Part shown: piece by piece, positions 1 through 64,000 of the stretch
Numbering within the stretch: position 1 is the first letter of the stretch
Layout: each line of letters begins with the position of its first letter
DNA from: Oscillospiraceae bacterium
GTDB lineage: Bacteria; Bacillota; Clostridia; Oscillospirales; CAG-272
Length of the DNA: 64,000 nucleotides
Assembly: GCA_015063905.1 (NCBI GenBank)
Contig: SVTF01000004.1
Span: forward strand, 9,082-73,081
Direction of reading: 5' to 3'
The notes under the pieces: model-generated
Database searches by the model: none
Seen by the model: the letters and a program-made list of their open reading frames with translations, nothing else
Told to the model about the DNA's origin: nothing
Position numbers and translations under genes: made by a program

Positions 1-95
1 CGCCATTCCTTGAGATAATTGTCGACCTGCTGCGCAAAGGCTTCGCAGCCCTTCATACCAATTACACTCAACTCTCCAAACTGTGCGTCCTTCAT
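1..95 (-). CDS. Partial CDS, N-terminus only (continues past window start); possibly long-form ribose-phosphate pyrophosphokinase-like
   Basis: Minus-strand ATG at 95 is preceded by GGAGGA + 8 nt. It reads MKDAQFGELSVIGMKGCEAFAQQVDNYLKEW... and stays open to the window edge. The product guess rests only on a remembered N-terminal pattern. Confidence 0.4.
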   Translation of the reverse strand, partial: MKDAQFGELSVIGMKGCEAFAQQVDNYLKEW

Positions 96-156
96 TTTTT
101 TAGTCCTCCGATTTAATTAGATAAATGCAACTTTGTGTGAATATTTATTTTAACAA

Positions 157-1638
157 TTATACTATGGCAGAAATCTTGCAAAACCTTTCATAAGCATTGT
201 CCCAGATGCATCTATCTGTCGCAGGCTCATAATGCTTAAGCTCAAACGAATTAGCAACGATCTGTCTTGCCTCCAAAACATCCTTGACTTCTCCCGCGCC
301 TATCGCCTGCATCATAAGATTTCCTATGGCTGTGGCTTCTTCGGGTCCGGCGCATACGGGGATACCGCATGCATCCGCGGTCATCTGTGACAAGAATTTA
401 TCCTTGGTTCCGCCGCCGACAACGTTTATCATCGTAGTATGCTTGTTCATAAGCGCATCAAGTGATTCAACCGTATATCTGTATTTAAGAGCCAGGGACT
501 CATAAATACAACGCACAACCTCGCCCACAGTTTCCGGGACGTGTTGTCCTGTTATACGGCAAAACTCTCTTATCTTTTCAGGCATGTTTCCGGGAGTGTT
601 AAACGTGTGATAATCGGGATTAATGATTGATGCAAAGGGCTTAGCCTCCTTTGCCCAAGCTTCCATCTGCGCAAAGCTATATTCGTTACCCTCTCGTTTC
701 CACTGTCTTCTTGATTCCTGAATGATCCAAAGACCCATTATGTTCTTAAGGAAACGTATAGTACCCATCACGCCACCCTCGTTTGTGAGGTTTGCCGCTC
801 TTGTTCCATCGTTGATCAAAGGCTTATCAAGCTCAGCACCCATGAGCGACCACGTGCCGCTTGATATGTAAATAAAGTCTTTATTTTGAGCGGGCACTGC
901 TATAACTGCGCTGGCTGTATCGTGCGCGGCTACGTTTATTACTCTGATACTGTTCTTTCCAACCTCTTCATTTATCTGCGGTAACAGTCCACCAAGATCA
1001 TTGCAGGGTTGAACCAGAGGCGCGAACAACGAGCGCTTAATTCCAAGCTTGTCAATAAGCTCGAATGAGAAATCCCTCTTGTGTGCGTCAAGCAGCATAC
1101 CCGTTGACGCAATTGTATATTCCGTTGCCATTTTGCCCGTAAGAAAATAGTTTAAAAGGTCGGGAATAAAGAGCAGCTTATCAGCTCTGTCAAGCGAATC
1201 GGGATCATCTCTTTTGTCCGCCGCAAGCTGATTGAGCGTATTGAAATCGGCAGCTTGGATTCCTGTAATTCTATATATCTCGTCGGGTGAAATATAGTTT
1301 TTTACGTAATCGGTGATATTCACCGTTCGTGTGTCACGGTAATGATATGGATTTGCCATCATTCTGCCGTTTTTATCGATAAGCGCGTAGTCAACACCCC
1401 ACGTGTCGATACCCATGGTAGATATATTGTCGCCTTCGATCACGGTTTTGGTAATAGAATTCTTAATTTCATGGAATATTCTGAGTATATCCCACGTAAA
1501 TCTGCCATTAACGAAAACAGGGTCGTTCGAAAAACGGTGATTCTCACGCAACGTGAGCTTATTTCCGTCGAACGATCCAACAATACCGCGACCGCTTGAA
1601 GCGCCAAGGTCAATAGCAAGCATTTTAAGATCTGCCAT
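157..1638 (-). CDS. rhaB: Rhamnulokinase (FGGY carbohydrate kinase family)
   Basis: The N-terminus LAIDLGASSGRGIVGSF...HRFSN...W matches the rhamnulokinase/FGGY pattern. Start chosen at MADLKM (1638) because GGAGG lies 5 nt upstream; the ORF-track start at 1656 lacks an SD. Confidence 0.8.
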   Translation of the reverse strand: MADLKMLAIDLGASSGRGIVGSFDGNKLTLRENHRFSNDPVFVNGRFTWDILRIFHEIKNSITKTVIEGDNISTMGIDTWGVDYALIDKNGRMMANPYHYRDTRTVNITDYVKNYISPDEIYRITGIQAADFNTLNQLAADKRDDPDSLDRADKLLFIPDLLNYFLTGKMATEYTIASTGMLLDAHKRDFSFELIDKLGIKRSLFAPLVQPCNDLGGLLPQINEEVGKNSIRVINVAAHDTASAVIAVPAQNKDFIYISSGTWSLMGAELDKPLINDGTRAANLTNEGGVMGTIRFLKNIMGLWIIQESRRQWKREGNEYSFAQMEAWAKEAKPFASIINPDYHTFNTPGNMPEKIREFCRITGQHVPETVGEVVRCIYESLALKYRYTVESLDALMNKHTTMINVVGGGTKDKFLSQMTADACGIPVCAGPEEATAIGNLMMQAIGAGEVKDVLEARQIVANSFELKHYEPATDRCIWDNAYERFCKISAIV

Positions 1639-1850
1639 AATATCCTCCAAAATCAACAGTGTTTTCTACACAATGTTAATTATAGCACAATGCTTATGAA
1701 TTTGTATGAATAATTTGTTAACATGCCTTTATTTACAAATATTTTCAAAATATCCTGCGATACGCCTTTAATCACTATTTTTCTACATCTACATAAAATG
1801 TAATGAGGCGTTATTTATTAATGCCCAAATTATTTTAATCGGAGTGCGAT

Positions 1851-2768
1851 ATGAATACAAATAAAATATTTACTATTCTCGGTGGAGATAAGCGTCAGGC
1901 TGTTATCGCACGTTGTCTTATAAAGCTCGGACACACTGTGCGAGTATATGGCTTGGGTTCTCTATCCGATAAGCTGAACGGCGTAGACGTATATAGCAAC
2001 TGGCTTACCGCAATTCGAGGCAGCAACATTATATTGCTCCCTCTTCCGACCACGAGAGACGGAGCAACGCTCTCTCTGCGGCAAGGTGATATGGACGCTC
2101 AAGAAAAAGTCTTACTTTCCGATATTCTTATACAAGCATCTAAAAGCAATTGCGAGTGTGTTATAGGAGGTGTTATTCCCAAATCATTGATAAAAATGGC
2201 AAACGAATTGAATATTGCTATTTATGATTATTATGACCGAGAAGATCTACAGAAAAAGAACGCTCTCCCCAGCGCAGAAGGTGCCTTGATGCTTGCAATG
2301 GAAAACACGGAAAAGGTAATAAAGGGCATGTCGGTATTGATATGCGGTTACGGAAGAATCGGCAAATCACTTTCTGATATCTTATATAAGCTTGGAGCAG
2401 ACATTACAGTAGCCGCGAGGCGAGAAGAAAGTCTTTGTGAAGCGGCGATGATGGGTTATAAAACCGCAAAGATAAACAGTGCTGACGACTCATCGCTATG
2501 CAAATCGGTAAAATCTGCCGACGTTATTTTTAATACAGTCCCTCACTTAATTTTTAACTCCAAGATTTTAGAGTGCGCAGACAATAAACCGCTTTATATA
2601 GAAATTGCGTCATCACCCGGAGGCATTGATCTTTCCGCGGCGAGAAATCTTGGCATTGAGGTGGTTTTCGCGCCATCGATACCGGGAAAATACGCTCCTA
2701 TCTCTGCCGGAGAGTATATTTTTGAAACGATACATGACATTTTGAGAAACAGAGGTATATACGTATGA
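1851..2768 (+). CDS. dpaA: Dipicolinate synthase subunit A (SpoVFA)
   Basis: ILGGDKRQ N-terminus, NALPSAEGALMLAME and GYGRIGKS Rossmann motif, and SSPGGIDL...APSIPGKYAP tail are collinear with B. subtilis SpoVFA. Overlaps dpaB by 4 nt. Confidence 0.85.
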   Translation: MNTNKIFTILGGDKRQAVIARCLIKLGHTVRVYGLGSLSDKLNGVDVYSNWLTAIRGSNIILLPLPTTRDGATLSLRQGDMDAQEKVLLSDILIQASKSNCECVIGGVIPKSLIKMANELNIAIYDYYDREDLQKKNALPSAEGALMLAMENTEKVIKGMSVLICGYGRIGKSLSDILYKLGADITVAARREESLCEAAMMGYKTAKINSADDSSLCKSVKSADVIFNTVPHLIFNSKILECADNKPLYIEIASSPGGIDLSAARNLGIEVVFAPSIPGKYAPISAGEYIFETIHDILRNRGIYV

Positions 2769-3325
2769 TAGGTTACGCACTTTGCGGCTCGTTTTGTACT
2801 TTTGAGCAATCATTCAAGACACTTTGCAAGCTGAAAGAAACATATCCCGACATTGTTCCGATAATGAGTTACAATGCCTATAACACGGACACCCGTTTTG
2901 GCAAAAGCCGTGATTGGAATGACAAGATTGAAAATTTATGCGGTCGCAAGATTATCAATACCATCGCTGACGCAGAGCCGCTAGGGCCCAAAAATCCTCT
3001 TGACGCATTGATCATCGCACCGTGTACCGGAAACACTCTCGCAAAGATCGCAAACGGAATTACCGACACTCCCGTTTGTATGGCAGCCAAAGCACATCTG
3101 CGGCAAGACAGACCCTTGATAATCGCGCTCGCATCTAACGATGCCATGTCGGCCAACCTTGCAAATTTATCAAAGCTACTTATGCGCAAGAGCATATATT
3201 TTGTTCCCATGCTGCAAGATGAGCCTATAAAAAAGCCACATTCATTAGTTTGCGATTTTTCGTTATTGCCCTGTGCGCTTGAAAATGCATTGATGGGTAA
3301 ACAGATAAGAAAGCTGTTTCTATAA
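2765..3325 (+). CDS. dpaB: Dipicolinate synthase subunit B (SpoVFB, flavoprotein)
   Basis: IGYALCGSFCT... and APCTGNTLAKIANGITD motifs of the flavoprotein family. ATGA overlap with dpaA. Confidence 0.85.
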   Translation: MIGYALCGSFCTFEQSFKTLCKLKETYPDIVPIMSYNAYNTDTRFGKSRDWNDKIENLCGRKIINTIADAEPLGPKNPLDALIIAPCTGNTLAKIANGITDTPVCMAAKAHLRQDRPLIIALASNDAMSANLANLSKLLMRKSIYFVPMLQDEPIKKPHSLVCDFSLLPCALENALMGKQIRKLFL

Positions 3326-3332
3326 AAAATAT

Positions 3333-3363
3333 GGGGATAGAATAAATTTCTATCCTCTTTTTT
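3333..3363 (+). terminator. Rho-independent terminator after dpaB
   Basis: GGGGATAG / CTATCCTC 8-bp stem (one G-U pair), 9-nt loop, then TTTTTT. Confidence 0.7.
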
Positions 3364-3374
3364 CATTATTTGTA

Positions 3375-3403
3375 TTGAAATATCGGAATAATTGTGATAT
3401 AAT
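3375..3403 (+). promoter_or_regulatory. Sigma-A type promoter for the riboswitch-controlled operon
   Basis: TTGAAA (3375-3380), 17-nt spacer, TATAAT (3398-3403), with TG upstream of the -10. Confidence 0.55.
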
Positions 3404-3459
3404 GTTGCTTGTACAAAAGAATAACACAGTTCATCTTCTTGATTTTGTCAAGAATTGTC

Positions 3460-3680
3460 GGGCGCTCTGCGTGACGGAGCTTCCCGGGGATAAGGAAATC
3501 GCGGTGAGAATCCGCAACAACAGCCATTACCGTATCTGATATTATTTCACAAGTCGGAATGCTTATCGTTCTGTGCCGATAAAGGACTCTTGGGCAATTG
3601 GGAGAGCGATCGGGATCACGTCGGCTCGGAGCAGGTGCCGCCGTTCCCTTTTTGCGCCCATGAGGGGCGCTTTTATTTTA
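3460..3680 (+). promoter_or_regulatory. Probable cobalamin (B12) riboswitch with expression-platform terminator
   Basis: Core GGGATAAGGAAATCGCGGTGAGAATCCGC (GGTGAGAATCC at 3503-3513) resembles the conserved cobalamin-aptamer core. A B12-box-like GCTCGGAGCAGGTGCC lies at about 3624-3639. GCGCCC/GGGCGC hairpin + TTTTATTTTA (3654-3680) sits directly upstream of the RBS. The downstream genes are a type often under B12 riboswitch control. Confidence 0.6.
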
Positions 3681-3716
3681 TCCTTTTTACAACAAAAAAG
3701 AAGGAGATCTTATTCT

Positions 3717-4199
3717 ATGAAAAAAATCATTTTAACGTTTCTTACATTGCTTCTGACATTCGCATGCATACTTTGCCTCGTTTCATGCAACCAAACGGAT
3801 TCTGACAAAAATAACGAAAGTAACGGCGATGTTACTGCATCCGGCACGGTAGAGCAAGGCGATAACAAGGTAAATGCCACGGGCCTTTGGAAAAACGCTC
3901 GCTATCTTTCCGACGTAACGATTGGAGACGGCGCTAAAACCATTAGCTTTGAGATCGAGGCTGAAGGACAAAAAATTACCGTTACCCTTAAAACCGACAA
4001 GGATAATCTTGGTGATGCAATGTACGAGGTCGGTCTTGTAAACGACCCCTCGTTCTTTGATACGCTTAACGGCATAAAGGCTGATTGGAACAAAGACAAG
4101 GCTTATTGGGGATTCTACAAGGGTGAAGAATACATGACGGTTGGTATTGGCGATGCCGGGCTCAATACTAACAGCTACCGATTTGTTTATACTAAATAA
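3717..4199 (+). CDS. Lipoprotein with DUF4430 (transcobalamin-like) domain; candidate extracellular corrinoid binder
   Basis: AAGGAG lies 7-8 nt before the ATG at 3717. Signal peptide ends in lipobox LVSC. The C-terminus NGIKADW..AYWGFYKGEEYMTVGIGD....YRFVY matches the DUF4430 pattern. The ORF-track start (3573) lies inside the riboswitch and is rejected. Confidence 0.7.
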   Translation: MKKIILTFLTLLLTFACILCLVSCNQTDSDKNNESNGDVTASGTVEQGDNKVNATGLWKNARYLSDVTIGDGAKTISFEIEAEGQKITVTLKTDKDNLGDAMYEVGLVNDPSFFDTLNGIKADWNKDKAYWGFYKGEEYMTVGIGDAGLNTNSYRFVYTK

Positions 4200-4204
4200 G
4201 CCTT

Positions 4205-4738
4205 ATGATAAAAGACAAATGGAGACGTCGAATCTCTGAGATTTGTGTTTTTTCAATGCTTGGCGCTTTGATGTTCTGCTCCAAGATACTAATGGAGGCA
4301 CTGCCGAATATTCATCTGCTCGGAATGCTCGTGATGGTGTACACATTAACCTTTAGACTAAAGGCATTGATTCCAATCTACGTATACGTATTTTTAAACG
4401 GACTTTATGCAGGATTTAACCTGTGGTGGTTCCCTTATTTGTACATTTGGACTATCCTTTGGGGTATAACAATGATACTTCCAAAGAAAATGCCAAAGGC
4501 AGTTGCGTGTATTATTTATCCGCTTGTCTGCGCTCTGCACGGTCTGGCGTTCGGAGCTCTCTATGCTCCCGCACAGGCACTTATGTTTCATTTGAATTTC
4601 AATCAGATGATTGCATGGATAGTTGCGGGATTGCCTTTTGACGTTATTCACGCTGTGGGAAATATTTTCTTGGGTATGTTAATACTGCCTCTCGCAGAGT
4701 TGCTTAAAAAACTAAGCCGACAAATTGGAATTATATGA
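4205..4738 (+). CDS. Small polytopic membrane protein, probable ECF-type S component (CbrT-like candidate)
   Basis: 177 aa with about 6 hydrophobic helices, 5 nt after the lipoprotein gene and under the same riboswitch. Family assignment is by size, topology and context only. Confidence 0.5.
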   Translation: MIKDKWRRRISEICVFSMLGALMFCSKILMEALPNIHLLGMLVMVYTLTFRLKALIPIYVYVFLNGLYAGFNLWWFPYLYIWTILWGITMILPKKMPKAVACIIYPLVCALHGLAFGALYAPAQALMFHLNFNQMIAWIVAGLPFDVIHAVGNIFLGMLILPLAELLKKLSRQIGII

Positions 4739-4782
4739 TTTAAACCGCAGATGTGCGTAATGCATATCTGCGGTTTTCACGT

Positions 4783-5661
4783 TTATTTTAAATCGTCAGG
4801 TGTAAATGAATACTTGGAATTGCAGAATCTGCACTCAACCGTAAGCTCCTCGGGCTTTCCTTCCGCCAATTGCTCTTTAAACATTTTATCGAGGTCTTCA
4901 GAACCAAGTGAGCGAAGCGCTCTTTCCATTCTGTCACGAGAGCAAGTACAAATATAGTCAACTTCTATTTCATCAAACAGATCGTACTCTATTCCACTCA
5001 TCGCAAGAGACATTATCTCCTCATTGGTCATTCCCTTATCAAACAGTGATGAAACATTAGACAAAAGCGGCACGTTATTCTCGATCTTTGTTATCGTTTC
5101 ATCATCGGCAAACGGAAGCAACTGAATAATAATACCCCCTGCGGCGCGACAGGACAGATCTGTGTCAACTAAAACGCCGAGGGCGCATACAGTTGGAACC
5201 TGCTCGCTTTGAGCATAATATGCCGTTATATCCTCGGCTATCTCTCCGGACACAAGATCAATGGATCCGTTATAGGGCTCTCCGTCGCCCATGTCCTTTA
5301 TAATATTTAGAAAACCGGCTCCAACCGCTCCGCTTACATCAAGCTTACCGTTTGATTTCAGTGGTATCTTAACGTTTGGATTGTGTATGTATCCGCGAAC
5401 GTTGCCTATATAGTCGGAAATCGCAAGAACTCTTCCCGCAGGACCATCACCGTTAAGAGATACTGTAATCGTATCGTCCTTGTCGCCAAGCATGCATCCC
5501 ATCATGGAAGTTACCGTGAGAAGACGTCCAAGCGTAGCGGTAGCGGTGGCAGATGTGTTGTGATACTCTATTGCCCTGTTTACAATGTCTGTAGAATTTA
5601 TTACGTGTATTCTCGCGCTTCCATCTCTTGTCATCGCGCGCAATATTTTAGACTGTGCCAT
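4783..5661 (-). CDS. hslO: Hsp33 redox-regulated chaperone
   Basis: Hsp33 N-terminus ([13 protein letters not shown]...) and C-terminal zinc centre CTCS...CRFC. Confidence 0.85.
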
Positions 5662-5672
5662 TATTAACTCCT

Positions 5673-6446
5673 TTATTTTTTAGCTCTTGCCACAATATAC
5701 CAGCGTTCCGTGCTTGAGTTGGGAGCTGCAAACTGATAATCAGCAAAAATCCCAACAAGCTCAAACCCATTAGCGTTTAGCGACTGCTCAAGCTCTATCT
5801 TTGAATAGCACCGTTCCGTTTGCTCCTCATCGGCTCTTATGTATCCGCCGTCCTCCGTCTCGGTAAATACGGATAAATAGAATGAACACAGCTTCGTTTC
5901 TGCGTTATAGTCGTTTTGCCAGCCGCAATATGCCATGTTTCCACAAGAATCCTCGGTTTCAAAAATATAATGATTATTGCCATATACGTTTTCAAACTTG
6001 TGTGGGGTATTTACGTCAAAGATAAACAAACCGTCCGGATCAAGATAATTATGAACGGTGGAAAGGCATTTATCAAGATCTCCGTTCTCGGTAAGATAAT
6101 TAATGCTATCAAGGCAGCAGCATACCGCGCCAACGGTTCCGTAAAGCTCAAAGCAACGCATATCTTGCTTTAAAAACAAGATATTAGAAATTCCTTTGCT
6201 ATAAGCCTTCTCATATGCTTCGGACAGCATATCCTCGCTACCGTCAGCTCCAATCATATCGTAGCCACGGCTCTGAAGCTCAAATGTCATGCTACCCGTT
6301 CCGCAAGCAAGATCCAACACTATCTCGGGACGCTTTTCTAAATATCTATCAAAGCATTTTTCAATAAAATCAGCCCACTCGGTGTAATTGATGTCAGAAT
6401 TTATCTTATCGTAAACATTGGCAATTGCCGAATAACCGCTATCCAT
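5673..6446 (-). CDS. Class I SAM-dependent methyltransferase
   Basis: Motif [11 protein letters not shown] and post-I/II motifs. 11 nt upstream of hslO on the same strand. Confidence 0.75.
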
Positions 6447-6563
6447 GCATTTCCCTCCTTCCCGTCGTCTAACTCATATATTGTACCACTAATTCTCGCT
6501 AAAGTAAAGGGATTTTCGTAAATAATTTTTTTAAACAAACTGTTTGTTTTTGTAAATTGATTA

Positions 6564-6592
6564 TTGACAAGAGCATGGGAATATTATATAAT
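6564..6592 (+). promoter_or_regulatory. Sigma-A promoter of the HTH regulator
   Basis: TTGACA (6564-6569), 17 nt, TATAAT (6587-6592). Confidence 0.55.
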
Positions 6593-6635
6593 AATTATAT
6601 AGAGTGTACTACTGTGTATGAAAGGGCTATAAAAT

Positions 6636-7736
6636 ATGACCGGGATAAAGATTGGAAAAAAGATTAGGCTGCTCAGAAAGAATAACGATATTACGCAAGA
6701 CAAGCTTGCCGCTTATCTTGGAGTCACTCCCCAAGCGGTTTCCAGATGGGAATCTGAAATATGCTACCCCGATATAGAAACTCTTCCGCAGATAGCCGAT
6801 TTTTTCGGAGTTGATATGGACGAGCTGCTTTGCTATGACAGCGTACAGAAGGAATCCAAGATAAAGGCCTATCTTGAAGAGGCGGAGCTTCTTATTGAAA
6901 ACGATAAGCTTGGCGAGTGTCTTTCTCTTTTGCGCGAGGCTTATGCGGAGATACCGTCTTCATATGAGATCCAGCTCGAGCTTGCGGGAGTGCTTTCGGC
7001 AATAAGTGCCGTCGGTAAGCCCCGACGCGCAGACTTGATGGAGGCTGTTTCCTTGTGTAATCATATTCTGGAGTATTGCACGGACGATGAGCTGCGCGAT
7101 GAAACCAAAAAGACGTTGTGTGATATTTATTCACATCAGATCGGCAACCCCCAGATGGCTATCGATATAGCGGAAAAGCTACACAGCATGAGCTACTCCA
7201 AGGAGATAGTCAAGGCTACGGTACTGACCGGAGATATCGCATTTAATCAGGCGCAACGAAACATTATTTCGTTTGCCGACAATATTTGGTGGCATATGTA
7301 TAATATTGCGTGTGTTCCCGACATATCTGAAAATCGCTATACTACTGAACAAAAAATCGAGATAATGCAACGCGGAATTGCTCTTTTCGAAGTGATTTTT
7401 GACGGCAATTATCTCTATTATAACGACAGACTCGCAAACTCATACCGTCAGCTCGCTATGCTTTATCTTTCGCTTGGCAATAGACAGACTGCTCTTGAAT
7501 GTGTGGAAAAGATGGCTGATCACGCAATAGAATTTGACTCGCTTGCCGATGCGCAAAATTACTCCGGAGTTCTTATCAACACTATTGAATATGACGCCAC
7601 AAAGCCCGAAGGCTCTGAAGCTCCCTCTCTGTGCGCAAAGCTTTTGAGAGGACGCTTTAATGCTCGTATATGGTCTTCTATTCGCAACGAGCAAAGATTT
7701 GTTGCGGCAGTTGAGAGAATGACTGAATACATTTGA
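6636..7736 (+). CDS. XRE-family helix-turn-helix transcriptional regulator with TPR-like C-terminal domain
   Basis: N-terminus IRLLRKNNDITQDKLAAYLGVTPQAVSRWE is a classic Cro/C1 HTH. It is followed by about 290 aa of helical-repeat sequence. Confidence 0.8.
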   Translation: MTGIKIGKKIRLLRKNNDITQDKLAAYLGVTPQAVSRWESEICYPDIETLPQIADFFGVDMDELLCYDSVQKESKIKAYLEEAELLIENDKLGECLSLLREAYAEIPSSYEIQLELAGVLSAISAVGKPRRADLMEAVSLCNHILEYCTDDELRDETKKTLCDIYSHQIGNPQMAIDIAEKLHSMSYSKEIVKATVLTGDIAFNQAQRNIISFADNIWWHMYNIACVPDISENRYTTEQKIEIMQRGIALFEVIFDGNYLYYNDRLANSYRQLAMLYLSLGNRQTALECVEKMADHAIEFDSLADAQNYSGVLINTIEYDATKPEGSEAPSLCAKLLRGRFNARIWSSIRNEQRFVAAVERMTEYI

Positions 7737-8203
7737 TGTCTACTATGAAAATTCCTTTTGAAACAATTACACACCAAGTAAACGAAACCGAAGAGGCAGG
7801 TGCGCTTCTTGCTAAGCTGGTCGTAAACAAAGATTCGCCTAAATTTGTTGCTATGTATGGCGATCTTGGTGTGGGTAAAACCGCATTTGTCCGAGGATTT
7901 TGCTCCGAAATTTGCCCAGGCGTTAACGTAAAGTCACCAACCTTTGCTTTGGTGAACGAATACAAATGCTCACCAAAGCTTGGCACAATCAGAAAAGTGT
8001 GTCATTTTGATATGTATCGCGTCGCTGACGAGGACGACCTCTATTCTATCGGCTTCTATGATTATCTGAGAGATGACATTATTTGCATTGCCGAGTGGTG
8101 CGAGCTTATTCCCTACGCTATCCCAGAAGAATACGTGCGTGTATGCATAAGCAAAACGGACTCCGAGGATAAAAGGCTCATTTCTATAAACATCGTTAAT
8201 TAA
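7736..8203 (+). CDS. tsaE: tRNA t6A37 biosynthesis ATPase TsaE
   Basis: P-loop YGDLGVGKTAFVRG and the HFDMYR motif. The start is uncertain (TTG 7733, ATG 7736 or ATG 7745); a TGATG junction links it to the upstream gene. Confidence 0.8.
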   Translation: MSTMKIPFETITHQVNETEEAGALLAKLVVNKDSPKFVAMYGDLGVGKTAFVRGFCSEICPGVNVKSPTFALVNEYKCSPKLGTIRKVCHFDMYRVADEDDLYSIGFYDYLRDDIICIAEWCELIPYAIPEEYVRVCISKTDSEDKRLISINIVN

Positions 8204-8218
8204 ATCTTGGAGAAAACT

Positions 8219-8935
8219 ATGAAAATACTCGCTCTTGACAGCACCGCGGACGTTTGCACCGTTGCACTTTGTGAAGATAAAAGGCTTATTTCAGAAATAA
8301 CCGTCAATACAGGTAATACCCACTCTCAAACTCTGTTGCCCGCAGTTGAGCAGGTTTTAAGGATGGCGGAGCTGTCTTGCGACGACGTTGATCTGTTTGC
8401 CTGTAGCACCGGTCCCGGTTCTTTTACAGGAGTCAGAATCGGCGTGGCGACAATTAAAGGTCTGGCGTACGGAAAAAACAAGCCCTGCGTTTCGGTGTCT
8501 ACTCTTGAGGCTCTGGCGCATAATCTATCCGGATATAACGGGATCATATGTCCTGTTATGAATGCGCGCAGAAATCAGGTTTATAACGCCCTGTTTGAAT
8601 CCAAAGACGGTATTATCTCCCGTCTTTGCCCCGACCGCGCCATTTCTATTGAGGAATTGGACAATGAGCTAAATGATAACACTTTACCTGTCTATTTGTG
8701 CGGAGACGGATATGATATAACCGTTAAAGCATCAAAAAAGACACGATATCAGTATGTTTTTGAGCGTTCAAGGCATCAAAGCGCCTACAGCGTTGCGCTA
8801 TGCGCGATTGAAAAATATGAACGAGGCGAAACGCTTGGCGACAAGGAGCTTGTACCAATTTATCTTCGCCCCTCGCAGGCAGAGCGCGAAAGACTTGAAC
8901 GAATAAATAGTGAAAACAGTAACGGAGAAAAATAA
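8219..8935 (+). CDS. tsaB: tRNA t6A37 biosynthesis protein TsaB
   Basis: MKILALDST...GPGSFTGVRIG motif. ATG at 8219 is preferred over TTG at 8207 (GGAG upstream). Confidence 0.8.
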   Translation: MKILALDSTADVCTVALCEDKRLISEITVNTGNTHSQTLLPAVEQVLRMAELSCDDVDLFACSTGPGSFTGVRIGVATIKGLAYGKNKPCVSVSTLEALAHNLSGYNGIICPVMNARRNQVYNALFESKDGIISRLCPDRAISIEELDNELNDNTLPVYLCGDGYDITVKASKKTRYQYVFERSRHQSAYSVALCAIEKYERGETLGDKELVPIYLRPSQAERERLERINSENSNGEK

Positions 8936-9391
8936 ATGAATAGAATAATTATTGGTTGTGACCACGGCGGATTTATAAGAAAATCAGAAATAATCAAGCA
9001 TCTCGAGAGCAGAGGCTTTCAGGTGACCGATGTCGGAACATATACGCAACAGTCTTGCGATTATCCCGAGATTGCAAAGCAGGTGTGCGGCAGGATACAA
9101 GGCGGTGAGTTTGAATTGGGTATTCTCGTTTGCGGTACAGGCATTGGAATGTCCATAGCTGCAAACAAGCACAACGGAATACGCGCCGCGTGTTGCTCCG
9201 ATACTTTTTCCGCAAGAATGACTCGTATGCACAACAACGCAAATGTCCTTTGCCTTGGTGAAAGAACTGTTGGTATGGGTCTGGCTCTTGATATTGTTGA
9301 CGCTTTTATTGAAAATAGTTTTGAGGGCGAAAGACACCAAAGACGAGTTTCTATGATACACGAAATAGAGAAAGAAAATAGTTCAACGTAA
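8936..9391 (+). CDS. rpiB: Ribose-5-phosphate isomerase B
   Basis: IIIGCDHGG...VCGTGIGMSIAANK signature of the RpiB/LacAB family. Confidence 0.85.
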   Translation: MNRIIIGCDHGGFIRKSEIIKHLESRGFQVTDVGTYTQQSCDYPEIAKQVCGRIQGGEFELGILVCGTGIGMSIAANKHNGIRAACCSDTFSARMTRMHNNANVLCLGERTVGMGLALDIVDAFIENSFEGERHQRRVSMIHEIEKENSST

Positions 9392-9410
9392 AATACGGAA
9401 AGGCTTAAAC

Positions 9411-10178
9411 ATGGCTGATAATAATAAGCTTACCCACAAGATAGCGCAAGTTATTCGCGCTTTTTCGGGAAAGACAGACAAAAAGTACTACACGTCTGCC
9501 ATCATTTTGGCGGCGGGCTCTTCTACCCGTATGGGCGGCGAGAGCAAGCAGTTTATCGAGCTCTGCGGCATGCCTGTTGTAGCTCGCACTGCCATTGAAT
9601 TTGACAAGTCCGATTGTATTGACGAGCTTATAATTGTTTGTAAAAAAGAAGAATTGCCGCTTTATGAAGGCTTTGCAGATAAATACGGTATTAAAAAAAC
9701 GTTGAAAACCGTAGAGGGCGGCTCCACGCGCCAGGAATCTGCGAGATTTGGTCTTGATGTTGTAAACGATAAGTCTAAGTTTGTCGCTATACACGATGCG
9801 GCAAGATGCCTTATCACAGGCGAGATGATATACAAGGTGTGCCACGGAGCGTATCTGCACGGAGGCGCGATTTTAGCGGTCAAAGCAGTTGATACTGTCA
9901 AAATAGGAAATAAAAACGCGTTTATTGAGTCTACTCCAGACCGAAGGCTTACTTGGCAGGCGCAGACTCCGCAGGTCTTTAAGACAAACGCCTTTCGCGC
10001 AGCGGCTTACGTAGCAAGAGACGAACAAATTGAAGGCACGGACGATGCCAGCCTTCTTGAGCACATCAGAATACCTGTAAAGCTCGTTGAGGGCAATCGC
10101 GAAAATATTAAGGTTACAGAGCCTATTGATATTAAGATTGCAGAAGCAATACTTGATATTAGAAGTGCACATGAATAA
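9411..10178 (+). CDS. ispD: 2-C-methyl-D-erythritol 4-phosphate cytidylyltransferase
   Basis: AIILAAGSSTRMG..KQF N-terminal motif; length about 230-255 aa. Confidence 0.85.
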   Translation: MADNNKLTHKIAQVIRAFSGKTDKKYYTSAIILAAGSSTRMGGESKQFIELCGMPVVARTAIEFDKSDCIDELIIVCKKEELPLYEGFADKYGIKKTLKTVEGGSTRQESARFGLDVVNDKSKFVAIHDAARCLITGEMIYKVCHGAYLHGGAILAVKAVDTVKIGNKNAFIESTPDRRLTWQAQTPQVFKTNAFRAAAYVARDEQIEGTDDASLLEHIRIPVKLVEGNRENIKVTEPIDIKIAEAILDIRSAHE

Positions 10179-10193
10179 TTTGTGAGGGTTAAT

Positions 10194-10667
10194 ATGAGAA
10201 TTGGTCACGGATATGACGTTCACAAGCTGACAGAGGGCAGAAAATGCATAATTGGCGGAGTTGATATTCCCCACCGTCTCGGTCTTCTGGGACACTCGGA
10301 CGCCGACGTCTTGCTACACGCAATAATGGACGCAGTTTTGGGCGCAATGGCACTTGGAGACATCGGTCATCTGTTTCCCGACACTGACAATACCTTTTTG
10401 GATATTGACAGCATGATCCTTTGCCAAAAGGTTGCACACATCATGCGGGATAAAGGATACAAGATTGGCAACATTGACGCAACAATAATCGCTCAAAAGC
10501 CAAAAATGGCTCCCTACATAGATCTGATGAGATCAAATGTTGCAACTGTTTTTTCTACTGACGTTGAAAACGTAAATATTAAAGCGACAACGGAAGAAAA
10601 GCTTGGATTTACAGGTGCCGAGCTCGGAATATCCGCGCACGCTGTTTGTCTGCTTGAAAACGCATAA
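10194..10667 (+). CDS. ispF: 2-C-methyl-D-erythritol 2,4-cyclodiphosphate synthase
   Basis: [12 protein letters not shown]...[11 protein letters not shown] signature. ATG at 10194 is preferred over GTG at 10182. Confidence 0.85.
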
Positions 10668-10889
10668 ACAAAATAGCTGCCGCAATATTTTGAGGCAGCT
10701 ATAATTGGGGATCATATCCCCAATGCTATATCGCTCGGATACGCCCGAATGTCTTTCACTTCCTATGTTTTAAACAATAAAAAAGGCTTTTCCGAAGCGT
10801 TGCCTTATATTTACATATTATGACAAAGCAATGCATTATTCTACTGATTGCGACTAACAAATTTTAATTCAGAAAGGTACGGTATTGAT

Positions 10890-11552
10890 ATGATCTACGT
10901 AGCTCCCTCTCTCTTGGCGGCGGATTTTTCTACTCTTGATACCGAAATTAAAAAGGTTGAGGCTGCGGGCGCTAAATATTTGCACCTTGACGTAATGGAC
11001 GGTGCTTTTGTTCCCAATATAACCTTTGGCCCCGAGCTCATTTCATCTATCAGAAAATGCACTAATATGATATTTGATGTGCATCTTATGATCAAGCGCC
11101 CGGAAAGATATATTGACCGCTTTGTCAAAGCGGGGGCTGACATAATCACGGTTCATTATGAGGCTTGCGAAAACCCCATGTCAGTGATCCATCTTATACA
11201 CTCCTATGAGATGAAGGCGGGCGTTGCGATCTCTCCAAACACCCCAGTTGAACATCTTTTCCCATTGCTTGAGCACATAGACATGGCTCTAATTATGACA
11301 GTTGAGCCCGGTTTTGGCGGACAATCCCTGATCCCGTCTACCGTGGACAAGGTATCAACACTTAGCAAATACGCTCATGAAAGAGGAATTGACATCGATA
11401 TTGAGGTTGATGGCGGTATAAATGAAAACAATGTTGGCCTTCTCGTTTCCGCCGGAGCAAACGTTATTGTTGCTGGGTCAGCTATTTTCAAAGCGAAAAA
11501 GCCAAGAGTTGTTATATCTGCAATGAAAAATGGCGGTATAATCACGTCATAA
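10890..11552 (+). CDS. rpe: Ribulose-phosphate 3-epimerase
   Basis: APSLLAADF....LHLDVMDGAFVPNITFG signature. The start was trimmed to MIYVAPS (10890). Confidence 0.85.
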   Translation: MIYVAPSLLAADFSTLDTEIKKVEAAGAKYLHLDVMDGAFVPNITFGPELISSIRKCTNMIFDVHLMIKRPERYIDRFVKAGADIITVHYEACENPMSVIHLIHSYEMKAGVAISPNTPVEHLFPLLEHIDMALIMTVEPGFGGQSLIPSTVDKVSTLSKYAHERGIDIDIEVDGGINENNVGLLVSAGANVIVAGSAIFKAKKPRVVISAMKNGGIITS

Positions 11553-11555
11553 ATC

Positions 11556-11581
11556 AAACCGCCGATCACTCGGCGGTTTTT
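11556..11581 (+). terminator. Rho-independent terminator after rpe
   Basis: AAACCGCCG / CGGCGGTTT stem followed by a T-run. Confidence 0.75.
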
Positions 11582-11697
11582 CAATCTACAAATTGTGGAA
11601 AGCTTTTTTGTATGTCCACAAAACAGGCACTTTACACTTTTGTTCTCTTGGTGTATAATTAATTTGTTACTCTTGGATAATTAAAGGAGATCTCAAT

Positions 11698-13350
11698 TTG
11701 AAAGCAACGATAGAGTTTCAAAACGGTACTTTAAGGCTTATGGTTGACGGTAAAGCCGTACCGCCTGATGCATATATAACTTATTTCACAAGAAATGCGA
11801 GATATGATGATTTTGCTAAGCTTGGATACAAGCTGTATTCCCTGCCGGTTATGTTCTCATCAAAAACTTTTAACGAAATATCGCAAGCACCCTGCTTTGG
11901 AAAGCCGATATTTGATTCTGATACACCGGATTGGGATACGCTTGACGCAGATTTCCACAAAATTTTGGACGCATGCCCCGATGCACTTATTTTTCCTCGA
12001 ATGAACGTGTCCTTAAATGAAGCGTGGGAGCTCGCTAACCCGGACGAGCTTTGCGATACGGGTGCCACTCCTATTCACCGCCCCTGCTTTTCCTCGGACA
12101 AGTGGGCACAGGAATCTATGCGTCTTTACGGACTTGCAATAGACCACATAGCCGCATCGGATTACGCGGATCACGTCATCGGTTATCAATTCGCCGCGGG
12201 CAACACGGAAGAATGGTTTTCTCACGATCAAAAGGGGTCTGTTGGAAAGCGTTCTCGAGAAAAGTTTGCCGAGTGGAGCCTTGAAAAAGGACTTAAAGAC
12301 ACCGAGGAAAACTACCATGCGTTTCTTTCCGATATCGTTGCTACCCGAATATGCGATCTCGCCGCATTTACTAAACAACGCGCCGGACGCGATCTTCTTG
12401 TTGGCACCTTTTACGGCTACACGTTTGAATGCGCTGACAGGACGTCCTGTCACCACTCACTTGATCGAGTTTTAGAATGTCAGGATATTGATTTTCTTTG
12501 CTCGCCCGTATCTTACGCCAATGATCGCAGATTGGGCAGAGATCACTCTTGCATGCTTCCATGCGACAGCTTAAAGCTACACGGAAAGCTTTATTTCTCC
12601 GAGAATGATACCCGTACACATTTGACCTATCCCCCTTTCCCCGATCTGCCATATTTCCAACAGCCTGTTTTCGCACCAAAGAAATTCGAGGACACGGTTG
12701 AAATGCTTAAGCTTCACTACGCGCGTTCTATGGTACATGGATACGCACATTGGTGGTTTGATATGTGGGGTGGATGGTACGTTGACGATACGTATATGTC
12801 TGAGATGAAAGACTTTTTGAAAATATCCAAGCAAGCGATAAGCAAGCCACTTGGCAGCGTTTCCGAGATCGCTGTATTCGTGGATGAAAAAGCTTACAAA
12901 TTTAACAACACACCCGAACCCGTTGAAATGATATATCAGATACGGGACACTCTCGGCAAAATGGGCACTCCCTACGACTGCTATCTGGCAAGCGACTATG
13001 GTGCAGTAAAAAACAACTACAAGGCTATTATAGTTCTTGATACATACAGAACAGAGCTTGTTGAGAGCATTGTTAATGACAATGAAAGGTGTTTTGTCAT
13101 TGATGTTAACAATAAAAACGTAACCACAGAGGAGCTGCGTGAGTTTTGCCGCGCTTGCGGAGTTCACATATACAGCGACAAGGATGCGGTTATTTATGCT
13201 AACGAGAGCTATTTATTTGTTCATACTTGTACGGAGGGTAGCCTTGATATCAAAATGCCCGCAGGCAAAAAGCTTCACGCCATAATGGGAGCGGACTCCC
13301 ACGGCGGCGAATTTCCCGAAAAATACGGAATACTGTTTGAGATAATATGA
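11698..13350 (+). CDS. Hypothetical cytoplasmic protein, possibly a TIM-barrel glycoside-hydrolase-like enzyme
   Basis: 550-aa ORF with TTG start 7 nt after AAAGGAG. It has its own promoter (TTTACA-17-TATAAT) and terminator. There is no signal peptide, and the HGYAHWWFDMWGGWY region is glycosidase-like. The family could not be assigned by eye. Confidence 0.6.
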   Translation: MKATIEFQNGTLRLMVDGKAVPPDAYITYFTRNARYDDFAKLGYKLYSLPVMFSSKTFNEISQAPCFGKPIFDSDTPDWDTLDADFHKILDACPDALIFPRMNVSLNEAWELANPDELCDTGATPIHRPCFSSDKWAQESMRLYGLAIDHIAASDYADHVIGYQFAAGNTEEWFSHDQKGSVGKRSREKFAEWSLEKGLKDTEENYHAFLSDIVATRICDLAAFTKQRAGRDLLVGTFYGYTFECADRTSCHHSLDRVLECQDIDFLCSPVSYANDRRLGRDHSCMLPCDSLKLHGKLYFSENDTRTHLTYPPFPDLPYFQQPVFAPKKFEDTVEMLKLHYARSMVHGYAHWWFDMWGGWYVDDTYMSEMKDFLKISKQAISKPLGSVSEIAVFVDEKAYKFNNTPEPVEMIYQIRDTLGKMGTPYDCYLASDYGAVKNNYKAIIVLDTYRTELVESIVNDNERCFVIDVNNKNVTTEELREFCRACGVHIYSDKDAVIYANESYLFVHTCTEGSLDIKMPAGKKLHAIMGADSHGGEFPEKYGILFEII

Positions 13351-13353
13351 TAA

Positions 13354-13384
13354 AAAAGATGTCAGGCAAGCCTGACATCTTTTG
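13354..13384. terminator. Bidirectional terminator between the 550-aa gene and alaS
   Basis: AAAAGATGTCAGG caag CCTGACATCTTTT: perfect stem flanked by an A-run and a T-run. Confidence 0.8.
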
Positions 13385-13389
13385 TCTTA

Positions 13390-16020
13390 TTATTTAAGCA
13401 TACCTTCAAGGGTAGCCTTTGCGCTTTCAAGCGCCTGCGCTATCTTTGAAGCGTCGCGTCCGCCTGCCATAGCGCTGTCGGGACGTCCGCCGCCCTTGCC
13501 GCCTGTTACAGACGCAACAGCTCCAACAAGCTTACCCGCATGTGCGCCCAAAGCAACCGCATCCTTACCGGCAACGGCAATAAAGTTGAGCTTATCACCG
13601 GATCTTACCGCAACAACTGCCACAGTATCGGCATGCTCAGCTTTGATCTTATCCGTGAGGCTTCTTGCAGCATCAAGCTCCATACCGTCCGCAAGGTAGG
13701 TAACAAGCTTTATCTGTCCTATAGAAATCGCGTTTGCGAGAACTTCATCAAGCTTAGAGCCGGCAAGCTTGGAGTTGAGAGATTCTATCTCTTTCTTCAT
13801 CGCCGAGATCTCGTTTTGAAGCTGCGTAGCTCGCTTTGCAATGTCAGCGGGATTCTGCACCTTCAGCTCGCTTGCAGTCTGACAAATGAGCGCGTCCTTA
13901 TCGCCAATAAGCTTGAGAACACCGAGTCCCGTTACGGCCTCTATTCGTCTTACACCCGCCGCAACACTGGATTCTGAAACTATCTTAAACAGACCGATCT
14001 TTCCTGTGTTGTCACAATGCGTACCGCCGCAAAGCTCGGTTGAGAAATTACCCATCTTAACCATACGAACAACTGAACCGTACTTTTCGCCAAAGAGTGC
14101 CATTGCGCCATTCTTTCTTGCGGTCTCTATATCGGTTTCAAGAGTTACAATATCGTTTGCCGCGAGAATATTCATATTGACAAGCGCTTCAACTCTCTGT
14201 ATTTCATCGAGCGTAAGAGCCGCGAAATGTGTAAAGTCAAAACGGCATACTTCTTCGTTTACGTAAGATCCTGCCTGCTCAACGTGTGTGCCGAGCACCG
14301 CGCGCAACGATGCCTGCAAGAGATGTGCCGCCGAGTGATTTCTACATGTCGCAAGACGCTTTGAATCGTTTATATCAGCCGTTACGGTGTCACCAACAGA
14401 TATGCTTCCGCTTGCAACGGTGCAAAGGTGAATGTAAACTCCGTCTGTTTTCTTTGTATCATAAACTGTGCCAAGGAACGAATCGGAATAGATAGTACCC
14501 GTATCTCCAACTTGTCCGCCGCCCTCTCCGTAGAACGGTGTACGGTCAAGGACGATAGTGCAGTCGCCCTCAGAAACGGCACTGACGCTTCCCTCCTCGG
14601 TCAAAATAGCGATAACCTTCGCCTCCGATCTGAATGCGCCGTAGCCCGTAAATTCGGTCTTAGCAAGATCGGAAAGGAGCGACTTTGAAGACTCATCCCA
14701 TCCGCCTATATTAGCTCTTGCTTCTCTTGCGCGAACCTTTTGAGCCTGCATAAGCTCCTTGAACTTATCCTCATCAATAGTAAGATGGTTTTCCTCCGCT
14801 ATCTCGCGGGTAAGATCAATCGGAAAGCCAAAGGTATCGTAGAGCTTGAATACCTCCTCACCGGAAATTACGTCCGCGTGATCGGAGATAGCGCCTCTTA
14901 TAAGGTCTGAAAGAATGGAAAGACCCGCGTCTATAGTTGCATCAAATCTATCCTCTTCCATAGAAATGACTTTAAGAATGTAATCTCTCTTTTCGTCAAG
15001 CTCCGGATATGCTCCGCAGCTCTCCTCAATAGAAGTAGTTACGGTTTCAACAAGGAACGGATGATTGATGCCCAAAAGCTTACCGTGGCGGCAGGCGCGG
15101 CGGATTATTCGGCGAAGGACATATCCTCTTCCCTCGTTTGAAGGAATAACTCCGTCGGAAATCATAAACATCGCGCTTCTGGAGTGGTCGGTAACGACAC
15201 GTATAGAAATATCGTTCTCTGCATCGTCTCCGTACTTTTTGCCCGAGATCTCGCTTACCTTATCTATTACCTTACGGATGGTATCCACCTCGAACATATT
15301 ATCAACGCCCTGCATTACGCAAGCGAGACGCTCAAGACCCATGCCTGTATCAATATTCTTTGTCGCAAGCTCGGTGTAGTTACCCTGACCGTCATTATTA
15401 AACTGTGAGAATACGTTGTTCCAGATCTCCATAAATCTATCGCAATCGCATCCCGGCTTACAGTCGGGCGATCCGCAACCGTATTTGATTCCGCGATCAA
15501 AGTATATCTCCGAGCAAGGACCGCAAGGACCGCTTCCGTGTTCCCAGAAGTTATCCGCCTTACCGAGTCTTACCACGTGCGCGGGATCAACGCCTATCTT
15601 GTTGACCCAAATATCGTAAGCCTCCTCGTCGTGCTCATAAATGGAAGGCCAAAGCAGGTCACCGGGTATCTCGAGCCATTCTGTCAAGAACTCCCAAGAC
15701 CACGCGATAGCCTCCTCCTTAAAGTAGTCACCAAAGGAGAAGTTTCCAAGCATCTCAAAGAATGTTCCGTGACGCGCCGTATGACCGACACGCTCAAGGT
15801 CGGGCGTTCTTATACACTTTTGACAGGTTGTTACGCGATTACGGGGCGGGATCTCCTCACCCGTGAAGAATTTCTTCATGGGCGCCATACCCGAGTTTAT
15901 AAGTAAGAGTGATTTGTCGTTATGAGGAACGAGAGAATACGAAGGCAGACGCAAATGTCCCTTCGACTCAAAAAATGCTAAATACTTCTCTCTCAGATCA
16001 TTAAGTGATGTCCATTTCAT
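13390..16020 (-). CDS. alaS: Alanine--tRNA ligase
   Basis: 876 aa with canonical AlaRS N-terminus (LREKYLAFFESKGH..., FTNAGM-like NSGMAPMKKFF), editing-domain HxxxH/CxxxH, and a C-terminal DHHA1-like domain. Confidence 0.95.
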   Translation of the reverse strand: MKWTSLNDLREKYLAFFESKGHLRLPSYSLVPHNDKSLLLINSGMAPMKKFFTGEEIPPRNRVTTCQKCIRTPDLERVGHTARHGTFFEMLGNFSFGDYFKEEAIAWSWEFLTEWLEIPGDLLWPSIYEHDEEAYDIWVNKIGVDPAHVVRLGKADNFWEHGSGPCGPCSEIYFDRGIKYGCGSPDCKPGCDCDRFMEIWNNVFSQFNNDGQGNYTELATKNIDTGMGLERLACVMQGVDNMFEVDTIRKVIDKVSEISGKKYGDDAENDISIRVVTDHSRSAMFMISDGVIPSNEGRGYVLRRIIRRACRHGKLLGINHPFLVETVTTSIEESCGAYPELDEKRDYILKVISMEEDRFDATIDAGLSILSDLIRGAISDHADVISGEEVFKLYDTFGFPIDLTREIAEENHLTIDEDKFKELMQAQKVRAREARANIGGWDESSKSLLSDLAKTEFTGYGAFRSEAKVIAILTEEGSVSAVSEGDCTIVLDRTPFYGEGGGQVGDTGTIYSDSFLGTVYDTKKTDGVYIHLCTVASGSISVGDTVTADINDSKRLATCRNHSAAHLLQASLRAVLGTHVEQAGSYVNEEVCRFDFTHFAALTLDEIQRVEALVNMNILAANDIVTLETDIETARKNGAMALFGEKYGSVVRMVKMGNFSTELCGGTHCDNTGKIGLFKIVSESSVAAGVRRIEAVTGLGVLKLIGDKDALICQTASELKVQNPADIAKRATQLQNEISAMKKEIESLNSKLAGSKLDEVLANAISIGQIKLVTYLADGMELDAARSLTDKIKAEHADTVAVVAVRSGDKLNFIAVAGKDAVALGAHAGKLVGAVASVTGGKGGGRPDSAMAGGRDASKIAQALESAKATLEGMLK

Positions 16021-16164
16021 AAGAATTTTTACATCCTTTCGTCATGTTTGCATTAACTGTATAATTATATCACTTAATTGTCAATAAGTCAAGTGTTTTA
16101 AGCCCAATTTACAAAATTAAGACAATTTTAAAGCCGCCGATGATCATTCGGCGGCTTCTTGATT

Positions 16165-17391
16165 TCATTTGTTATCGGATTTATTTATTTCAGCTTTTAT
16201 CGCATCTATTCTGCAATGTATTGGAGGATGGCTATACTCCAATACCACATTGATTTTTGAAGGTGAGAGATTAACAAAATTGTCAACCGCCATCTTCTTA
16301 AACGCCGTTATCATCGGTTCTCCGTATCCTTCAATGACAGCTTGTCGATCCGCTGCATACTCTGCTGCGCGACTGTGAGCATTCATAATAAGAGAAATAA
16401 GAGGCTGAATGATTCCAAGGCCAATACCTGTAACTATGTATGCAAAACCGTAGTTTACTCCGTCAAATCCAAAGTCAAGATAAATCTGCGGCATACTGAC
16501 CGATCCCCAAACAACAAGGGACATGCAAGCAACGTTAACAACGTTCAAAAGCTGGCTTTTAATAACGTCCTTGTGAAGTCCGTGACCCATTTCGTGCGCA
16601 AAAATTGCGCATATTTCATCAACGGACATTTTTTCTACCAAAGTGTCGTAAAGAACTATCGTCTTCGTCTTGCCAAATCCGGCAATATACGCATTCATTT
16701 TTGTGGTGCGGCGTGAAGCGTCCATTACCTCGATAGATTTTACCTGATAGCCGTGCGAACCGAGCATATCAAGGAGTCTGCTCTTCAATTCACCTTCCTC
16801 AAGGGGCGTGAATTTATTGCCGATACGGCTGATATAAGGATAAAGGAACGAGATCGCAAGCGTAAATGCGAAAATGGTTGCCGCGAAAACAAAAACAGGC
16901 CAATCTCCAAACTCAAAAAGCGTCATAAGGCTGGCAAGCGCAAAAGTCAATGCAGCGGATAAAAGCAAAGAGCGAATCGAATCAAAGATAAAGGTTTTGA
17001 GCGACGAACGGTTGAATCCGTATTTTTGCTCTATCACCATGGTTTTAATATATCCAACAACTGTATCAACTACAAATCCAATAGCTATTTGAAGTATAGC
17101 CACTGCCGCAAGTCTTGCAAACATGTCATCGCCAAACAGCTTTGCAAACGCAGAAAATGCGTTAGTATATAGCAAAGCGATCATAATCGCAAAGCTGATT
17201 ATTGTAGATACCAATTCAAGAATACAATTCTCCGCGCTGTACGCTATCCATTTAGCGTACGTTTCGCTATCGTAAATATCTTTAACGCTTTCCGGCGTGG
17301 GATTCTTTGCTGAACGGTGCTTTATCAGATTCATCACGATTGAATATAATGTGCTGACACAAAGCAATATCAAAACTAAATTCTTATACAT
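16165..17391 (-). CDS. M48 family (Ste24-like) integral-membrane zinc metalloprotease
   Basis: Multi-TM N-terminal half and an HEMGH zinc motif (FAHEMGHGLHKD). Confidence 0.8.
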   Translation of the reverse strand: MYKNLVLILLCVSTLYSIVMNLIKHRSAKNPTPESVKDIYDSETYAKWIAYSAENCILELVSTIISFAIMIALLYTNAFSAFAKLFGDDMFARLAAVAILQIAIGFVVDTVVGYIKTMVIEQKYGFNRSSLKTFIFDSIRSLLLSAALTFALASLMTLFEFGDWPVFVFAATIFAFTLAISFLYPYISRIGNKFTPLEEGELKSRLLDMLGSHGYQVKSIEVMDASRRTTKMNAYIAGFGKTKTIVLYDTLVEKMSVDEICAIFAHEMGHGLHKDVIKSQLLNVVNVACMSLVVWGSVSMPQIYLDFGFDGVNYGFAYIVTGIGLGIIQPLISLIMNAHSRAAEYAADRQAVIEGYGEPMITAFKKMAVDNFVNLSPSKINVVLEYSHPPIHCRIDAIKAEINKSDNK

Positions 17392-17403
17392 AGTCCCTCC
17401 ACG

Positions 17404-18258
17404 TTACGCTTGAAGTCCGTTATAAAGTGCTGCGCCGATGGCTGTTCCAAAGCTTGCGTTTTCGGGAATAATGAAATTAATTCCGAAGGACGTAAGATTT
17501 GAGAAGACGTTTCTCACGGGCTCGATATTCGTTAGATTTCCAACGATTACCACATCCTTTATATTATGTCCTCTCGCGGCAAAAACAGCAATCATAGCAA
17601 CCGTTTCCGCAACAAGATTGGCAACACCCAGGGCTATATCAGCGTTTGTTGCGAGATCAGACACCTTTCCAAAATTAGCCGCTGTCAGTTCCTCGTTTAC
17701 TCCCGTATACTTGGCATTCTTTGATATATCCTTGACTCGCAGATCTATATTGCTTAGGTCTCCCTCTCGGCAAAGCTCCTCTATATGCTCCACAGTTTCA
17801 ACTCCGGTCATTTTACGGGTTAGTCCAAGCAGAGTTCCTCCACCCACTCCCGTTCCACCGAGATAATTGATCTTTGTTGCCATTCCCTCTTTTTTTGCGT
17901 GGACAAGCGCTGTACCCGTACCCATGCTTACGATTATTGCTTCATCAAGTCCGGAAAGATACAGACCGCCAAGACCGACAGCTGAAAATTCCGGCACTGT
18001 ATTACAAGACAAAGAATAAATTGGCTGCTGCATGTGTGTTGCGCCAACACCCGTTACCATAACCTTGTCGATCTCTGAAAGCGACAGACCGTTCTGTGAC
18101 GTGAATCTGCCGAATGCACCGTATATCGAGGTTATAGGATCGGTAGCGCGCACCAAAAATGGAGAGATCATTTCATTTTGTCCGTTTTCTCCAATTTTAA
18201 AACCAACAATTTTGGTAGTGCTTCCACCAACGTCAATTCCTATTACGTTTTTTGTCAT
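17404..18258 (-). CDS. coaW: Type II pantothenate kinase
   Basis: Collinear with S. aureus CoaW: GIDVGGSTTKIV, MGTGTA, GGTGVGGGTLLGL, NIDLRVKDI, and LTAANFG (exact match). Confidence 0.8.
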   Translation of the reverse strand: MTKNVIGIDVGGSTTKIVGFKIGENGQNEMISPFLVRATDPITSIYGAFGRFTSQNGLSLSEIDKVMVTGVGATHMQQPIYSLSCNTVPEFSAVGLGGLYLSGLDEAIIVSMGTGTALVHAKKEGMATKINYLGGTGVGGGTLLGLTRKMTGVETVEHIEELCREGDLSNIDLRVKDISKNAKYTGVNEELTAANFGKVSDLATNADIALGVANLVAETVAMIAVFAARGHNIKDVVIVGNLTNIEPVRNVFSNLTSFGINFIIPENASFGTAIGAALYNGLQA

Positions 18259-18280
18259 GATCTGTTCCCTCCAATCAGTC

Positions 18281-19033
18281 TTATCCCAAAAGCACGTCTG
18301 TTACCAGCATTACGCAAAAGCCAACAAGCAAAGCGTAGGTTGCTCCACGCTCACTGCCGTGAGCATGCGTTTCGGGTATCATTTCATCACTAATTACATA
18401 AAGCATCGTACCACCCGCAAAGGCAAGCGCGAAAGGCAAAATTGCCGACGCTACACTAACCGCAAAGTATCCAAGAAAGGTTCCAATTACCTCCACAAGT
18501 CCCGTTGCCATAGCTATCAAAAAAGTTCTCGAAGGTTTTACGCCGGCGGATAGCATCGGTCCAATTATTACCATTCCCTCCGGAATATTCTGCAGGGCAA
18601 TTCCTCCCGCAATTATCAAGGCTTGGTTGACATCACCAGAGCCAAATCCAACACCCGCCGCGATTCCCTCCGGCAGATTGTGTATCGCGATAGCCATAAC
18701 AAATAGCAACACCTTGCTAAGACTTGCGTTGCTATGCGTTTCGCTGTCCCCTCCCGCTATTTTATGGAGGTGAGGAACGAATCGGTCAATAAGATTCAAG
18801 CACAATGCTCCCGCAAATATGCCCGCAACCGTTATCAGTATTCCAAAGCTTCCCCCATATTCCAACGAAGGAATGATAAGCCCAAGCACTGCGGCGGCAA
18901 GCATCACGCCCGCGGCAAAGGAGAGTATGATGTCTGAGAATTTGTGCGACATTTTCTTAAAGGTAAATCCTATCAGCGCGCCAAACACAGTGGCTCCACC
19001 CACGCCAAGCGCGGTCAATGCGATCATTCTCAT
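18281..19033 (-). CDS. ZIP family divalent-metal (zinc) transporter
   Basis: About 8 TM segments with HNLPEG and QNIPEG motifs typical of ZupT-like ZIP proteins. TTGACA-17-TAGAAT promoter upstream on the minus strand (about 19062-19090). Confidence 0.8.
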   Translation of the reverse strand: MRMIALTALGVGGATVFGALIGFTFKKMSHKFSDIILSFAAGVMLAAAVLGLIIPSLEYGGSFGILITVAGIFAGALCLNLIDRFVPHLHKIAGGDSETHSNASLSKVLLFVMAIAIHNLPEGIAAGVGFGSGDVNQALIIAGGIALQNIPEGMVIIGPMLSAGVKPSRTFLIAMATGLVEVIGTFLGYFAVSVASAILPFALAFAGGTMLYVISDEMIPETHAHGSERGATYALLVGFCVMLVTDVLLG

Positions 19034-19110
19034 AACATTCTCCTTTTACTTACTATGTTTTACCTTATAATTCTATCACAAAAGTATTATGTTGTCAATA
19101 AAAACGAAGT

Positions 19111-19995
19111 TTAATCGTTTTTCAGACCCGAATAAACTGTTTCGGCAATTTTAGCGATCTCTTTTATCTCTTTTGCTTTACATGTGCGCAGTTTCTTTTT
19201 CTCGGGCAATCCCCACACATTAAAGACGCGCGGACCTATCCATTCGCAATATGAGCAATCGTCAAACACACCCTTAACAATGCAAAGCGCAGCACGGCGC
19301 GGCGACATGAATATTATCTTCATCGGATGCTTTATAATGGCGTAGATGAGCTTTGGATAATGCGCGGTTATATTTGTCAGCGTGATGCCCGGGTGCGTGA
19401 CGGAAAGCTTTACGCAGCTTTCATCCTTAAAAAGCTCATACAGCGAAAACATAAGATAACGCTTTGCGTTTCCGTAAACCTTGGATGCCGCGCTTGTCGT
19501 TGAAAAGTCTATATCGTCTTTATCTATTACAGAATAGTTATGCGCAATGCTTCCGACAACAATAACACGCCCATGATTTTTACTCAATACAGGCATCAGC
19601 TCTCGTATCATATAATACGGCGAAACAAAATTTATCTGATAAACGTTGTCAAATCCCGTTGAACACTTATGTCTTGGAATACTGTACGCGCCCGCATTGT
19701 GAATGAAAATATCAACCTTTGCGTCTGACAACTCTTTTACTGCTTGCCTCACGTCATCCATGTTTTCAAGATTAACTCGGATACGTGTGACGATGATGTC
19801 GGGATACGCCGCGAGCAAGACAGATCTATGCTCCTCGGACGTTTTTTCATTTCTGTCAAGCAGGCAGAGGTTTGCACCAAGAGAGGCGAGAAATTTGCAG
19901 ATTTCTCTACCAAGTCCGCCCGTTGAGCCCGTAATTGCCACGGTTTTGCCTTTTATGGAGCTTGAATTATCCGCTAACCACTTGTCTATGCTCAT
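19111..19995 (-). CDS. SDR family oxidoreductase
   Basis: TGSTGGLGREI cofactor motif and YGNAK catalytic motif. Start trimmed to MSIDKW (19995), 6 nt after AAAGGAG. Confidence 0.75.
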   Translation of the reverse strand: MSIDKWLADNSSSIKGKTVAITGSTGGLGREICKFLASLGANLCLLDRNEKTSEEHRSVLLAAYPDIIVTRIRVNLENMDDVRQAVKELSDAKVDIFIHNAGAYSIPRHKCSTGFDNVYQINFVSPYYMIRELMPVLSKNHGRVIVVGSIAHNYSVIDKDDIDFSTTSAASKVYGNAKRYLMFSLYELFKDESCVKLSVTHPGITLTNITAHYPKLIYAIIKHPMKIIFMSPRRAALCIVKGVFDDCSYCEWIGPRVFNVWGLPEKKKLRTCKAKEIKEIAKIAETVYSGLKND

Positions 19996-20145
19996 ATTGG
20001 ACTCCTTTCGCAAATATCACATATGATTATATCACCGCAAGTGTAAATAGTCAATCGATTTTAGCCAAATTTGCCTTTTTCTATTGCGAAACGCGCCGAT
20101 TTGTGTTATACTGTTTTTGTCGAATAAACACTCTTTGGAGGAGCT

Positions 20146-21369
20146 ATGAAAATTGAACAAAGATTTTTAAAATACGTTTCTTTTCCTACTATGTCAGACG
20201 AAACAAGTGAGACTGTTCCGAGCACCCAAAAGCAGCTTGCTTTAAGCAGATATATTCGCGACGAGCTTATTTCTCTCGGACTTTGCGACGTTGAGCTTGA
20301 TGATATGGGATACCTTTATGCAACGTTGCCGTCCAATACAGAAAAAGAGACAGTAACTCTCGGTCTTATCGCGCACGTCGACACGTCCGATGCCTGCGCG
20401 GACGCGCCTATCGTTACTAATACCGTTTTATACCAAGGAAGCGACATTTGCCTGAACAGTGAAAAGAATATTTTTCTATCAAGAAACGAGTATCCTGCTC
20501 TTGACAACTACGTTGGCGACCACCTTATAGTGACAGACGGCACAACGCTTTTAGGCGCTGATGACAAGGCGGGCATTTGCGCTATCGTTTCCGCCTTGGA
20601 AAAGATCATCAAAAGCGGAGATCCTCACGGAACTGTAAGGATATGCTTAACTCCCGATGAGGAGATCGGCAGAGGCGCAGATCATTTTGACGTTGAAAGA
20701 TTCGCGGCTGATTATGCATACACCGTTGACGGCGGAGCGCTTGGTGAGATAGAATACGAAAACTTTAACGCGGCATCCGCCATCGCGGAGTTTTGCGGCG
20801 TTTCCATCCATCCCGGATCCGCAAAGGATAAGATGAAAAACGCGCAGCTTATGGCTATGGACTTCAACGCGTTGCTTCCGAAAGATCAGATTCCCGCTAT
20901 GACTGAAGGATATGAAGGCTTTTTCCATCTTTGCGACATGTCGGGCGACTGCGAAAAAGCGAAGCTTATCTACATCATACGTGATCACGACAAACTGAAA
21001 TTTGATGAGAAAAAGGCACTTTTCTCAAGCTGCGCCGATGCTATAAATGAAAAGTACGGAAACGGTTGCTGCTCGGTAACTATTAAGGACTCATACTACA
21101 ACATGAAAGAGATCATAGACGATCACATGTACACCGTCGAACGTGCAGTTTCTGCTATGAAGGCTGTTGGAGTTGAACCCAAGATCATACCGATAAGAGG
21201 CGGCACGGACGGAGCCAGATTGTCCTTTATGGGTCTCCCATGTCCAAATATTTGTACGGGCGGCGAAAACTTCCACTCAAGATTTGAGTTTTTGTCTGTT
21301 GAGTCGCTATACAAGGTCGTTGACATCGTTGAAAGACTCGTGCTTGACTTAGCCCGCGAGGATAAATGA
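20146..21369 (+). CDS. pepT: Peptidase T (tripeptide aminopeptidase, M20B)
   Basis: N-terminus RFLKYVSFPTMSDE...PSTQKQ and the GLIAHVDT motif; about 407 aa. Confidence 0.85.
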   Translation: MKIEQRFLKYVSFPTMSDETSETVPSTQKQLALSRYIRDELISLGLCDVELDDMGYLYATLPSNTEKETVTLGLIAHVDTSDACADAPIVTNTVLYQGSDICLNSEKNIFLSRNEYPALDNYVGDHLIVTDGTTLLGADDKAGICAIVSALEKIIKSGDPHGTVRICLTPDEEIGRGADHFDVERFAADYAYTVDGGALGEIEYENFNAASAIAEFCGVSIHPGSAKDKMKNAQLMAMDFNALLPKDQIPAMTEGYEGFFHLCDMSGDCEKAKLIYIIRDHDKLKFDEKKALFSSCADAINEKYGNGCCSVTIKDSYYNMKEIIDDHMYTVERAVSAMKAVGVEPKIIPIRGGTDGARLSFMGLPCPNICTGGENFHSRFEFLSVESLYKVVDIVERLVLDLAREDK

Positions 21370-22136
21370 TGATATCAGCTGAAAACGAATATAGCAAACT
21401 CGGCATTCTGTCAGGATCAACTATAAAGATCCTTGCTTGCATCTTTATGGCGTTTGATCACGCGGGCGTAATATTTTTTTCAGATCTTACAGTTTTTCGC
21501 GCTATCGGCAGGCTTGCCTTTCCTTTGTTTGCTTATTTTATTGCCGAGGGCTGTAAATATACAAAGAACAAGCTGAAACGCTTTCTTACAGTCTTTATTA
21601 TCGGCGCAATGTATATTCTGTTCTATCTCATATATGCCAAAGAGGTATATTGCAACGTTTTTATAACCTTTTCAATATCAATACTTCTTATTTACCTTTG
21701 GACGTGGTTCAAAAAATACATATTTGATGACAGAAGGTTAACTTTAGCCACGCTATCTTTGCTGGGCATTATAGCTTTGGGCGCGGCGACCTGGTTTTTA
21801 TCAGAAAACGTATATCTTGAATATGGGTTCAAGGGTGCTATCTTACCCTTGCTTATAAGCTTGTTTGATTTCAAGGATATGAACGCGCCGTCGTTTTTAA
21901 AAAGGCTTGACAATCATTACGTAGCGCTATTATGCATGGCACTTGGTCTTTCGTTATTATGCATAAACGCAAATCTTGGCGAAATACAGCTGTATTCATT
22001 TCTCTCCGTTGCACTGCTTTTGCTTTACAACGGAAAGGTCGGCAATAAAAAAATGAAATACGCTTTTTACATCTTCTACCCTGCACACCTTGTAATTATT
22101 GAGGGCATTTCGATAATTATTTCGCTTGTTCGATGA
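21366..22136 (+). CDS. TraX family membrane protein (acyltransferase-like)
   Basis: LKILACIFMAFDHAG N-terminal motif; polytopic; 4-nt overlap with pepT. Confidence 0.7.
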   Translation: MMISAENEYSKLGILSGSTIKILACIFMAFDHAGVIFFSDLTVFRAIGRLAFPLFAYFIAEGCKYTKNKLKRFLTVFIIGAMYILFYLIYAKEVYCNVFITFSISILLIYLWTWFKKYIFDDRRLTLATLSLLGIIALGAATWFLSENVYLEYGFKGAILPLLISLFDFKDMNAPSFLKRLDNHYVALLCMALGLSLLCINANLGEIQLYSFLSVALLLLYNGKVGNKKMKYAFYIFYPAHLVIIEGISIIISLVR

Positions 22137-22174
22137 AATAAGGGACTCGGCAATATCCGAGTCCCTTTATCATT

Positions 22175-22771
22175 TTACGGCAGCTGCGCCATTAGCTCAC
22201 CACCGTGCTTTTTCAACCAATCGTAGCTCATTTTGTAATCGGGCAAAACACGCTCCACCTCATTCCAAAAGCTCTTTGAATGGTTCATCTCCTTCAAGTG
22301 ACACAGCTCATGGACAACAACGTAATCCAATACGTTTTCAGGAGCTAATAATAACAGGCAGTTAAAATTCAAATTACTTTTGTTGCTGCAGCTGCCCCAC
22401 CTTGTGTGTTGGCTTTTGATAGTTACACGGTTATAGCGCACGCCCATTTCCTTTGCAAAATGCTCTACACGCAAGGGTATTATTCGCTTTGCATCATCGA
22501 TCAGATACTGTATTTCATCAACACTCAGCTTTTTTATATTCTGTCTTTCTTCGGCGGCGCATAAAACGCTTTGACGTGTCTTGCTTATCCACTCCGACTT
22601 TTCCAGAACAAATTTATCGATCAGCTCCAACGGCATACGGTATGGCGCATATATAACGACCTCTCCATTAGGCTTTACCTTAATTGCGCACGTTTTTCTG
22701 GAGCTCCTGACTATCGGATATACAGTCTTTTTTAATTTTGACATATTCATCACCCGATAATAATTTACCAT
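22175..22771 (-). CDS. YgjP-like (DUF45/M48-like) metal-dependent hydrolase
   Basis: WGSCS....LNFN..L...P....DYVVVHELCHL.E.NHS..FW signature. The start codon is uncertain. Confidence 0.75.
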   Translation of the reverse strand: MVNYYRVMNMSKLKKTVYPIVRSSRKTCAIKVKPNGEVVIYAPYRMPLELIDKFVLEKSEWISKTRQSVLCAAEERQNIKKLSVDEIQYLIDDAKRIIPLRVEHFAKEMGVRYNRVTIKSQHTRWGSCSNKSNLNFNCLLLLAPENVLDYVVVHELCHLKEMNHSKSFWNEVERVLPDYKMSYDWLKKHGGELMAQLP

Positions 22772-22859
22772 ATCTTTAATGTTTTTGCAATAGTTTTATT
22801 GATTTTTCGGCTTTGATATGGTACAATGATATAAGATTTGATGGAAAGGATGTGAATAT

Positions 22860-24629
22860 ATGGCTTTTGACGCTTGTATGCTTGCATGCGTTGCCAAAGA
22901 GATCAATAGTATCGGTGGCGGCGGTAGGGTTGAAAAGATATATCAGCCCGAGCATGACGAGATCGTATTGCTGATGCGCACTACTATGGGCGGCAAGCGC
23001 TTGCTGATCAACGGGGGCGTTAATAATCCCAGAATTCATTTCACATCTGTAATTAAAGAAAATCCCGCTCAGGCACCAATGTTTTGTATGCTTCTTCGAA
23101 AGCACTTGAGTGGCGCAACGCTCGAATCCGTTGAGCAAATGGGGTTTGAACGAGTTGTCAAGCTTACGTTTGGCGCGCGTGACGAAATGGGATTCGACTG
23201 CAAAAAGCACCTTATTGCCGAGGTTATGGGAAAATACAGCAATCTCATTTTTGCTGACGGCAATATGAAGATCATTTCTTCTTTAAAAACTGTAGATTTT
23301 ACGACATCGAGCTTGCGACAGGTGCTTCCGGGCATGACCTATGCGCTCCCGCCAATTCAGAGCAAGATGGATCCAACAAGCACCGATGCCGAGCAATTTA
23401 CAAGCGCCGCCAAGACCTATCCCGCGGATAAATCGGCTTATAAGTTCATTACCGACTCTTATCTCGGTATATCAACTGCTTTAGCCCGTGAAATTGTTTA
23501 CAGAGCATGCGCAAAATACGATATGCCGCTTTCTTTGTGCGACATTGAAAAGCTATATTACGAGTTCTCCCGAGTGCTTGACACAGCTAAGAGTGGCATA
23601 TGCTCTCCATGCGTTATATATGATCACAACGTGCCGCTGGAGTATTGCTTCACTCCCCTTCGGTTTTACGGCGGCGAAAGCACTTTGCGATGCTTTGAAT
23701 CCTTGTCGGAGGCTCTTGACGCGTTTTATCAAGACAGAGATAAGGAACTGCGCGTCAAGCAACGCGCCGCTGATATATTCCGCATGCTCACTGCGGCGGA
23801 GTCCAGAATAATCAAAAAGCTGGAGCGTCAAAGGTCCGAGCTTGCCGACTGCGAAAGAGGCACAGAGTACAAGAAATACGGTGATCTCATAAGCAGCAAC
23901 ATATACCGTTTGTCAAAAAAGGACAAGTGCGTTGAGGTTGTTGATTACGAAAATTGGAATGACGAAAAGCAGGATTATGAAAAAACAGTAATTGAGCTTG
24001 ATGAAAGTTTAACGCCCGCCGCAAACGCTCAAAAATATTACAAGCTTTACAATAAATCAAAGAACGCAAAGGTATATCTCGCTCAACAAATTGCTTTAGG
24101 AGAAAAAGAAATTGTATATATCCATTCGGTTTTTGACGCTTTGACCAAAGCGGAGACCTCTGCTGACATTGTCGAAATACGTGATGAGCTGTACAAAAGC
24201 GGCTACGCCTCAAAAATGAAAGGATATGCCGCTCCTAAAAAATCACACAAGCCCGAGGTTGCCGAATTCAGAACCACCAACGGTTACCGTGTGCTCTGCG
24301 GAAAGAACAACTATCAAAATGAGTATATCACACACACTGTTGCAGAAAAGCACGACTATTGGTTCCATGCCAAAAACGTTGCCGGTTCTCATGTGCTATT
24401 GATAACGCAAGGTGAAGAACCGCCCGAACAGGATTTCACGGATGCATGCGAAATTGCGGCGCTTTATTCCAAGGCATCCAAGGGTCAGCTTGTTTGCGTG
24501 GATTATCTGTTTGCAAAAGGAGTAAAAAAGGTATCAGGCGCAAAACCTGGATTTGTTATATACCATAGCAATTGGAGCGCTTACGTAACTCCAAATGCAG
24601 AAAGAATAGCATCGCTCAGAGTCAAATAG
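22860..24629 (+). CDS. rqcH: Ribosome quality-control factor RqcH (NFACT / FbpA family)
   Basis: MAFDACML....GGRVEKIYQPEHDEIVL NFACT-N domain, a coiled-coil middle region, and a C-terminal NFACT-R (DYWFHAKNVAGSHVLL). Confidence 0.85.
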   Translation: MAFDACMLACVAKEINSIGGGGRVEKIYQPEHDEIVLLMRTTMGGKRLLINGGVNNPRIHFTSVIKENPAQAPMFCMLLRKHLSGATLESVEQMGFERVVKLTFGARDEMGFDCKKHLIAEVMGKYSNLIFADGNMKIISSLKTVDFTTSSLRQVLPGMTYALPPIQSKMDPTSTDAEQFTSAAKTYPADKSAYKFITDSYLGISTALAREIVYRACAKYDMPLSLCDIEKLYYEFSRVLDTAKSGICSPCVIYDHNVPLEYCFTPLRFYGGESTLRCFESLSEALDAFYQDRDKELRVKQRAADIFRMLTAAESRIIKKLERQRSELADCERGTEYKKYGDLISSNIYRLSKKDKCVEVVDYENWNDEKQDYEKTVIELDESLTPAANAQKYYKLYNKSKNAKVYLAQQIALGEKEIVYIHSVFDALTKAETSADIVEIRDELYKSGYASKMKGYAAPKKSHKPEVAEFRTTNGYRVLCGKNNYQNEYITHTVAEKHDYWFHAKNVAGSHVLLITQGEEPPEQDFTDACEIAALYSKASKGQLVCVDYLFAKGVKKVSGAKPGFVIYHSNWSAYVTPNAERIASLRVK

Positions 24630-24651
24630 AGTTGCTGTTAACTAATACTTT

Positions 24652-24682
24652 AATTGCCCGAAACACATCGGGCAATTTTTTT
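24652..24682 (+). terminator. Rho-independent terminator after rqcH
   Basis: AATTGCCCG / CGGGCAATT stem followed by TTTTT. Confidence 0.75.
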
Positions 24683-24690
24683 AATTTGGA

Positions 24691-24719
24691 TTGACAATAT
24701 GCTCTCATTATGATATAAT
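24691..24719 (+). promoter_or_regulatory. Sigma-A promoter of the solute-binding lipoprotein gene
   Basis: TTGACA (24691-24696), 17 nt, TATAAT (24714-24719). Confidence 0.55.
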
Positions 24720-24763
24720 GTATTTGTATATTAAGATCATTTTTCTGAAAGGATCAGTATAAA

Positions 24764-26242
24764 ATGTTTAATTTGAAAAAGTTGTTGGCTTTTTTATTGG
24801 CTTTGTTAATGATCTTAGCTGCTTTTGTCGGTTGCGATAAGGCGGAGGATACCGAAAACTTTGACGATCTTTATGAAGACGATTTTGATGATCTCGAGTA
24901 TTTCCCCGACGTTGAAAAAAACAATTACAATGATGATCTCAACTTCTACGTCGTTACACAGGGCGAACAGGACTTTTACGTTCTTGAAGAAAGTAACGGA
25001 AGCCCGATGGATGAGGCTGTTTACGCAAGGCAGGAGCGAATAAGAAGGTATCTTGGCGTTTCTATGATACTTTATAGCCCGACGGGATACGATTGGCAGA
25101 CTTATGCTCAGGCGGTTTCAAACGCTATAACCAACAAGGACGGCACGATCGACGCAATGATCCCCATGAACTATGCTCAGGTAACTAAGCTTGTTTCGGA
25201 GCATTATCTTGAGGACTGGTTAGAGATAGATGGCGTGGATCTGTATGCTGAGTATTGGAATCTCAAGGCGATGGAAGAACTTGAGCTTAAGGGACGTTGT
25301 TTCTTTGCGCTCGGTGACTGCATCATACTTAACACATACATAGTTGGCTTTAATAAGGACATGTATGCAAAATACAAGGACAACGAAGTATTTGGCGGCA
25401 AGACGTTTTATGATCTTGTTTATGACTACGAGTGGACTTGGGAAAAAATGATTGAGATATCCAGCCTCGTTTATCTCGACCGAACAGGTGACGGAAAAAC
25501 ACTTGACGATACATACGGATTTTCATCTAATGGATGGGAATTCAGCACGTCGATCATTCAGGCATGCGGAATGAAGCTGCTTGAAATGGACGAAGCCGGA
25601 AACTGGAAAATGGCTATCAACAATTCAACCAACTATCCCAAAATGCAAAAGCTTGTAGAGATACTTTCCGAGTGGTATAAGAGCGAGAACGCTTACGTTG
25701 CCTTCAAGAGCGCGAGCTGGGAATCTGAGCCCGTTGTCAGCATGACTTCAGGAAGAACGCTCATGTCCTTTGGTAGCACGGCAAACCTCGAGAGTTGGCT
25801 TGATTATGACATCGATTTCGGTGTTCTTCCCTATCCGATGTATGACACCAACCAAAAAGCCTATTATTCACTTCAGTGGTCCGGCCTATTGGCTTTGCCA
25901 ACTTATATGACCGATCCACAGATGAGTGCGGAAACCATGGAAATGTTCTGTTTCTACAGCGATCCCGTTAGAGTTACTTTCTATGAGAAATTGCTTGGCA
26001 AGCAGGTCTCCGACGCGCCCGAGGATGCAGATATGCTTGACATTATCTGGGATAGCTTGTGCCTTGACATAGGTCAAACGTTCTGCCAGGTTGATTACGC
26101 GCTCCCAATTCCTTATACGCTCTCTCTTACCACTGACCCTGACCCGAGTACAGGATCAGAAACCAATCTTGCGTCTCTGTTTGCTAAAAAAGAGGCGTTG
26201 GTAAATAACGGTATGATAGAATTCTTAAAGAGTATTAAGTAA
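24764..26242 (+). CDS. Extracellular solute-binding lipoprotein (ABC-transporter SBP family 1-like), orphan
   Basis: Signal peptide with lipobox AFVGC, an acidic linker (DTENFDDLYEDDFDDLEYF), and about 450 aa of SBP-like sequence. No permease or ATPase gene is adjacent. Confidence 0.65.
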   Translation: MFNLKKLLAFLLALLMILAAFVGCDKAEDTENFDDLYEDDFDDLEYFPDVEKNNYNDDLNFYVVTQGEQDFYVLEESNGSPMDEAVYARQERIRRYLGVSMILYSPTGYDWQTYAQAVSNAITNKDGTIDAMIPMNYAQVTKLVSEHYLEDWLEIDGVDLYAEYWNLKAMEELELKGRCFFALGDCIILNTYIVGFNKDMYAKYKDNEVFGGKTFYDLVYDYEWTWEKMIEISSLVYLDRTGDGKTLDDTYGFSSNGWEFSTSIIQACGMKLLEMDEAGNWKMAINNSTNYPKMQKLVEILSEWYKSENAYVAFKSASWESEPVVSMTSGRTLMSFGSTANLESWLDYDIDFGVLPYPMYDTNQKAYYSLQWSGLLALPTYMTDPQMSAETMEMFCFYSDPVRVTFYEKLLGKQVSDAPEDADMLDIIWDSLCLDIGQTFCQVDYALPIPYTLSLTTDPDPSTGSETNLASLFAKKEALVNNGMIEFLKSIK

Positions 26243-26253
26243 AATATTTAACA

Positions 26254-26286
26254 AACAAGACCGTCGTATCTCGACGGTCTTGTTTT
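26254..26286. terminator. Bidirectional terminator between the SBP gene and pcrA
   Basis: AACAAGACCGTCG tatct CGACGGTCTTGTT followed by TT. Confidence 0.8.
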
Positions 26287-26295
26287 ATATTCAGA

Positions 26296-28731
26296 TCAGA
26301 TTTTTTTAAGTCGGGCGTATGTTGCCATAAGCTTTTTTGTTCCAACCTTATCAAACATAACCTCGTACAGCATATCTGCTCCCATAGACCTCGCGGACAG
26401 TATTTCACCGTCCCCAAAGGTCATGTGCCTTACTCTGTCGCCCGGTTTCAACGCGTCTCCCGTTTGAACGGCGGGTCTTGGCTTTATTATTGGCTTACCT
26501 ACGGTTGCGTTGTCGCCAACAGAAATACTATGTGCAGGCGTCCTTGTATATCTGCTATCCGCATCGGTATTATCGTGAAAATACACCTTGACACTTGGGC
26601 GCGTGATACCATAAAATCCACTTGTGCTTTCGTTTCCCTCTCGCTTGACGTATTGCTCCGGTATCTCGGTGACAAAGCGTGATATGGGATTATACTGAGT
26701 TTGTCCGTAAAGCAAGCGCGATTTTGTATGAAGTATGTATATCTTTTCCTTAGCCCGTGTCAGTGCGACGTATGCAAGGCGCCTCTCTTCTTCAATGTCA
26801 TCAGTTCCCAATATTGTCTGCTGACTTGGAAATATACCGTCCTCAAACCCGGGGATCACAACTATCGGGAATTCAAGTCCCTTTGCGCTGTGAACAGTCA
26901 TAAGCACCACCGCGTCGGCACTCTCGTCATATCTATCCACGTCTGCCACAAGAGCATTCTCTTCCAAAAAACCGGTAAGCGTGGGCTCTTCATTGTTGTT
27001 TACGTACTCAATAATTGCGGATTTGAATTCCTCAAGGTTTTCAAGTCTGTCCTTTTCTTCCGGTCCTGCCTGCTCTAACATTGCGCGATAGCCGCTATCC
27101 TCGATCACCGCATCAAAAAGGTCGGGTAGTGACAGATGTCTCGACTTAACGGTAAGTCCGTTTATCAGCGCGGCGAATGACTCAAGAACCGCAAAATTGC
27201 GCGACAGCGCGGTATAAGCGCTTGCGTTTTCAAGCACCTCAAACATAGAGCAATTCAGCTCTGCCGCTATCTGCGAAACCGCATCGATAGTTCTGTCTCC
27301 GATCTTGCGCTTGGGCTCGTTTATTATACGCAAAAGTCGTTCGCGGTCAGAGTGATTGGCGATCAATTGCAAGTAAGCAACAACGTCACGGATCTCCTTG
27401 CGATCCGAAAAACGAACACCGCCAAGCATTCTGTACGGTATGGCACTCTTGGCAAGCGCGCGCTCTATACTGCTTGACTGGGCATTATTTCTGTACAGTA
27501 TCGCAAAATCTCTGTACGACCTACCGTCGTGTGCCACCGCACGATACACGGTATCAACAATACTCTTTGCCTCAAGATTCTGATCGTCGACCTTTCGCAC
27601 GGTGATCTTTTCGCCCTTTTCTCCACAAGTCCAAAGCTTTTTGCCGTGACGACCCGTATTGTTGGATATTACGGCATTGGCGGCATCGAGAATGGTTTGC
27701 GTTGATCTGTAATTCTGTTCAAGCTTGATTATGCGGGCATTGGCAAAATCCTGCCCAAAATTTAAAATGTTATCGATCGTGGCTCCGCGAAATTTATATA
27801 TCGACTGATCATCATCACCAACCACCATAATATTGCCGTTTCTCGCGGAAAACATGGCAGTCAGTACAGATTGCGCGTCATTTGTATCCTGATACTCATC
27901 CACGCATACGTATTTGAACTTTTTTTGATAAAACTCAAGAACCGCGGGTTCTTTTTTGAACAGCTCAATGGTCTTCATTATTATGTCATCAAAGTCCATC
28001 GCGTTTGATGAATGTAAAGCTCTTTGATACTCGGCATATACCTTTGCTATCTTAGTGCGTCTGAAATCTCCGCTCGCCTCGGCTGCGAACATTTCGGGTG
28101 TGATCAGCTTGTCCTTTGCCCGACTGATAGCATTGATCACGCTCTTGATGGGAAAGGTCTTTTCGTCTATCATACAAGCCTTCATCGCAGAGGCAACCGC
28201 TTTCTTTGTATCATCGGCATCATATATGGTAAACTCTTTTTTATATCCTATCAGCTCGCAGTTTACACGCAGAATGCGCATGCATATTGAATGGAAGGTT
28301 CCAGCCCATATATCATTTGCGGCATCGCCGTCATCCAGAGCGTTTGATAGCCTGTTTTTGATCTCATTAGCCGCCTTATTTGTAAATGTTATTGCAAGCA
28401 TTCTATATGGAGGGCATGCGCCGTATGCAAAGTCGGAGAGCATCTCTTTTGCCGCATCCGCTCCATTTTGAGCTAACGCGCTTTCCATTTCTTCTATGTA
28501 CTTATCGTCTACCCACTCCGGAACGTAATCGTTATAATAAGCATCTCCATACTTGATGATAAACACAACGCGTTGAACCAAAACAGTGGTTTTGCCGCTT
28601 CCCGCCCCCGCTAACACGAGCAAAGGGCCGTCTACGTTAAAGACGGCTTTTCTTTGTTGCTCATTCAGATACGCATAGCACTTATCAAACAATGCTCGCT
28701 TAAGATTCAAATATTTATCGTTCAGATCCAT
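26296..28731 (-). CDS. pcrA: ATP-dependent DNA helicase PcrA (UvrD family, SF1A)
   Basis: Walker A AGAGSGKTTVL, DEYQDT, VGDDDQSIYKFRGA and other SF1 motifs; PcrA-type C-terminal Tudor-like tail. Confidence 0.9.
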   Translation of the reverse strand: MDLNDKYLNLKRALFDKCYAYLNEQQRKAVFNVDGPLLVLAGAGSGKTTVLVQRVVFIIKYGDAYYNDYVPEWVDDKYIEEMESALAQNGADAAKEMLSDFAYGACPPYRMLAITFTNKAANEIKNRLSNALDDGDAANDIWAGTFHSICMRILRVNCELIGYKKEFTIYDADDTKKAVASAMKACMIDEKTFPIKSVINAISRAKDKLITPEMFAAEASGDFRRTKIAKVYAEYQRALHSSNAMDFDDIIMKTIELFKKEPAVLEFYQKKFKYVCVDEYQDTNDAQSVLTAMFSARNGNIMVVGDDDQSIYKFRGATIDNILNFGQDFANARIIKLEQNYRSTQTILDAANAVISNNTGRHGKKLWTCGEKGEKITVRKVDDQNLEAKSIVDTVYRAVAHDGRSYRDFAILYRNNAQSSSIERALAKSAIPYRMLGGVRFSDRKEIRDVVAYLQLIANHSDRERLLRIINEPKRKIGDRTIDAVSQIAAELNCSMFEVLENASAYTALSRNFAVLESFAALINGLTVKSRHLSLPDLFDAVIEDSGYRAMLEQAGPEEKDRLENLEEFKSAIIEYVNNNEEPTLTGFLEENALVADVDRYDESADAVVLMTVHSAKGLEFPIVVIPGFEDGIFPSQQTILGTDDIEEERRLAYVALTRAKEKIYILHTKSRLLYGQTQYNPISRFVTEIPEQYVKREGNESTSGFYGITRPSVKVYFHDNTDADSRYTRTPAHSISVGDNATVGKPIIKPRPAVQTGDALKPGDRVRHMTFGDGEILSARSMGADMLYEVMFDKVGTKKLMATYARLKKI

Positions 28732-28749
28732 TTTATTCCCAATTCAATA

Positions 28750-30102
28750 TCAATACAATGACGATTTACAGTGCTGCTTTATGGCAGACTTTACGTAACC
28801 TATAAAATACCAGGTGACAAACACGAATACAATGCATAACGTATGGGAGATGATTCCTGACAGTTCAAAGACTAACCCCTTATACGTCCTTGGAATCGAA
28901 TATACATAATATAATCCTGATAGCGCCGCTATCACTCCGAGAGATAACACTGTAGCCGAGCCACAATTAAACTTTCGCTTCATCGCTTTATAGTCAGACG
29001 AACCAATATTACCCGACATATCGGTGTAGGAAACGAACAGATCTCTTATGGCGGGGATGGCGCACAGCAGCAAGCCAATAAAAATTACCGCCTCCGCTAC
29101 GTACATAAATAGCATGAAATAATAAGAGTTATACGCCTCAATATTTCTGATGACGTCGTTTGGAGAATGACGTGAAAAGAAATGATTTGTTGCAAGATCG
29201 CAAAATACCGCAGCCGCTATACCAAGCGTTGACGGAATAATCAAGAGCTTCCACTTTTCTGTGTGGCGTCTCAAAAATAACGCGCTGACAATAGCCGCAA
29301 TATACAACCATATATCCGATATTGCGTTTACACTGTCAACCGTAAAATCTAAGGACAGTATAAACGCGCCCGTCATAATGGCGAGTCCTATTGAAACGAC
29401 TCTGGATATAAAGAAATCCCGCGCATTCTGAATCTTTTCCAGATAAACGGTTTTCAAGCTTTCGACGAAATCAGCATCTTTATTGATGGCTCTGAAATAC
29501 TTAATAATTCTAACAAGCCATACTATCGCGACCGGAATGATTATAACAGCCGCAAAAAGACGCAGAACGTTAATAAATTCATAAGTGTCATCGGCTGCGA
29601 GGGTGGTAAATTCGGGCAAAGCCCAAAAGACGTTCTTAACTACAACAAACAACACTGAAAGCGCATACATATGCTCGGACGCATTTGCAGCCCCCTCTTT
29701 CTTTGTTTCATATACCGCGCTTCCGTTGTGGTAAGTTCCGAGGTACAAAAAGCCTTCAAACATTTTTTTATAGCCCGGAATTAATATAACAACGTCACTA
29801 AAAGCAAAAACGAAGATAAGCAAAAGTGATATTACCGACCTTTCCTGCTTTTCAAAAAGCAGGTTGATGGCCATCACAGCCACTATCCTCAACACCCCTA
29901 CCAATACGGCGATCCTGAACTGCTTGAAGGCATCCATCAGCTTTGGATTAATGTCAGCTAAGTTGATGAGGGCGAAACAAAGAATAAAATATCCGATAAA
30001 ATCAGGAAGTGGGTCAATCAATGAATAGCTTGGCTCAAATAAAAACAGAAAAGCGACGGGCATAAGTGAAAAGCCCATGTTTTTTCTCATTTTTCCGGTC
30101 AT
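28750..30102 (-). CDS. Hypothetical polytopic membrane protein (450 aa)
   Basis: AAGGAGG lies 7 nt before the ATG. About 10-12 hydrophobic helices and no motif I can name. Sits 18 nt upstream of pcrA. Confidence 0.7.
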   Translation of the reverse strand: MTGKMRKNMGFSLMPVAFLFLFEPSYSLIDPLPDFIGYFILCFALINLADINPKLMDAFKQFRIAVLVGVLRIVAVMAINLLFEKQERSVISLLLIFVFAFSDVVILIPGYKKMFEGFLYLGTYHNGSAVYETKKEGAANASEHMYALSVLFVVVKNVFWALPEFTTLAADDTYEFINVLRLFAAVIIIPVAIVWLVRIIKYFRAINKDADFVESLKTVYLEKIQNARDFFISRVVSIGLAIMTGAFILSLDFTVDSVNAISDIWLYIAAIVSALFLRRHTEKWKLLIIPSTLGIAAAVFCDLATNHFFSRHSPNDVIRNIEAYNSYYFMLFMYVAEAVIFIGLLLCAIPAIRDLFVSYTDMSGNIGSSDYKAMKRKFNCGSATVLSLGVIAALSGLYYVYSIPRTYKGLVFELSGIISHTLCIVFVFVTWYFIGYVKSAIKQHCKSSLY

Positions 30103-30124
30103 GCTACCACCTCCTTTTATAATC

Positions 30125-30877
30125 TTACTTTTTCTTTTTCTTTTTGTGTCCCTTGTTGTGTTCGAAGCTTGATTTATTCAGCTTTTCATTTCTTTTATTA
30201 AGCTTGCTCTCCAAATACTTTTTGGTTTGCTCTACAACCTGCTCCTCGCGCTCGTCCTTGATCTTATTCCATTTGTTGATAAAACCAAATCTTGATTGCT
30301 TGCGCCTCATATCCTCCTGCCCCTCCGGACATATCATGGCGTAACACTTGAATATGAGCGCGGCATTGATTATAGTATATACAAGCTGCATCAGCATAAG
30401 GAGCATCATCAGTCCTGCTCTGCTCGATTTTAGCGTCTCGATCGGCAACAACACAATAATTTGTAAAACGTTGAAAAGTATTACAAATATCATATTTCTG
30501 AAAGCCTTGACGCGAGTATCGGGATACTCCACTCGCCTTGATAGATCGGCTATACCGTAAAGCACCGACATATTAAACAAAAAGTTGATGGCTATCTCGG
30601 CAAGATCAAATACCGTGCCGAGATTCAGAGCTACTATGCCAAGCGGAAAACCAAATTGCTGTTCCACCCACACAAGTGTGCCGTAAAGCGAGCAAATTAG
30701 CAGCAGCGTATTGGCAATCAGCGCATAAACAAACGTGGGGGAATATTTTCTGAGCTCAAAAAGCCCCAGGAACATTATAGATCCACCAACCAACGTACCT
30801 GCGAAAATATACGTTCCAAATCCAACGGCAGATACGTATGCAAATATATAGCCTATCAACAAAAAGCCAAATCCCAT
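30125..30877 (-). CDS. Hypothetical polytopic membrane protein (250 aa) with charged, Lys-rich cytoplasmic tail
   Basis: About 6 TM helices followed by a roughly 65-aa K/E-rich tail ending KGHKKKKKK. Located 27 nt after secA. Confidence 0.7.
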   Translation of the reverse strand: MGFGFLLIGYIFAYVSAVGFGTYIFAGTLVGGSIMFLGLFELRKYSPTFVYALIANTLLLICSLYGTLVWVEQQFGFPLGIVALNLGTVFDLAEIAINFLFNMSVLYGIADLSRRVEYPDTRVKAFRNMIFVILFNVLQIIVLLPIETLKSSRAGLMMLLMLMQLVYTIINAALIFKCYAMICPEGQEDMRRKQSRFGFINKWNKIKDEREEQVVEQTKKYLESKLNKRNEKLNKSSFEHNKGHKKKKKK

Positions 30878-30904
30878 TATATCCTCCGTTAATGATTTTT
30901 TTGA

Positions 30905-33676
30905 TTATTTTGAAGTGTTAGCCGCATTGCCGCAGCAGTTTTTATACTTTTTTCCCGAGCCGCAAGGGCAAGGATCGTTTCTGCCAACCTTCTCGGCAGC
31001 AGTTTTTCGTATCGTCACCTTTTTTTCGCTCTTGGGCGCGGAGCCTTCAAAGCCTGCAGTTATCGGATTGGCTATCTGCGTCCTCTTGATTGTTGGAGCA
31101 GCCTTGGGAACAACGGACAAGATACCTCTTACGGTCTTCTCGCGTATATCCTCTATCATTGTATCAAACATATCGCCGCCTACTATACGGTATTCAACGA
31201 CAGGATCACGGTGAGCATACGACTGCAACCCGATCTGACCTCTTAGCTCATCCATTGTATCGATGTGTTCCATCCACGCCGTATCAACGTTTCTAAGAAG
31301 AATCGAGCGCTGAATCTCAAGGAAGGTTTCTCTGCCAAACAGAGCTTCCTTTTCATCGTACTTAGCCAGAGCGCGCTCTGTAAGCAGAGTTACTATCTCC
31401 CCGTTATTGAGCTTTTTGAGCTCTTCCTCAGTATATCTGAAATCATTTGCGTCGCACAAATACGGAAGTGCCGTGCGGAGTCCTTCAAGATCCCAATCGG
31501 TTGCGTTTTCGTCGCTCGTGTGGGCAAGTACACAGTCATTTATGCTGGAAAGCATCATTTTCTTTATGGTCTCGCCAATTCCGTCTCCACCGTCAAGAAC
31601 TTCTCCGCGCTGCTTGTAAATAACGGTTCTTTGCTGATTCATTACGTCGTCATAAGCAAGAACGTATTTGCGTCGCTTGAAGTTGTTGAACTCGATTCTC
31701 TTTTGCGCGCTTTCAATGGAATTGGAAAGCATTTGCGCGTCGATAGGTGTTGTTTCTTCAATACCCATACGGTCTATCATCATAGAGAGCCTATTCATTC
31801 TGTCCTCTCCGCCAAACAGACGCATAAGGTCATCTTCAAGTGATATATAGAAACGTGATTCACCCGGGTCGCCCTGACGTCCCGAGCGTCCGCGCAGCTG
31901 ATTGTCGATACGGCGGCTTTCGTGTCGCTCCGTGCCGAGAATGAACAGTCCGCCCGCCTCTCTTACCTTTTCTGCCTCGGGAGCTATCTCCAATTTGTAC
32001 TTTTCATAAAGCTTTGCAAACAGCTCTCTTGCAGCCAAAATTTCTTCATCATCGGTATTGGATGTGCCGTTAGCCTCAACTATAAGCTCCTCGGGTATCT
32101 GCATAGACCTCATTTCCTGCTTTGCAAGAAACTCGGGATTGCCGCCAAGCATAATATCGGTACCTCTTCCCGCCATATTGGTAGATATGGTGACTGCGCC
32201 GAATTTACCAGCTTGGGCAACTATCTCCGCTTCCTTTTGATGATACTTGGCATTAAGCACCGTATGCTTTATGCCCGCACTCAAAAGCTTTTTTGAAAGG
32301 TATTCCGATTTTTCTATCGAAACTGTACCAACAAGAACGGGTTGTCCTTTTTTGTTACATTCTTTGATCTGATCAATAACCGCCTGATATTTTCCGTTAA
32401 CAGTTCTATAAACGACGTCATTGTGATCGATCCTTATCATAGGCTTGTTTGTTGGCACCTCAACTACGTCAAGCTCATAGATCTCCTTAAACTCATCCTG
32501 CTCAGTAAGTGCCGTACCTGTCATGCCCGAGAGCTTTTTGTACATTCGGAAGTAATTCTGGAACGTAATAGTGGCAAGCGTTTTATTTTCTTTTTCAATG
32601 CTTACGCCTTCCTTTGCCTCTATAGCCTGGTGAAGGCCGTCCGAATAGCGCCTTCCATACATCATTCGTCCCGTAAACTCATCGACTATGATAACGCCTT
32701 TATCGGTAACCACGTACTGCTCGTCACGGAACATAACTCCGTGTGCCTTTATCGCCTGATTTACGTAGTGCATAAGATCCGCATTCTCGGGATCGGTAAA
32801 GTTTTCAACACCAAAGTATGCTTCCGCCTTTTGCGCGCCCTTGGGGGTAAGGATGGCATTTCTCGCCTTTTCGTCCACAACGTAATCAGCGTCAAAGTTT
32901 TCGTGATCCTCTTTGCTGTCTATCTCTTTGATAACGAGCTTGCGCAACGTTCTTGCGAACTTATCGGCTCTTTCATACATATCGGTAGGCTCCTCGCCCG
33001 CACCGGAAATGATAAGAGGGGTTCTCGCCTCATCGACAAGTATTGAGTCCACCTCGTCAACGATAGCAAAATTATGTCCACGCTGAACCATTCTCTCCTT
33101 GTAGACCACCATGTTATCACGTAGGTAGTCAAATCCGAATTCGTTATTGGTTCCATAGGTTATGTCCGCGCTATAAGCCTCTTTTTTCTGGCGGTTGTCC
33201 ATTCCGTGAACGACAAGGCCTGTTGAAAGCCCCATAAATCCATAAACTCTGCCCATTTCCTCGCTATCTCGGCGGGCAAGATAATCGTTAACCGTTACGA
33301 TGTGAACACCGTCTCCAGAAAGCGCGTTAAGATAAGCCGGAAGCGTAGCTACAAGCGTCTTACCTTCTCCCGTTTTCATTTCCGCTATTCTTCCTTGGTG
33401 AAGGATTATTCCGCCAAGCAGCTGCACGTGGAAGGGGCGCTTTCCAAGAACACGGTCGTCTGCCTCTCTGACCGCTGCAAAAGCGTCCGGCAAAATATCG
33501 TCAAGCGTTTCGCCGCTTGCAAGCCTTGCCTTAAGAGCGGGAGTTGTTGCCTTAAGCTCCTCATCGCTCATAGCGGAATACTTGTTTGCCAGCTCCTCTA
33601 TCTGCTTTGCGATTTTTTCCAGCTTTTTTATCTGTCTATCACTATATGTGCCAAAGATCTTTGCTCCAAGACCCAT
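30905..33676 (-). CDS. secA: Preprotein translocase ATPase SecA
   Basis: MKTGEGKTL Walker A, DEVDSILVDEARTPLIISG, and the C-terminal zinc finger CPCGSGKKYKNCCG. Confidence 0.95.
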   Translation of the reverse strand: MGLGAKIFGTYSDRQIKKLEKIAKQIEELANKYSAMSDEELKATTPALKARLASGETLDDILPDAFAAVREADDRVLGKRPFHVQLLGGIILHQGRIAEMKTGEGKTLVATLPAYLNALSGDGVHIVTVNDYLARRDSEEMGRVYGFMGLSTGLVVHGMDNRQKKEAYSADITYGTNNEFGFDYLRDNMVVYKERMVQRGHNFAIVDEVDSILVDEARTPLIISGAGEEPTDMYERADKFARTLRKLVIKEIDSKEDHENFDADYVVDEKARNAILTPKGAQKAEAYFGVENFTDPENADLMHYVNQAIKAHGVMFRDEQYVVTDKGVIIVDEFTGRMMYGRRYSDGLHQAIEAKEGVSIEKENKTLATITFQNYFRMYKKLSGMTGTALTEQDEFKEIYELDVVEVPTNKPMIRIDHNDVVYRTVNGKYQAVIDQIKECNKKGQPVLVGTVSIEKSEYLSKKLLSAGIKHTVLNAKYHQKEAEIVAQAGKFGAVTISTNMAGRGTDIMLGGNPEFLAKQEMRSMQIPEELIVEANGTSNTDDEEILAARELFAKLYEKYKLEIAPEAEKVREAGGLFILGTERHESRRIDNQLRGRSGRQGDPGESRFYISLEDDLMRLFGGEDRMNRLSMMIDRMGIEETTPIDAQMLSNSIESAQKRIEFNNFKRRKYVLAYDDVMNQQRTVIYKQRGEVLDGGDGIGETIKKMMLSSINDCVLAHTSDENATDWDLEGLRTALPYLCDANDFRYTEEELKKLNNGEIVTLLTERALAKYDEKEALFGRETFLEIQRSILLRNVDTAWMEHIDTMDELRGQIGLQSYAHRDPVVEYRIVGGDMFDTMIEDIREKTVRGILSVVPKAAPTIKRTQIANPITAGFEGSAPKSEKKVTIRKTAAEKVGRNDPCPCGSGKKYKNCCGNAANTSK

Positions 33677-33864
33677 TTTGAAAATCCACCTTTCAGTTTT
33701 TTATGCAAAGGTTACGTTTAACGTACATTAAATTTAATTATACTATATTTCCATATATTTTACAATACGATTTTGTAAATTTTCGTAAAACACTTGAAAA
33801 ATGACCTCATTTGCTATATAATTATCTTGTCGTTTTCCGGCAATAAGAATTGGAGATATATATC

Positions 33865-34368
33865 ATGGCTTTACATATAAACATTGTCCTTTGCGAACCC
33901 GAAATACCGCAGAATACAGGAAACATTGCGAGAACCTGCGCGGCAACCGGCGCTTCATTGCATCTTATACGTCCGCTTGGCTTCAAGATAGATAACGCAA
34001 AGCTCAAGCGTGCGGGGCTTGACTATTGGGACAAGCTTGACATTACGTATTACGACGGTCTTGACGATTTCTTTTCAAAGCATCCCGATGCCTGCGTTTA
34101 TTATTTCTCAACAAAGGCGCAGCACAAATATTCGGACGTAAACTACCCCGATGATGCTTTTATAATGTTCGGCAAGGAGACAAAGGGATTGCCTGAAGAT
34201 CTCTTGTTTGCCAACCCCGAACAATGCGTGAGAATTCCTATGAGGGATCACTTGCGCTCACTTAATCTGTCAAATTCGGTTGCCATAGCTGTCTACGAAA
34301 TACTGCGCCAAAGAGATTTTGATGGATTAGTAGATTCAGGGCAGCTTACACAATTTTCATGGGAATAA
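33865..34368 (+). CDS. trmL: tRNA (cytidine/uridine-34 2'-O)-methyltransferase TrmL (SpoU/TrmH family)
   Basis: VLCEPEIPQNTGNIARTCAATG..LHLIRPLGF and LKRAGLDYW motifs. Start trimmed to MALHI. Confidence 0.8.
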   Translation: MALHINIVLCEPEIPQNTGNIARTCAATGASLHLIRPLGFKIDNAKLKRAGLDYWDKLDITYYDGLDDFFSKHPDACVYYFSTKAQHKYSDVNYPDDAFIMFGKETKGLPEDLLFANPEQCVRIPMRDHLRSLNLSNSVAIAVYEILRQRDFDGLVDSGQLTQFSWE

Positions 34369-34386
34369 TGTTGATCGGAGCTATTA

Positions 34387-35451
34387 ATGGATAGAAAACT
34401 TAACGTTACCGTTGCGATGAGCGGCGGAATTGACAGTGCGGTCGCCGCGCTGCTTGCTATCGAACAAGGATACAACGTTTCGGGCGCAACGCTGCGTCTG
34501 TGCGATAAAATATTAAAGGACGGCACAAACGCTACCGAGAGCGACATTGAGGACGCAAAAAAGACATGTCAAGCGTTGAAAATACAGCATAAGGTTTATG
34601 ACATGACCGACCTCTTCAAGCTCAACGTGGTCAAAAACTTTATTGACACATATCTTGAGGGAGGCACTCCTAATCCTTGCATCGTCTGCAATAAGCATCT
34701 TAAATTCGGTGCTTTGCTTAACCTTGAGCTGAAATGCGGCGCTGACCTTGTTGCCACAGGTCACTACGCAAAAATAGAGCGTGACACAAATGGAAGATGG
34801 CTATTGAAAAGGGCAAAGGATGAAAAAAAGGACCAGACATATATGCTTTGGTCGCTTACTCAGCATCAGTTGGCTCACTCCCTATTCCCTCTTGGAAATC
34901 TCACAAAGCCCGAGATACGCAAAATTGGCTTTGAGCATGGCTTTATAAATGCTCACAAAAGTGACAGTCAGGACATTTGCTTTGTCCCCGACGGTGATTA
35001 CGCCGCATTTATCGAAAAAGAGCTTGGATATAAATATCCTGAGGGTGATTATATTGACGAAAACGGTAACGTTTTGGGACGGCATAAGGGTATGATCCAT
35101 TACACGATAGGACAAAGAAAAGGCCTCGGCATTTCTATGGGCCGCCACATTTTTGTTTCAAATAAGGATGCCAAGACCAATACTGTTACTCTTACAGACG
35201 AGGACAGGCTTTTTACCGATAAGGTCATTATCAAGAGCATAAATCTCATTCCCTTTGACAAGCTCGAAGCTCCAATGTGCGTTCAAGCCAAGGTGAGATA
35301 CAGTCAATCATCAAGCCCCGCTTTTGCTCAGCAAACGGGAGAAGATGAGATCACCCTGACCTTTGATACCCCTCAACGCGCTCCCGCAAAGGGTCAATCC
35401 GCGGTTATGTATGACGGCGAATATGTAATTGGCGGCGGAATAATCCAATAA
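34387..35451 (+). CDS. mnmA: tRNA 2-thiouridine(34) synthase MnmA
   Basis: PP-loop VAMSGGIDSAVAA, NPCIVCN, ATGHYA and DQTYML motifs. Confidence 0.9.
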   Translation: MDRKLNVTVAMSGGIDSAVAALLAIEQGYNVSGATLRLCDKILKDGTNATESDIEDAKKTCQALKIQHKVYDMTDLFKLNVVKNFIDTYLEGGTPNPCIVCNKHLKFGALLNLELKCGADLVATGHYAKIERDTNGRWLLKRAKDEKKDQTYMLWSLTQHQLAHSLFPLGNLTKPEIRKIGFEHGFINAHKSDSQDICFVPDGDYAAFIEKELGYKYPEGDYIDENGNVLGRHKGMIHYTIGQRKGLGISMGRHIFVSNKDAKTNTVTLTDEDRLFTDKVIIKSINLIPFDKLEAPMCVQAKVRYSQSSSPAFAQQTGEDEITLTFDTPQRAPAKGQSAVMYDGEYVIGGGIIQ

Positions 35452-35475
35452 ATCGCATTGCCGTTTATTCAAATA

Positions 35476-35514
35476 AAAATCACATTGACTAAAGCTGCCA
35501 ATGTGATTTTTTTA
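35476..35514. terminator. Terminator after mnmA (also closes the convergent minus-strand unit)
   Basis: AAAATCACATTG / CAATGTGATTTT 12-bp stem followed by a T-run. Confidence 0.75.
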
Positions 35515-35520
35515 TTGTTT

Positions 35521-35625
35521 TTAGTTGTTATCCTTTTTCTTGGGGTTTGTAACCTTGTTGAGCACAGCGACGCTGATTATAATTATAACGGTCACAATGA
35601 AAATTCCAAGCATTCCCTTTCCCAT
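35521..35625 (-). CDS. Possible 34-aa single-pass membrane peptide
   Basis: The minus-strand ATG..TAA ORF reads MGKGMLGIFIVTVIIIISVAVLNKVTNPKKKDNN: one TM helix plus a basic tail. It lies 32 nt after the DUF4037 gene and before the terminator. No convincing SD, and it was not in the ORF track because it is under 60 aa. Confidence 0.3.
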   Translation of the reverse strand: MGKGMLGIFIVTVIIIISVAVLNKVTNPKKKDNN

Positions 35626-35657
35626 TGTCAACCCGTTTTCACAAATTCATCACTCTA

Positions 35658-36584
35658 TCAGAGCATAATGTGTGAATTTCTTAGCTCGTGATCCTTGATC
35701 CTGCCGTTTATTGAGTATGCGTGGTTTTCCAAGTAGTCCGTATGAGAATCGGAAAGTCCCTGCCTTATAAGCTCGGATATAACGCATGCGCAAAATTTCT
35801 CAATTTCTCGCGAAATCTCCAAGGCTTGATCTCCCGACTTATTGATCAGCCTCTCAAGTTCAAACGCTCCTTGACCCAATATTTCAAGCTCACGCATGGC
35901 TCGAAATGACCATTTGTAATACGGAGTATGTCTTCTGTTAAGTAAAAACACCATGTCTATCGCGCTTTTAACAAAATCGGATAGCGCAAGTCTTGCCGCG
36001 CCGAGCTCTCCGTGAGACAGGCATCTTTTATAGTTATACTGCCCCGATTGCGCCATATGAAAGGCGCAGGAGGCTATCTTTTTTAGTCTTGCATCCTCGG
36101 GCATTCCATTTTTGATCTTATCGCGTATCTCGGTAAATCTGCCATACGGGTCACAAAAGACTTGTCCGTTTACCGCCTCGGCAAGATAATATGACGGTGT
36201 ATATACCCAATCCTTAAGAGTTTCGGGCGCCCCGTCTCTGCCCGTGTACTGACGGTAAAAATCCGATATAGTCATAACTCCGCGGCTATCGGAGCCCCTA
36301 AGGCTCTTCTCTGTGGTATTTATCTGTGAATACTCCTTTTGTAGCTTAGTATAGGTGCGAAAAAGCCTGAATCCGAACTCACGCTCGCTCTCCTCATCGA
36401 TCCAGATGCAAAGCGAAGGCTCGAAATCGTGATCCTTGGATATTTCGTCGTCAAAGCCAAAGCACTCCGAGCCATGACCCACAAGACCTACTGCTATCCT
36501 GTCCGCGTATGGGGAAAATTCACTCTCTATAACCGGCTTTACCGCGTCTTCATAGAAGCGGCGCGCCATCTCAATTCCCTGCAT
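35658..36584 (-). CDS. Nucleotidyltransferase-fold protein with DUF4037-type C-terminal domain
   Basis: Pol-beta-type NTase motif GHGSECFGFDDEISKDHD and a helical C-terminal half. GGAG lies 7 nt before the ATG at 36584, which is inside the end of the TPR gene (14-nt overlap). Confidence 0.7.
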   Translation of the reverse strand: MQGIEMARRFYEDAVKPVIESEFSPYADRIAVGLVGHGSECFGFDDEISKDHDFEPSLCIWIDEESEREFGFRLFRTYTKLQKEYSQINTTEKSLRGSDSRGVMTISDFYRQYTGRDGAPETLKDWVYTPSYYLAEAVNGQVFCDPYGRFTEIRDKIKNGMPEDARLKKIASCAFHMAQSGQYNYKRCLSHGELGAARLALSDFVKSAIDMVFLLNRRHTPYYKWSFRAMRELEILGQGAFELERLINKSGDQALEISREIEKFCACVISELIRQGLSDSHTDYLENHAYSINGRIKDHELRNSHIML

Positions 36585-37362
36585 ATATTTTCTCCATCAA
36601 TTCCTTGATATACTTTTCATACTCAAAGTATCCGAAAAACGCAAACGACGGATAACATTTTGAGCAAAGAAAAGCAAAATTTCCGTCATGCGTATTTTGC
36701 TTATGTGTGAGAAGCTCCCAGGCGCGCTCCATATTAGCGTCTATTCGCTCGTCACAAGGATCATCATCGTAATAGATATGAGCCAGATTGACAAGCGTTA
36801 CAGCTATCTCTCCGCGGCAATCTCCTCTGCGCTCAAGAATGTCGATCGCGCATTGGCATGCCTCCTTTGCGCTCTCTCTATCTCCAATATCAACGTACGC
36901 GCTTGAAATATTATTATAGTATGCCGCCATTTTGTAATCATTCGCCGAAAGGCAATTATCATAAATGGCTTTTGCCCTTGCATAGTACTCCATGGCTTGC
37001 TTGGCTTGTCCAAATGATTTCATGGTGGTGGCGCCGTTCAGGTACAGAGTGCCTGCTGACTCGGAGCTATCAAGACCGTGTTCTGCCATAAGCTCAAATG
37101 CCTCGTTAACAGAACGGAGAGCCTTATCCATATCAGACGTGCGCCTATAGTACCCTATTTCCTCATTCAGAATCTCCAACAGTCCGCGGACGTCACCAAG
37201 CGCCCGCGCTTCTCTTTCCCAATATTCCAAGAGCCTGCCGACAGCATCCAGATCGTTTGTTGAAAACAACTCATCAAGCTTGGATATTACGCGAGCGATG
37301 GGCACGGTATCATACGACTCCTTAGAGCAGCCCTTGCATTTGATAATTCTCTCTTCCTGCAT
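36571..37362 (-). CDS. Tetratricopeptide-repeat protein
   Basis: 263 aa. The N-terminus carries a CxxC (CKGC), followed by repeated A..YY/A..Y.N TPR-like helices (AMEYYARAKAIY, AAYYNNISSAYV, LVNLAHIYY). Confidence 0.7.
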   Translation of the reverse strand: MQEERIIKCKGCSKESYDTVPIARVISKLDELFSTNDLDAVGRLLEYWEREARALGDVRGLLEILNEEIGYYRRTSDMDKALRSVNEAFELMAEHGLDSSESAGTLYLNGATTMKSFGQAKQAMEYYARAKAIYDNCLSANDYKMAAYYNNISSAYVDIGDRESAKEACQCAIDILERRGDCRGEIAVTLVNLAHIYYDDDPCDERIDANMERAWELLTHKQNTHDGNFAFLCSKCYPSFAFFGYFEYEKYIKELMEKIYAGN

Positions 37363-37580
37363 ATTTTTTCTCCGATATTTATGTCAAAACTAATTAGCCC
37401 CTAAACATACGTTTAGCAATATTATAATAAAAATTATATCATATGTACATGTTGATGTCAACAAATGAAGGTCTAAAATATTTTAAAAATGTGCGATATA
37501 GGTGGTGACAAAACGGCTCATATATGCTATAATTAAATAAATATAGTTTATTTGTTTTTAATTCAATTTACGGAGGATTT

Positions 37581-38930
37581 ATGGATATACTGATTTTGGT
37601 TGTTAGCTTGTTATCGCTTACTGTGGCGGCAATATGTCTTTTGATGCTGATGCGTATGCGCTCAGGCATACAGGAGGCAGACAATACCGACGGATACGAT
37701 AAAAAGCTGGACGAGCTCCGCGAGGCAATATATAATGAATTCGCAAGGAACAGATCGGAGCAGAATCAATCCGCGCTTGCTCAGCGCCAGGAAATGACAA
37801 ATAAAATTTCCGAGGTGAACAGAAGCTTAGACGCGCTCAACAAGACCAATCAGGAACAGCTTATCAGAATCTTCCGTCAAATGGCGGAGGGTATGACCGC
37901 GATGAGAGATAAAAACTCGGAGATCATCGAAAAGCAGAACCAAAAGATTGAGTCGGCGCTTACAAAGATACAGGAAAGCAACGAAAAAAAGCTTGAAGAA
38001 ATGCGTACCGTTGTTGACGAAAAGCTTACCTCCACTCTTACCCAAAGACTTGACAGCTCCTTTAAAACGGTGTCAAGTCAGCTTGAAAATCTTTACAAGG
38101 CTCTGGGCGAAATGAAGGAGATGTCCGGCGGTATAACGGAAAACGTAACTACTCTCAACCGCGTGCTTACCAACGTAAAGGCGAGAGGCACGTGGGCCGA
38201 GGTCCAGCTGAAGAACATTCTCGATCAAACTATCCCCGGAATGTACGTTGAAAACTATGCCCCAAAATCCACAAGCAAGGACAGAGTGGAATTTGCTATC
38301 AAGATACCCTCCGGCGAAAACTACTCCGAGATAACCTATCTCCCGCTAGACTCCAAATTCCCCATGGAAGACTACGTTCGTCTTTGCAACGCGGCAGACC
38401 GAGCGGATCCCGAGGGACTTGCCGAGGCGCGCCGCGCGCTTGAGGACCGCGTTATACACGAGGCTCGAGATATAAAGAAGTACATAAACGTTCCCTCCAC
38501 CACTCCTTTCGCTGTTATGTATCTCGCCAGCGAAGGACTTTATGCCGAGATCTCCGCTTCTCCAAATGCCGTTGCGGAAAGAATTCAAAATGATTATAAC
38601 GTAATGATCTGCGGCCCATCAACAGTTACAGCGCTGCTCAATTCTCTTGCTATGGGCTTCCGTATCGCTGCCATTAATGAAAAGGCGCACGAGGTAAGAA
38701 AGATACTGTCTGCGGTAAAGGCTCAATACGATACCTTTGAAACGGTACTTGCCAAGGCTAAAAAGAAAATAGATGAGGCGGGACGTTCGCTTGACGACGC
38801 TCAGCACAGAAACAATATGATACAAAAAAAGCTTCGCTCCGTCGAAGCGCTTGATTCCGCTGAATCAAATGATATTCTGCAATTAGACGCAGCTCCGTCT
38901 TTACTTGTGGACGAAGAGGAGGATGTTTGA
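37581..38930 (+). CDS. rmuC: DNA recombination protein RmuC
   Basis: N-terminal TM helix, long coiled coil, and a C-terminal RmuC nuclease-like domain (RGTWAEVQL...VEFAIKIP). GTGACA-17-TATAAT promoter at about 37505-37533. Confidence 0.85.
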   Translation: MDILILVVSLLSLTVAAICLLMLMRMRSGIQEADNTDGYDKKLDELREAIYNEFARNRSEQNQSALAQRQEMTNKISEVNRSLDALNKTNQEQLIRIFRQMAEGMTAMRDKNSEIIEKQNQKIESALTKIQESNEKKLEEMRTVVDEKLTSTLTQRLDSSFKTVSSQLENLYKALGEMKEMSGGITENVTTLNRVLTNVKARGTWAEVQLKNILDQTIPGMYVENYAPKSTSKDRVEFAIKIPSGENYSEITYLPLDSKFPMEDYVRLCNAADRADPEGLAEARRALEDRVIHEARDIKKYINVPSTTPFAVMYLASEGLYAEISASPNAVAERIQNDYNVMICGPSTVTALLNSLAMGFRIAAINEKAHEVRKILSAVKAQYDTFETVLAKAKKKIDEAGRSLDDAQHRNNMIQKKLRSVEALDSAESNDILQLDAAPSLLVDEEEDV

Positions 38931-40162
38931 TGTTACTTGCTGCAACCTGCCTTTTTGGACTTGAAAAACAGCTTGGCGAGGAGATCGACGCGCTTGGTCT
39001 TAAAAGAGTCGAAACCATTGACGGACGCGTGCTGTTCGAAGGTCAGTTTTGCGATATACCGCGAGTTAATATCAATTTAAGGCTTGCGGAGCGAGTCTTT
39101 ATTGTACTTGGCAGATTCAAAGCCGAGACCTTTACCGAGCTTTTTGACGGAACATACGCAATTCACTGGGAAGATTGGATTGGAAAGCTTGACGAATTTC
39201 CCGTAACCGGTCATTCCATAAAAAGCAAGCTCACGTCCATCCCCGATTGCCAGAGCATAGTTAAAAAGTCCATAGTCAATAGGCTTTCAAGCGCTTACGG
39301 CGTTTCTTGGTTTGAGGAAACGGGTGTAAAATATAAAATAGAATTCTTTATTTTGAAGGATCAGGCCATGCTTATGATCGACACGTCCGGTGTTGCGCTT
39401 CACAAACGAGGTTACCGCCCCGATGCGGGTGCCGCACCACTTCGCGAAACGCTTGCCGCTTGCATCGCGCTTACTGCAAGACCGCGCGAGGACGTTCTCT
39501 TTTGGGATCCCTTTTGCGGCTCGGGAACCATCGCAATCGAAGCCGCTATGATCGCGCGCAAGATCGCTCCCGGCCTTAACCGAGCATTCGCCGCCGAAAA
39601 ATTTCCCCAGATAGAGGAAAAAATGTGGATCGACGCAAGAGCTGAAGCCGCATCTTTCGAGATCAAGGATTCAAAATTTGAGGTGTGGGCATCCGACATT
39701 GACGAGGACATTTTGGATCTTGCCTACGAAAACGCGCTCCGTGCTGGAGTTGAGGATTGCATCAACATCTTCCACGCGGACGCACGAAATATAAAAAAGC
39801 CACAAGATATACGTGGAAGCATCGTTTGCAATCCGCCTTACGGAGAGCGAATGGGTGAGGCGCGCGAAATAGAGCAGCTATACCGTGACATTGGAAAAAA
39901 CTTTAATAGCTTTGACCCGTGGCACATATACGTTCTCACGTCATGCGATTATTTTGAAAAGCTTTACGGCAGGCGCGCGGACAAAACGCGCAAGCTTTAT
40001 AACGGCATGCTCCCCTGCTCACTATATCAATTTTTCAAGCCCGCGGATACAAACGTCTACATTCAGAATCATAAGCAATTTCAAAAAAACAAAGGCTATA
40101 ACGATAATCGCTCTAAAAAACTTGACGGCGGATATAATAAATACACTAAATTCAAAAAATAA
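38930..40162 (+). CDS. THUMP-domain class I SAM-dependent RNA methyltransferase (RlmL/YpsC-like)
   Basis: LLAATCLFGLE THUMP-type N-terminus, DPFCGSGTI motif I, and NPPYGER motif IV. TGATG junction with rmuC. Confidence 0.8.
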   Translation: MLLAATCLFGLEKQLGEEIDALGLKRVETIDGRVLFEGQFCDIPRVNINLRLAERVFIVLGRFKAETFTELFDGTYAIHWEDWIGKLDEFPVTGHSIKSKLTSIPDCQSIVKKSIVNRLSSAYGVSWFEETGVKYKIEFFILKDQAMLMIDTSGVALHKRGYRPDAGAAPLRETLAACIALTARPREDVLFWDPFCGSGTIAIEAAMIARKIAPGLNRAFAAEKFPQIEEKMWIDARAEAASFEIKDSKFEVWASDIDEDILDLAYENALRAGVEDCINIFHADARNIKKPQDIRGSIVCNPPYGERMGEAREIEQLYRDIGKNFNSFDPWHIYVLTSCDYFEKLYGRRADKTRKLYNGMLPCSLYQFFKPADTNVYIQNHKQFQKNKGYNDNRSKKLDGGYNKYTKFKK

Positions 40163-40173
40163 AGAGGAAAAAC

Positions 40174-41043
40174 ATGCTTAATCTTTGCGACCCAAAGACT
40201 ATAAGACAGGTAATGGATATGTTTGGACTGAATTTCAAAAAGGAATTCGGTCAGAATTTTCTTACCGACAATATGACTGTTGAGGATATTGCCGACGCTT
40301 GCAACGATGACAAGGATATAACCGTTGTTGAGATCGGACCCGGCATTGGATGTATGACCCGCGAGCTTTGTGAGAGATACTCTCGCGTTGTAGCGTTCGA
40401 GATCGATTCGGGACTTATCCCTGTTCTCAAATATACGCTTGACGAATACAAAAACGTTACCGTGCTAAATCAGGATATCATGACCGCGGATCTTGAATCG
40501 GTCCTTGCTCCTTATTTTGAAATGGGCAAGGTTGCCGTCTGCGCAAATCTCCCATATTATATCACAACTCCAATACTTATGAAGCTTATAGAGTCAAAGC
40601 TTCCCTTTGACAGTATAACCGTGATGGTGCAGGCCGAGGTTGCGGAACGGCTTGCGGCGGGCGCGGGCAATAAGAACTGCGGAGCTATAACCGCGGCTAT
40701 CGACTATTACGGTCACGCAGAGCTGCTGTTTACTGTAAACGCAGACAGGTTTATGCCTCCTCCAAAAGTTAATTCTTCTGTTGTAAGGATAGATCTTTGG
40801 AAGGACAAGCCTGTAGTACCTATTGATGAGGAGCTGTTTTTCAAAACCGTAAAGGCTGCTTTTGAGCAAAGGCGCAAAACGCTCCCCAACTCGCTTATGA
40901 CAGGTTTTTCGGAAATATCAAAGGAAAGGCTAACCGAGCTTATCATTTCCTGCGGACATCGCCCCGATGTGCGCGGAGAAAAGCTTTCAGTTCGTGATTT
41001 TTGCACACTCTCGGACGCAATTTACCACGAGCTTAACAAATAA
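40174..41043 (+). CDS. rsmA: 16S rRNA (adenine1518/1519-N6)-dimethyltransferase
   Basis: FGQNFL, VVEIGPGIGCMT and ANLPYYITTPI motifs of KsgA. Confidence 0.9.
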   Translation: MLNLCDPKTIRQVMDMFGLNFKKEFGQNFLTDNMTVEDIADACNDDKDITVVEIGPGIGCMTRELCERYSRVVAFEIDSGLIPVLKYTLDEYKNVTVLNQDIMTADLESVLAPYFEMGKVAVCANLPYYITTPILMKLIESKLPFDSITVMVQAEVAERLAAGAGNKNCGAITAAIDYYGHAELLFTVNADRFMPPPKVNSSVVRIDLWKDKPVVPIDEELFFKTVKAAFEQRRKTLPNSLMTGFSEISKERLTELIISCGHRPDVRGEKLSVRDFCTLSDAIYHELNK

Positions 41044-41075
41044 TAAGCGATACCACTTTGCAGAATGGAATTTGT

Positions 41076-43055
41076 ATGAAAAAATATTCGGTTTATCTAT
41101 TTATTCTTCTACTCCTTGTGCTTTGTTTATCTGCATCAGCCTGTAATGATGCACCGTGTAAGCACCCAAACATTAACAGCGCTACCTTGGAGGCAACCTG
41201 CCTTGCGGCAGGTAAGACAACTTATACATGCCCCGATTGCCAATTTACATACGTTGACAAGATAATTGAGCCAAAGGGTCACACGTACAAGGCGGCGGTA
41301 ACTCCTCCAACATGCGAGAACGGCGGGTACACCACATACACGTGTGATTGCGGCCATAGCTACGTCTCCGACTATACAAAAGCCTTGGGGCACGACTACA
41401 CAAAGGAATTTTACACTATACCGCCCACCTGTATGGATCAGGGCTATACGTTTTATGCCTGCTCTGATTGCGAAAGCTCATACACCACAAACTATGTAAA
41501 GCCTACGGGACACACGCTCTCGGCAACCGTAACAGATGCTACTTGCTCCTCGGAGGGATACACAACGTACAAGTGCGACAACTGCGCCTACACCTTTGTT
41601 TCAGACTATACAAAGCCTCTTGCGCACGACTATACAGACAATATCATAGTAACCGCTCCGACTTGCACCGAACAGGGCTATACGACCTATAAATGCAACG
41701 CTTGCGAGCATGAATACATATCAAGCTTTACCCCGCCCGCAGGCCATGACTATACTGACAGTACCGTAACTGTCCACCCCACCTGCACCGAGCAGGGTTA
41801 TACCACGTACAACTGCAACAATTGCGAGCATTCTTACGCCTCTGATTTTACCCAACCGACCGACCACGTCTACGTTGAACAGACCGTATCGGCACCAACC
41901 TGCACCGAGGTCGGTGTAACCAAATACGCATGCTCATGCGGAGAGGAGTATACGATAACAGTTGAAGCAACGGGACATGATTTTACAAGAACTGTAACCA
42001 TGCCCACGCTCTCAGATATGGGATTTACGGACTTTTATTGCGAAATCTGCAAATATTCCTACACGGGAGATCTCCGCTTCTATAATGATATATTGCCAAA
42101 CGGAGCATATGCTTTGGGGTCCGAGGTCAAGGCGATTGGTATTGACATATCCGAGCACAACTATAACGGTATTGACGCTATTGATTTCGCCGCTATCAAG
42201 GCTTCCGGCGTTGATTACGTTATAATCAAGGCGGGCAGCTCATACCGCGAGGGCTATACGCTTGGCGGTATCGATCCCCGATTTGAGCAAAGCTATGCGG
42301 ACGCAAAAGCCGCGGGACTTGACGTTGGAGTATATTTTTACACATATGCTACCACCGTTGAGGATATAGTTTACGATGCGCATTTGCTGCTTTCAATTCT
42401 TGATGGCAAGCAATTTGAATATCCCATATATCTCGATCTTGAAGATGATTCTCTTTTAGCTCTCGACTCTGCCACGCTTACCCAAATGTGCGTAGAGTTC
42501 TTTACCGTGCTTCAGCGCGCGGGATATTACACCGGACTATATGTAAATAACGAGTGGCTTACACAGAAGATTCAAACAGACGTGGCTCTCTCCAAATTTG
42601 AAATATGGTATGCCCGCTATCCCGGTGCATCGGACAGTGAAATCATCTGGAATACAGAATTATACGGGGCTCATCTCGGAATGTGGCAATACAGTGACAA
42701 GGGCGAGTTTGAGGCTATACCCGATATCCCGTTCGACCTTAATTATGCGTACAAGGATTATCCCGCGATCATTACCGCGGGTGGATTCAATGGGTATGAC
42801 GCCGACGTAAGCTTTGTTGACGACGGAAAGGATTTTGTTTACGTTATCGCTAATGCCATGAATATTAGATCCACACCTGATTTTGATTCCGAGGAAAATA
42901 TCATTGGCATAGTATATAAGGGCGCTCGGTTTGAGGTTTTGGAAAAAACCGATGATTACACAATGATCCTCTATAACGGCCTTATCGCATATATAAGCGC
43001 AAATCCCCTATACGTTTCATTTGAGATACCGACATTCAGCAACGTTACACAATAA
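41076..43055 (+). CDS. Secreted GH25 muramidase with N-terminal 8x H/Cys3 repeat array and C-terminal SH3b-like domain
   Basis: Signal peptide MKKYSVYLFILLLLVLCLSASAC. Repeats span aa 34-339 of the ORF-track protein. The GH25 core reads GIDISEHN..IDF..IKASGVDYVIIKAG...GVYFYTYA...YLDLE. The C-terminus NIRSTPD...GARFEVLEK is SH3_3-like. Confidence 0.8.
   Translation: MKKYSVYLFILLLLVLCLSASACNDAPCKHPNINSATLEATCLAAGKTTYTCPDCQFTYVDKIIEPKGHTYKAAVTPPTCENGGYTTYTCDCGHSYVSDYTKALGHDYTKEFYTIPPTCMDQGYTFYACSDCESSYTTNYVKPTGHTLSATVTDATCSSEGYTTYKCDNCAYTFVSDYTKPLAHDYTDNIIVTAPTCTEQGYTTYKCNACEHEYISSFTPPAGHDYTDSTVTVHPTCTEQGYTTYNCNNCEHSYASDFTQPTDHVYVEQTVSAPTCTEVGVTKYACSCGEEYTITVEATGHDFTRTVTMPTLSDMGFTDFYCEICKYSYTGDLRFYNDILPNGAYALGSEVKAIGIDISEHNYNGIDAIDFAAIKASGVDYVIIKAGSSYREGYTLGGIDPRFEQSYADAKAAGLDVGVYFYTYATTVEDIVYDAHLLLSILDGKQFEYPIYLDLEDDSLLALDSATLTQMCVEFFTVLQRAGYYTGLYVNNEWLTQKIQTDVALSKFEIWYARYPGASDSEIIWNTELYGAHLGMWQYSDKGEFEAIPDIPFDLNYAYKDYPAIITAGGFNGYDADVSFVDDGKDFVYVIANAMNIRSTPDFDSEENIIGIVYKGARFEVLEKTDDYTMILYNGLIAYISANPLYVSFEIPTFSNVTQ
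41157..42074 (+). repeat. Tandem in-frame coding repeat (about 111-123 nt units, 8 copies, diverged)
   Basis: Peptide period is 37-41 aa with consensus H-x-Y-...-PTC-x-E-x-GYTTY-x-C-x(1,2)-C-x-H-x-Y-x-S-D-[YF]-T-x-P. Central copies (TAPTCTEQGYTTYKCNACEHEY / HPTCTEQGYTTYNCNNCEHSY) are also near-identical at the DNA level. Confidence 0.85.
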
Positions 43056-43060
43056 ACAAA

Positions 43061-43088
43061 AAAACGGCAGAATACATCTGCCGTTTTC
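43061..43088. terminator. Bidirectional terminator between the GH25 gene and typA
   Basis: AAAACGGCAG aatacat CTGCCGTTTT. Confidence 0.8.
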
Positions 43089-43098
43089 TTTTGATATT

Positions 43099-44943
43099 TT
43101 ATTTTGAAGCCTCTGCCGCGCGGCGAGCCTTCATCATTTCTTTCATACGAAGCTCTGTATTGAGTATCTTTTTACGGAGTCTTATTGACTTGGGTGTTAC
43201 CTCGATAAGCTCGTCGTCTGAAATGAACTCAATAGCCTCTTCAAGACTGAAGATCTTAGGTGGAGTAAGCAAAAGCTTTTCATCAGCTCCCGCGGAGCGA
43301 ATCGCCGTAAGGTGCTTTTCTTTGCAAGGATTGACCGCGATATCGTCATTCTTGGGATTCTCGCCAACGATCATTCCCTCATACACCTCAGTCTGAGGTC
43401 CGACAAACAGCTGACCGCGTTCCTGCGTATTATATAGTCCGTATCTCGTAGTAACTCCTGCCTCGCTGGCAACGAGCACGCCCGTAAATCTCATAATAAC
43501 ACCGCCGCGATAGGGCTGATAGCCATCAAAAAGCGTATTCAGCACGCCTTCTCCGTGTGTTGCCGACAAAAATTCGGAACGGTATCCGAAAAGACATCTT
43601 GAAGGAATACTGTACTCAATTCTCATTCGCTCGCCAATTGGAGTCATCTCGATAAGGTCGCCCTTTCTCTGTCCGAGCTTTTCTATTACTGTTCCAACGT
43701 ATTCGTTTGGAACGTCAAGCGTAACGCGCTCCATAGGCTCACATTTTTGCCCGTCTATTTCTTTAATAATGACCTTGGGATTTGAGCAGGTCATCTCATA
43801 GCCCTCGCGGCGCATATTCTCAAGAAGGATCGAGAGATGCATCTCTCCTCTTCCCGAAACTATAAACTCGTCGGTAGTATCTCCGTCGCGCACACGCAGG
43901 GAAACGTCCTTTAACAGCTCTCTGTACAGTCTTTCACGAAGCTGGCGAGAGGTTACAAACTTGCCCTCTTTACCTGCCAGGGGACTTGTGTTTACCGAGA
44001 ACGTCATCTCCACCGTGGGCTCGCTGACCTTTACAAACTCAAGCGGCTCAGGATTTGTTGTGCAGGTTATTGTATCTCCTATCGAGATGTCGCCCGCGCC
44101 CGAGAAACATATAATATCGCCCATCATAGCCGTCTCAACGGGTACACGGACAAGTCCGTCTATCTGATAGAGCGAAACTATCTTTGTTCTCTTTGGCTTT
44201 TCATCGGGCTTGTGGTAATTGCACACCAATACCTCCTGTCCAACGTTAACGCGTCCTCTCTCGATTCTTCCGATTCCTATTCTGCCCACGTAGTCATTAT
44301 AGTCAACGGAAGACACCAGAACCTGAAGATCGCCCTCCAGATCGCCAACAGGCGCAGGGATATAATCGAGTATAGTGTCAAACAGAGGCGTAAGGTCGGT
44401 TCCCTCCTCATCGGGAGTAAGGCTTGCGGTTCCCGAACGTCCCGAGCAATAGAGCATGGGAGAATCGAGCTGATCGTCGTTTGCGCCGAGATCAATAAGC
44501 AGCTCAAGTATCTCATCCTCAACCTCACCAAGTCTTGCGTCGGGCTTGTCTATTTTATTGATACAAACTATAACTCTGTGATTAAGCTCAAGCGCTCTCT
44601 TCAAAACGAAACGAGTCTGAGGCATAGGACCTTCAGCCGCGTCAACAAGCAGAATAACACCGTTAACCATTTTAAGCACGCGCTCCACCTCGCCGCCAAA
44701 ATCGGCGTGACCGGGAGTATCTACGATGTTGATCTTTACGTCGTTATAATGTACTGCAGTGTTTTTAGCAAGTATGGTAATTCCTCTTTCCTTTTCAATG
44801 GCATCCGAGTCCATTACTCTTGTCACAGTTTCCTGGTTTTCTCTGTATATGCCACCCTGCTTTAACAAACCGTCGACCAGCGTTGTTTTTCCGTGGTCAA
44901 CGTGAGCAATGATAGCCACGTTTCTTAAATCATTTCTTACCAT
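43099..44943 (-). CDS. typA: Translational GTPase TypA/BipA
   Basis: IRNVAIIAHVDHGKTTLVD G1 motif, DTPGHADF G3 motif, and an EF-G-like domain order; 614 aa. Confidence 0.95.
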   Translation of the reverse strand: MVRNDLRNVAIIAHVDHGKTTLVDGLLKQGGIYRENQETVTRVMDSDAIEKERGITILAKNTAVHYNDVKINIVDTPGHADFGGEVERVLKMVNGVILLVDAAEGPMPQTRFVLKRALELNHRVIVCINKIDKPDARLGEVEDEILELLIDLGANDDQLDSPMLYCSGRSGTASLTPDEEGTDLTPLFDTILDYIPAPVGDLEGDLQVLVSSVDYNDYVGRIGIGRIERGRVNVGQEVLVCNYHKPDEKPKRTKIVSLYQIDGLVRVPVETAMMGDIICFSGAGDISIGDTITCTTNPEPLEFVKVSEPTVEMTFSVNTSPLAGKEGKFVTSRQLRERLYRELLKDVSLRVRDGDTTDEFIVSGRGEMHLSILLENMRREGYEMTCSNPKVIIKEIDGQKCEPMERVTLDVPNEYVGTVIEKLGQRKGDLIEMTPIGERMRIEYSIPSRCLFGYRSEFLSATHGEGVLNTLFDGYQPYRGGVIMRFTGVLVASEAGVTTRYGLYNTQERGQLFVGPQTEVYEGMIVGENPKNDDIAVNPCKEKHLTAIRSAGADEKLLLTPPKIFSLEEAIEFISDDELIEVTPKSIRLRKKILNTELRMKEMMKARRAAEASK

Positions 44944-45123
44944 ACCTTCTCCTTTATTCTATCAACAAATTTACACGTTTTCTACCAAATTAATATTATA
45001 TCACATTTTTGTCCAATGTTAAATTGAAATTTATGACGATATTTATAAAAAATGTGACAGCAAATTATTTATTTTGACTAAAAATTGCGGTTTTGAGTTA
45101 CAAAACCCAAAACCGCTTTAAAA

Positions 45124-46059
45124 TTATTTCAAGAATCCGTTTATTATCTGTTCCTCTGCCTGCTTTTCGTCAAGACCGAGAGTCATGAGCTTGATCAACT
45201 GCTCACCCGCGATCTTTCCGATAGCCGCCTCGTGAATTAGTGACGCCTCTGTGTTATTCGCGATAATTTTCGGTATTGCCTCTACACACGCGTTGTCCAT
45301 GATTATTGCGTCGCACTCGGTGTGACCGGAGCAACGGTTGTTACCGACAACGTCCGAGATAAAGAGCTGACGCGAATTGTCCTTTGCCACAGAGCGTGAA
45401 ACTACGTGTGTTCCGCAATCCTCACCCTGAAGGTCGACCACGAATTCGGTTTCCGCAAACTGACTTCCGTGCGTCATTATCTTTTCGTGGACGATAAGCG
45501 TGGACTTGTCCTTCAACACAGCTTCGGTCTTACGTTTTGTGGAATCAACACCCTTGATCTGCGTTGTTTCCATTTCCATATACGCGCCCTCCTCAAGAAG
45601 AACGACCGTTGTGGGATTCATAACGTTCTTTCCGTTTCCGTCTCCGTCGCCATAATGCTTTTCAACGTACTTTATCCTTGCGTTTTTGCCTACAAAGAAG
45701 CTATGAATTCCGCTGTGCTCGCTATCCTGAACGCCGCAGTTGTGTATTCCGCAACCCGCGATTATGACAACGTCCGCGTCCTCGCCAATATGAAAATCAT
45801 TGTAAACAAGCTCGCGCAGTCCCGATTCCGCGATGATCACGGGAATATGCACGCTCTCGTTTTTTGTTCCGGCTTTGATATATATATCTATGCCGGGCTT
45901 GTCCGTTTTTTTCTCTATAACTATGTTTTCCGAGGAGTTCTTACCGTACATCTCACCGTCAACGCGGATGGAATACGCTCCCTCCGGAACCTCATGCAGT
46001 CCCGCGACCTCGCGGAGAAGATTCAACTGAAGCTCATCAAGCTTTTTCTTTTCAGCCAT
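45124..46059 (-). CDS. Short SufB/SufD-family Fe-S cluster scaffold protein
   Basis: 311 aa with a beta-helix-like SufBD core and a C-terminus ...EAAIGKIAGEQLIKLMTLGLDEKQAEEQIINGFL typical of SufB/D. TAATG junction with the upstream ATPase gene. Terminator at about 45080-45118. Confidence 0.75.
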   Translation of the reverse strand: MAEKKKLDELQLNLLREVAGLHEVPEGAYSIRVDGEMYGKNSSENIVIEKKTDKPGIDIYIKAGTKNESVHIPVIIAESGLRELVYNDFHIGEDADVVIIAGCGIHNCGVQDSEHSGIHSFFVGKNARIKYVEKHYGDGDGNGKNVMNPTTVVLLEEGAYMEMETTQIKGVDSTKRKTEAVLKDKSTLIVHEKIMTHGSQFAETEFVVDLQGEDCGTHVVSRSVAKDNSRQLFISDVVGNNRCSGHTECDAIIMDNACVEAIPKIIANNTEASLIHEAAIGKIAGEQLIKLMTLGLDEKQAEEQIINGFLK

Positions 46060-46790
46060 TATTCTTCACCTCCGCTCGCAAATCTGCAGCTCGCCTGCGC
46101 CGAGAGCAGCTCGGGCAATATTTCACTCTTGGAGCCGTATGCGGCAACCTTTCCGTCCGCTATAACCACGATCTTATCGGCAATATCAAGTATTCTCTCC
46201 TGGTGAGAAATAATAAGTATATTTCCGTGTGTTCTCTCATGCATCTTTTCAAACACCTTGATAAGATTGTTAAAGCTCCAGAGATCTATTCCCGCTTCGG
46301 GCTCGTCAAACACCGAGAACTTGGTGCCGCGCGCGTTTATCATGGCGATCTCGATTCTCTTAAGCTCTCCTCCCGAAAGAGATTCATTAACCTCTCGGTT
46401 TACGTATTCCTTGGCGCAAAGTCCAACCTCCGAGAGAAATTTGCACGCCTCCGCAACCGAGATCTTTTCGCCTGCGGCAAGAGAAATAAGGTCCTTTACC
46501 GTAATACCCTTAAATCTGACGGGCTGCTGAAAAGCAAAGCTTATTCCCGCTCTCGATCTTTCGGTTATATTCATATCGGTGATATCCTCGCCATCGAGAT
46601 ATATCCTTCCGCTATCGGGTGTAACTATACCCGCAATCACCTTGGCAAGCGTGGATTTTCCCGATCCGTTAGGACCTGTTATCGCAACAAACCCATCATC
46701 TATCGTAAGCGATACGTCGTCAAGAATTCGGCGCATCTTATTTGTTTTTGGGTCTGTAACCGTATACGTTACATTCTTTAATTCTAACAT
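46059..46790 (-). CDS. sufC: SufC-like Fe-S cluster assembly ABC ATPase
   Basis: Walker A GPNGSGKST, signature LSGGELKR, Walker B FSVFDEPEAGID, and H-loop ISHQ. Confidence 0.8.
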   Translation of the reverse strand: MLELKNVTYTVTDPKTNKMRRILDDVSLTIDDGFVAITGPNGSGKSTLAKVIAGIVTPDSGRIYLDGEDITDMNITERSRAGISFAFQQPVRFKGITVKDLISLAAGEKISVAEACKFLSEVGLCAKEYVNREVNESLSGGELKRIEIAMINARGTKFSVFDEPEAGIDLWSFNNLIKVFEKMHERTHGNILIISHQERILDIADKIVVIADGKVAAYGSKSEILPELLSAQASCRFASGGEE

Positions 46791-46922
46791 ATTTCTCCTT
46801 TCTTTGAGACTGTATATTAACTCAAATAAACTAATATAGGGAAGACTTTGCAGACACTGCTCAATCTTCCCTATTATTCTACCATAAACTACTAATTAAA
46901 TCAATATATATTTTACAAAAAT

Positions 46923-47927
46923 TTAATGTCTACCAAAATGGTATTTTTTGTACAAATTATCATAAAGAGTAGGAATTGTGTGCTGATGGTCTCCGCAGAA
47001 ATGCCATCCAATTCCCCCTCTGCTTGTAGGACGGTTTACTATGTTCTTTCTCGGGCGGTAATAGTAGTTTGGATCCTCATATCCTATCTTTGAGCGATAA
47101 TCTCCAAGATCGATAAGATCAAAATTTGCCGTTGTTATATGGAAATTTTCATAGCCTAAATTTCTCGCGATGGACAAAGCCTTCAAAAACACCTCAGCGC
47201 CTATTACCGCTGAACCGAAGTTCAGGAAAACGCCCCCATCGAGATCGCATACCGACGCGCACATTTTTTTGAAATCCACTCCCGAACATTTTCCGATCAC
47301 GCTCATATCGCACGTGGGATGCTGATGAATTATATCCGTTCCAAGAGCTATATGATAGGTTGCGGGAACGTTATTGACGTATGCTTGATAAAGAACGCAG
47401 TCTTCACGGTAAGGAAATTTTTCGGGGTTATCGAATATGTATTTCCCCAGCGATTCACCATAACCGAGCCCCTCTGCCGCTCCAAGCCTCAAAGCCTCGT
47501 TCATCCATGCACCCGTCTGCTCCCACATTCCAAATGAACCGTCCTCGATGGCGGTTGGCACATCCTCGCTCGTTCCGCCGAGATATGCAAGCTCAAAATC
47601 GTGTATGCTGCCCGCTCCGTTTGACGCGATATGGGTTATAACTCCGTCCTTAATAAATTGGATAATATAGCGGGACAGGCGATTTTTTATAACGTGCGCT
47701 CCCATAGACCATATTACCGGACGACCGTTTTTCCTCGCGTTGATTATTCTATCAACAAGCTCGTCAAAATCGGGATGCTCGAACCTTTGATGAGTGGTCT
47801 CTCCCGGAGTCATAAGATTATCTATTCTGACAAGATTGTGTCTGATATTCGCATCGTACGTTCTTATGTTATCAAATATAAGCTCTCGGCTTTTGCTCTC
47901 TCCCTTAAATACACCTCTTTTATCCAT
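46923..47927 (-). CDS. Hypothetical protein; N-terminal half reminiscent of a DHS-like (deoxyhypusine-synthase/sirtuin-type) Rossmann fold
   Basis: 334-aa ORF with GGAGGA 7 nt before the ATG, 3 nt after the HAD gene. The segment GRPVIWSMGAHVIKNRL...GVITHIASNGAGSIHDFELA resembles the DHS-family pattern. The assignment is weak. Confidence 0.6.
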   Translation of the reverse strand: MDKRGVFKGESKSRELIFDNIRTYDANIRHNLVRIDNLMTPGETTHQRFEHPDFDELVDRIINARKNGRPVIWSMGAHVIKNRLSRYIIQFIKDGVITHIASNGAGSIHDFELAYLGGTSEDVPTAIEDGSFGMWEQTGAWMNEALRLGAAEGLGYGESLGKYIFDNPEKFPYREDCVLYQAYVNNVPATYHIALGTDIIHQHPTCDMSVIGKCSGVDFKKMCASVCDLDGGVFLNFGSAVIGAEVFLKALSIARNLGYENFHITTANFDLIDLGDYRSKIGYEDPNYYYRPRKNIVNRPTSRGGIGWHFCGDHQHTIPTLYDNLYKKYHFGRH

Positions 47928-47930
47928 GAT

Positions 47931-48701
47931 TCAATCCTCCATCCAAGCCAAAATCTCATCAACTTTATCAAAACAGTCAACAAGCGCGTGCGCTCCCGCG
48001 TTTGTCAGGCGGTTTACCTTTACATCGTCTATTCCGCAAAGGTCGCGCTCTTTACCGCATATGCCAAGCGTGCATGCGCCCGCGGCTTTTCCAAGCCTTA
48101 TCTCCACGGGCCCGTCGCCCACGACGAGTAATCCTCCCTGCCCCTGTGAGATAAGTCGATTTAAGGTCGCCTCCTTGGAGCAGTCCTCGGAGTGAGGCTT
48201 GGCGCCCGCTATCTCGTCGAAATACGCATCTATTCCGAGTATTGCCGCCTCATGCTTTACATCTGCCTCATCAGTTCCGCTTGCGGCAAATATTCTGACG
48301 CCTCTCTCCTTTAACGCCTCTAAAAATTGCTTAGAGCCGCGCATTATATATTTATCACTGTTTCCCGACACTGTGTCTGCGCATCTTTTCTCAACGTTGA
48401 TCATAAGGCGTCGGTTATATTCTGCTTTATATTCCCACGGATCAAGGCAAGCTTTTCCTTCTTTTTTGACTCTCTCCGCCAGCCACTTCATCTGCAATAT
48501 GGTCTGAATACCCGTTGATGCGGCGATATAATCACGAACCTCTTTTACATTTTCCTCGGTGTAATCCTCACCAAAGATATATTCAAGCATCAAAGGCTCC
48601 ATAACACTTTCCCAGCCACAGCGCAGAGTGGAGATGGTTCCGTCAAAATCAAAAACCGCGCAGTTAATTTTCTTTTTTTCATGCCTCTCTAATACTATCA
48701 T
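47931..48701 (-). CDS. HAD-superfamily hydrolase (phosphatase/phosphomutase-like)
   Basis: Motif I AVFDFDGTIS and C-terminal VVGDGPVE (motif IV). The ATG lies 23 nt inside the ROK gene, with GGAGGA 7 nt upstream. Confidence 0.75.
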   Translation of the reverse strand: MIVLERHEKKKINCAVFDFDGTISTLRCGWESVMEPLMLEYIFGEDYTEENVKEVRDYIAASTGIQTILQMKWLAERVKKEGKACLDPWEYKAEYNRRLMINVEKRCADTVSGNSDKYIMRGSKQFLEALKERGVRIFAASGTDEADVKHEAAILGIDAYFDEIAGAKPHSEDCSKEATLNRLISQGQGGLLVVGDGPVEIRLGKAAGACTLGICGKERDLCGIDDVKVNRLTNAGAHALVDCFDKVDEILAWMED

Positions 48702-49851
48702 TTATCTGTCCTCCAAGTATATAGCCTTCAATTACAGTTTCCGCCGCCGCAAACGCGCGCGCATCTTCATCAAGAGCAGAACAAACAACGTGTACACTGT
48801 GTCTATCTCTCGAAATACCGGTCATGTCTATTCTATTCTTAATCGCTTCTTTGATTATGAAAGACGATTCTCCAAGCTCTCCTCCAAGAACGATATAGTC
48901 GGGCTCAAAAATATTTACCGCGTTGACACAGGCAACTCCAAGCATTTCGCCACCGCAACGCAACGCTTCCGCCGCGCAACTGTCGCCCTCCTTTGCCAAT
49001 TTAACAAGATCACTTATATTTTCGCACTCACAGCCCGCATCTTTTGCGTTTTTCAGAATAGACGGTATAGAAGCATACAGCTCGGCACATCCAACGTTTC
49101 CACATCTACACGTATCTCCGTCAAATTTTACCGTTGTATGTCCTATTTCGCATCCCATTCCGCCATATCCGCAGAAAATCTTGCCATCCTTTATAATGCC
49201 GCATCCGAGTCCGTGATCGGCGAGAATGAACATAAGGTCTCCATCTATTCCGCTTACGTTTCTTTCCGCAACCGCCAGAGCGTTTGTGTCCTTTTGAAGC
49301 GTGACGCGCAGGCTCAACCGTTGTTCAACGGCTTCTTTTATTTTGAAATTATGGAACATATCGAGTCCGGGCGGATTGAGTATTGTACCGCTTTGAGTAT
49401 CCACGGGACCCGGACAGCAAACGCCTATACCCAATACGCGTCTATGCGCAAATAAATTTTGCAATTCTGTTTTTATGATCTCGCATATCTCATCCACTGT
49501 TTGCTCCGCACTGTAACAAAGCTCTACTCTGCTCTTGAAAACAGGTCTTGAAGTAAAATCAGAAAACAAGATTCCGCAACCTTCTCTTGAAACGTCTACT
49601 CCAATCGCAATATAAGCATCGGGGTTGAGTTTAAGCATGGTGGGTCTGCGTCCCGAATCGGATTTTGCGGCATGCCCCTCAAGGACGAGAGTATTCTTTA
49701 TCAAATCATCTACGATAATTGTTACCGCCGCTCGAGAAAGACCCGTAACACGTGCTACATCCGCGCGTGAGCATTCTCCCTTGCGTATCAAGTCCAAAAT
49801 GCGAAGCTTATTGGTTTCCTTCATATAGAGGGAATTATTAACCCGTGTCAT
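48679..49851 (-). CDS. ROK family transcriptional regulator (wHTH + ROK sugar-kinase fold)
   Basis: N-terminal wHTH RILDLIRKGECSRADVARVTGLSRAAV, and ROK zinc motif GHTTV...CRCGNVGCAE. Start taken as MTRVNN (49851), 1 nt after the kinase stop. Confidence 0.8.
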   Translation of the reverse strand: MTRVNNSLYMKETNKLRILDLIRKGECSRADVARVTGLSRAAVTIIVDDLIKNTLVLEGHAAKSDSGRRPTMLKLNPDAYIAIGVDVSREGCGILFSDFTSRPVFKSRVELCYSAEQTVDEICEIIKTELQNLFAHRRVLGIGVCCPGPVDTQSGTILNPPGLDMFHNFKIKEAVEQRLSLRVTLQKDTNALAVAERNVSGIDGDLMFILADHGLGCGIIKDGKIFCGYGGMGCEIGHTTVKFDGDTCRCGNVGCAELYASIPSILKNAKDAGCECENISDLVKLAKEGDSCAAEALRCGGEMLGVACVNAVNIFEPDYIVLGGELGESSFIIKEAIKNRIDMTGISRDRHSVHVVCSALDEDARAFAAAETVIEGYILGGQINDSIREA

Positions 49852-49852
49852 A

Positions 49853-50887
49853 TCATTCTTCCCCACACATCTCAAATAATGCTTTCAGCTCATCCACGTT
49901 CGCGCTTCCCGTTGTATTTAGCTTTTTCACGCATATGGCAGATGCCATTGAAGCGATCACGCCTGCCTCCTCATCCGAAGCGCCCGCAGCCAAGGCGAGC
50001 GAAAACGCAGGAAGAAAGCAGTCACCCGCGCCAACCGTGTCAACGGGCGGCTCTACCTTGATTGCGTTGATCCTCGTCTGTGAGCCTTCTCTACAGACAA
50101 GGCATCCCCTATCACCAAGAGTAAGACAAACATCCGAGCCCGTTTTCTTCATCAAAAGCCGCGCGGCTGAAGCAATATCTTCTTCAATCGCGCTTTTGTC
50201 AAGCGGCGCGCTGCCTGTGGCTCTCGCGCACTCTATCTCGTTTGGCTTTAAAACACAGTTGCTATACAGTCCTATTCTTGATCTACTGTCTACAACTACC
50301 AGCTTTCCGCCCTTAGCCAAGTCATTTATTCTTTCTCTTACTCTATCTGTAATACATCCGTTTTCAAATTGATCGCTTACACAGATCACATCGGCGTCAC
50401 GGCAGTATTTATCAAGATTTTGTAAGATCCTATCCTCTATCTCCTTGCCGACGGCATCGTAGCTTTCAAAGTCAAGTCTGGGATCCTCAACCTCAATTCC
50501 AAGATATCCCTTTCTCATAGGCTTGCAATAGGCATTTGTTATCTTTCCGCTTGATACAACGATGCCATCGGTATTCATTCCTTTTTCCTCAAATACCTTC
50601 TTTAGACAAATGCCTCTCCAATCGTCTCCGATAACACCTATAGTCACTGCGTTATCATTGAGTGTTGACAAATTGACCGCCGCGTTACCGCCCGCACCAG
50701 CGGACATTCTTTCCTCAACTATAGGTAATGGAAAATGCGGAGTCTCGCGCGACAGTTGACTCCTTGTCATATCTCCCACCCAATATATGTCAATACACAT
50801 ATCTCCAATAATCACCGCATTGACTTGCCTCATTTTTGCAAGAATCTCACACAACCTATCTTTAGAAAGTCCTTGTATGCGCTTCAT
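49853..50887 (-). CDS. PfkB-family carbohydrate kinase, RfaE-domain-I-like (heptose-7-phosphate-kinase-like)
   Basis: VIIGDMCIDIYW.GD..R...E.P.P.....R..AGGAGNAAVN pattern as in HldE/RfaE kinase domains, plus C-terminal DTVGAGD. Start trimmed to MKRIQ (GGAG + 7 nt). Confidence 0.75.
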   Translation of the reverse strand: MKRIQGLSKDRLCEILAKMRQVNAVIIGDMCIDIYWVGDMTRSQLSRETPHFPLPIVEERMSAGAGGNAAVNLSTLNDNAVTIGVIGDDWRGICLKKVFEEKGMNTDGIVVSSGKITNAYCKPMRKGYLGIEVEDPRLDFESYDAVGKEIEDRILQNLDKYCRDADVICVSDQFENGCITDRVRERINDLAKGGKLVVVDSRSRIGLYSNCVLKPNEIECARATGSAPLDKSAIEEDIASAARLLMKKTGSDVCLTLGDRGCLVCREGSQTRINAIKVEPPVDTVGAGDCFLPAFSLALAAGASDEEAGVIASMASAICVKKLNTTGSANVDELKALFEMCGEE

Positions 50888-50989
50888 ATAAATTCTCCGT
50901 TTCTTTGGCATTTTCGCCCTTATTTAGCATAATTATAGCATGTCGATATATGCTTGTCAAGCACTTTGTTAAATCATTTAACAATTATT

Positions 50990-51031
50990 TTAAAATTTTG
51001 AGAAAGACATCAAGAAGGACATCTTTCTCAA
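50990..51031 (-). terminator. Terminator after trxB
   Basis: TTGAGAAAGA / TCTTTCTCAA 10-bp stem with a 14-nt loop, followed on the minus strand by AATTTTAAAAT. Confidence 0.6.
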
Positions 51032-51038
51032 AGCTTTT

Positions 51039-51947
51039 TTATTTATCAAGATATCTGCACGCGGCAAGCGCGGCAACAGCTCCGTCTCCGCACGCAGTAG
51101 TGATCTGACGTATCTTTTTGGTTCTGCAATCTCCCGCGGTAAACAATCCCTCTGTATCGGTAAGGCAGTCCTCATCGGACACTATATATCCCCTATCGGA
51201 CAGAGTAACCGCGTTTTTAAAGGGTTCATTTTCGGGGACCTGACCTATCGCTACAAACATTCCGTCAAGGTCGAGTCTTATTTTTTCCCCGCTCTTTTCA
51301 TTCTTGATAACAATACCGCCAAAGGTATCCTCTCCAAGTATCTCTTCAACAACACAGCCAAAGATAAACTCCACGTTTTCTCTTTCACGAAGTATCGCCG
51401 CGAGCTTTTCCTCTCCCGTCAGAAAATCAAGGTTCTGGACAACGTACACCTTCTCGCATCCGTCCGAAAGCATTATTGCCTCCTGGAGCGCTGAATTACC
51501 TCCGCCGATGACCGCAACGGTCTTGTCGGCGTAAAACGCTCCGTCACATACCGCGCAAAAGGATATTCCCTCTCCAACGAATCGCTCCTCCTTGGACAAG
51601 CCAAGCATACGGTGTCTTGATCCCGTGGCTATGATGACGGAATGAGCCATAAACTCTCCTTCCTCTGTTGTCACTACAAATATGCCGTTTCCTTCTTTAC
51701 GAACACCCGTTACCTCCTGGAGATCTATTTCCGCGCCCAATGTTACCGCGTGATCTACCAGCTTTTCCGCAAGCTCATTTCCGCTTATCTGACCAAATCC
51801 GGGATAGTTCTCTATTTTGGGTGAAAACGTCATCTGACCGCCAAACATTCCCTTTTCAAGCACAAGGACGCTTTTGTCCGCTCGGCGAGCATATATCGCG
51901 GCAGTCAGTCCCGCGGGCCCTGCTCCTACGATGATTATATCATACAT
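51039..51947 (-). CDS. trxB: Thioredoxin-disulfide reductase
   Basis: FAD motif IIIVGAGPAGLTAA, redox-active CAVCDG, and NADPH motif VIGGGNSA. Confidence 0.9.
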   Translation of the reverse strand: MYDIIIVGAGPAGLTAAIYARRADKSVLVLEKGMFGGQMTFSPKIENYPGFGQISGNELAEKLVDHAVTLGAEIDLQEVTGVRKEGNGIFVVTTEEGEFMAHSVIIATGSRHRMLGLSKEERFVGEGISFCAVCDGAFYADKTVAVIGGGNSALQEAIMLSDGCEKVYVVQNLDFLTGEEKLAAILRERENVEFIFGCVVEEILGEDTFGGIVIKNEKSGEKIRLDLDGMFVAIGQVPENEPFKNAVTLSDRGYIVSDEDCLTDTEGLFTAGDCRTKKIRQITTACGDGAVAALAACRYLDK

Positions 51948-52072
51948 AATAATTACTTCCTTTCACAAAGTAAGACTTAGGCAATCCGCTCATTTCCTTG
52001 AAGAAAACAGTTTGAATTCCGCGTCTGTTATTTCTTCCCTTCCTTGAACGGATTGCCATGGAATAATTAATG

Positions 52073-54481
52073 TTAAGCGTTAGCTACAGAATCGATATAC
52101 TTTCTGATGTTGGAAAGATTTACCGCCTTGGCAACTTCTTTTCCGTCTTCAACTACCACAAGCGTGGGAGCCTGCTTTATGCCGAATCTCTCAACGAGAT
52201 CAGCGTTATCCTCTGCATATATCTTTTCAAAGGATATTCCCGCCTTTTCAAGGAATATCACAGCCATCTTGCAGTTGGGGCAGCTCTTTGTAGCGAAGAG
52301 CAATACACCGTTAAGGTTATCGCACTCGCAGCACTCCTCCTTTACAGGAGCCGCATTTACTGTTCTCACGCCGTCAACACCGATATTGATCTCGGGATGA
52401 AGCTCATTGGATCTGTCGATATTATACGTACGTCTTTCCTTGAACTCCTGGCTCTTTCCGTCGTTCCAAGCCTGAACGGGACGGTAATATCCCGTGATAC
52501 GGCTATATACCTCTGTGGTCTTGCCGCACTTAGGACACGTATATACCTCTCCGTTAATGTAACCGTGATCGGTACATACGCTATACGTGGGAGACATGGT
52601 GTAGTAAGGAAGCTTGTAATTCTCCGCGATCTTGCGGACAAGGTTAGCCGCGCTCTTCCACGTGGGCAACTTTTCGCCAAGGAAGGCGTGGAATACTGTT
52701 CCCGAAGTATAAAGCGTCTGGAGCTCGTCCTGAATATCAAGAGCGTCAAAGATATCCTCGGTATAGCCTACGGGCAAGTGAGACGAGTTCGTATAGTAAG
52801 GAGCCGCGTCATTATCAGTTGCGGTAATGATATCAGGCCATCTCTTTCTATCGTGCTTTGCAAAGCGGTAAGAGGTGGACTCTGCGGGTGTCGCCTCAAG
52901 GTTGTAGAGGTCTCCGTACATTTCCTGATAGTCGGAAAGTCTTTCTCTCATATGGTTGAGAACGTCCTTTGCGAACTCCTGGGTCTCCTTATGAGTCATA
53001 TCCGCGCGCAACCACTTTGCGTTAAGACCAACCTCGTTCATACCGACAAGACCGATAGTTGAGAAGTGGTTATTGAACGTGCCAAGGTATCTCTTTGTAT
53101 AAGGATACAAGCCCTCGTCAAGAAGCTTTGTGATAACTGTTCTCTTTGTCTTAAGCGAGCGTGCGGATATATCCATAAGCTTGTCAAGTCTCTTGTAGAA
53201 CTCATCCTCTGTTTCGGAGAGATATGCGAGTCTTGGCATATTGATGGTTACAACACCGACAGATCCCGTGGACTCACCCGAGCCAAAGAAGCCTCCCGAT
53301 TTTTTACGGAGCTCACGAAGGTCAAGACGGAGACGGCAGCACATCGAACGAACGTCCGAGGGCTCCATATCAGAGTTGATATAGTTAGAGAAATAAGGCG
53401 TACCGTACTTTGCGGTCATCTCAAAGAGAAGCGTGTTGTTCTCGGTCTCAGACCAGTCAAAGTCGCGAGTGATGGAATATGTGGGAATAGGATACTGGAA
53501 TCCACGGCCGTTTGCGTCACCTTCGATCATGATCTCGATGAACGCCTTATTGACCATATCCATTTCCTTCTTACAATCCTTATACTTAAAGTCCATCTCC
53601 TTGCCGCCAACAATACAGTTGAGCTCTGCAAGGTCATTAGGAACTGTCCAGTCAAGAGTGATGTTGGTAAACGGAGACTGTGTACCCCAACGAGAAGGAG
53701 TATTTACGCCATATATAAAGGACTGTATGCACTGCTTTACTTCTTTATATGAAAGGTTATCCACCTTAACGAAGGGAGCAAGATACGTATCAAAGGAAGA
53801 GAATGCCTGCGCGCCTGCCCACTCATTCTGCATGATTCCAAGAAAGTTTACCATCTGGTTGCACAGCGTGGAAAGGTGTCCTGCGGGAGAGGATGTGATC
53901 TTGCCCGTTACGCCGCCAAGTCCCTCTTGAATGAGCTGCTTTAATGACCAACCCGCGCAATAACCTGTAAGCATGGAAAGGTCATGAATATGGATGTCCG
54001 CGTTTCTGTGGGCATTACCTATCTCGTCATCATATATCTCGGAGAGCCAATAGTTTGCGGTAATAGCTCCGGAGTTGGAAAGGATAAGTCCTCCGACAGA
54101 ATAGGTAACGGTGGAGTTCTCTTTTACTCTCCAGTCATTCATCTTGAGATACTTATCAACGGTCTCCTTATAGTCAAGCGCAGTGTTTCCAAGATTACGG
54201 AGCTTTTCTCTCTGACGGCGGTAAAGGATGTATGCCTTTGCAACGTCAGCATAGCCAGCCTGAACGAGAACTGACTCAACACTATCCTGAATGTCCTCAA
54301 CGGCAACAACACCGTTCTCTATTTTCTTTGAAAAATCAGCGGTTACCTTAAGCGCCAAAAAATCAATTATGTCCTGATTAAAATCTTTTTCCTGTGCTTC
54401 GAACGCTTTCTTTATAGCATCCGAGATCTTTACGATACTGAAATCAACAATTTTTCCGTCTCTCTTTTGTACGCTGTACAT
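52073..54481 (-). CDS. nrdD: Anaerobic ribonucleoside-triphosphate reductase (class III) with C-terminal thioredoxin-fold extension
   Basis: ATP-cone N-terminus (VQKRDGKIVDF), class III core, zinc site CPKCG, and glycyl-radical motif SRITGYYRPVQAWNDGKSQEFKERR. A further 114 aa (52076-52417) contain LLFATKSCPNCKMAVIFLEKAGISFEKI...APTLVV. Confidence 0.9.
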   Translation of the reverse strand: MYSVQKRDGKIVDFSIVKISDAIKKAFEAQEKDFNQDIIDFLALKVTADFSKKIENGVVAVEDIQDSVESVLVQAGYADVAKAYILYRRQREKLRNLGNTALDYKETVDKYLKMNDWRVKENSTVTYSVGGLILSNSGAITANYWLSEIYDDEIGNAHRNADIHIHDLSMLTGYCAGWSLKQLIQEGLGGVTGKITSSPAGHLSTLCNQMVNFLGIMQNEWAGAQAFSSFDTYLAPFVKVDNLSYKEVKQCIQSFIYGVNTPSRWGTQSPFTNITLDWTVPNDLAELNCIVGGKEMDFKYKDCKKEMDMVNKAFIEIMIEGDANGRGFQYPIPTYSITRDFDWSETENNTLLFEMTAKYGTPYFSNYINSDMEPSDVRSMCCRLRLDLRELRKKSGGFFGSGESTGSVGVVTINMPRLAYLSETEDEFYKRLDKLMDISARSLKTKRTVITKLLDEGLYPYTKRYLGTFNNHFSTIGLVGMNEVGLNAKWLRADMTHKETQEFAKDVLNHMRERLSDYQEMYGDLYNLEATPAESTSYRFAKHDRKRWPDIITATDNDAAPYYTNSSHLPVGYTEDIFDALDIQDELQTLYTSGTVFHAFLGEKLPTWKSAANLVRKIAENYKLPYYTMSPTYSVCTDHGYINGEVYTCPKCGKTTEVYSRITGYYRPVQAWNDGKSQEFKERRTYNIDRSNELHPEINIGVDGVRTVNAAPVKEECCECDNLNGVLLFATKSCPNCKMAVIFLEKAGISFEKIYAEDNADLVERFGIKQAPTLVVVEDGKEVAKAVNLSNIRKYIDSVANA

Positions 54482-54622
54482 CGTCTTCTCCTTTTCCTGT
54501 CATAAAAATTATATAATTATAAGTCGGCAAAAAACACCCCGCGGGCTATAAATAAACTGGGGAGCATATTTGCCAATGCGCATAGTAAAACGGCGCGGAC
54601 TGCAATCCGCGCCGCATATTGG

Positions 54623-54651
54623 ATTATACTATATTTAGTGTTTTTTGTCAA
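54623..54651 (-). promoter_or_regulatory. Sigma-A promoter of nrdD
   Basis: On the minus strand: TTGACA (54651-54646), 17 nt, TATAAT (54628-54623). Confidence 0.65.
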
Positions 54652-54673
54652 GGGCAAATACTAAATATTGTGT
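54626..54673 (-). promoter_or_regulatory. Two tandem NrdR boxes
   Basis: On the minus strand, ACACAATATTTAGTAT (54673-54658) and ACACTAAATATAGTAT (54641-54626). Each matches 14/16 positions of the acaCwAtATaTwgTgt consensus. Their starts are 32 bp apart, and the proximal box overlaps the -10. Confidence 0.7.
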
Positions 54674-54703
54674 TTTTTTACAAAAATCATCACAATGCAC
54701 ATT

Positions 54704-55408
54704 TTATAATCCGCGCAATTGTGCATTTGGCACAAAAGGTAGAATTTTGTCGAGAAGGCTCTTCATTTGATCCTCGTCATACGCCTTTATTCCCTCTCCG
54801 ATAAGGTGTCCCGAGTCTTTAAATTGCTGCAAATAAAATTTCTCTTGTCCCGCAAGCCATTTGCCGATCTCAACTATATCTTCTTCGGTATGGAAGGTCT
54901 GCGACACGGTGGTTCTGAACTCAAAATCCACCCGATCACTCATAAGAAAGCCTATGCTTTCCTCTATCGGCGCAAGATCGTAGTCATCGCCAAGTCCCAC
55001 TGTTTTGCCGTACTTTTCCCTACAGTTTTTGATATCCATCGCAACGTAATCCAAAAGCCCGTCGTTTACAAGGTGCTTAAGCACGTCGGGGCGTGTTCCG
55101 TTAGTGTCAAGCTTGATCCTGTACCCAAGACTCCTTGCTTGCGCTATAAAGTCATACAGTCCCGGCATAAGAGTGGGTTCTCCGCCCGTTATAGCGATAC
55201 CGTCCAGAATGCCGACACGCTTTTTTAGAAAGGCAAGTATCTCCTCATTCTTATACATCTTCTGCGACTGAGCCTGCGTGACCAACAACGCGTTATGGCA
55301 GAACGGGCATCGCATATTGCAGCCCTTAGTAAAGAGCGTGCATGCCACACAACCTGGAAAATCAAGCAGGGTCAGCTTTTGAAGCCCCGCGAAAATCTCT
55401 TCACTCAT
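54704..55408 (-). CDS. nrdG: Anaerobic RNR activating protein (radical SAM)
   Basis: LLDFPG...LFTKGCNMRCPFCHN CxxxCxxC cluster and GGEPTL motif. Confidence 0.9.
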   Translation of the reverse strand: MSEEIFAGLQKLTLLDFPGCVACTLFTKGCNMRCPFCHNALLVTQAQSQKMYKNEEILAFLKKRVGILDGIAITGGEPTLMPGLYDFIAQARSLGYRIKLDTNGTRPDVLKHLVNDGLLDYVAMDIKNCREKYGKTVGLGDDYDLAPIEESIGFLMSDRVDFEFRTTVSQTFHTEEDIVEIGKWLAGQEKFYLQQFKDSGHLIGEGIKAYDEDQMKSLLDKILPFVPNAQLRGL

Positions 55409-55426
55409 CCTATTTCTATCTCCTAC

Positions 55427-56026
55427 TCAGGCATATCTTCTTTGTATCGCCAGAACCTTGCCAAGAATAATGACCTCTTCTACGATTATGGGTTCCATCG
55501 CGGCGTTTTCGGGTTGAAGGCGGTAATGACCTTCCTCGCGGAAAAACGTTTTGACAGTTGCCTCGTTATCAACCAGCGCGACAACGATCTCTCCGTTCTC
55601 GGCATAGCAGGTCTTTTCCGCAATGACAATATCTCCGTCAAGAATGCCTATGTCCATCATGCTATCACCCTTTATCCTGAGCGCAAACAGCTCCTCCGAC
55701 GGCTTTATCTCGGGAATATATCCTATGTATCCGTCAAAGCTTTGCTCTGCAAGGATAGGCTTTCCCGCAGCCACAGTACCCAATACGGGCACGGCGCGAA
55801 CAGAAGGCGCGTCCTCAACCAATGTAATAGCGCGGCTCTTGCCGTCCTCCTTAACTAAATAGCCAAACATTTCAAGTCTATTAAGATACATGTGGACCGT
55901 AGACGTGCTTTTATAATCAAGATCGCGGCACACATCACGGACGGAGGGAGCGTAGCCATTCTCCGCCTTAAATCTCTTAACGTAATCAAGCACCTTTTGT
56001 TCCTTTGGTTTAAGCTTTTGAGCCAT
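55427..56026 (-). CDS. lexA: LexA repressor
   Basis: wHTH N-terminus (GYAPSVRDVCRDL), Ala-Gly cleavage site (VAAGKP), catalytic GDSM, and Lys in the VVALV..EATVK region. Confidence 0.9.
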   Translation of the reverse strand: MAQKLKPKEQKVLDYVKRFKAENGYAPSVRDVCRDLDYKSTSTVHMYLNRLEMFGYLVKEDGKSRAITLVEDAPSVRAVPVLGTVAAGKPILAEQSFDGYIGYIPEIKPSEELFALRIKGDSMMDIGILDGDIVIAEKTCYAENGEIVVALVDNEATVKTFFREEGHYRLQPENAAMEPIIVEEVIILGKVLAIQRRYA

Positions 56027-56051
56027 TTCAGTTCTCCTATTGATAAAAATA

Positions 56052-56064
56052 GTACAAATGTATC
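56052..56064. promoter_or_regulatory. Candidate LexA operator (degenerate Cheo-box-like palindrome)
   Basis: GTACAAATGTATC lies 10-22 nt downstream of the lexA -10. It resembles GAAC-N4-GTTC but has symmetric A>T / T>A changes (GTAC-N4-GTAt). Confidence 0.35.
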
Positions 56065-56073
56065 GTTTTTTTG

Positions 56074-56102
56074 ATTATACCATAATTTTTATCATTTGTA
56101 AA
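56074..56102 (-). promoter_or_regulatory. Sigma-A promoter of lexA
   Basis: On the minus strand: TTTACA (56102-56097), 17 nt, TATAAT (56079-56074). Confidence 0.55.
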
Positions 56103-56195
56103 TACGTTTTTCGATATATTTTCATTTTTTCAATAACATATCCCGCTCTCGAGCTTATAATAAATATTAACAAATTGAAACTTTTAAAAAATCTA

Positions 56196-56224
56196 TTGAA
56201 ATGTTGACATAAATATAGTATAAT
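56196..56224 (+). promoter_or_regulatory. Sigma-A promoter of the PEPCK gene
   Basis: TTGAAA (56196-56201), 17 nt, TATAAT (56219-56224). Confidence 0.5.
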
Positions 56225-56304
56225 GTAAAATGGCGAATAAAGGGATAAATTCTGTTCGCACAAAGAGAATTTATTATTTCATAATCATAGAAAAGGAGAA
56301 AGAA

Positions 56305-58095
56305 ATGACACCTACTAACAACAAATTCGTTCTTGATTGGATCAACGAAATGGCTGCTATGACTCAGCCAGACCAGATCGTATGGATCGACGGTAGCGAG
56401 GAACAGGCAGAGGCTCTCAGAGCAGAGGCTTGCTCCACCGGCGAGATGATCAAGCTCAATCAGGAGAAGCTCCCCGGATGCTATCTCCACAGAACCGCCG
56501 TTAACGACGTTGCACGCGTTGAAGGCAGAACCTTTATCTGCACCTCCAAGAAGGAAGACGCAGGTAATATCAACAACTGGATGGATCCCACCGAGTGCAA
56601 GGCTAAGCTTTCCAAGCTCTACACCGGCTCCATGAAGGGACGCACTATGTACGTCATTCCTTACTCCATGAGTGTTGTTGGCTCGCCCTTCGCAAAATAC
56701 GGCATTGAGCTTACCGACTCCATTTACGTCGTTCTTAACATGCTCATCATGACCCGCGTTGGCAATGACGTTCTCGAGGCTCTCGGCGATAGCGCTGACT
56801 ACATCAAGGGGCTTCACGCTCGCGCTGATATCGATGAGGAGAACAGATACATCGTTCACTTCCCCGAGGAAAACACCATCTGGTCCGTTAACTCCGGTTA
56901 CGGCGGAAACGTTCTCCTTGGCAAAAAGTGCTTTGCTCTCCGTATAGCTTCCTTCCTCGGTCGTAAGGAGGGCTGGATGGCTGAGCATATGCTCATTCTT
57001 GGCGTTGAGTATCCCGATGGCGAAACTAAGTACGTTTGCGCCGCTTTCCCCTCCGCTTGCGGTAAGACCAATCTTGCTATGCTCATTCCCCCGGAGTACT
57101 ACTCCAAGAAGGGCTACAAGGTATGGTGCGTAGGTGACGATATCGCTTGGCTCCGCGTAGGTGAGGACGGCAGACTTTGGGCAGTTAACCCCGAGAACGG
57201 ATTCTTTGGCGTTGCTCCCGGCACAAACCTCAGCTCCAACCCCAACGCTCTTTATACAACTATGAAGGATACCATCTTCACCAACGTTGTTCACAATACC
57301 GCTGACAACACAGTTTGGTGGGAAGGTCTTGACAAGAATCCTCCCGCAGAGGCTATTGACTGGAGAGGCAATCCTTGGGACTTCAGAACCTACGATAAGG
57401 CAAGAAAGCTTGAGACATCGGGCGCTCATCCCAACTCCCGTTTCACTGCAAAGGCTATCAACTGCCCTTGCATCTCCAAGGAGTTTGCTAATCCCGCGGG
57501 CGTACCCATCTCCGCTATCGTATTCGGCGGACGCAGAGCTAAGACAGCTCCCCTCGTTTACCAGTCAACAAGCTGGCAGAACGGCGCATTCGTTGGCTCT
57601 ATCATGGCTTCCGAGACAACCGCGGCTGCAGCAGGCGCTGTTGGCGTAGTTCGCCGCGACCCCATGGCTATGAGACCCTTTGTTGGCTACGATATGGGTG
57701 ACTACTGGGCACATTGGCTCAAGATGGGCACAATGATTCCCCACGCTCCCAAGATATTCCACGTTAACTGGTTCCGTACCGACGCTGAAGGCAACTTCAT
57801 CTGGCCCGGATTCGGCGACAACATGAGAGTTCTTATGTGGATACTCGCTCGTTGCGAGGGTAAGGTTGATGCTGATATCACCGCTATCGGTTACGTTCCC
57901 AAGGCTGAGGACATCTGCATTGAAGGACTTGAGGACGTTACTCTTGACACCATCAAGGAGCTTCTTACTGTTGATAAGGAGTCCTGGCTTGAGGACGTCG
58001 AGAACATCAAGGCATTCTACGCTCAGGTTGGCGACAGAGTTCCCCAGACGATGTACGACGAGCTTGCTGCTCTTGAAGCAAGACTTAAGGCATAA
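56305..58095 (+). CDS. pckG: Phosphoenolpyruvate carboxykinase (GTP)
   Basis: AAAGGAG lies before the ATG at 56305. GTP-PEPCK signatures include the kinase-1a motif FPSACGKTNLAML and WMAEHMLILG. The ORF-track start at 56230 is rejected. Confidence 0.9.
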   Translation: MTPTNNKFVLDWINEMAAMTQPDQIVWIDGSEEQAEALRAEACSTGEMIKLNQEKLPGCYLHRTAVNDVARVEGRTFICTSKKEDAGNINNWMDPTECKAKLSKLYTGSMKGRTMYVIPYSMSVVGSPFAKYGIELTDSIYVVLNMLIMTRVGNDVLEALGDSADYIKGLHARADIDEENRYIVHFPEENTIWSVNSGYGGNVLLGKKCFALRIASFLGRKEGWMAEHMLILGVEYPDGETKYVCAAFPSACGKTNLAMLIPPEYYSKKGYKVWCVGDDIAWLRVGEDGRLWAVNPENGFFGVAPGTNLSSNPNALYTTMKDTIFTNVVHNTADNTVWWEGLDKNPPAEAIDWRGNPWDFRTYDKARKLETSGAHPNSRFTAKAINCPCISKEFANPAGVPISAIVFGGRRAKTAPLVYQSTSWQNGAFVGSIMASETTAAAAGAVGVVRRDPMAMRPFVGYDMGDYWAHWLKMGTMIPHAPKIFHVNWFRTDAEGNFIWPGFGDNMRVLMWILARCEGKVDADITAIGYVPKAEDICIEGLEDVTLDTIKELLTVDKESWLEDVENIKAFYAQVGDRVPQTMYDELAALEARLKA

Positions 58096-58113
58096 AATAA
58101 ACAACAATAAAAC

Positions 58114-58147
58114 AAGGGAGAAGCTTTGCGCTTCTCCCTATTTTTTA
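58114..58147. terminator. Bidirectional terminator between pckG and the LRR protein gene
   Basis: GGGAGAAGC tttgc GCTTCTCCC followed by ATTTTTTATT. Confidence 0.8.
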
Positions 58148-61100
58148 TTCTTCTTGCTTATTCTTTTTATTGATGAATACGGGTATGATGCACGCAAGTA
58201 AAACGATACATGCGCCTCCTGATATTCCCGAACCGCAGCCTGTTCCGCCATTGTTTTCATCCTTGTTCTTCTTTTCCGTCTCCTCTATCTGCTCGGTAGA
58301 GATGTTTTGTGCGCGAGTCTCGGTCTCGGTCTCGGTTTCTATTGTTGCTTGTGTTTCTGTCGTCACATCGGAATCCGTCTGTGTTTCTTCGTCAGCGCGG
58401 ACGGCATGGCCGCATTCAACGCATTTACCGCTCGAATACTGATGCTGACCCTGCTCTGTTTCGCCGCACTCGCACGAACGCACGTGTATCTCATCATTTT
58501 CCGACAACCACTCGCCAAACGTATGCTCCGCAAGCTTTTCTATGCTCTCGCTCTTTACGTATCCGCATTGGCAGACGTATTCAAGCGATCCCTCCTTAAG
58601 GTGTGTTGGCTCAAGAACCGTTTCAGGCTCTGAAAACTCGTGAGCTACTTCGTCCATTTCGTGCGCACAGTAAATGCATTGCATCTTGTGGCAAGTATCG
58701 TCAACCGGCATAAGCTCATAGTCATGTTGCTTTACGGTTGCGTTGCTAGCTCCACTAAGCCATCCCTCTTGAAGTGTTACCTTGCTCCAGTCGCCGCAAA
58801 AGATCACGTTTTTGACATCGCCGGTGACACCAAACACATCAGACTTTATTTCACGGACGCTGCTCGGTATGTATACGGTCTCCAATGGGCAGTAGAAGAA
58901 AACACCGCTTTCCAACACGCTCAGGTTTTCCGAAAGCCTTACAGACTTAAGCGCATAACACTTTTTAAAGGCATCGGGAGCAACAGTCATTACACTGTCC
59001 GGCATATACACGCTTTCAATGCAGATCACATTGGAAAATCTGTTGTCTATATGAGTAGTTCCCTCAGGGAAGACCAACTCCTTTAAAAGATCTCCGTTAA
59101 CGTAAAGATTATCCGCTCTGAAAGTATCATCCGCAAACGGATTTGTTCCCTCCTCGCTGAAATCGAATTCAAGCCACTGGGATATATCCGAAATATAAAC
59201 GTTTTCCAGATCAAAGCACCAATAAAACGTATTTCTTCCGATCGTTTTGAGCGAGGCGGGTATATGGAGATCCACAAACTCGCAACAGCTGAAGGCATAC
59301 TCCTCTATCGTTACCACGTTATCGGGTATAACAAATACGGGAGAAAGAGACGCACCGTAAAACGCTTCCTTTTCTATGACTGTTACGCCGTTTGGTATTG
59401 TGACATCCTTGAGAAGCTGGCAGCCGCTAAACAACTCTGCCGGAATCACTGTAAGGTTATTCTGAAGCCTTACGCTAACAAGCTCATCACATGAAGCGAA
59501 CGCTCCGACTCCAAGTGTCTGCACGCTGTCTGGAATATCCACGCTCCTCAAGCTCGTTCCCGAAAAAGCATATTGTCCTATACTCGTCAAGGTGTCCGTA
59601 AAGCAAAATTCAGTCAATTCACCGCAGTCCCTGAATGCTTCATCTTCTATCTTTGTCAGATTATCAAATGACGGAATGTTCACAATAGACTTACAGTTAT
59701 AAAAGGCGCCCTTGCTTATTTCGGTTATAGAATCGGGCATTATCAGCGTTTTGATATTCTCGCTGTTTGCAAAGGCGTAGTCCGCCATGGTATCAAGATG
59801 TAATACCGTTACGGTGTGAAGGCTTTTGGGAACAGAATATCCGCACTCGAAAGGATATTCCGGGTTAAAGGTCATTCTGAAATAGAATCCAAGGCAGTCA
59901 TGCTCATTAAACTCCTTGCTCTCTCCCAAGAAAGGCAAGGTCAGGGTTTCAAGGCTTGAGCAATTTCTGAACGCGGATATACCGATATATGTCACTCCTT
60001 CGGGAACTGCTATATTTTCCAAGCCAACGCACTCTTCAAACGCCGACTTGCCTATACTTTTAAGTCCTTCGGGAAGAACGAAATCCTCCAGGTTACCACA
60101 AGCGTAAAAAGTGCTGTTTCCAATCGTTTCAAGGCTTTGTGAAAACTCAACGGTTTTAAGATTAGTGCAACTTGCAAACGCCTCATCACCTAAAATCTTC
60201 AGTTGTGCGGGACAAATAAAGGATTCGATGCTTGTGCAACCTGAAAACGCGGTTTCACCGATTTCGGTAACACTGTCAGGTAATTGGGGGCTTGCGGGAA
60301 GACTAATACACCAACTGAATGCACCATCCCCGATGCTATCCAGCGCCGGCGACCATTCAATATCTTTTAGAACAGTACATTTCACAAACGAAAAAATGCC
60401 GATTGACGTTACTGATTCGGGGATTACAATGGATTCAAGGCTCGTACAGTATGAAAACATGCTATCGGAAATTTTGTCTATGGAATTGGGCAAAGTAACT
60501 TCGGACAGAGCCGAGCAATCCATAAAGCATCCCGTGCCTATCTCTTTTACGTTGTTGGGTATAACTATCTCTTTCAGAGCAGTACATTCAAGAAACGCAT
60601 ATTCGCCTATGCTTTCCACAGTTTCCGCGAAAACTACGGTTTCCAAAGACGTACATTCTCTGAATGCGCCAAGACCTATCTTTTTTGCATGTATATCGGC
60701 AATATTTAGCCCGCTGCATTTATAGAACGCGTATTCTCCTATTTCAACGCCTGCGGGTATGCTTATTTCCACAAGACCCGAACACTCTCTGAACGCATAA
60801 TTGCCAATGCTCTCAAAGTCTTGGCAAAAAGTAACGCTCTCTAAGCTTTTACAATTAGCAAAGCAATATTCGGGAATGGCTTTTCCTGAAGAAAAGGTTA
60901 CGCCTTTTAGTAGCGTTGCATCAAAGCATTCTATAAGATTTGCGGGTAGGGATAAATAATCGGGGGTATAAAAGGAATCAACCTCCATAGAGGTTACAGT
61001 ATCGGGTATCACCAGCGTCTTTATTCCCTCGGAGCTATAGAAAGTCCTTGAGCCTATGCTTTCAAGTCCATGGCACAGGGTGACCTCCGTTATGGCGGTA

Positions 61101-61384
61101 TGACCGTCAAACGCTCCCCTAGGAATGCTTGTTATTCCCTCCTCGATCACAACACTTTTGATCTCAAGGTCATCCCAGGGGTAATAATAGCCGTATTCGA
61201 TATCGCCTTGTCCGGACAACGTGATCTCTCCCAAATCGGAGTCAAAGCTCCAGGTTACGTTTTCTCCCCAAGCTCCACTTGTCACAGAGGACTCGGCGTA
61301 TACGCTTAATACACAAATACTTATTAAAACGCCAACAGTCATTAAAACAATCAGGGCACAAAAAATCAGTTTCTTCATAAACAT
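58145..61384 (-). CDS. Large cell-surface leucine-rich-repeat protein (BspA-type LRR), with C-terminal H/Cys modules, acidic T/E linker and TM anchor
   Basis: Signal peptide, then more than 25 repeats of the pattern F..C..L..I.IP..V..IG..AF..C. The C-terminal 193 aa run HDY..TC....C..C modules, an ETETETE linker, a GGACIVLLACIIPVFI helix, and NKKNKQEE. Confidence 0.85.
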   Translation of the reverse strand: MFMKKLIFCALIVLMTVGVLISICVLSVYAESSVTSGAWGENVTWSFDSDLGEITLSGQGDIEYGYYYPWDDLEIKSVVIEEGITSIPRGAFDGHTAITEVTLCHGLESIGSRTFYSSEGIKTLVIPDTVTSMEVDSFYTPDYLSLPANLIECFDATLLKGVTFSSGKAIPEYCFANCKSLESVTFCQDFESIGNYAFRECSGLVEISIPAGVEIGEYAFYKCSGLNIADIHAKKIGLGAFRECTSLETVVFAETVESIGEYAFLECTALKEIVIPNNVKEIGTGCFMDCSALSEVTLPNSIDKISDSMFSYCTSLESIVIPESVTSIGIFSFVKCTVLKDIEWSPALDSIGDGAFSWCISLPASPQLPDSVTEIGETAFSGCTSIESFICPAQLKILGDEAFASCTNLKTVEFSQSLETIGNSTFYACGNLEDFVLPEGLKSIGKSAFEECVGLENIAVPEGVTYIGISAFRNCSSLETLTLPFLGESKEFNEHDCLGFYFRMTFNPEYPFECGYSVPKSLHTVTVLHLDTMADYAFANSENIKTLIMPDSITEISKGAFYNCKSIVNIPSFDNLTKIEDEAFRDCGELTEFCFTDTLTSIGQYAFSGTSLRSVDIPDSVQTLGVGAFASCDELVSVRLQNNLTVIPAELFSGCQLLKDVTIPNGVTVIEKEAFYGASLSPVFVIPDNVVTIEEYAFSCCEFVDLHIPASLKTIGRNTFYWCFDLENVYISDISQWLEFDFSEEGTNPFADDTFRADNLYVNGDLLKELVFPEGTTHIDNRFSNVICIESVYMPDSVMTVAPDAFKKCYALKSVRLSENLSVLESGVFFYCPLETVYIPSSVREIKSDVFGVTGDVKNVIFCGDWSKVTLQEGWLSGASNATVKQHDYELMPVDDTCHKMQCIYCAHEMDEVAHEFSEPETVLEPTHLKEGSLEYVCQCGYVKSESIEKLAEHTFGEWLSENDEIHVRSCECGETEQGQHQYSSGKCVECGHAVRADEETQTDSDVTTETQATIETETETETRAQNISTEQIEETEKKNKDENNGGTGCGSGISGGACIVLLACIIPVFINKKNKQEE

Positions 61385-61533
61385 CTCCCAAATAAGAGTT
61401 ACGTAATAATTATATATCCAAAACGCGTTTCTGTCAACAAGGGAAGTTTTTGAGATTTATATTTAATTATTATTGACTTTCTCCCCAAGTGGTGATATAA
61501 TTAACGAGCATGATCTTAACGGAGGTCTTTAAC

Positions 61534-62316
61534 ATGGAAAACATAATGAATAAAAAAGGTTTTATATGCGATATGGACGGCGTTATCTATCACGGTAGCA
61601 AGATACTTGACGGCGTTGCCGACTTTGTTAACTGGATGATAGACAACGATAAAAAGTTTGTTTTTTTGACTAACAGTCCTGAGAGGACCCCTCACGAGCT
61701 TAGTATGAAGCTTGAAAGAATGGGGCTTTCCGTATCTGCGGATCATTTTTATACAAGCGCTATGGCAACCGCAGAGTTTCTGCACAACCAGGCGCCCGGA
61801 TGCACCGCTTACGTTATCGGAGAGGCAGCTCTTTCCAAGGCGCTTTATGACAGAAAGATATATATGAACGACGTTGATCCCGATTACGTTGTTGTGGGCG
61901 AGACGAGAACCTATTCGTTTGAAAAGATCGAAAAGGCTATCGCTCTTATCAACAAGGGGGCAAAGCTTATCGGCGCCAACCCCGATCCTATCGGAGTTAC
62001 AACAAATGGAATAATGCCCGCAACGGGCTCGCTTGTCGCTCCTATTGAGATAGCAACGGGCAAAAAGGCATATTTCGTTGGCAAGCCCAATCCTCTTATG
62101 GTTCGTCATGGCTTGCGCATACTCGGTTGTCACAGTGCTGACGTAGCGTTTATCGGCGACAGAATGGATACCGATATTATTTCCGGTATCGAATCAAACG
62201 TTGATACAATTCTTGTTCTTTCGGGTGTAACCGCGCGCGAGGATATTGGAAACTTCCCCTATAGACCTAAATACGTGCTCGATGGCGTTGGTGACATTGT
62301 TAGAGGCGTAAAATGA
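61534..62316 (+). CDS. HAD-IIA family sugar phosphatase (NagD-like)
   Basis: GFICDMDGVIY motif I, FLTNS, GKP, and FIGDRMDTDI motif IV. GGAGG lies 8 nt before the ATG at 61534. TTGACT-17-TATAAT promoter upstream. Confidence 0.8.
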   Translation: MENIMNKKGFICDMDGVIYHGSKILDGVADFVNWMIDNDKKFVFLTNSPERTPHELSMKLERMGLSVSADHFYTSAMATAEFLHNQAPGCTAYVIGEAALSKALYDRKIYMNDVDPDYVVVGETRTYSFEKIEKAIALINKGAKLIGANPDPIGVTTNGIMPATGSLVAPIEIATGKKAYFVGKPNPLMVRHGLRILGCHSADVAFIGDRMDTDIISGIESNVDTILVLSGVTAREDIGNFPYRPKYVLDGVGDIVRGVK

Positions 62317-62328
62317 TTTGACAATTAA

Positions 62329-62366
62329 TAATCCCGTTGCGGAATAACCGTAACGGGATTTTTTTG
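62329..62366. terminator. Terminator between the HAD-IIA gene and tadA
   Basis: ATCCCGTT....AACGGGAT stem followed by TTTTTTT. Confidence 0.75.
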
Positions 62367-62376
62367 TGTTTATTGT

Positions 62377-62832
62377 TTATACTTCTCTTCTTTTTTTGAA
62401 AAAGTCCGAGAGTATCTCGGCGCATTCCTGCTTCATAACGCCGCCTTCAACCAAAGGCTTATGGTTAAGTGGATAATATCGCATATCAAGCACGCTGCCA
62501 AGCGCGCCCGCTTTAGCATCCTTGGCTCCGTAAACAACGCGGCCAAGTCTTGAATTCACAATCGCGCCTGAGCACATGGGACACGGCTCAAGTGTTACGT
62601 AGAGTGTGCATTTTTCAAGATGCCATCCGCCAAGCACTAGGCAAGCCTCACGTATCGCCAAAAGCTCAGCATGCCCCGTGGCGTCGCCCGTACGTTCTCT
62701 ATTATTGTGAGCCGAGGCAATGATCTCCCCATCTCTGACAATAACGGCGCCAACGGGTATTTCCCACTCTTGCGCAGCTTTTTTCGCCTGCTCCAGCGCA
62801 AGCGACATATAATATAAGTCGTCCTTAATCAT
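62377..62832 (-). CDS. tadA: tRNA adenosine(34) deaminase
   Basis: HAELLAI and PCPMCSGA zinc-binding motifs; 151 aa. Confidence 0.9.
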   Translation of the reverse strand: MIKDDLYYMSLALEQAKKAAQEWEIPVGAVIVRDGEIIASAHNNRERTGDATGHAELLAIREACLVLGGWHLEKCTLYVTLEPCPMCSGAIVNSRLGRVVYGAKDAKAGALGSVLDMRYYPLNHKPLVEGGVMKQECAEILSDFFKKRREV

Positions 62833-62987
62833 ATATATTTTCCTTTATAATTTTTGATAAACTAATTATAGCACAACTTGTTTATGAATTCAATGCTTTT
62901 ATTTAAAACATCAAATAATAGTCTTCTTCTGCTTGACACTAAAGTATTTAAATGCTATAATTATCTAAACCAGTCAAGGAGGATTCT

Positions 62988-64000
62988 ATGAATTACTCTC
63001 AGTTCAATATAACGGATGATCATTCGCTGAATATAGCTTTGGCAATAGATCATTGCAAGAAAAATAATATTGATACGCTTACGTTTGACAACGGAACGTA
63101 TCTGTTAAAGCCCCAGATGGCTTCAGAGCGCGCGTGCAGTATCTCTAATCACGACGTACACGAGTTCACCTCTATTGGCATGCTCATAGAGGATATGGAG
63201 AACTTTACGATCGACGCAAACGGAAGCACCTTTATTTGCGACGGTGTTATGCTGTCCTGCGCGATCCTCAATTCCAAAAACATAACTTTAAAGAATATGA
63301 CCCTTGAAGCCCGCCAGCATCTCCGCGCCGAAGCCCGAGTGCTTGAGATCGGTGAAAATTCTTTCATATTTGAAATGACGGGAGATACGGGATATTACGT
63401 TAAGAACGGAATGCTTTATCTGACAAACGACTACGGGCATGACGATATGTTCCATTATTATATAGTCGTTTGCCGCGAGGGTGACGAGAGTGGCTATATT
63501 CCCGAAACTGTTGAAAGCTTTAAAAAAGCTGTGGTATTTGAGGATCTGGGCAACAACCGCATCTCAATCAAGGATGCGCAGTACGTTCCCGCGGTTGGCT
63601 CACGCATATTGTTAGCTCCCGCATTGCGTCACGGCACCACGGTATTTGCCGAAAAAAGCAAGAATATATTTCTTGAAAACGTAACCGTTCATACAAGCTA
63701 CGGCATGGCGGTGCTCGCGCAAATGTGCGAGAATTTCTATATTGATAAGCTTTCGGTCAAAGCCAAGGGCGGTCTTCTCCACACCACCAATAACGATGCC
63801 ACACACTTTGTTCATTGCTCGGGTCTTGTAAAAATTACAAACAGCTATTTTGAGGCTATGCTGGACGACGCGCTTAACGTTCACGGGCTTTACAATCTTG
63901 TAGAACACGTTGACGATAAAGGCATACTTGTTAGGGATATGCACCCGGGCTCCAAGGGCATCGACATTTACAGAGCCGGTTGTCATATCGCGGTAATGGA
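62988..64000 (+). CDS. Partial CDS (runs off window end): right-handed parallel beta-helix protein, probable glycoside hydrolase / polysaccharide-active enzyme
   Basis: AAGGAGG lies 6 nt before the ATG at 62988, and my manual translation found no stop to nt 64000. Features are repetitive N..I.N beta-helix rungs and NNDATHF / DDALNVHG motifs. It is absent from the ORF track because it is open-ended. TTGACA-17-TATAAT promoter at about 62933-62961. Confidence 0.7.
   Translation, partial: MNYSQFNITDDHSLNIALAIDHCKKNNIDTLTFDNGTYLLKPQMASERACSISNHDVHEFTSIGMLIEDMENFTIDANGSTFICDGVMLSCAILNSKNITLKNMTLEARQHLRAEARVLEIGENSFIFEMTGDTGYYVKNGMLYLTNDYGHDDMFHYYIVVCREGDESGYIPETVESFKKAVVFEDLGNNRISIKDAQYVPAVGSRILLAPALRHGTTVFAEKSKNIFLENVTVHTSYGMAVLAQMCENFYIDKLSVKAKGGLLHTTNNDATHFVHCSGLVKITNSYFEAMLDDALNVHGLYNLVEHVDDKGILVRDMHPGSKGIDIYRAGCHIAVM

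What the first reader, a model, noticed from the sequence alone, without database searches (positions are those of the whole stretch)
46923..50887. Translationally coupled four-gene operon: RfaE-like kinase, ROK regulator, HAD hydrolase and an unknown DHS-like protein
Seen in sequence: four minus-strand genes have junctions of +1 nt, -23 nt (overlap) and +3 nt, each with a well-spaced GGAG/GGAGGA. The block is bounded by terminators on both sides. The first gene resembles the heptose-7-phosphate-kinase domain of HldE/RfaE rather than ribokinase or fructokinase. The ROK protein has a full wHTH and an intact zinc motif, and it is embedded in the middle of the operon. The last gene (334 aa) has no motif I can assign beyond a DHS-like Rossmann pattern. 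No isomerase (GmhA), nucleotidyltransferase or glycosyltransferase accompanies them, so this is not the standard ADP/GDP-heptose pathway. Inference: it may be a dedicated route for phosphorylating, dephosphorylating or rearranging an unusual sugar or polyol, with the unknown protein as the chemistry-defining enzyme.
Basis: partly seen in the sequence, partly recalled or inferred. Interest (0 to 1): 0.6.

Follow-up and report, generated by a model that had tools for sequence, protein, structure and literature searches.

The report
Heptose-type sugar-phosphate operon, unknown enzyme
A real, self-regulated four-gene operon in a gut Clostridia genome encodes a heptose-type sugar-phosphate kinase, a phosphatase and a widespread enzyme of unknown function that accompanies heptose-pathway genes across bacteria and archaea.

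Summary
Four minus-strand genes (kinase 344 aa, ROK regulator 390 aa, HAD 256 aa, unknown 334 aa) have junctions of +1, -23 and +3 nt. They share one consensus promoter and lie between two strong hairpins. Public gene calls on identical contigs give the same lengths.

The 334-aa protein belongs to NCBIfam NF052581, "GSU2086 family protein" (385 bits, cut-off 250). This family is named but uncharacterised.

The claim that the cluster stands apart from heptose metabolism is not supported. The family is fused or adjacent to GmhA-like isomerase, HldA/HldE kinase, RfaE-II adenylyltransferase, HAD or DUF89 phosphatase and GT9 heptosyltransferase across phyla. In 41 dereplicated loci a PfkB kinase lies within 5 kb in 36, HAD in 31, SIS in 21 and ROK in 18.

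My best reading is a heptose-type kinase / cofactor-dependent isomerase-or-epimerase / phosphatase module under an autoregulating ROK repressor, for which I found a conserved 19-bp palindromic operator. The exact reaction is inferred. This window has no GmhA or nucleotidyltransferase.

Speculative: in two lineages nickel-pincer cofactor genes (LarB/C/E) sit beside the module.

The parts
50997..51032 (-). Terminator hairpin of the upstream trxB gene. Upstream boundary of the operon.
   Evidence: 15-bp stem, dG -18.4 kcal/mol, z -5.8 against shuffles, followed by AAAAUUUU. Sequence.
50966..50984 (.). Probable ROK operator: perfect 19-bp palindrome TTGTTAAAT-N-ATTTAACAA, 5 nt upstream of the -35.
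   Evidence: Unique in the window within 3 mismatches. The same motif lies upstream of the first gene of the cluster in L002-L016 and L021. It also occurs in L178, where the gene order differs. Function as an operator is inferred.
50932..50960 (-). Sigma-70-type promoter TTGACA-17 nt-TATAAT with TG extension.
   Evidence: 12 of 12 consensus matches. Equivalent TTGACA...TATAAT in related loci.
49853..50887 (-). HldA / RfaE-domain-I-like PfkB sugar-phosphate kinase, 344 aa (alternative start 50911).
   Evidence: PF00294 at 98 bits. TIGR02198 rfaE_dom_I at 154.9 bits (cut-off 345, not reached), with ribokinase next at 88.5. The only PDB sequence hit below 1e-10 is B. cenocepacia HldA 4e84. Public gene call of 344 aa.
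48679..49851 (-). ROK-family transcriptional regulator, 390 aa, starting 1 nt after the kinase stop.
   Evidence: PF00480 at 159.7 bits. N-terminal HTH_24/MarR_2 hits are weak (20-21 bits). Full-length alignment to NagC/Mlc models is below cut-off. CRCGNVGC zinc motif in the translation. Public gene call of 390 aa.
47931..48701 (-). Capped HAD-superfamily phosphatase (possibly a phosphomutase), 256 aa. Overlaps the ROK gene by 23 nt.
   Evidence: PF00702 at 50.7 bits and PF13419 at 42.5 bits. There is no match to GmhB/HAD-IIIA models, and the nearest PDB sequences are phosphoglycolate phosphatase and phosphonatase, weakly. DFDGT motif I in the translation. Fused to the next gene's family in P0114, P0122, P0123, P0139, P0197, L070 and L072.
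46923..47927 (-). GSU2086-family protein, 334 aa. DHS / LOR-SDH-OCD fold; an uncharacterised enzyme.
   Evidence: NF052581 at 385.1 bits (cut-off 250); no Pfam hit. AlphaFold2 pLDDT 91.2, pTM 0.91. Foldseek top hits are DHS 7cmc (E 2.5e-9), ArgZ/AgrE and 3c2q. A family profile matches ArgZ/AgrE/3c2q at E 2e-6 to 2e-5 over the G..vi..G / nGA..iHD(F/I)E region. About 57 invariant residues are shared across both context types.
46836..46874 (-). Hairpin downstream of the last gene. Probable terminator and downstream boundary.
   Evidence: 12+4-bp interrupted stem, MFE -25.3 kcal/mol for the 91-nt stretch, z -4.4. The U-tract is weak (UAUAUUAGUUUAUUU).

Best explanation
The operon is a stand-alone version of a widely conserved sugar-phosphate module with three enzymes. 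An HldA-like kinase phosphorylates the anomeric position of a heptose-type (manno-configured) sugar phosphate. The GSU2086-family protein has the deoxyhypusine-synthase / ornithine-cyclodeaminase fold, whose characterised members all hold an NAD-type dinucleotide and work by transient oxidation. I infer that it performs a redox-neutral isomerisation or epimerisation of the phosphorylated sugar. The capped HAD enzyme then removes one phosphate. The net result is an ATP-driven conversion of one heptose-type sugar phosphate into another.

The embedded ROK protein represses the single promoter through a palindromic operator until a sugar or sugar-phosphate effector appears. In this genome the module most likely serves conversion or salvage of a heptose-type sugar, not LPS synthesis.

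Shown: the gene structure, the family assignments, the fold, the conserved linkage to kinase and HAD, the family-wide linkage to heptose-pathway parts, and conservation of the operator motif.

Inferred: the substrate, the order of steps, the epimerase/isomerase chemistry, the cofactor, and the role of the operator.
For: Gene anatomy and signals.

Kinase: closest to the heptose-7-phosphate kinase family by profile and by solved structures.

The 334-aa protein: NF052581 above cut-off, a confident model, and a DHS/ArgZ/AgrE/3c2q fold with a shared HD(F/I)E motif.

Linkage: in 41 dereplicated loci with at least 3 kb on both sides, PfkB lies within 5 kb in 36, HAD in 31, GmhA-like SIS in 21 and ROK in 18. 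Gene order varies between lineages.

Natural fusions of the family:
- with SIS_2 (very common),
- with RfaE-II (P0164 at 199 bits and P0225 at 203 bits, above the 181.5 cut-off),
- with HAD, PfkB, and DUF89+RfaE-II.

Biosynthetic-type clusters:
- GmhA-HldE (357 bits, cut-off 345)-G,
- G-HldA (375 bits)-GmhB-KdsB,
- GT9 heptosyltransferase overlapping G,
- HldE-G-SIS on a Solidesulfovibrio plasmid,
- gmhA-GSU2086-hldE in Geobacter, all three with similar Tn-seq defects (PMC5585712).
No HldD equivalog was found in any of these clusters.

The same invariant His/Asp/Glu/Lys/Arg set occurs in both context types, which argues for a single chemistry.

Catabolic-looking relatives carry a sugar ABC transporter, a ROK kinase and LacI/GntR/ROK regulators.

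The operator motif is conserved together with the ROK regulator in two different gene orders.
Against: - No GmhA-like isomerase, nucleotidyltransferase, ROK kinase or transporter is in the operon or anywhere in the 64-kb window. The entry substrate in this organism is therefore unknown.
- The kinase scores far below the HldA/HldE equivalog cut-off (154.9 against 345). The associated SIS proteins are also below the GmhA cut-offs. The sugar could be a hexose of manno configuration or something else.
- GH38 alpha-mannosidase neighbours occur in 6 of 41 loci, which points to mannose-type sugars.
- All characterised members of the fold oxidise amines, not sugar hydroxyls.
- The Geobacter Tn-seq phenotype may be a polar effect on hldE.
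- No biochemical datum exists for any family member, as far as I found.
Confidence: 0.45

Rival explanations
1. Biosynthetic reading. The operon makes an activated heptose (heptose-1-phosphate, then an NDP-heptose) for a cell-surface glycan. GmhA and the nucleotidyltransferase are encoded elsewhere in the genome. The GSU2086-family protein is a non-SDR substitute for the epimerase HldD, or another tailoring enzyme.
For: Bona fide HldE/HldA, GmhA, GmhB, GT9 and glycan genes lie next to family members. RfaE-II fusions and DUF89-RfaE-II-G triple fusions suggest action next to the adenylyltransferase. No HldD is present in those clusters.
Against: The window operon sits among housekeeping genes, with no glycosyltransferase, flippase or nucleotidyltransferase nearby. 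A sugar-responsive ROK repressor and, in relatives, ABC transporters and ROK kinases are typical of utilisation loci. The HAD is not of the GmhB type.
Confidence: 0.25
2. Cofactor variant, which can combine with either reading above. The GSU2086-family protein uses a nickel-pincer cofactor (NPN or its adenine dinucleotide form) instead of NAD+ for hydride shuttling. A variant of the related LOR/SDH-type ornithine cyclodeaminase was recently reported to do this.
For: LarE-LarB-LarC (320/309/229 bits, all above cut-off) directly follow G-PfkB in L081/L082, with no LarA within 8 kb. A LarC fragment lies about 90 nt upstream of a G+SIS fusion in L137. There is a weak hit to NF052526, 'putative NPN-dependent ornithine cyclodeaminase'. 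The literature reports structurally unrelated NAD-type folds using nickel-pincer cofactors, and cites an NPAD-dependent OCD (PMC13524815). The family has many invariant His residues and an invariant Lys.
Against: Only 2 of 93 dereplicated lineages show Lar genes nearby. None occurs in the 64-kb window or in the other roughly 170 loci. The NF052526 hit is 17.6 bits against a cut-off of 440. AgrE, from the same fold, was crystallised with NAD+ (6lrg). Genome-wide co-occurrence could not be tested.
Confidence: 0.15
3. Pentose-phosphate variant. The kinase phosphorylates sedoheptulose-7-phosphate at C1 and the HAD is a sedoheptulose-1,7-bisphosphatase. This would be a regulated SBP shunt, as in transaldolase-less clostridia, with the third protein as an accessory.
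For: PfkB-family enzymes include ketose-phosphate 1-kinases, and the kinase also matches 1-phosphofructokinase models at 58-72 bits. There is no isomerase in the operon. The SBP-pathway background is from my own knowledge, not tested here.
Against: The kinase is clearly closer to anomeric heptose-7-P kinases than to PfkB/1-PFK (154.9 against 72 bits; the PDB hit is HldA only). A kinase plus a phosphatase alone would form a futile cycle. This reading does not explain the GmhA, RfaE-II and GT9 linkage of the family.
Confidence: 0.07
4. The 334-aa protein carries out amine chemistry like its structural relatives (deoxyhypusine or homospermidine synthase, ornithine cyclodeaminase), for example on an amino sugar or polyamine. 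On this reading its link to the sugar genes is indirect or regulatory.
For: All characterised members of the fold oxidise C-N bonds with bound NAD+ (hits; chemistry from established knowledge). UniRef labels one homologue 'Deoxyhypusine synthase'.
Against: The window protein has no hit to the DS Pfam model. Identity to DHS and OCD structures is 12-16% with TM about 0.5. The pervasive fusions and adjacency are to sugar-phosphate enzymes, not to amine or polyamine genes.
Confidence: 0.05

Closest known systems
ADP-L-glycero-beta-D-manno-heptose pathway (GmhA, HldE or HldA+HldC, GmhB, HldD)
   Same: The kinase is closest to HldA / RfaE domain I. A kinase-plus-HAD-phosphatase logic is present. The unknown protein's family is fused or adjacent to GmhA-like SIS, bona fide HldE, RfaE-II, GmhB and GT9 heptosyltransferase in other lineages.
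   Different: The window has no GmhA, no adenylyltransferase and no HldD. The kinase scores under half the equivalog cut-off. The HAD is a capped type unrelated to GmhB (HAD-IIIA). There is an extra DHS-fold enzyme that the E. coli pathway does not contain, and control by a ROK repressor.
GSU2086 of Geobacter sulfurreducens (NCBIfam NF052581, 'GSU2086 family protein')
   Same: Same family by the curated model (385 bits against a cut-off of 250). In both cases the gene sits next to a heptose-type kinase gene.
   Different: In Geobacter it lies between gmhA and a bifunctional hldE, in an LPS context. Here it sits with a monofunctional paralogous kinase, a capped HAD and a ROK regulator in a Gram-positive-type genome. 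No member of the family has a demonstrated function.
Deoxyhypusine synthase and LOR/SDH-type ornithine cyclodeaminase (AgrE/ArgZ C-terminal domain, M. maripaludis 3c2q; NPAD-dependent OCD variant)
   Same: Overall fold (Foldseek E 2.5e-9 to 1e-7, probability 1.0). Glycine-rich loops after the first two strands. The motif nGA..iHD(F/I)E..G.T(S) is shared with the OCD group. The likely mode of action is a bound dinucleotide cofactor with transient hydride transfer.
   Different: Identity is 12-16% and TM about 0.5. The window protein gets no DS hit and no ArgZ-like hit above cut-off. The genomic partners are sugar-phosphate enzymes, not arginine or polyamine genes. The catalytic residues of DHS (the Lys that forms the imine) were not identified here.
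ROK-family repressors (NagC, Mlc, XylR type)
   Same: N-terminal wHTH plus a ROK sugar-binding domain with a CxCGxxGC zinc site. Full-length alignment to NagC/Mlc models. A palindromic AT-rich operator next to the promoter of its own operon.
   Different: Scores are far below the NagC/Mlc equivalog cut-offs (167 against 650). The gene is embedded as the second gene of the enzyme operon. The effector is unknown.

Membership tests
GSU2086 family (NCBIfam NF052581) | Whole-protein score at or above the curated cut-off (250 bits), with full-length coverage of the 301-position model | tested here: met
   385.1 bits, E 2.6e-115, residues 18-323 on model positions 4-300.
GSU2086 family (NCBIfam NF052581) | Genomic association with heptose-pathway-type genes, as at the name-giving locus (gmhA-GSU2086-hldE) | tested here: met
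   An HldA-like kinase is in the same operon. PfkB lies within 5 kb in 36 of 41 dereplicated loci. gmhA itself is absent from this window.
Deoxyhypusine synthase (Pfam PF01916 DS) | Match to the DS model at gathering score (27 bits) | tested here: not met
   The window protein has no Pfam family at E <= 0.01. Some homologues give sub-threshold DS hits of 19-26 bits.
Deoxyhypusine synthase (Pfam PF01916 DS) | DHS fold | tested here: met
   Foldseek top hit is 7cmc, E 2.5e-9, TM 0.54-0.59 over about 310 columns.
Deoxyhypusine synthase (Pfam PF01916 DS) | Catalytic lysine forming the enzyme-imine intermediate, and the spermidine-binding acidic residues | not testable with these tools
   Model coordinates and residue-level structural alignments are not returned. 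The sequence alignment to DHS covers only about 60 residues.
LOR/SDH-type ornithine cyclodeaminase (NF052526 ODC_var; PF21570 ArgZ-like_C_2nd) | Score at or above the curated cut-off | tested here: not met
   NF052526 scores 17.6 bits against a cut-off of 440, over residues 51-117 only. PF21570 is not hit by the window protein. A family profile matches ArgZ/AgrE/3c2q only over the first about 100 positions.
ADP-heptose biosynthesis operon (GmhA/HldE/GmhB/HldD) | Heptose-7-phosphate kinase meeting the TIGR02198 equivalog-domain cut-off (345 bits) | tested here: not met
   154.9 bits. It is the best-scoring model but below cut-off. Kinases next to distant family members do meet it (357, 375 and 397 bits).
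ADP-heptose biosynthesis operon (GmhA/HldE/GmhB/HldD) | Sedoheptulose-7-phosphate isomerase GmhA present | tested here: not met
   There is no GmhA-like SIS ORF in the 64-kb window by tblastn or by an HMM of 23 module SIS proteins. The rest of the genome is not available.
ADP-heptose biosynthesis operon (GmhA/HldE/GmhB/HldD) | Heptose-1-phosphate adenylyltransferase (RfaE domain II) present | tested here: not met
   No match in the window.
ADP-heptose biosynthesis operon (GmhA/HldE/GmhB/HldD) | GmhB-type (HAD-IIIA) 1,7-bisphosphate phosphatase | tested here: not met
   The window HAD does not hit the GmhB models (TIGR00213, NF006506). Its only weak hits are to HAD-IIIC, phosphonatase and PpaX.
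ROK-family transcriptional repressor | N-terminal wHTH, ROK domain and Cys-rich zinc motif | tested here: met
   PF00480 at 159.7 bits. HTH_24 (20.5 bits) and MarR_2 (21.3 bits) at residues 22-64 are just below gathering score. CRCGNVGC is present. Alignment to NagC covers residues 18-376.
ROK-family transcriptional repressor | Binds an operator and responds to a sugar effector | not testable with these tools
   There is only indirect support: a 19-bp palindrome conserved together with the regulator.
Nickel-pincer-cofactor-dependent enzymes | Co-occurrence with LarB, LarC and LarE | tested here: inconclusive
   Lar genes are adjacent in 2 of 93 dereplicated lineages (L081/L082, L137). They are absent from the window and from all other fetched loci. 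Whole-genome co-occurrence was not testable.
Nickel-pincer-cofactor-dependent enzymes | Bound Ni-pincer cofactor (nickel-coordinating His, with or without a tethering Lys) | not testable with these tools
   Invariant His78/109/192/203/314 and Lys249 exist, but their geometry could not be inspected.

The most novel reading that the evidence does not exclude
The GSU2086 family is a previously unrecognised heptose (bis)phosphate or ADP-heptose epimerase built on the DHS/OCD fold. It would replace the SDR enzyme HldD in many LPS producers. In gut Clostridia, Chloroflexota and Bathyarchaeia it would allow salvage of LPS-derived L-glycero-D-manno-heptose by a kinase - epimerase - 1-phosphatase - GmhA route into the pentose-phosphate pathway. 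At least some members would use a nickel-pincer cofactor instead of NAD+.
Probability: 0.12. Interest if true: 0.8.

Novelty: new variant of a known kind. Interest (0 to 1): 0.55.

Why it matters
The heptose pathway is considered fully mapped. It supplies LPS core sugar and the innate-immune agonist ADP-heptose. This work points to a fifth, very widespread and highly conserved enzyme family travelling with that pathway's parts in bacteria and archaea. The representative library holds 2,084 clusters at E <= 0.001, and one gut cluster alone has more than 2,000 member sequences. The family has no assigned reaction.

Assigning the reaction could have three consequences:
- It could reveal a new way to make or recycle heptoses, including by abundant Gram-positive-type gut anaerobes that have no LPS.
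- It could explain LPS producers that lack HldD.
- It could add sugar chemistry to a fold so far known only for amine oxidation.

If the nickel-pincer lead held, it would also add a family to the short list of non-LarA users of that cofactor.

Tried and rejected
**Searches that gave nothing**
- Sequence search of the 334-aa protein against all PDB chains: no hit even at E 10. Only a family profile reaches ArgZ/AgrE/3c2q.
- Pfam: no family for the 334-aa protein.
- Rfam on the operon region: no riboswitch or leader RNA.
- Phage collection: no homologue.
- Literature searches for GSU2086, DHS-like + heptose, DHS + gmhA, heptose + Lar, AgrE and Alr4995. They returned only the Geobacter Tn-seq table and the nickel-pincer AKR paper. 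The Desguin 2025 NPAD-OCD paper is not held, and the AKR paper has no held supplements.
- A metagenome scan with the diverse alignment A1 failed for lack of a conserved stretch. It was repeated with A2.

**Ideas considered and dropped**
- The family substitutes for GmhB. It co-occurs with HAD or GmhB in 31 of 41 loci and is fused to HAD.
- It substitutes for GmhA. It is very often fused to a GmhA-like SIS domain.
- It substitutes for RfaE-II. It is fused to RfaE-II.
- The promoter-spacer inverted repeat AGCAT...ATGCT is the operator. It is not conserved in relatives, whereas the upstream TTGTTAAAT palindrome is.
- A fructosamine (FrlB/FrlD-like) pathway. The associated SIS proteins are GmhA-type SIS_2, not FrlB/GlmS-type, and the FrlD score is only 44.6 bits.

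**Lar genes in this genome**
- None are in the 64-kb window.

Full report
**1. The observation**

Four ORFs lie head to tail on the minus strand.
- The PfkB kinase ends at 49853. An in-frame ATG at 50911 is an alternative.
- The ROK gene starts at ATG 49851, one base after the kinase stop. The ORF lister reports the first possible start (TTG 49875), but homologue N-termini (MNKPNNSSLMKAQN... in L008) align with the ATG.
- The ROK stop (48679) lies 23 nt inside the HAD gene (ATG 48701, GGAGGA 7 nt upstream).
- The 334-aa gene starts at 47927, 3 nt after the HAD stop, again with GGAGGA 7 nt upstream.
- Identical proteins occur on public JGI metagenome contigs. Independent gene calls there give 344, 390, 256 and 334 aa.

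A 12/12 consensus promoter (TTGACA-17-TATAAT, 50960..50932) precedes the kinase. Just upstream is a 15-bp hairpin that terminates trxB (50997..51032, z -5.8). After the last gene there is a second stable hairpin (46836..46874, z -4.4). No Rfam family matches the region.

The description is correct. The only overstatement is that the ROK start has an imperfect GGGGAAG rather than GGAG. Tight co-directional genes are normal for bacteria, so this is a real operon rather than a statistical oddity.

**2. The four proteins**

- **Kinase.** PfkB family (98 bits). Its best curated model is the heptose-7-phosphate kinase domain of HldE (TIGR02198, 154.9 bits). Ribokinase follows at 88.5 bits and 1-PFK at 72, but the equivalog cut-off is 345. 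The only solved protein below E 1e-10 is Burkholderia HldA (4e84). "HldA-like paralogue" is the fair label.
- **ROK protein.** It has the ROK domain (159.7 bits), a weak N-terminal wHTH and the CxCGxxGC zinc motif. It aligns over its full length to NagC/Mlc, well below their cut-offs.
- **HAD.** A capped type with the DFDGT motif. It is unrelated to GmhB (HAD-IIIA). Its nearest solved sequences are phosphoglycolate phosphatase and phosphonatase, at E about 1e-4.
- **334-aa protein.** It has no Pfam family, but it matches NCBIfam NF052581, "GSU2086 family protein", at 385 bits (cut-off 250).

**3. Fold of the 334-aa protein**

No PDB sequence matches it directly. An AlphaFold2 model built on 52 homologues is confident (pLDDT 91.2, pTM 0.91).

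Foldseek against the PDB gives these top hits, all at probability 1.0, TM about 0.5 and 12-16% identity:
- deoxyhypusine synthase (7cmc, E 2.5e-9, TM 0.54-0.59),
- the C-terminal ornithine-cyclodeaminase domain of ArgZ/AgrE (6juy; 6lrg with NAD+ and ornithine),
- the M. maripaludis LOR/SDH protein 3c2q.

A profile of 37 diverse family members reaches ArgZ, AgrE and 3c2q by sequence (E 2e-6 to 2e-5). The aligned segments are the first strand-loop (G-a-h-v-i) and nGA..iHD(F/I)E..G.T(S).

Characterised members of this fold keep a dinucleotide bound and work by transient hydride abstraction (established knowledge).

The family has an unusually rich invariant set: His78, Asn103, His109, Asp110, Glu112, Thr119, Glu121, His192, Asp198, His203, Asp218, Asn236, Glu245, Lys249, Asn256, Asp270, Arg291, Arg299 and His314. 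This set is identical in all context types examined, which argues for an enzyme with a single chemistry.

**4. What travels with it**

The family is large. More than 7,800 of 8,000 scored candidates matched in the 90% database. The 50% representative library holds 2,084 clusters at E <= 0.001.

I fetched 183 loci from genomes, metagenomes, plasmids and exact-match look-ups. After dereplicating at 90% identity and requiring at least 3 kb on both sides, 41 loci remained. Within 5 kb of the family member these loci contain:

| Neighbour | Loci (of 41) |
|---|---|
| PfkB kinase | 36 |
| HAD | 31 |
| GmhA-like SIS protein | 21 |
| ROK protein | 18 |
| GH38 alpha-mannosidase | 6 |
| RfaE domain II | 5 |
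| GmhB | 2 |
| Lar genes | 1 |

Gene order varies between lineages:
- PfkB-ROK-HAD-G in the window's closest relatives;
- G-PfkB(-HAD) in Acutalibacteraceae and an abundant human-gut species;
- HAD-G-PfkB-ROK next to a glycogen operon;
- ROK-G-PfkB-HAD-ROKkinase-SIS-ABC transporter in Thermosediminibacter;
- [G+SIS]-PfkB-HAD in Anaerolineae and Bathyarchaeia.

The linkage therefore does not come from shared ancestry of one arrangement. It is also passed for the ROK regulator in three arrangements.

**5. The heptose connection**

Natural fusions join the family to the following partners:
- SIS_2, in dozens of roughly 557-aa proteins that some sources annotate as "phosphoheptose isomerase";
- RfaE domain II (P0164 at 199 bits and P0225 at 203 bits, above the 181.5 cut-off);
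- HAD;
- PfkB;
- DUF89 phosphatase plus RfaE-II;
- itself, as tandem duplicates.

In more distant members (42-58% identity) the neighbours are bona fide heptose genes:
- GmhA-HldE (357 bits, cut-off 345)-G inside a GT2/ABC-2 glycan cluster (L139);
- G-HldA (375 bits)-GmhB-KdsB (L169);
- a GT9 heptosyltransferase overlapping G (L158, L159);
- G-HldE followed by gmd and fcl (L167);
- HldE-like-G-SIS on a Solidesulfovibrio plasmid.

In Geobacter sulfurreducens the name-giving gene lies between hldE and gmhA. All three show similar transposon fitness defects on electrodes (PMC5585712). A polar effect cannot be excluded.

None of these clusters contains an HldD equivalog. The family is thus a fifth, unassigned component that keeps company with the four canonical activities of heptose activation.

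**6. What is missing here, and the two context classes**

The 64-kb window contains no GmhA-like SIS, no RfaE-II and no Lar gene. This was tested by tblastn and by HMM/phmmer without filters. The operon sits between trxB/nrdD and sufCB/typA.

Module kinases of the window type score about 155 bits on the HldA model (window and L173). Their SIS partners score 120-150 bits against GmhA cut-offs of 209-276. They are paralogues of the LPS enzymes.

Their neighbourhoods often look like sugar-utilisation loci. They include RbsB-like ABC transporters, HTH-less ROK kinases, LacI/GntR/ROK regulators, Gfo/Idh/MocA oxidoreductases, DeoC and GH38/GH4 glycosidases. There are thus two context classes, biosynthetic and utilisation-like, sharing one catalytic core.

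**7. Proposed mechanism (inferred)**

One scheme uses every recurrent part. A heptose-type sugar phosphate is phosphorylated at the anomeric carbon by the HldA-like kinase. The GSU2086-family enzyme, with a bound hydride-shuttling cofactor, then inverts or shifts a stereocentre of the bisphosphate (or, in HldE-type clusters, of the 1-phosphate or ADP-sugar). The capped HAD removes one phosphate.
- In utilisation-type loci, the ROK kinase and the GmhA-like isomerase would connect an imported heptose to sedoheptulose-7-phosphate.
- In biosynthetic loci, the same enzyme could stand in for HldD.
- In the window only the three-enzyme core is present, under a ROK repressor.

I rate the core statement (heptose-type module, cofactor-dependent isomerase/epimerase, salvage or conversion role) at 0.45. 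A purely biosynthetic role is rated at 0.25. The SBP-shunt and amine-chemistry alternatives are rated low.

**8. Regulation**

A perfect palindrome, TTGTTAAAT-N-ATTTAACAA (50966..50984), lies 5 nt upstream of the -35. It is unique in the window within three mismatches.

The motif recurs at the same place in 14 related loci. It also recurs before the first gene of a rearranged cluster (L178, TTGTTAAATGAGTTGACAA, overlapping the -35). Thermosediminibacter has a different repeated motif.

The simplest reading is autorepression by the embedded ROK protein. This has not been tested.

**9. The nickel-pincer lead**

In L081/L082 the G-PfkB pair is followed directly by LarE, LarB and LarC, all above their equivalog cut-offs, with no LarA within 8 kb. 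In L137 a LarC fragment ends about 90 nt before a G+SIS fusion. The window protein has a weak hit to NCBIfam's "putative NPN-dependent ornithine cyclodeaminase".

A 2026 paper shows that NAD-type folds other than LarA can use the nickel-pincer cofactor. It cites an NPAD-dependent ornithine cyclodeaminase (PMC13524815). The primary OCD paper is not held.

Against this, only 2 of 93 dereplicated lineages show the adjacency, and the window has no lar genes. I treat it as a 0.15 possibility that needs a genome-wide co-occurrence test and a cofactor analysis.

**10. Novelty and verdict**

The operon is real, and its unknown protein is correctly flagged as the interesting part. It is not an orphan. 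It belongs to a named but uncharacterised family already noticed next to hldE/gmhA in Geobacter.

This analysis adds:
- the confident DHS/OCD fold;
- the breadth of fusions and neighbourhoods tying the family to every step of heptose activation;
- the two context classes;
- the conserved operator;
- the Lar adjacency.

It is a new variant of a known kind of system (a heptose-type sugar-phosphate module) containing an enzyme whose reaction is unknown. Interest is moderate (0.55). A specialist would want the reaction assigned, but nothing here yet contradicts current understanding.

Noticed in passing
window 50966..50984: Perfect 19-bp palindrome TTGTTAAATcATTTAACAA just upstream of the operon's -35. 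It is conserved with the ROK regulator in related loci, including one with a different gene order. Probable ROK operator, and the only such site in the 64 kb.
   Followed up: partly
L081 10197-12889 (and identical L082): LarE, LarB and a split LarC (nickel-pincer cofactor synthesis), all above NCBIfam cut-offs, directly follow the G-PfkB pair on the same strand. No LarA lies within 8 kb.
   Followed up: partly
L137 3-542: The C-terminal part of a LarC gene ends about 90 nt upstream of a GSU2086-SIS fusion gene, at the edge of a metagenome contig. This is a second, independent Lar adjacency.
   Followed up: partly
L174 7380-9977; L091 1-1982; P0127: A GH38 alpha-mannosidase lies immediately upstream of the module in an archaeal-type locus and near it in Clostridia (6 of 41 dereplicated loci). 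One database protein (P0127) even joins the family to GH38 domains. This may hint at a manno-configured substrate or be a mis-assembly.
   Followed up: no
L167 4641-7286: One long ORF combines HldE (both domains above cut-off) with a full GDP-mannose 4,6-dehydratase, followed by GDP-fucose synthase. It is either a genuine three-domain fusion or a frameshift or read-through in the metagenome contig.
   Followed up: no
P0121 (679 aa), P0146 (693 aa): Tandem duplications of the GSU2086-family domain within one polypeptide. This is compatible with an obligate dimer, as in deoxyhypusine synthase.
   Followed up: no
alignment A3, window residues about 273-289: A roughly 17-residue insertion (LG-DYRSKIGYEDPNYYY) is present in the window-type proteins and some distant members. 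It is absent from those next to bona fide HldA or GT9 (L158, L167, L169).
   Followed up: no
L175 (Solidesulfovibrio carbinolicus plasmid pDCAR1, NZ_CP026539.1) 8432-16037: HldE-like (509 aa)-G-SIS is followed by three radical SAM genes, inside a pseudaminic/neuraminic-acid-type glycan cluster on a 133-kb plasmid.
   Followed up: no
L090 about 4770-4800 and 6045-6070: In Thermosediminibacter a different repeated motif, TTAGTAAGAAAnTnTAAC, occurs both before the ROK regulator and between it and the G gene. This suggests a lineage-specific operator.
   Followed up: no
window 43099..46790 and 51039..58095: The flanks are housekeeping genes: typA/bipA, a sufC-sufB/D pair, trxB, nrdD with its radical-SAM activase, lexA and GTP-type PEPCK. 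The same order occurs on public contigs L181/L182. No sugar transporter or glycan gene is adjacent.
   Followed up: partly

Follow-up and report, generated by a model that had tools for sequence, protein, structure and literature searches.

On its minus strand, the analysed window, i.e. the whole stretch of 64 kb, carries nrdG, nrdD and a gene for a TrxR-like flavoprotein, in this order. The features of the locus are:

54704..55408, minus strand: nrdG, radical-SAM activase of NrdD (TIGR02495 NrdG2, 212 bits, cut-off 131)
54658-54673 and 54626-54641 (together 54626..54673), minus strand: two predicted NrdR-box-like 16-mers
54623..54651, minus strand: sigma-70-type promoter of nrdD, TTGACA, spacer of 17 nt and TATAAT (12/12 match)
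54590..54615, minus strand: GC-rich hairpin of 11 bp with a short U run behind it, where the nrdD mRNA is predicted to start
52073-54481, minus strand: nrdD (802 aa)
52418..54481, minus strand: NrdD core, residues 1-688 (PF13597 at 4e-191)
52310..52417, minus strand: disordered acidic linker of 36 aa, residues 689-724 (pLDDT ~50)
52076..52309, minus strand: thioredoxin-fold redoxin domain of 78 aa, residues 725-802
51980..52057, minus strand: hairpin between nrdD and trxB, stem GGCAAUCCG...CGGAUUGCC, without U-tract
51039..51947, minus strand: trxB-like gene (302 aa), 125 bp downstream of nrdD
50996..51032, minus strand: hairpin of 15 bp between A and U runs, immediately 3' of trxB

The nrdD promoter was invariant in an alignment of eight related intergenic regions. 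Its -35 and -10 elements are overlapped by the two NrdR-box-like 16-mers, which are spaced by 32 bp, contain two mismatches each and were the only matches when the whole window was searched with ACACWATATATWGTGT (<=3 mismatches). The boxes are conserved in close relatives, and similar ones were found 5' of nrdD at 47 of 65 related loci. Tandem 16-bp boxes about 32 bp apart are the criterion for the NrdR regulon, to which nrdD would belong by this layout. The stem of the leader hairpin is conserved among relatives, its loops are variable. A scan of 46-60 kb with Rfam revealed neither a riboswitch nor a known leader, and a search for Cheo-type LexA boxes around lexA/nrdG yielded nothing exceeding chance. 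At 53 of the 59 informative related loci, nrdG was located upstream on the same strand.

For the downstream side, the initial annotation described a trxB-like gene with CAVC (residues 131-134), 125 bp from nrdD on the same strand, and a spacer without obvious terminator. Both statements were confirmed; the spacer yielded no consensus terminator and contains a strong hairpin lacking a U-tract (MFE -37.3 kcal/mol, z = -3.6; 0 of 200 shuffles folded equally well). The stem is identical at loci L002-L004, and different hairpins are present at L007-L009. This hairpin could attenuate read-through, which counts against the explanation proposed below. The hairpin 3' of trxB (MFE -18.4 kcal/mol, z = -7.6) is probably the end of the operon. 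A separate promoter (12/12 match) at 50960-50932 belongs to the next gene, a member of the pfkB family.

NrdD was recognized by the curated models NF006126 (1144.6 bits, cut-off 548) and TIGR02487 (522.6 bits, cut-off 326). The core comprises an ATP-cone (residues 3-92), Cys175, Met380-Cys381-Cys382, Glu529 and Gly664. A Zn ribbon (C636-x2-H639...C649-x2-C652) lies ahead of the glycyl-radical motif SRITGYYRPVQAWNDGKSQEFKERR (residues 660-684, with RITGYY at 661-666). By the models, this motif and the nearby nrdG, the protein is classified as a class III RNR. Residues were mapped by HMMER alignment to the NrdD of T. maritima (4COI); the alignment to 4COI and 8P23 spans the Zn ribbon and the glycyl-radical region. 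Cys175, Cys381/Cys382 and Glu529 align with C125, C329/C330 and E495 of T. maritima, and SMCCRL (C381-C382) aligns with S328-C329-C330-R331. In 61/61 full-length fused homologues, GYCAGW, SMCCRL, NLEATPAE and RITGYY are invariant. As summarized in PMC4493059, Wei et al. defined NrdD2 by a third Cys beside the thiyl-radical Cys and an active-site Glu, corresponding to E495 of T. maritima and E438 of N. bacilliformis. The scoring of active-site residues proposed in the initial annotation thus gave the redoxin-type set for the window enzyme, which by alignment bears the NrdD2 signature of third Cys and Glu529.

The same annotation proposed an enzyme independent of formate. As written, this is not supported, as the finger loop reads MCCR and retains Met380, and the finger-loop Met is part of the formate/thiosulfuranyl mechanism (PMC9669993). 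Because of this Met, formate would still be usable in principle. Burnim et al. described MCCR-type enzymes as having the components for either reductant (PMC9669993).

Past the glycyl-radical motif, the 114-aa extension comprises residues 689-802 (nt 52417-52076), as annotated, and the EECCEC cluster was located at residues 715-720 (nt 52322-52339). It carries LLFATKSCPNCK, with CPNC at residues 734-737 (nt 52271-52282). Among homologues the linker is 20-41 aa long and unconserved in sequence. Cys accounts for 4.7% of its residues compared to 1.5% in the core, and a close Cys pair (CC, CxC or CxxC) was found in the linker of 32 of 61 homologues.

A Trx-type fold of the extension had been suggested from the CxxC arrangement, and four methods agree on it. 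Pfam Glutaredoxin scored 26.7 bits (cut-off 22.9). AlphaFold2 modelled residues 725-802 with pLDDT ~90 in the order b-a-b-a-b-b-a, with CPNC at a helix start. With Foldseek, the top PDB matches were all thioredoxins (probability 1.0), and hhalign to E. coli thioredoxin gave a probability of 96.6% (E = 6e-10), pairing GIKQAPTL of the window with GIRGIPTL. The cis-Pro loop is QAPT (residues 770-773); CPNC and A-P are invariant in an alignment of 29 sequences. According to these models, the extension is a genuine thioredoxin fold and no chance CxxC. It is not a classical TrxA: the motif is SCPNC rather than WCGPC, TIGR01068 reached 30 bits for the isolated extension and 26 in the full-length protein (cut-off 96.8), and the alignment covers Trx residues 25-106 only, the N-terminal b1-a1 being absent. 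Identity as an NrdH redoxin was rejected, with 27 bits for TIGR02194 (cut-off 85.75), no CVQC-type motif, and an hhalign match to E. coli NrdH (79.8% probability, 48 columns) weaker than that to Trx. The AlphaFold2 model of full-length NrdD, built on a 36-sequence alignment, had a mean pLDDT of 48 and therefore gives no structural support for docking of the domain at the active site.

Among species-representative genomes, 594 of the first 600 pattern matches encoded a tail relative. Each of the best 80 tail relatives was the C-terminus of an NrdD, and most came from uncultured Oscillospirales; the best 120 protein matches listed were all fused NrdDs. Cultured carriers are Pseudoflavonifractor sp. 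AF19-9AC (L069) and Acutalibacteraceae bacterium SVS042 (L081). Adjacency of trxB, the survey of which had been suggested in the initial annotation, was counted at loci with the fusion only: a trxB homologue follows in the same orientation, at most 466 bp away, at 69 of 77 informative loci, with a median gap of 41 bp and gaps of <=30 bp at 33 loci. It is absent nearby in six of the 77 genomes and lies 1.4-2.8 kb downstream in two others. The fusion and trxB are thus conserved together to a high degree. Eight phage contigs bear the NrdD-redoxin fusion with all catalytic residues intact, and none of them (8/8) has trxB in the 5-kb flanks; the redoxin therefore travels with NrdD. The reductant chain proposed initially would thus not be self-contained everywhere, the exceptions being the six genomes without trxB nearby, the two with a more distant trxB and the eight phage copies.

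The cassette together with trxB was also present in two Lentisphaerae MAGs (L030, L051). Locus L083 has a redoxin-trxB pair without nrdD immediately upstream, which suggests that a cognate Trx/TrxR module was captured. It looks like the only real free pair. Stand-alone redoxin genes 3' of a shortened nrdD (P0005, P0038, P0223) were read as broken or mis-called fusions and not as natural splits. At L001 and L084 the match to the NrdD core is distributed over different frames, and at L002 and L085 it extends beyond the called gene end.

The downstream flavoprotein, labelled merely 'FAD-binding protein' by NCBI, contains GAGPAG (FAD site) and GGGNSA (residues 148-153) besides CAVC, and by GxGxxG, CxxC and GxGxxA it is a predicted low-Mr TrxR. 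With 333.4 bits it remains just below the equivalog cut-off of TIGR01292 (343.45), and it lacks the HRRxxxR motif for the 2'-phosphate of NADPH; at the expected place, residues 169-180 (VVQNLDFLTGEE), it reads QNLDFLT. The best PDB match (1e-68) was 7JYP, which we take to be a Thermosipho africanus protein and which likewise has a QNL motif. Among the TrxBs of the window and 68 related loci, the subtypes QNL (53), HRR (10), QD[ML] (3) and T[WL]F (3) were distinguished. A conserved QNLxxLTGE stands in for HRRxxxR in the QNL type, to which the window enzyme belongs. The occurrence of varied subtypes in one slot argues for selection on function and not for shared ancestry. The window enzyme is less similar to structures of ferredoxin-dependent flavin TrxRs (FFTR; 129 bits for 6GNA) than to 7JYP and canonical TrxRs, with which it reached ~234 bits; it lacks HRRxxxR, yet GxGxxA is retained. 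The T[WL]F-type TrxB of L001 was rejected as an FFTR, as 6GNA-6GND were absent from its matches at E <= 1e-30; its best match was 4ZN0.

NADPH as donor, assumed in the initial annotation, is not supported by the window TrxB and is doubtful because of the missing HRRxxxR. For TrxRs without this motif other donors are documented, namely NADH for the TR of T. acidophilum, F420 for the TR of M. jannaschii and ferredoxin for clostridial FFTR (PMC6262447, PMC10880999). The window enzyme resembles them in having an FAD site and CxxC but no Arg cluster for the 2'-phosphate of NADPH, and differs in its own conserved QNLxxLTGE. Judged by these motifs, the ultimate donor in the source organism is probably not NADPH, and we favour NADH or a low-potential carrier.

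The domain architecture, residue signature, fold, co-conservation and promoter/box layout described above are results of the analysis; all electron-transfer steps and the donor are inferred. We consider it fairly probable that the locus encodes a redoxin-dependent (NrdD2-type) class III RNR with covalently attached thioredoxin. NrdG would install the glycyl radical at Gly664, and a thiyl radical would arise on Cys382 (or Cys381). Substrate reduction would leave a disulfide of Cys175 and the neighbouring finger-loop Cys, with Glu529 as base. The CPNC dithiol of the Trx-like domain, held on its flexible linker of 20-41 residues, would re-reduce this disulfide by itself or, where the linker bears a Cys pair, through that pair, and would in turn be reduced by the downstream TrxR-like flavoprotein (CAVC/FAD). 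Expression would be driven by the NrdR-controlled promoter, with trxB co-transcribed through read-through; the absence of a consensus terminator from the spacer and the strong hairpin after trxB were counted in favour of this explanation.

Other explanations are possible for the attached domain. Redoxin and TrxB might keep Cys residues reduced so that NrdG is able to form the radical, either those of the Zn ribbon and glycyl-radical domain or others that become oxidised, while the substrate is reduced by formate via Met380 and Cys175. According to the account in PMC4390871, thioredoxin was reported to activate the formate-dependent class III RNR of E. coli (Padovani et al. 2001). The redoxin domain is joined only ~40-70 residues past the Zn ribbon, Met380 is retained, and occasional exposure to oxygen appears plausible for gut anaerobes. 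However, this role leaves unexplained why the fusion was found only on full redoxin-type cores (third Cys and Glu, 61/61), and a stoichiometric tethered redoxin with a translationally coupled reductase would be excessive for occasional repair, so we regard it as unlikely. We judge about equally improbable that the enzyme switches between formate and the tethered redoxin with the metabolic state, the Trx/TrxB arm being an alternative route. The MCCR loop and Glu do supply components of both chemistries (PMC9669993), and adjacent trxB is missing from some genomes and every phage copy, but use of both reductants has been shown for no enzyme, and the conservation of the fusion over many species-level genomes suggests that the thiol route dominates.

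Finally, trxB could encode the general thioredoxin reductase of the cell, without a dedicated tie to the C-terminal domain. The canonical and possibly housekeeping HRR-type TrxB at ten loci would agree with such a coincidental neighbourhood, as would the 125-bp spacer of the window with a hairpin inside. Against this, adjacency persists in 90% of informative loci while the identity of TrxB to the window enzyme drops to 45%, many gaps measure 0-30 bp, the cassette was co-transferred into Lentisphaerae and L083 has an independent pair of this type, redoxin and trxB; a mere coincidence thus seems very improbable.

The redoxin-dependent reading can be compared with known systems. The NrdD of N. 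bacilliformis (NrdD2) is described as being reduced by TrxA/TrxB/NADPH (Wei et al. 2014; accounts in PMC9669993, PMC4493059, PMC4390871). In those accounts it shares with the window enzyme the extra finger-loop Cys and the active-site Glu, and its turnover disulfide is reduced by a thioredoxin system, as proposed here. In contrast, its Trx and TrxR are described as separate and general-purpose, its loop as SCCR without Met and its TrxR as using NADPH, whereas in the window a C-terminally fused redoxin is combined with an MCCR loop and with a reductase that is co-operonic and without the NADPH motif. Methanosarcina barkeri NrdD3, reportedly described by Wei et al. in 2015, is said to work with an NrdH-like redoxin and ferredoxin:disulfide reductase. 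It would resemble the present case in a dedicated small redoxin and reductase encoded with nrdD and in a donor other than NADPH, but reportedly has no Glu, a redoxin encoded by a separate gene and an Fe-S FTR-like reductase, where the window has a flavoprotein TrxR.

In Grx::ATP-cone::NrdB of Facklamia ignava, the Grx part was demonstrated to serve as the RNR reductant (PMC6187632). Here too a redoxin is covalently joined to an RNR subunit; that fusion, however, is class I, with N-terminal Grx and glutathione dependence, and the present one is class III with C-terminal redoxin. A RefSeq survey of 2018 lists one Glutaredoxin:NrdD fusion from Lachnospiraceae bacterium TWA4 (WP_082039398.1, subclass NrdDd; PMC6187632), a single case without analysis of trxB linkage, which we liken to the window protein by description only. 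Beyond this listing, our literature search found no characterisation of an NrdD-redoxin fusion.

The C-terminal Cys-pair tails of class I and II RNRs offer a further parallel, as a flexible extension is proposed here to bring reducing equivalents to a buried disulfide. These tails carry a Cys pair only, which is reduced by external Trx or Grx, while in about half of the fused NrdDs the flexible linker possesses a Cys pair as well. Class III was previously thought to be without such a tail (PMC4390871). A three-station relay from the TrxR-like flavoprotein via CPNC and the linker Cys pair to the Cys175/Cys381 disulfide, perhaps fed by NADH or a low-potential carrier through the QNL-type TrxR, would correspond in class III to the shuttle of classes I and II. 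We propose this only tentatively and consider it rather doubtful; if true, dNTP synthesis of gut Clostridia and their phages would depend on another electron pool.

The MCCR loop is shared by most double-Cys class III RNRs, for which formate, thioredoxin or both come into question as physiological reductant (PMC9669993). The fused NrdD appears to be a real and widespread variant of redoxin-dependent class III RNR, and its sequence features suggest that it is recharged by protein thiols and not by formate alone. The family is strong genomic evidence for the use of protein dithiols by MCCR enzymes. The natural 1:1 tether offers a system for learning how a redoxin gains access to the buried active site of class III, and the cultured carriers are usable for genetics or protein work. 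Furthermore, a TrxR subtype with conserved QNLxxLTGE was brought to light. The fusion and the following TrxR-like gene occur in many genomes of gut Clostridia, and some phages of gut anaerobes bear the fused NrdD as an auxiliary gene.

The nrdD gene of the window is the third of four head-to-tail minus-strand genes, and the sequence strings and coordinates quoted for it in the initial annotation were all correct on checking.

Genes and sequence elements of the nrdD locus (window coordinates)
55427-56026, minus strand: lexA, first of the four genes
54704-55408, minus strand: nrdG (TIGR02495, 212 bits)
54590-54615, minus strand: 11-bp GC-rich hairpin with short U run, exactly at the predicted nrdD transcription start
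52073-54481, minus strand: nrdD, 802 aa
52322-52339, minus strand: Glu-flanked Cys pair in the NrdD linker; the linkers of 61 homologues are also covered
51980-52057, minus strand: nrdD-trxB intercistronic hairpin, z = -3.6, no U-tract
51039-51947, minus strand: TrxR-like gene (trxB), 302 aa
51429-51437, minus strand: QNLxxLTGE motif replacing HRRxxxR, conserved in most nrdD-linked TrxBs (related loci L003-L082)

For identical proteins of an Oscillospiraceae/Ruminococcaceae MAG, GenBank gives only the names "ribonucleoside triphosphate reductase" and "FAD-binding protein". The nrdG start lies 18 bp after the lexA stop codon (window 55409-55426), and this linkage is retained in the closest relatives (L002-L005, L007, L008). 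No Cheo-type LexA box was found near lexA/nrdG. Further along the window, a 1079-aa protein (58145-61384, minus strand) consists nearly entirely of BspA-type leucine-rich repeats (PF13306, 3e-165).

The class III core of NrdD is complete (PF13597, 4e-191; NF006126, 1145 bits, residues 2-688), with an ATP-cone at residues 3-92 and a C-terminal extension of 114 residues. In a HMMER alignment, Y174-C175, M380-C381-C382-R383 and E529 correspond to Y124-C125, S328-C329-C330-R331 and E495 of T. maritima NrdD. In the scheme of Wei et al., the third Cys and the Glu together define the redoxin-dependent subtype NrdD2 (PMC4493059); both are present in the window enzyme and invariant in 61 full-length homologues. 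The check on diagnostic active-site residues proposed in the initial annotation found this redoxin-type set, and by these residues the core would be of the redoxin type. The finger loop reads MCCR, not SCCR. The Met is kept in 83% of double-Cys class III enzymes, so that either formate or thioredoxin could in principle be used by enzymes of this kind (Burnim et al., PMC9669993). Formate independence of the fused NrdD, which had been proposed, is unproven. Ahead of the glycyl-radical loop, a Zn ribbon (residues 636-652; window 52526-52576, minus strand) shows the Cys3His pattern C-x2-H...C-x2-C, as do the aligned homologues covering this region, whereas the P. copri NrdD structure has a four-Cys CxxC...CxxC Zn site.

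A thioredoxin fold had been suspected for residues 689-802 and was established for residues 725-802 with AlphaFold2, Foldseek and hhalign. In the AlphaFold2 model (29-sequence alignment) these residues reached a pLDDT of ~90 with the order b-a-b-a-b-b-a, and CPNC opens the first helix; disorder was predicted for residues 689-724. The top Foldseek matches in the PDB were thioredoxins only (probability 1.0, rmsd 2-3 A), among them a chain with thioredoxin fold from the B. subtilis RNR complex. With hhalign, E. coli thioredoxin was matched at 96.6% over Trx residues 25-106, with GIKQAPTL opposite GIRGIPTL, and NrdH was further away (79.8%). The Pfam Glutaredoxin model matched above its gathering score; the NCBIfam thioredoxin, NrdH and YruB models matched weakly. 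Because of these results the extension is a genuine redoxin domain, thioredoxin-like, N-terminally shortened and with a CPNC motif. It lies outside every named subfamily.

Positions 167-500 of L083, a related 501-bp contig, hold a gene for a separate 74-aa redoxin of this type (TKTCPNCK, KQAPTLV) and, 8 bp further on, a TrxB-like gene; the gene ending just upstream is not NrdD-like. This free pair suggests that the fused domain derived from a cognate redoxin-reductase pair.

The linker comprises 20-41 residues and is fairly acidic (18% Asp/Glu), with no other conservation. Its Cys content is 4.7%, compared with 1.5% in the core. Two closely spaced Cys (CC, CxC or CxxC), often with Glu alongside, occur in 32 of 61 genomes and in five of seven phage copies. 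The pair could act as a relay dithiol like that of the class I/II tails, or bind a metal; it is non-essential, since 17 of the 61 linkers lack any Cys.

Among protein clusters similar to the window NrdD, the top 120 share 80-97% identity with it; nearly all have 789-828 residues (one has 950), and most give Grx or Trx Pfam matches. A pattern search of GTDB (one genome per species) gave more than the 600 matches listed. A relative of the C-terminal piece is encoded in at least 594 matches (594 of the first 600), and the best 80 of those listed are all NrdD C-termini, 76 in frame with the core. Carriers are mainly uncultured Oscillospiraceae, Acutalibacteraceae and other Clostridia from animal guts, with two isolates, Pseudoflavonifractor sp. 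AF19-9AC and Acutalibacteraceae bacterium SVS042. Other carriers are a Frisingicoccus MAG (Lachnospiraceae) and three Lentisphaerae or Victivallales MAGs (L030, L046, L051). All three have this nrdD fusion, its core 82-84% identical to that of the Clostridia enzyme, and in two of the three trxB is adjacent. The cassette seems to have crossed between phyla, with MAG contamination as the alternative.

Co-occurrence of fusion and trxB, another proposed check, proved to be conserved: 69 of 77 informative loci have a same-strand trxB homologue within 466 bp downstream (median gap 41 bp; at most 30 bp in 33 loci). In two further loci trxB is 1.4-2.8 kb off, with transporter genes inserted between, and in six the neighbours are unrelated. 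Upstream, nrdG was found in 53 of 59 loci.

nrdD is served by a perfect sigma-70 promoter of its own, and two predicted NrdR-type boxes 32 bp apart, the only such matches in the window, overlap this promoter. Promoter, boxes and the GC-rich hairpin at the predicted mRNA 5' end are conserved among close relatives; in six of these the hairpin stem is conserved and the loops are variable. Possible roles of this hairpin are termination of lexA-nrdG transcription, stabilisation of the mRNA 5' end or attenuation. As noted initially, there is no consensus terminator in the 125-bp nrdD-trxB spacer, but a strong hairpin is located there. Its stem is the same in L002-L004; L007-L009 have different hairpins, L006 and L010 have none, and it is missing where the two genes nearly abut. 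The hairpin may control how much TrxB is made relative to NrdD. trxB is followed by a 15-bp hairpin between runs of A and U (z = -7.6) and then by a gene with its own promoter. The predicted arrangement fits one nrdD-trxB transcription unit.

The window TrxB contains the FAD site, CAVC and GGGNSA, and carries VVQNLDFLTGEE at the place of HRRxxxR in E. coli TrxR. Among 69 nrdD-linked TrxBs (window and 68 related loci) the site types were QNL (53), canonical HRR (10), QD[ML] (3) and T[WL]F (3). The TrxB gene next to nrdD in Pseudoflavonifractor sp. AF19-9AC (L069) is of the HRR type. The QNL motif is also present in 7JYP, the best PDB match, and structures of ferredoxin-dependent flavin TrxRs (FFTR) matched far more weakly. 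Among TrxRs without HRRxxxR, the T. acidophilum enzyme is known to take its electrons from NADH, that of M. jannaschii from F420 and clostridial FFTR from ferredoxin (PMC6262447, PMC10880999). Because the motif is absent and other donors are documented for such enzymes, NADPH, the donor initially assumed, is doubtful in this organism. The varied subtypes at the same slot behind fused nrdD argue for selection on functional pairing of NrdD and TrxR.

The fused gene was also detected on eight IMG/VR phage contigs (L089-L096, match ~3000-5400; core identity 70-83%); every catalytic residue is preserved there, and so is CPNC. L092 and L093 lack the ATP-cone. Neighbouring genes encode terminase, primase with exonuclease, DNA polymerase and methyltransferases; nrdG adjoins in L095 only, and no trxB was found within 5 kb on the eight contigs. 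The redoxin domain travels with NrdD in phages, and the reductase is presumably host-supplied.

Taken together, the proposed thiol chain of NrdD, redoxin and TrxB is well supported by comparative sequence evidence, except for its NADPH donor, given the absent HRRxxxR. One Glutaredoxin:NrdD fusion, from Lachnospiraceae bacterium TWA4, is listed without discussion in Table S1 of a 2018 RefSeq survey (PMC6187632). We found no study on NrdD-thioredoxin fusions or their trxB linkage in the literature searched; a passing mention in Wei et al. 2014 is possible. The NrdD-redoxin fusion is a widespread, uncharacterised variant of redoxin-dependent class III RNR.
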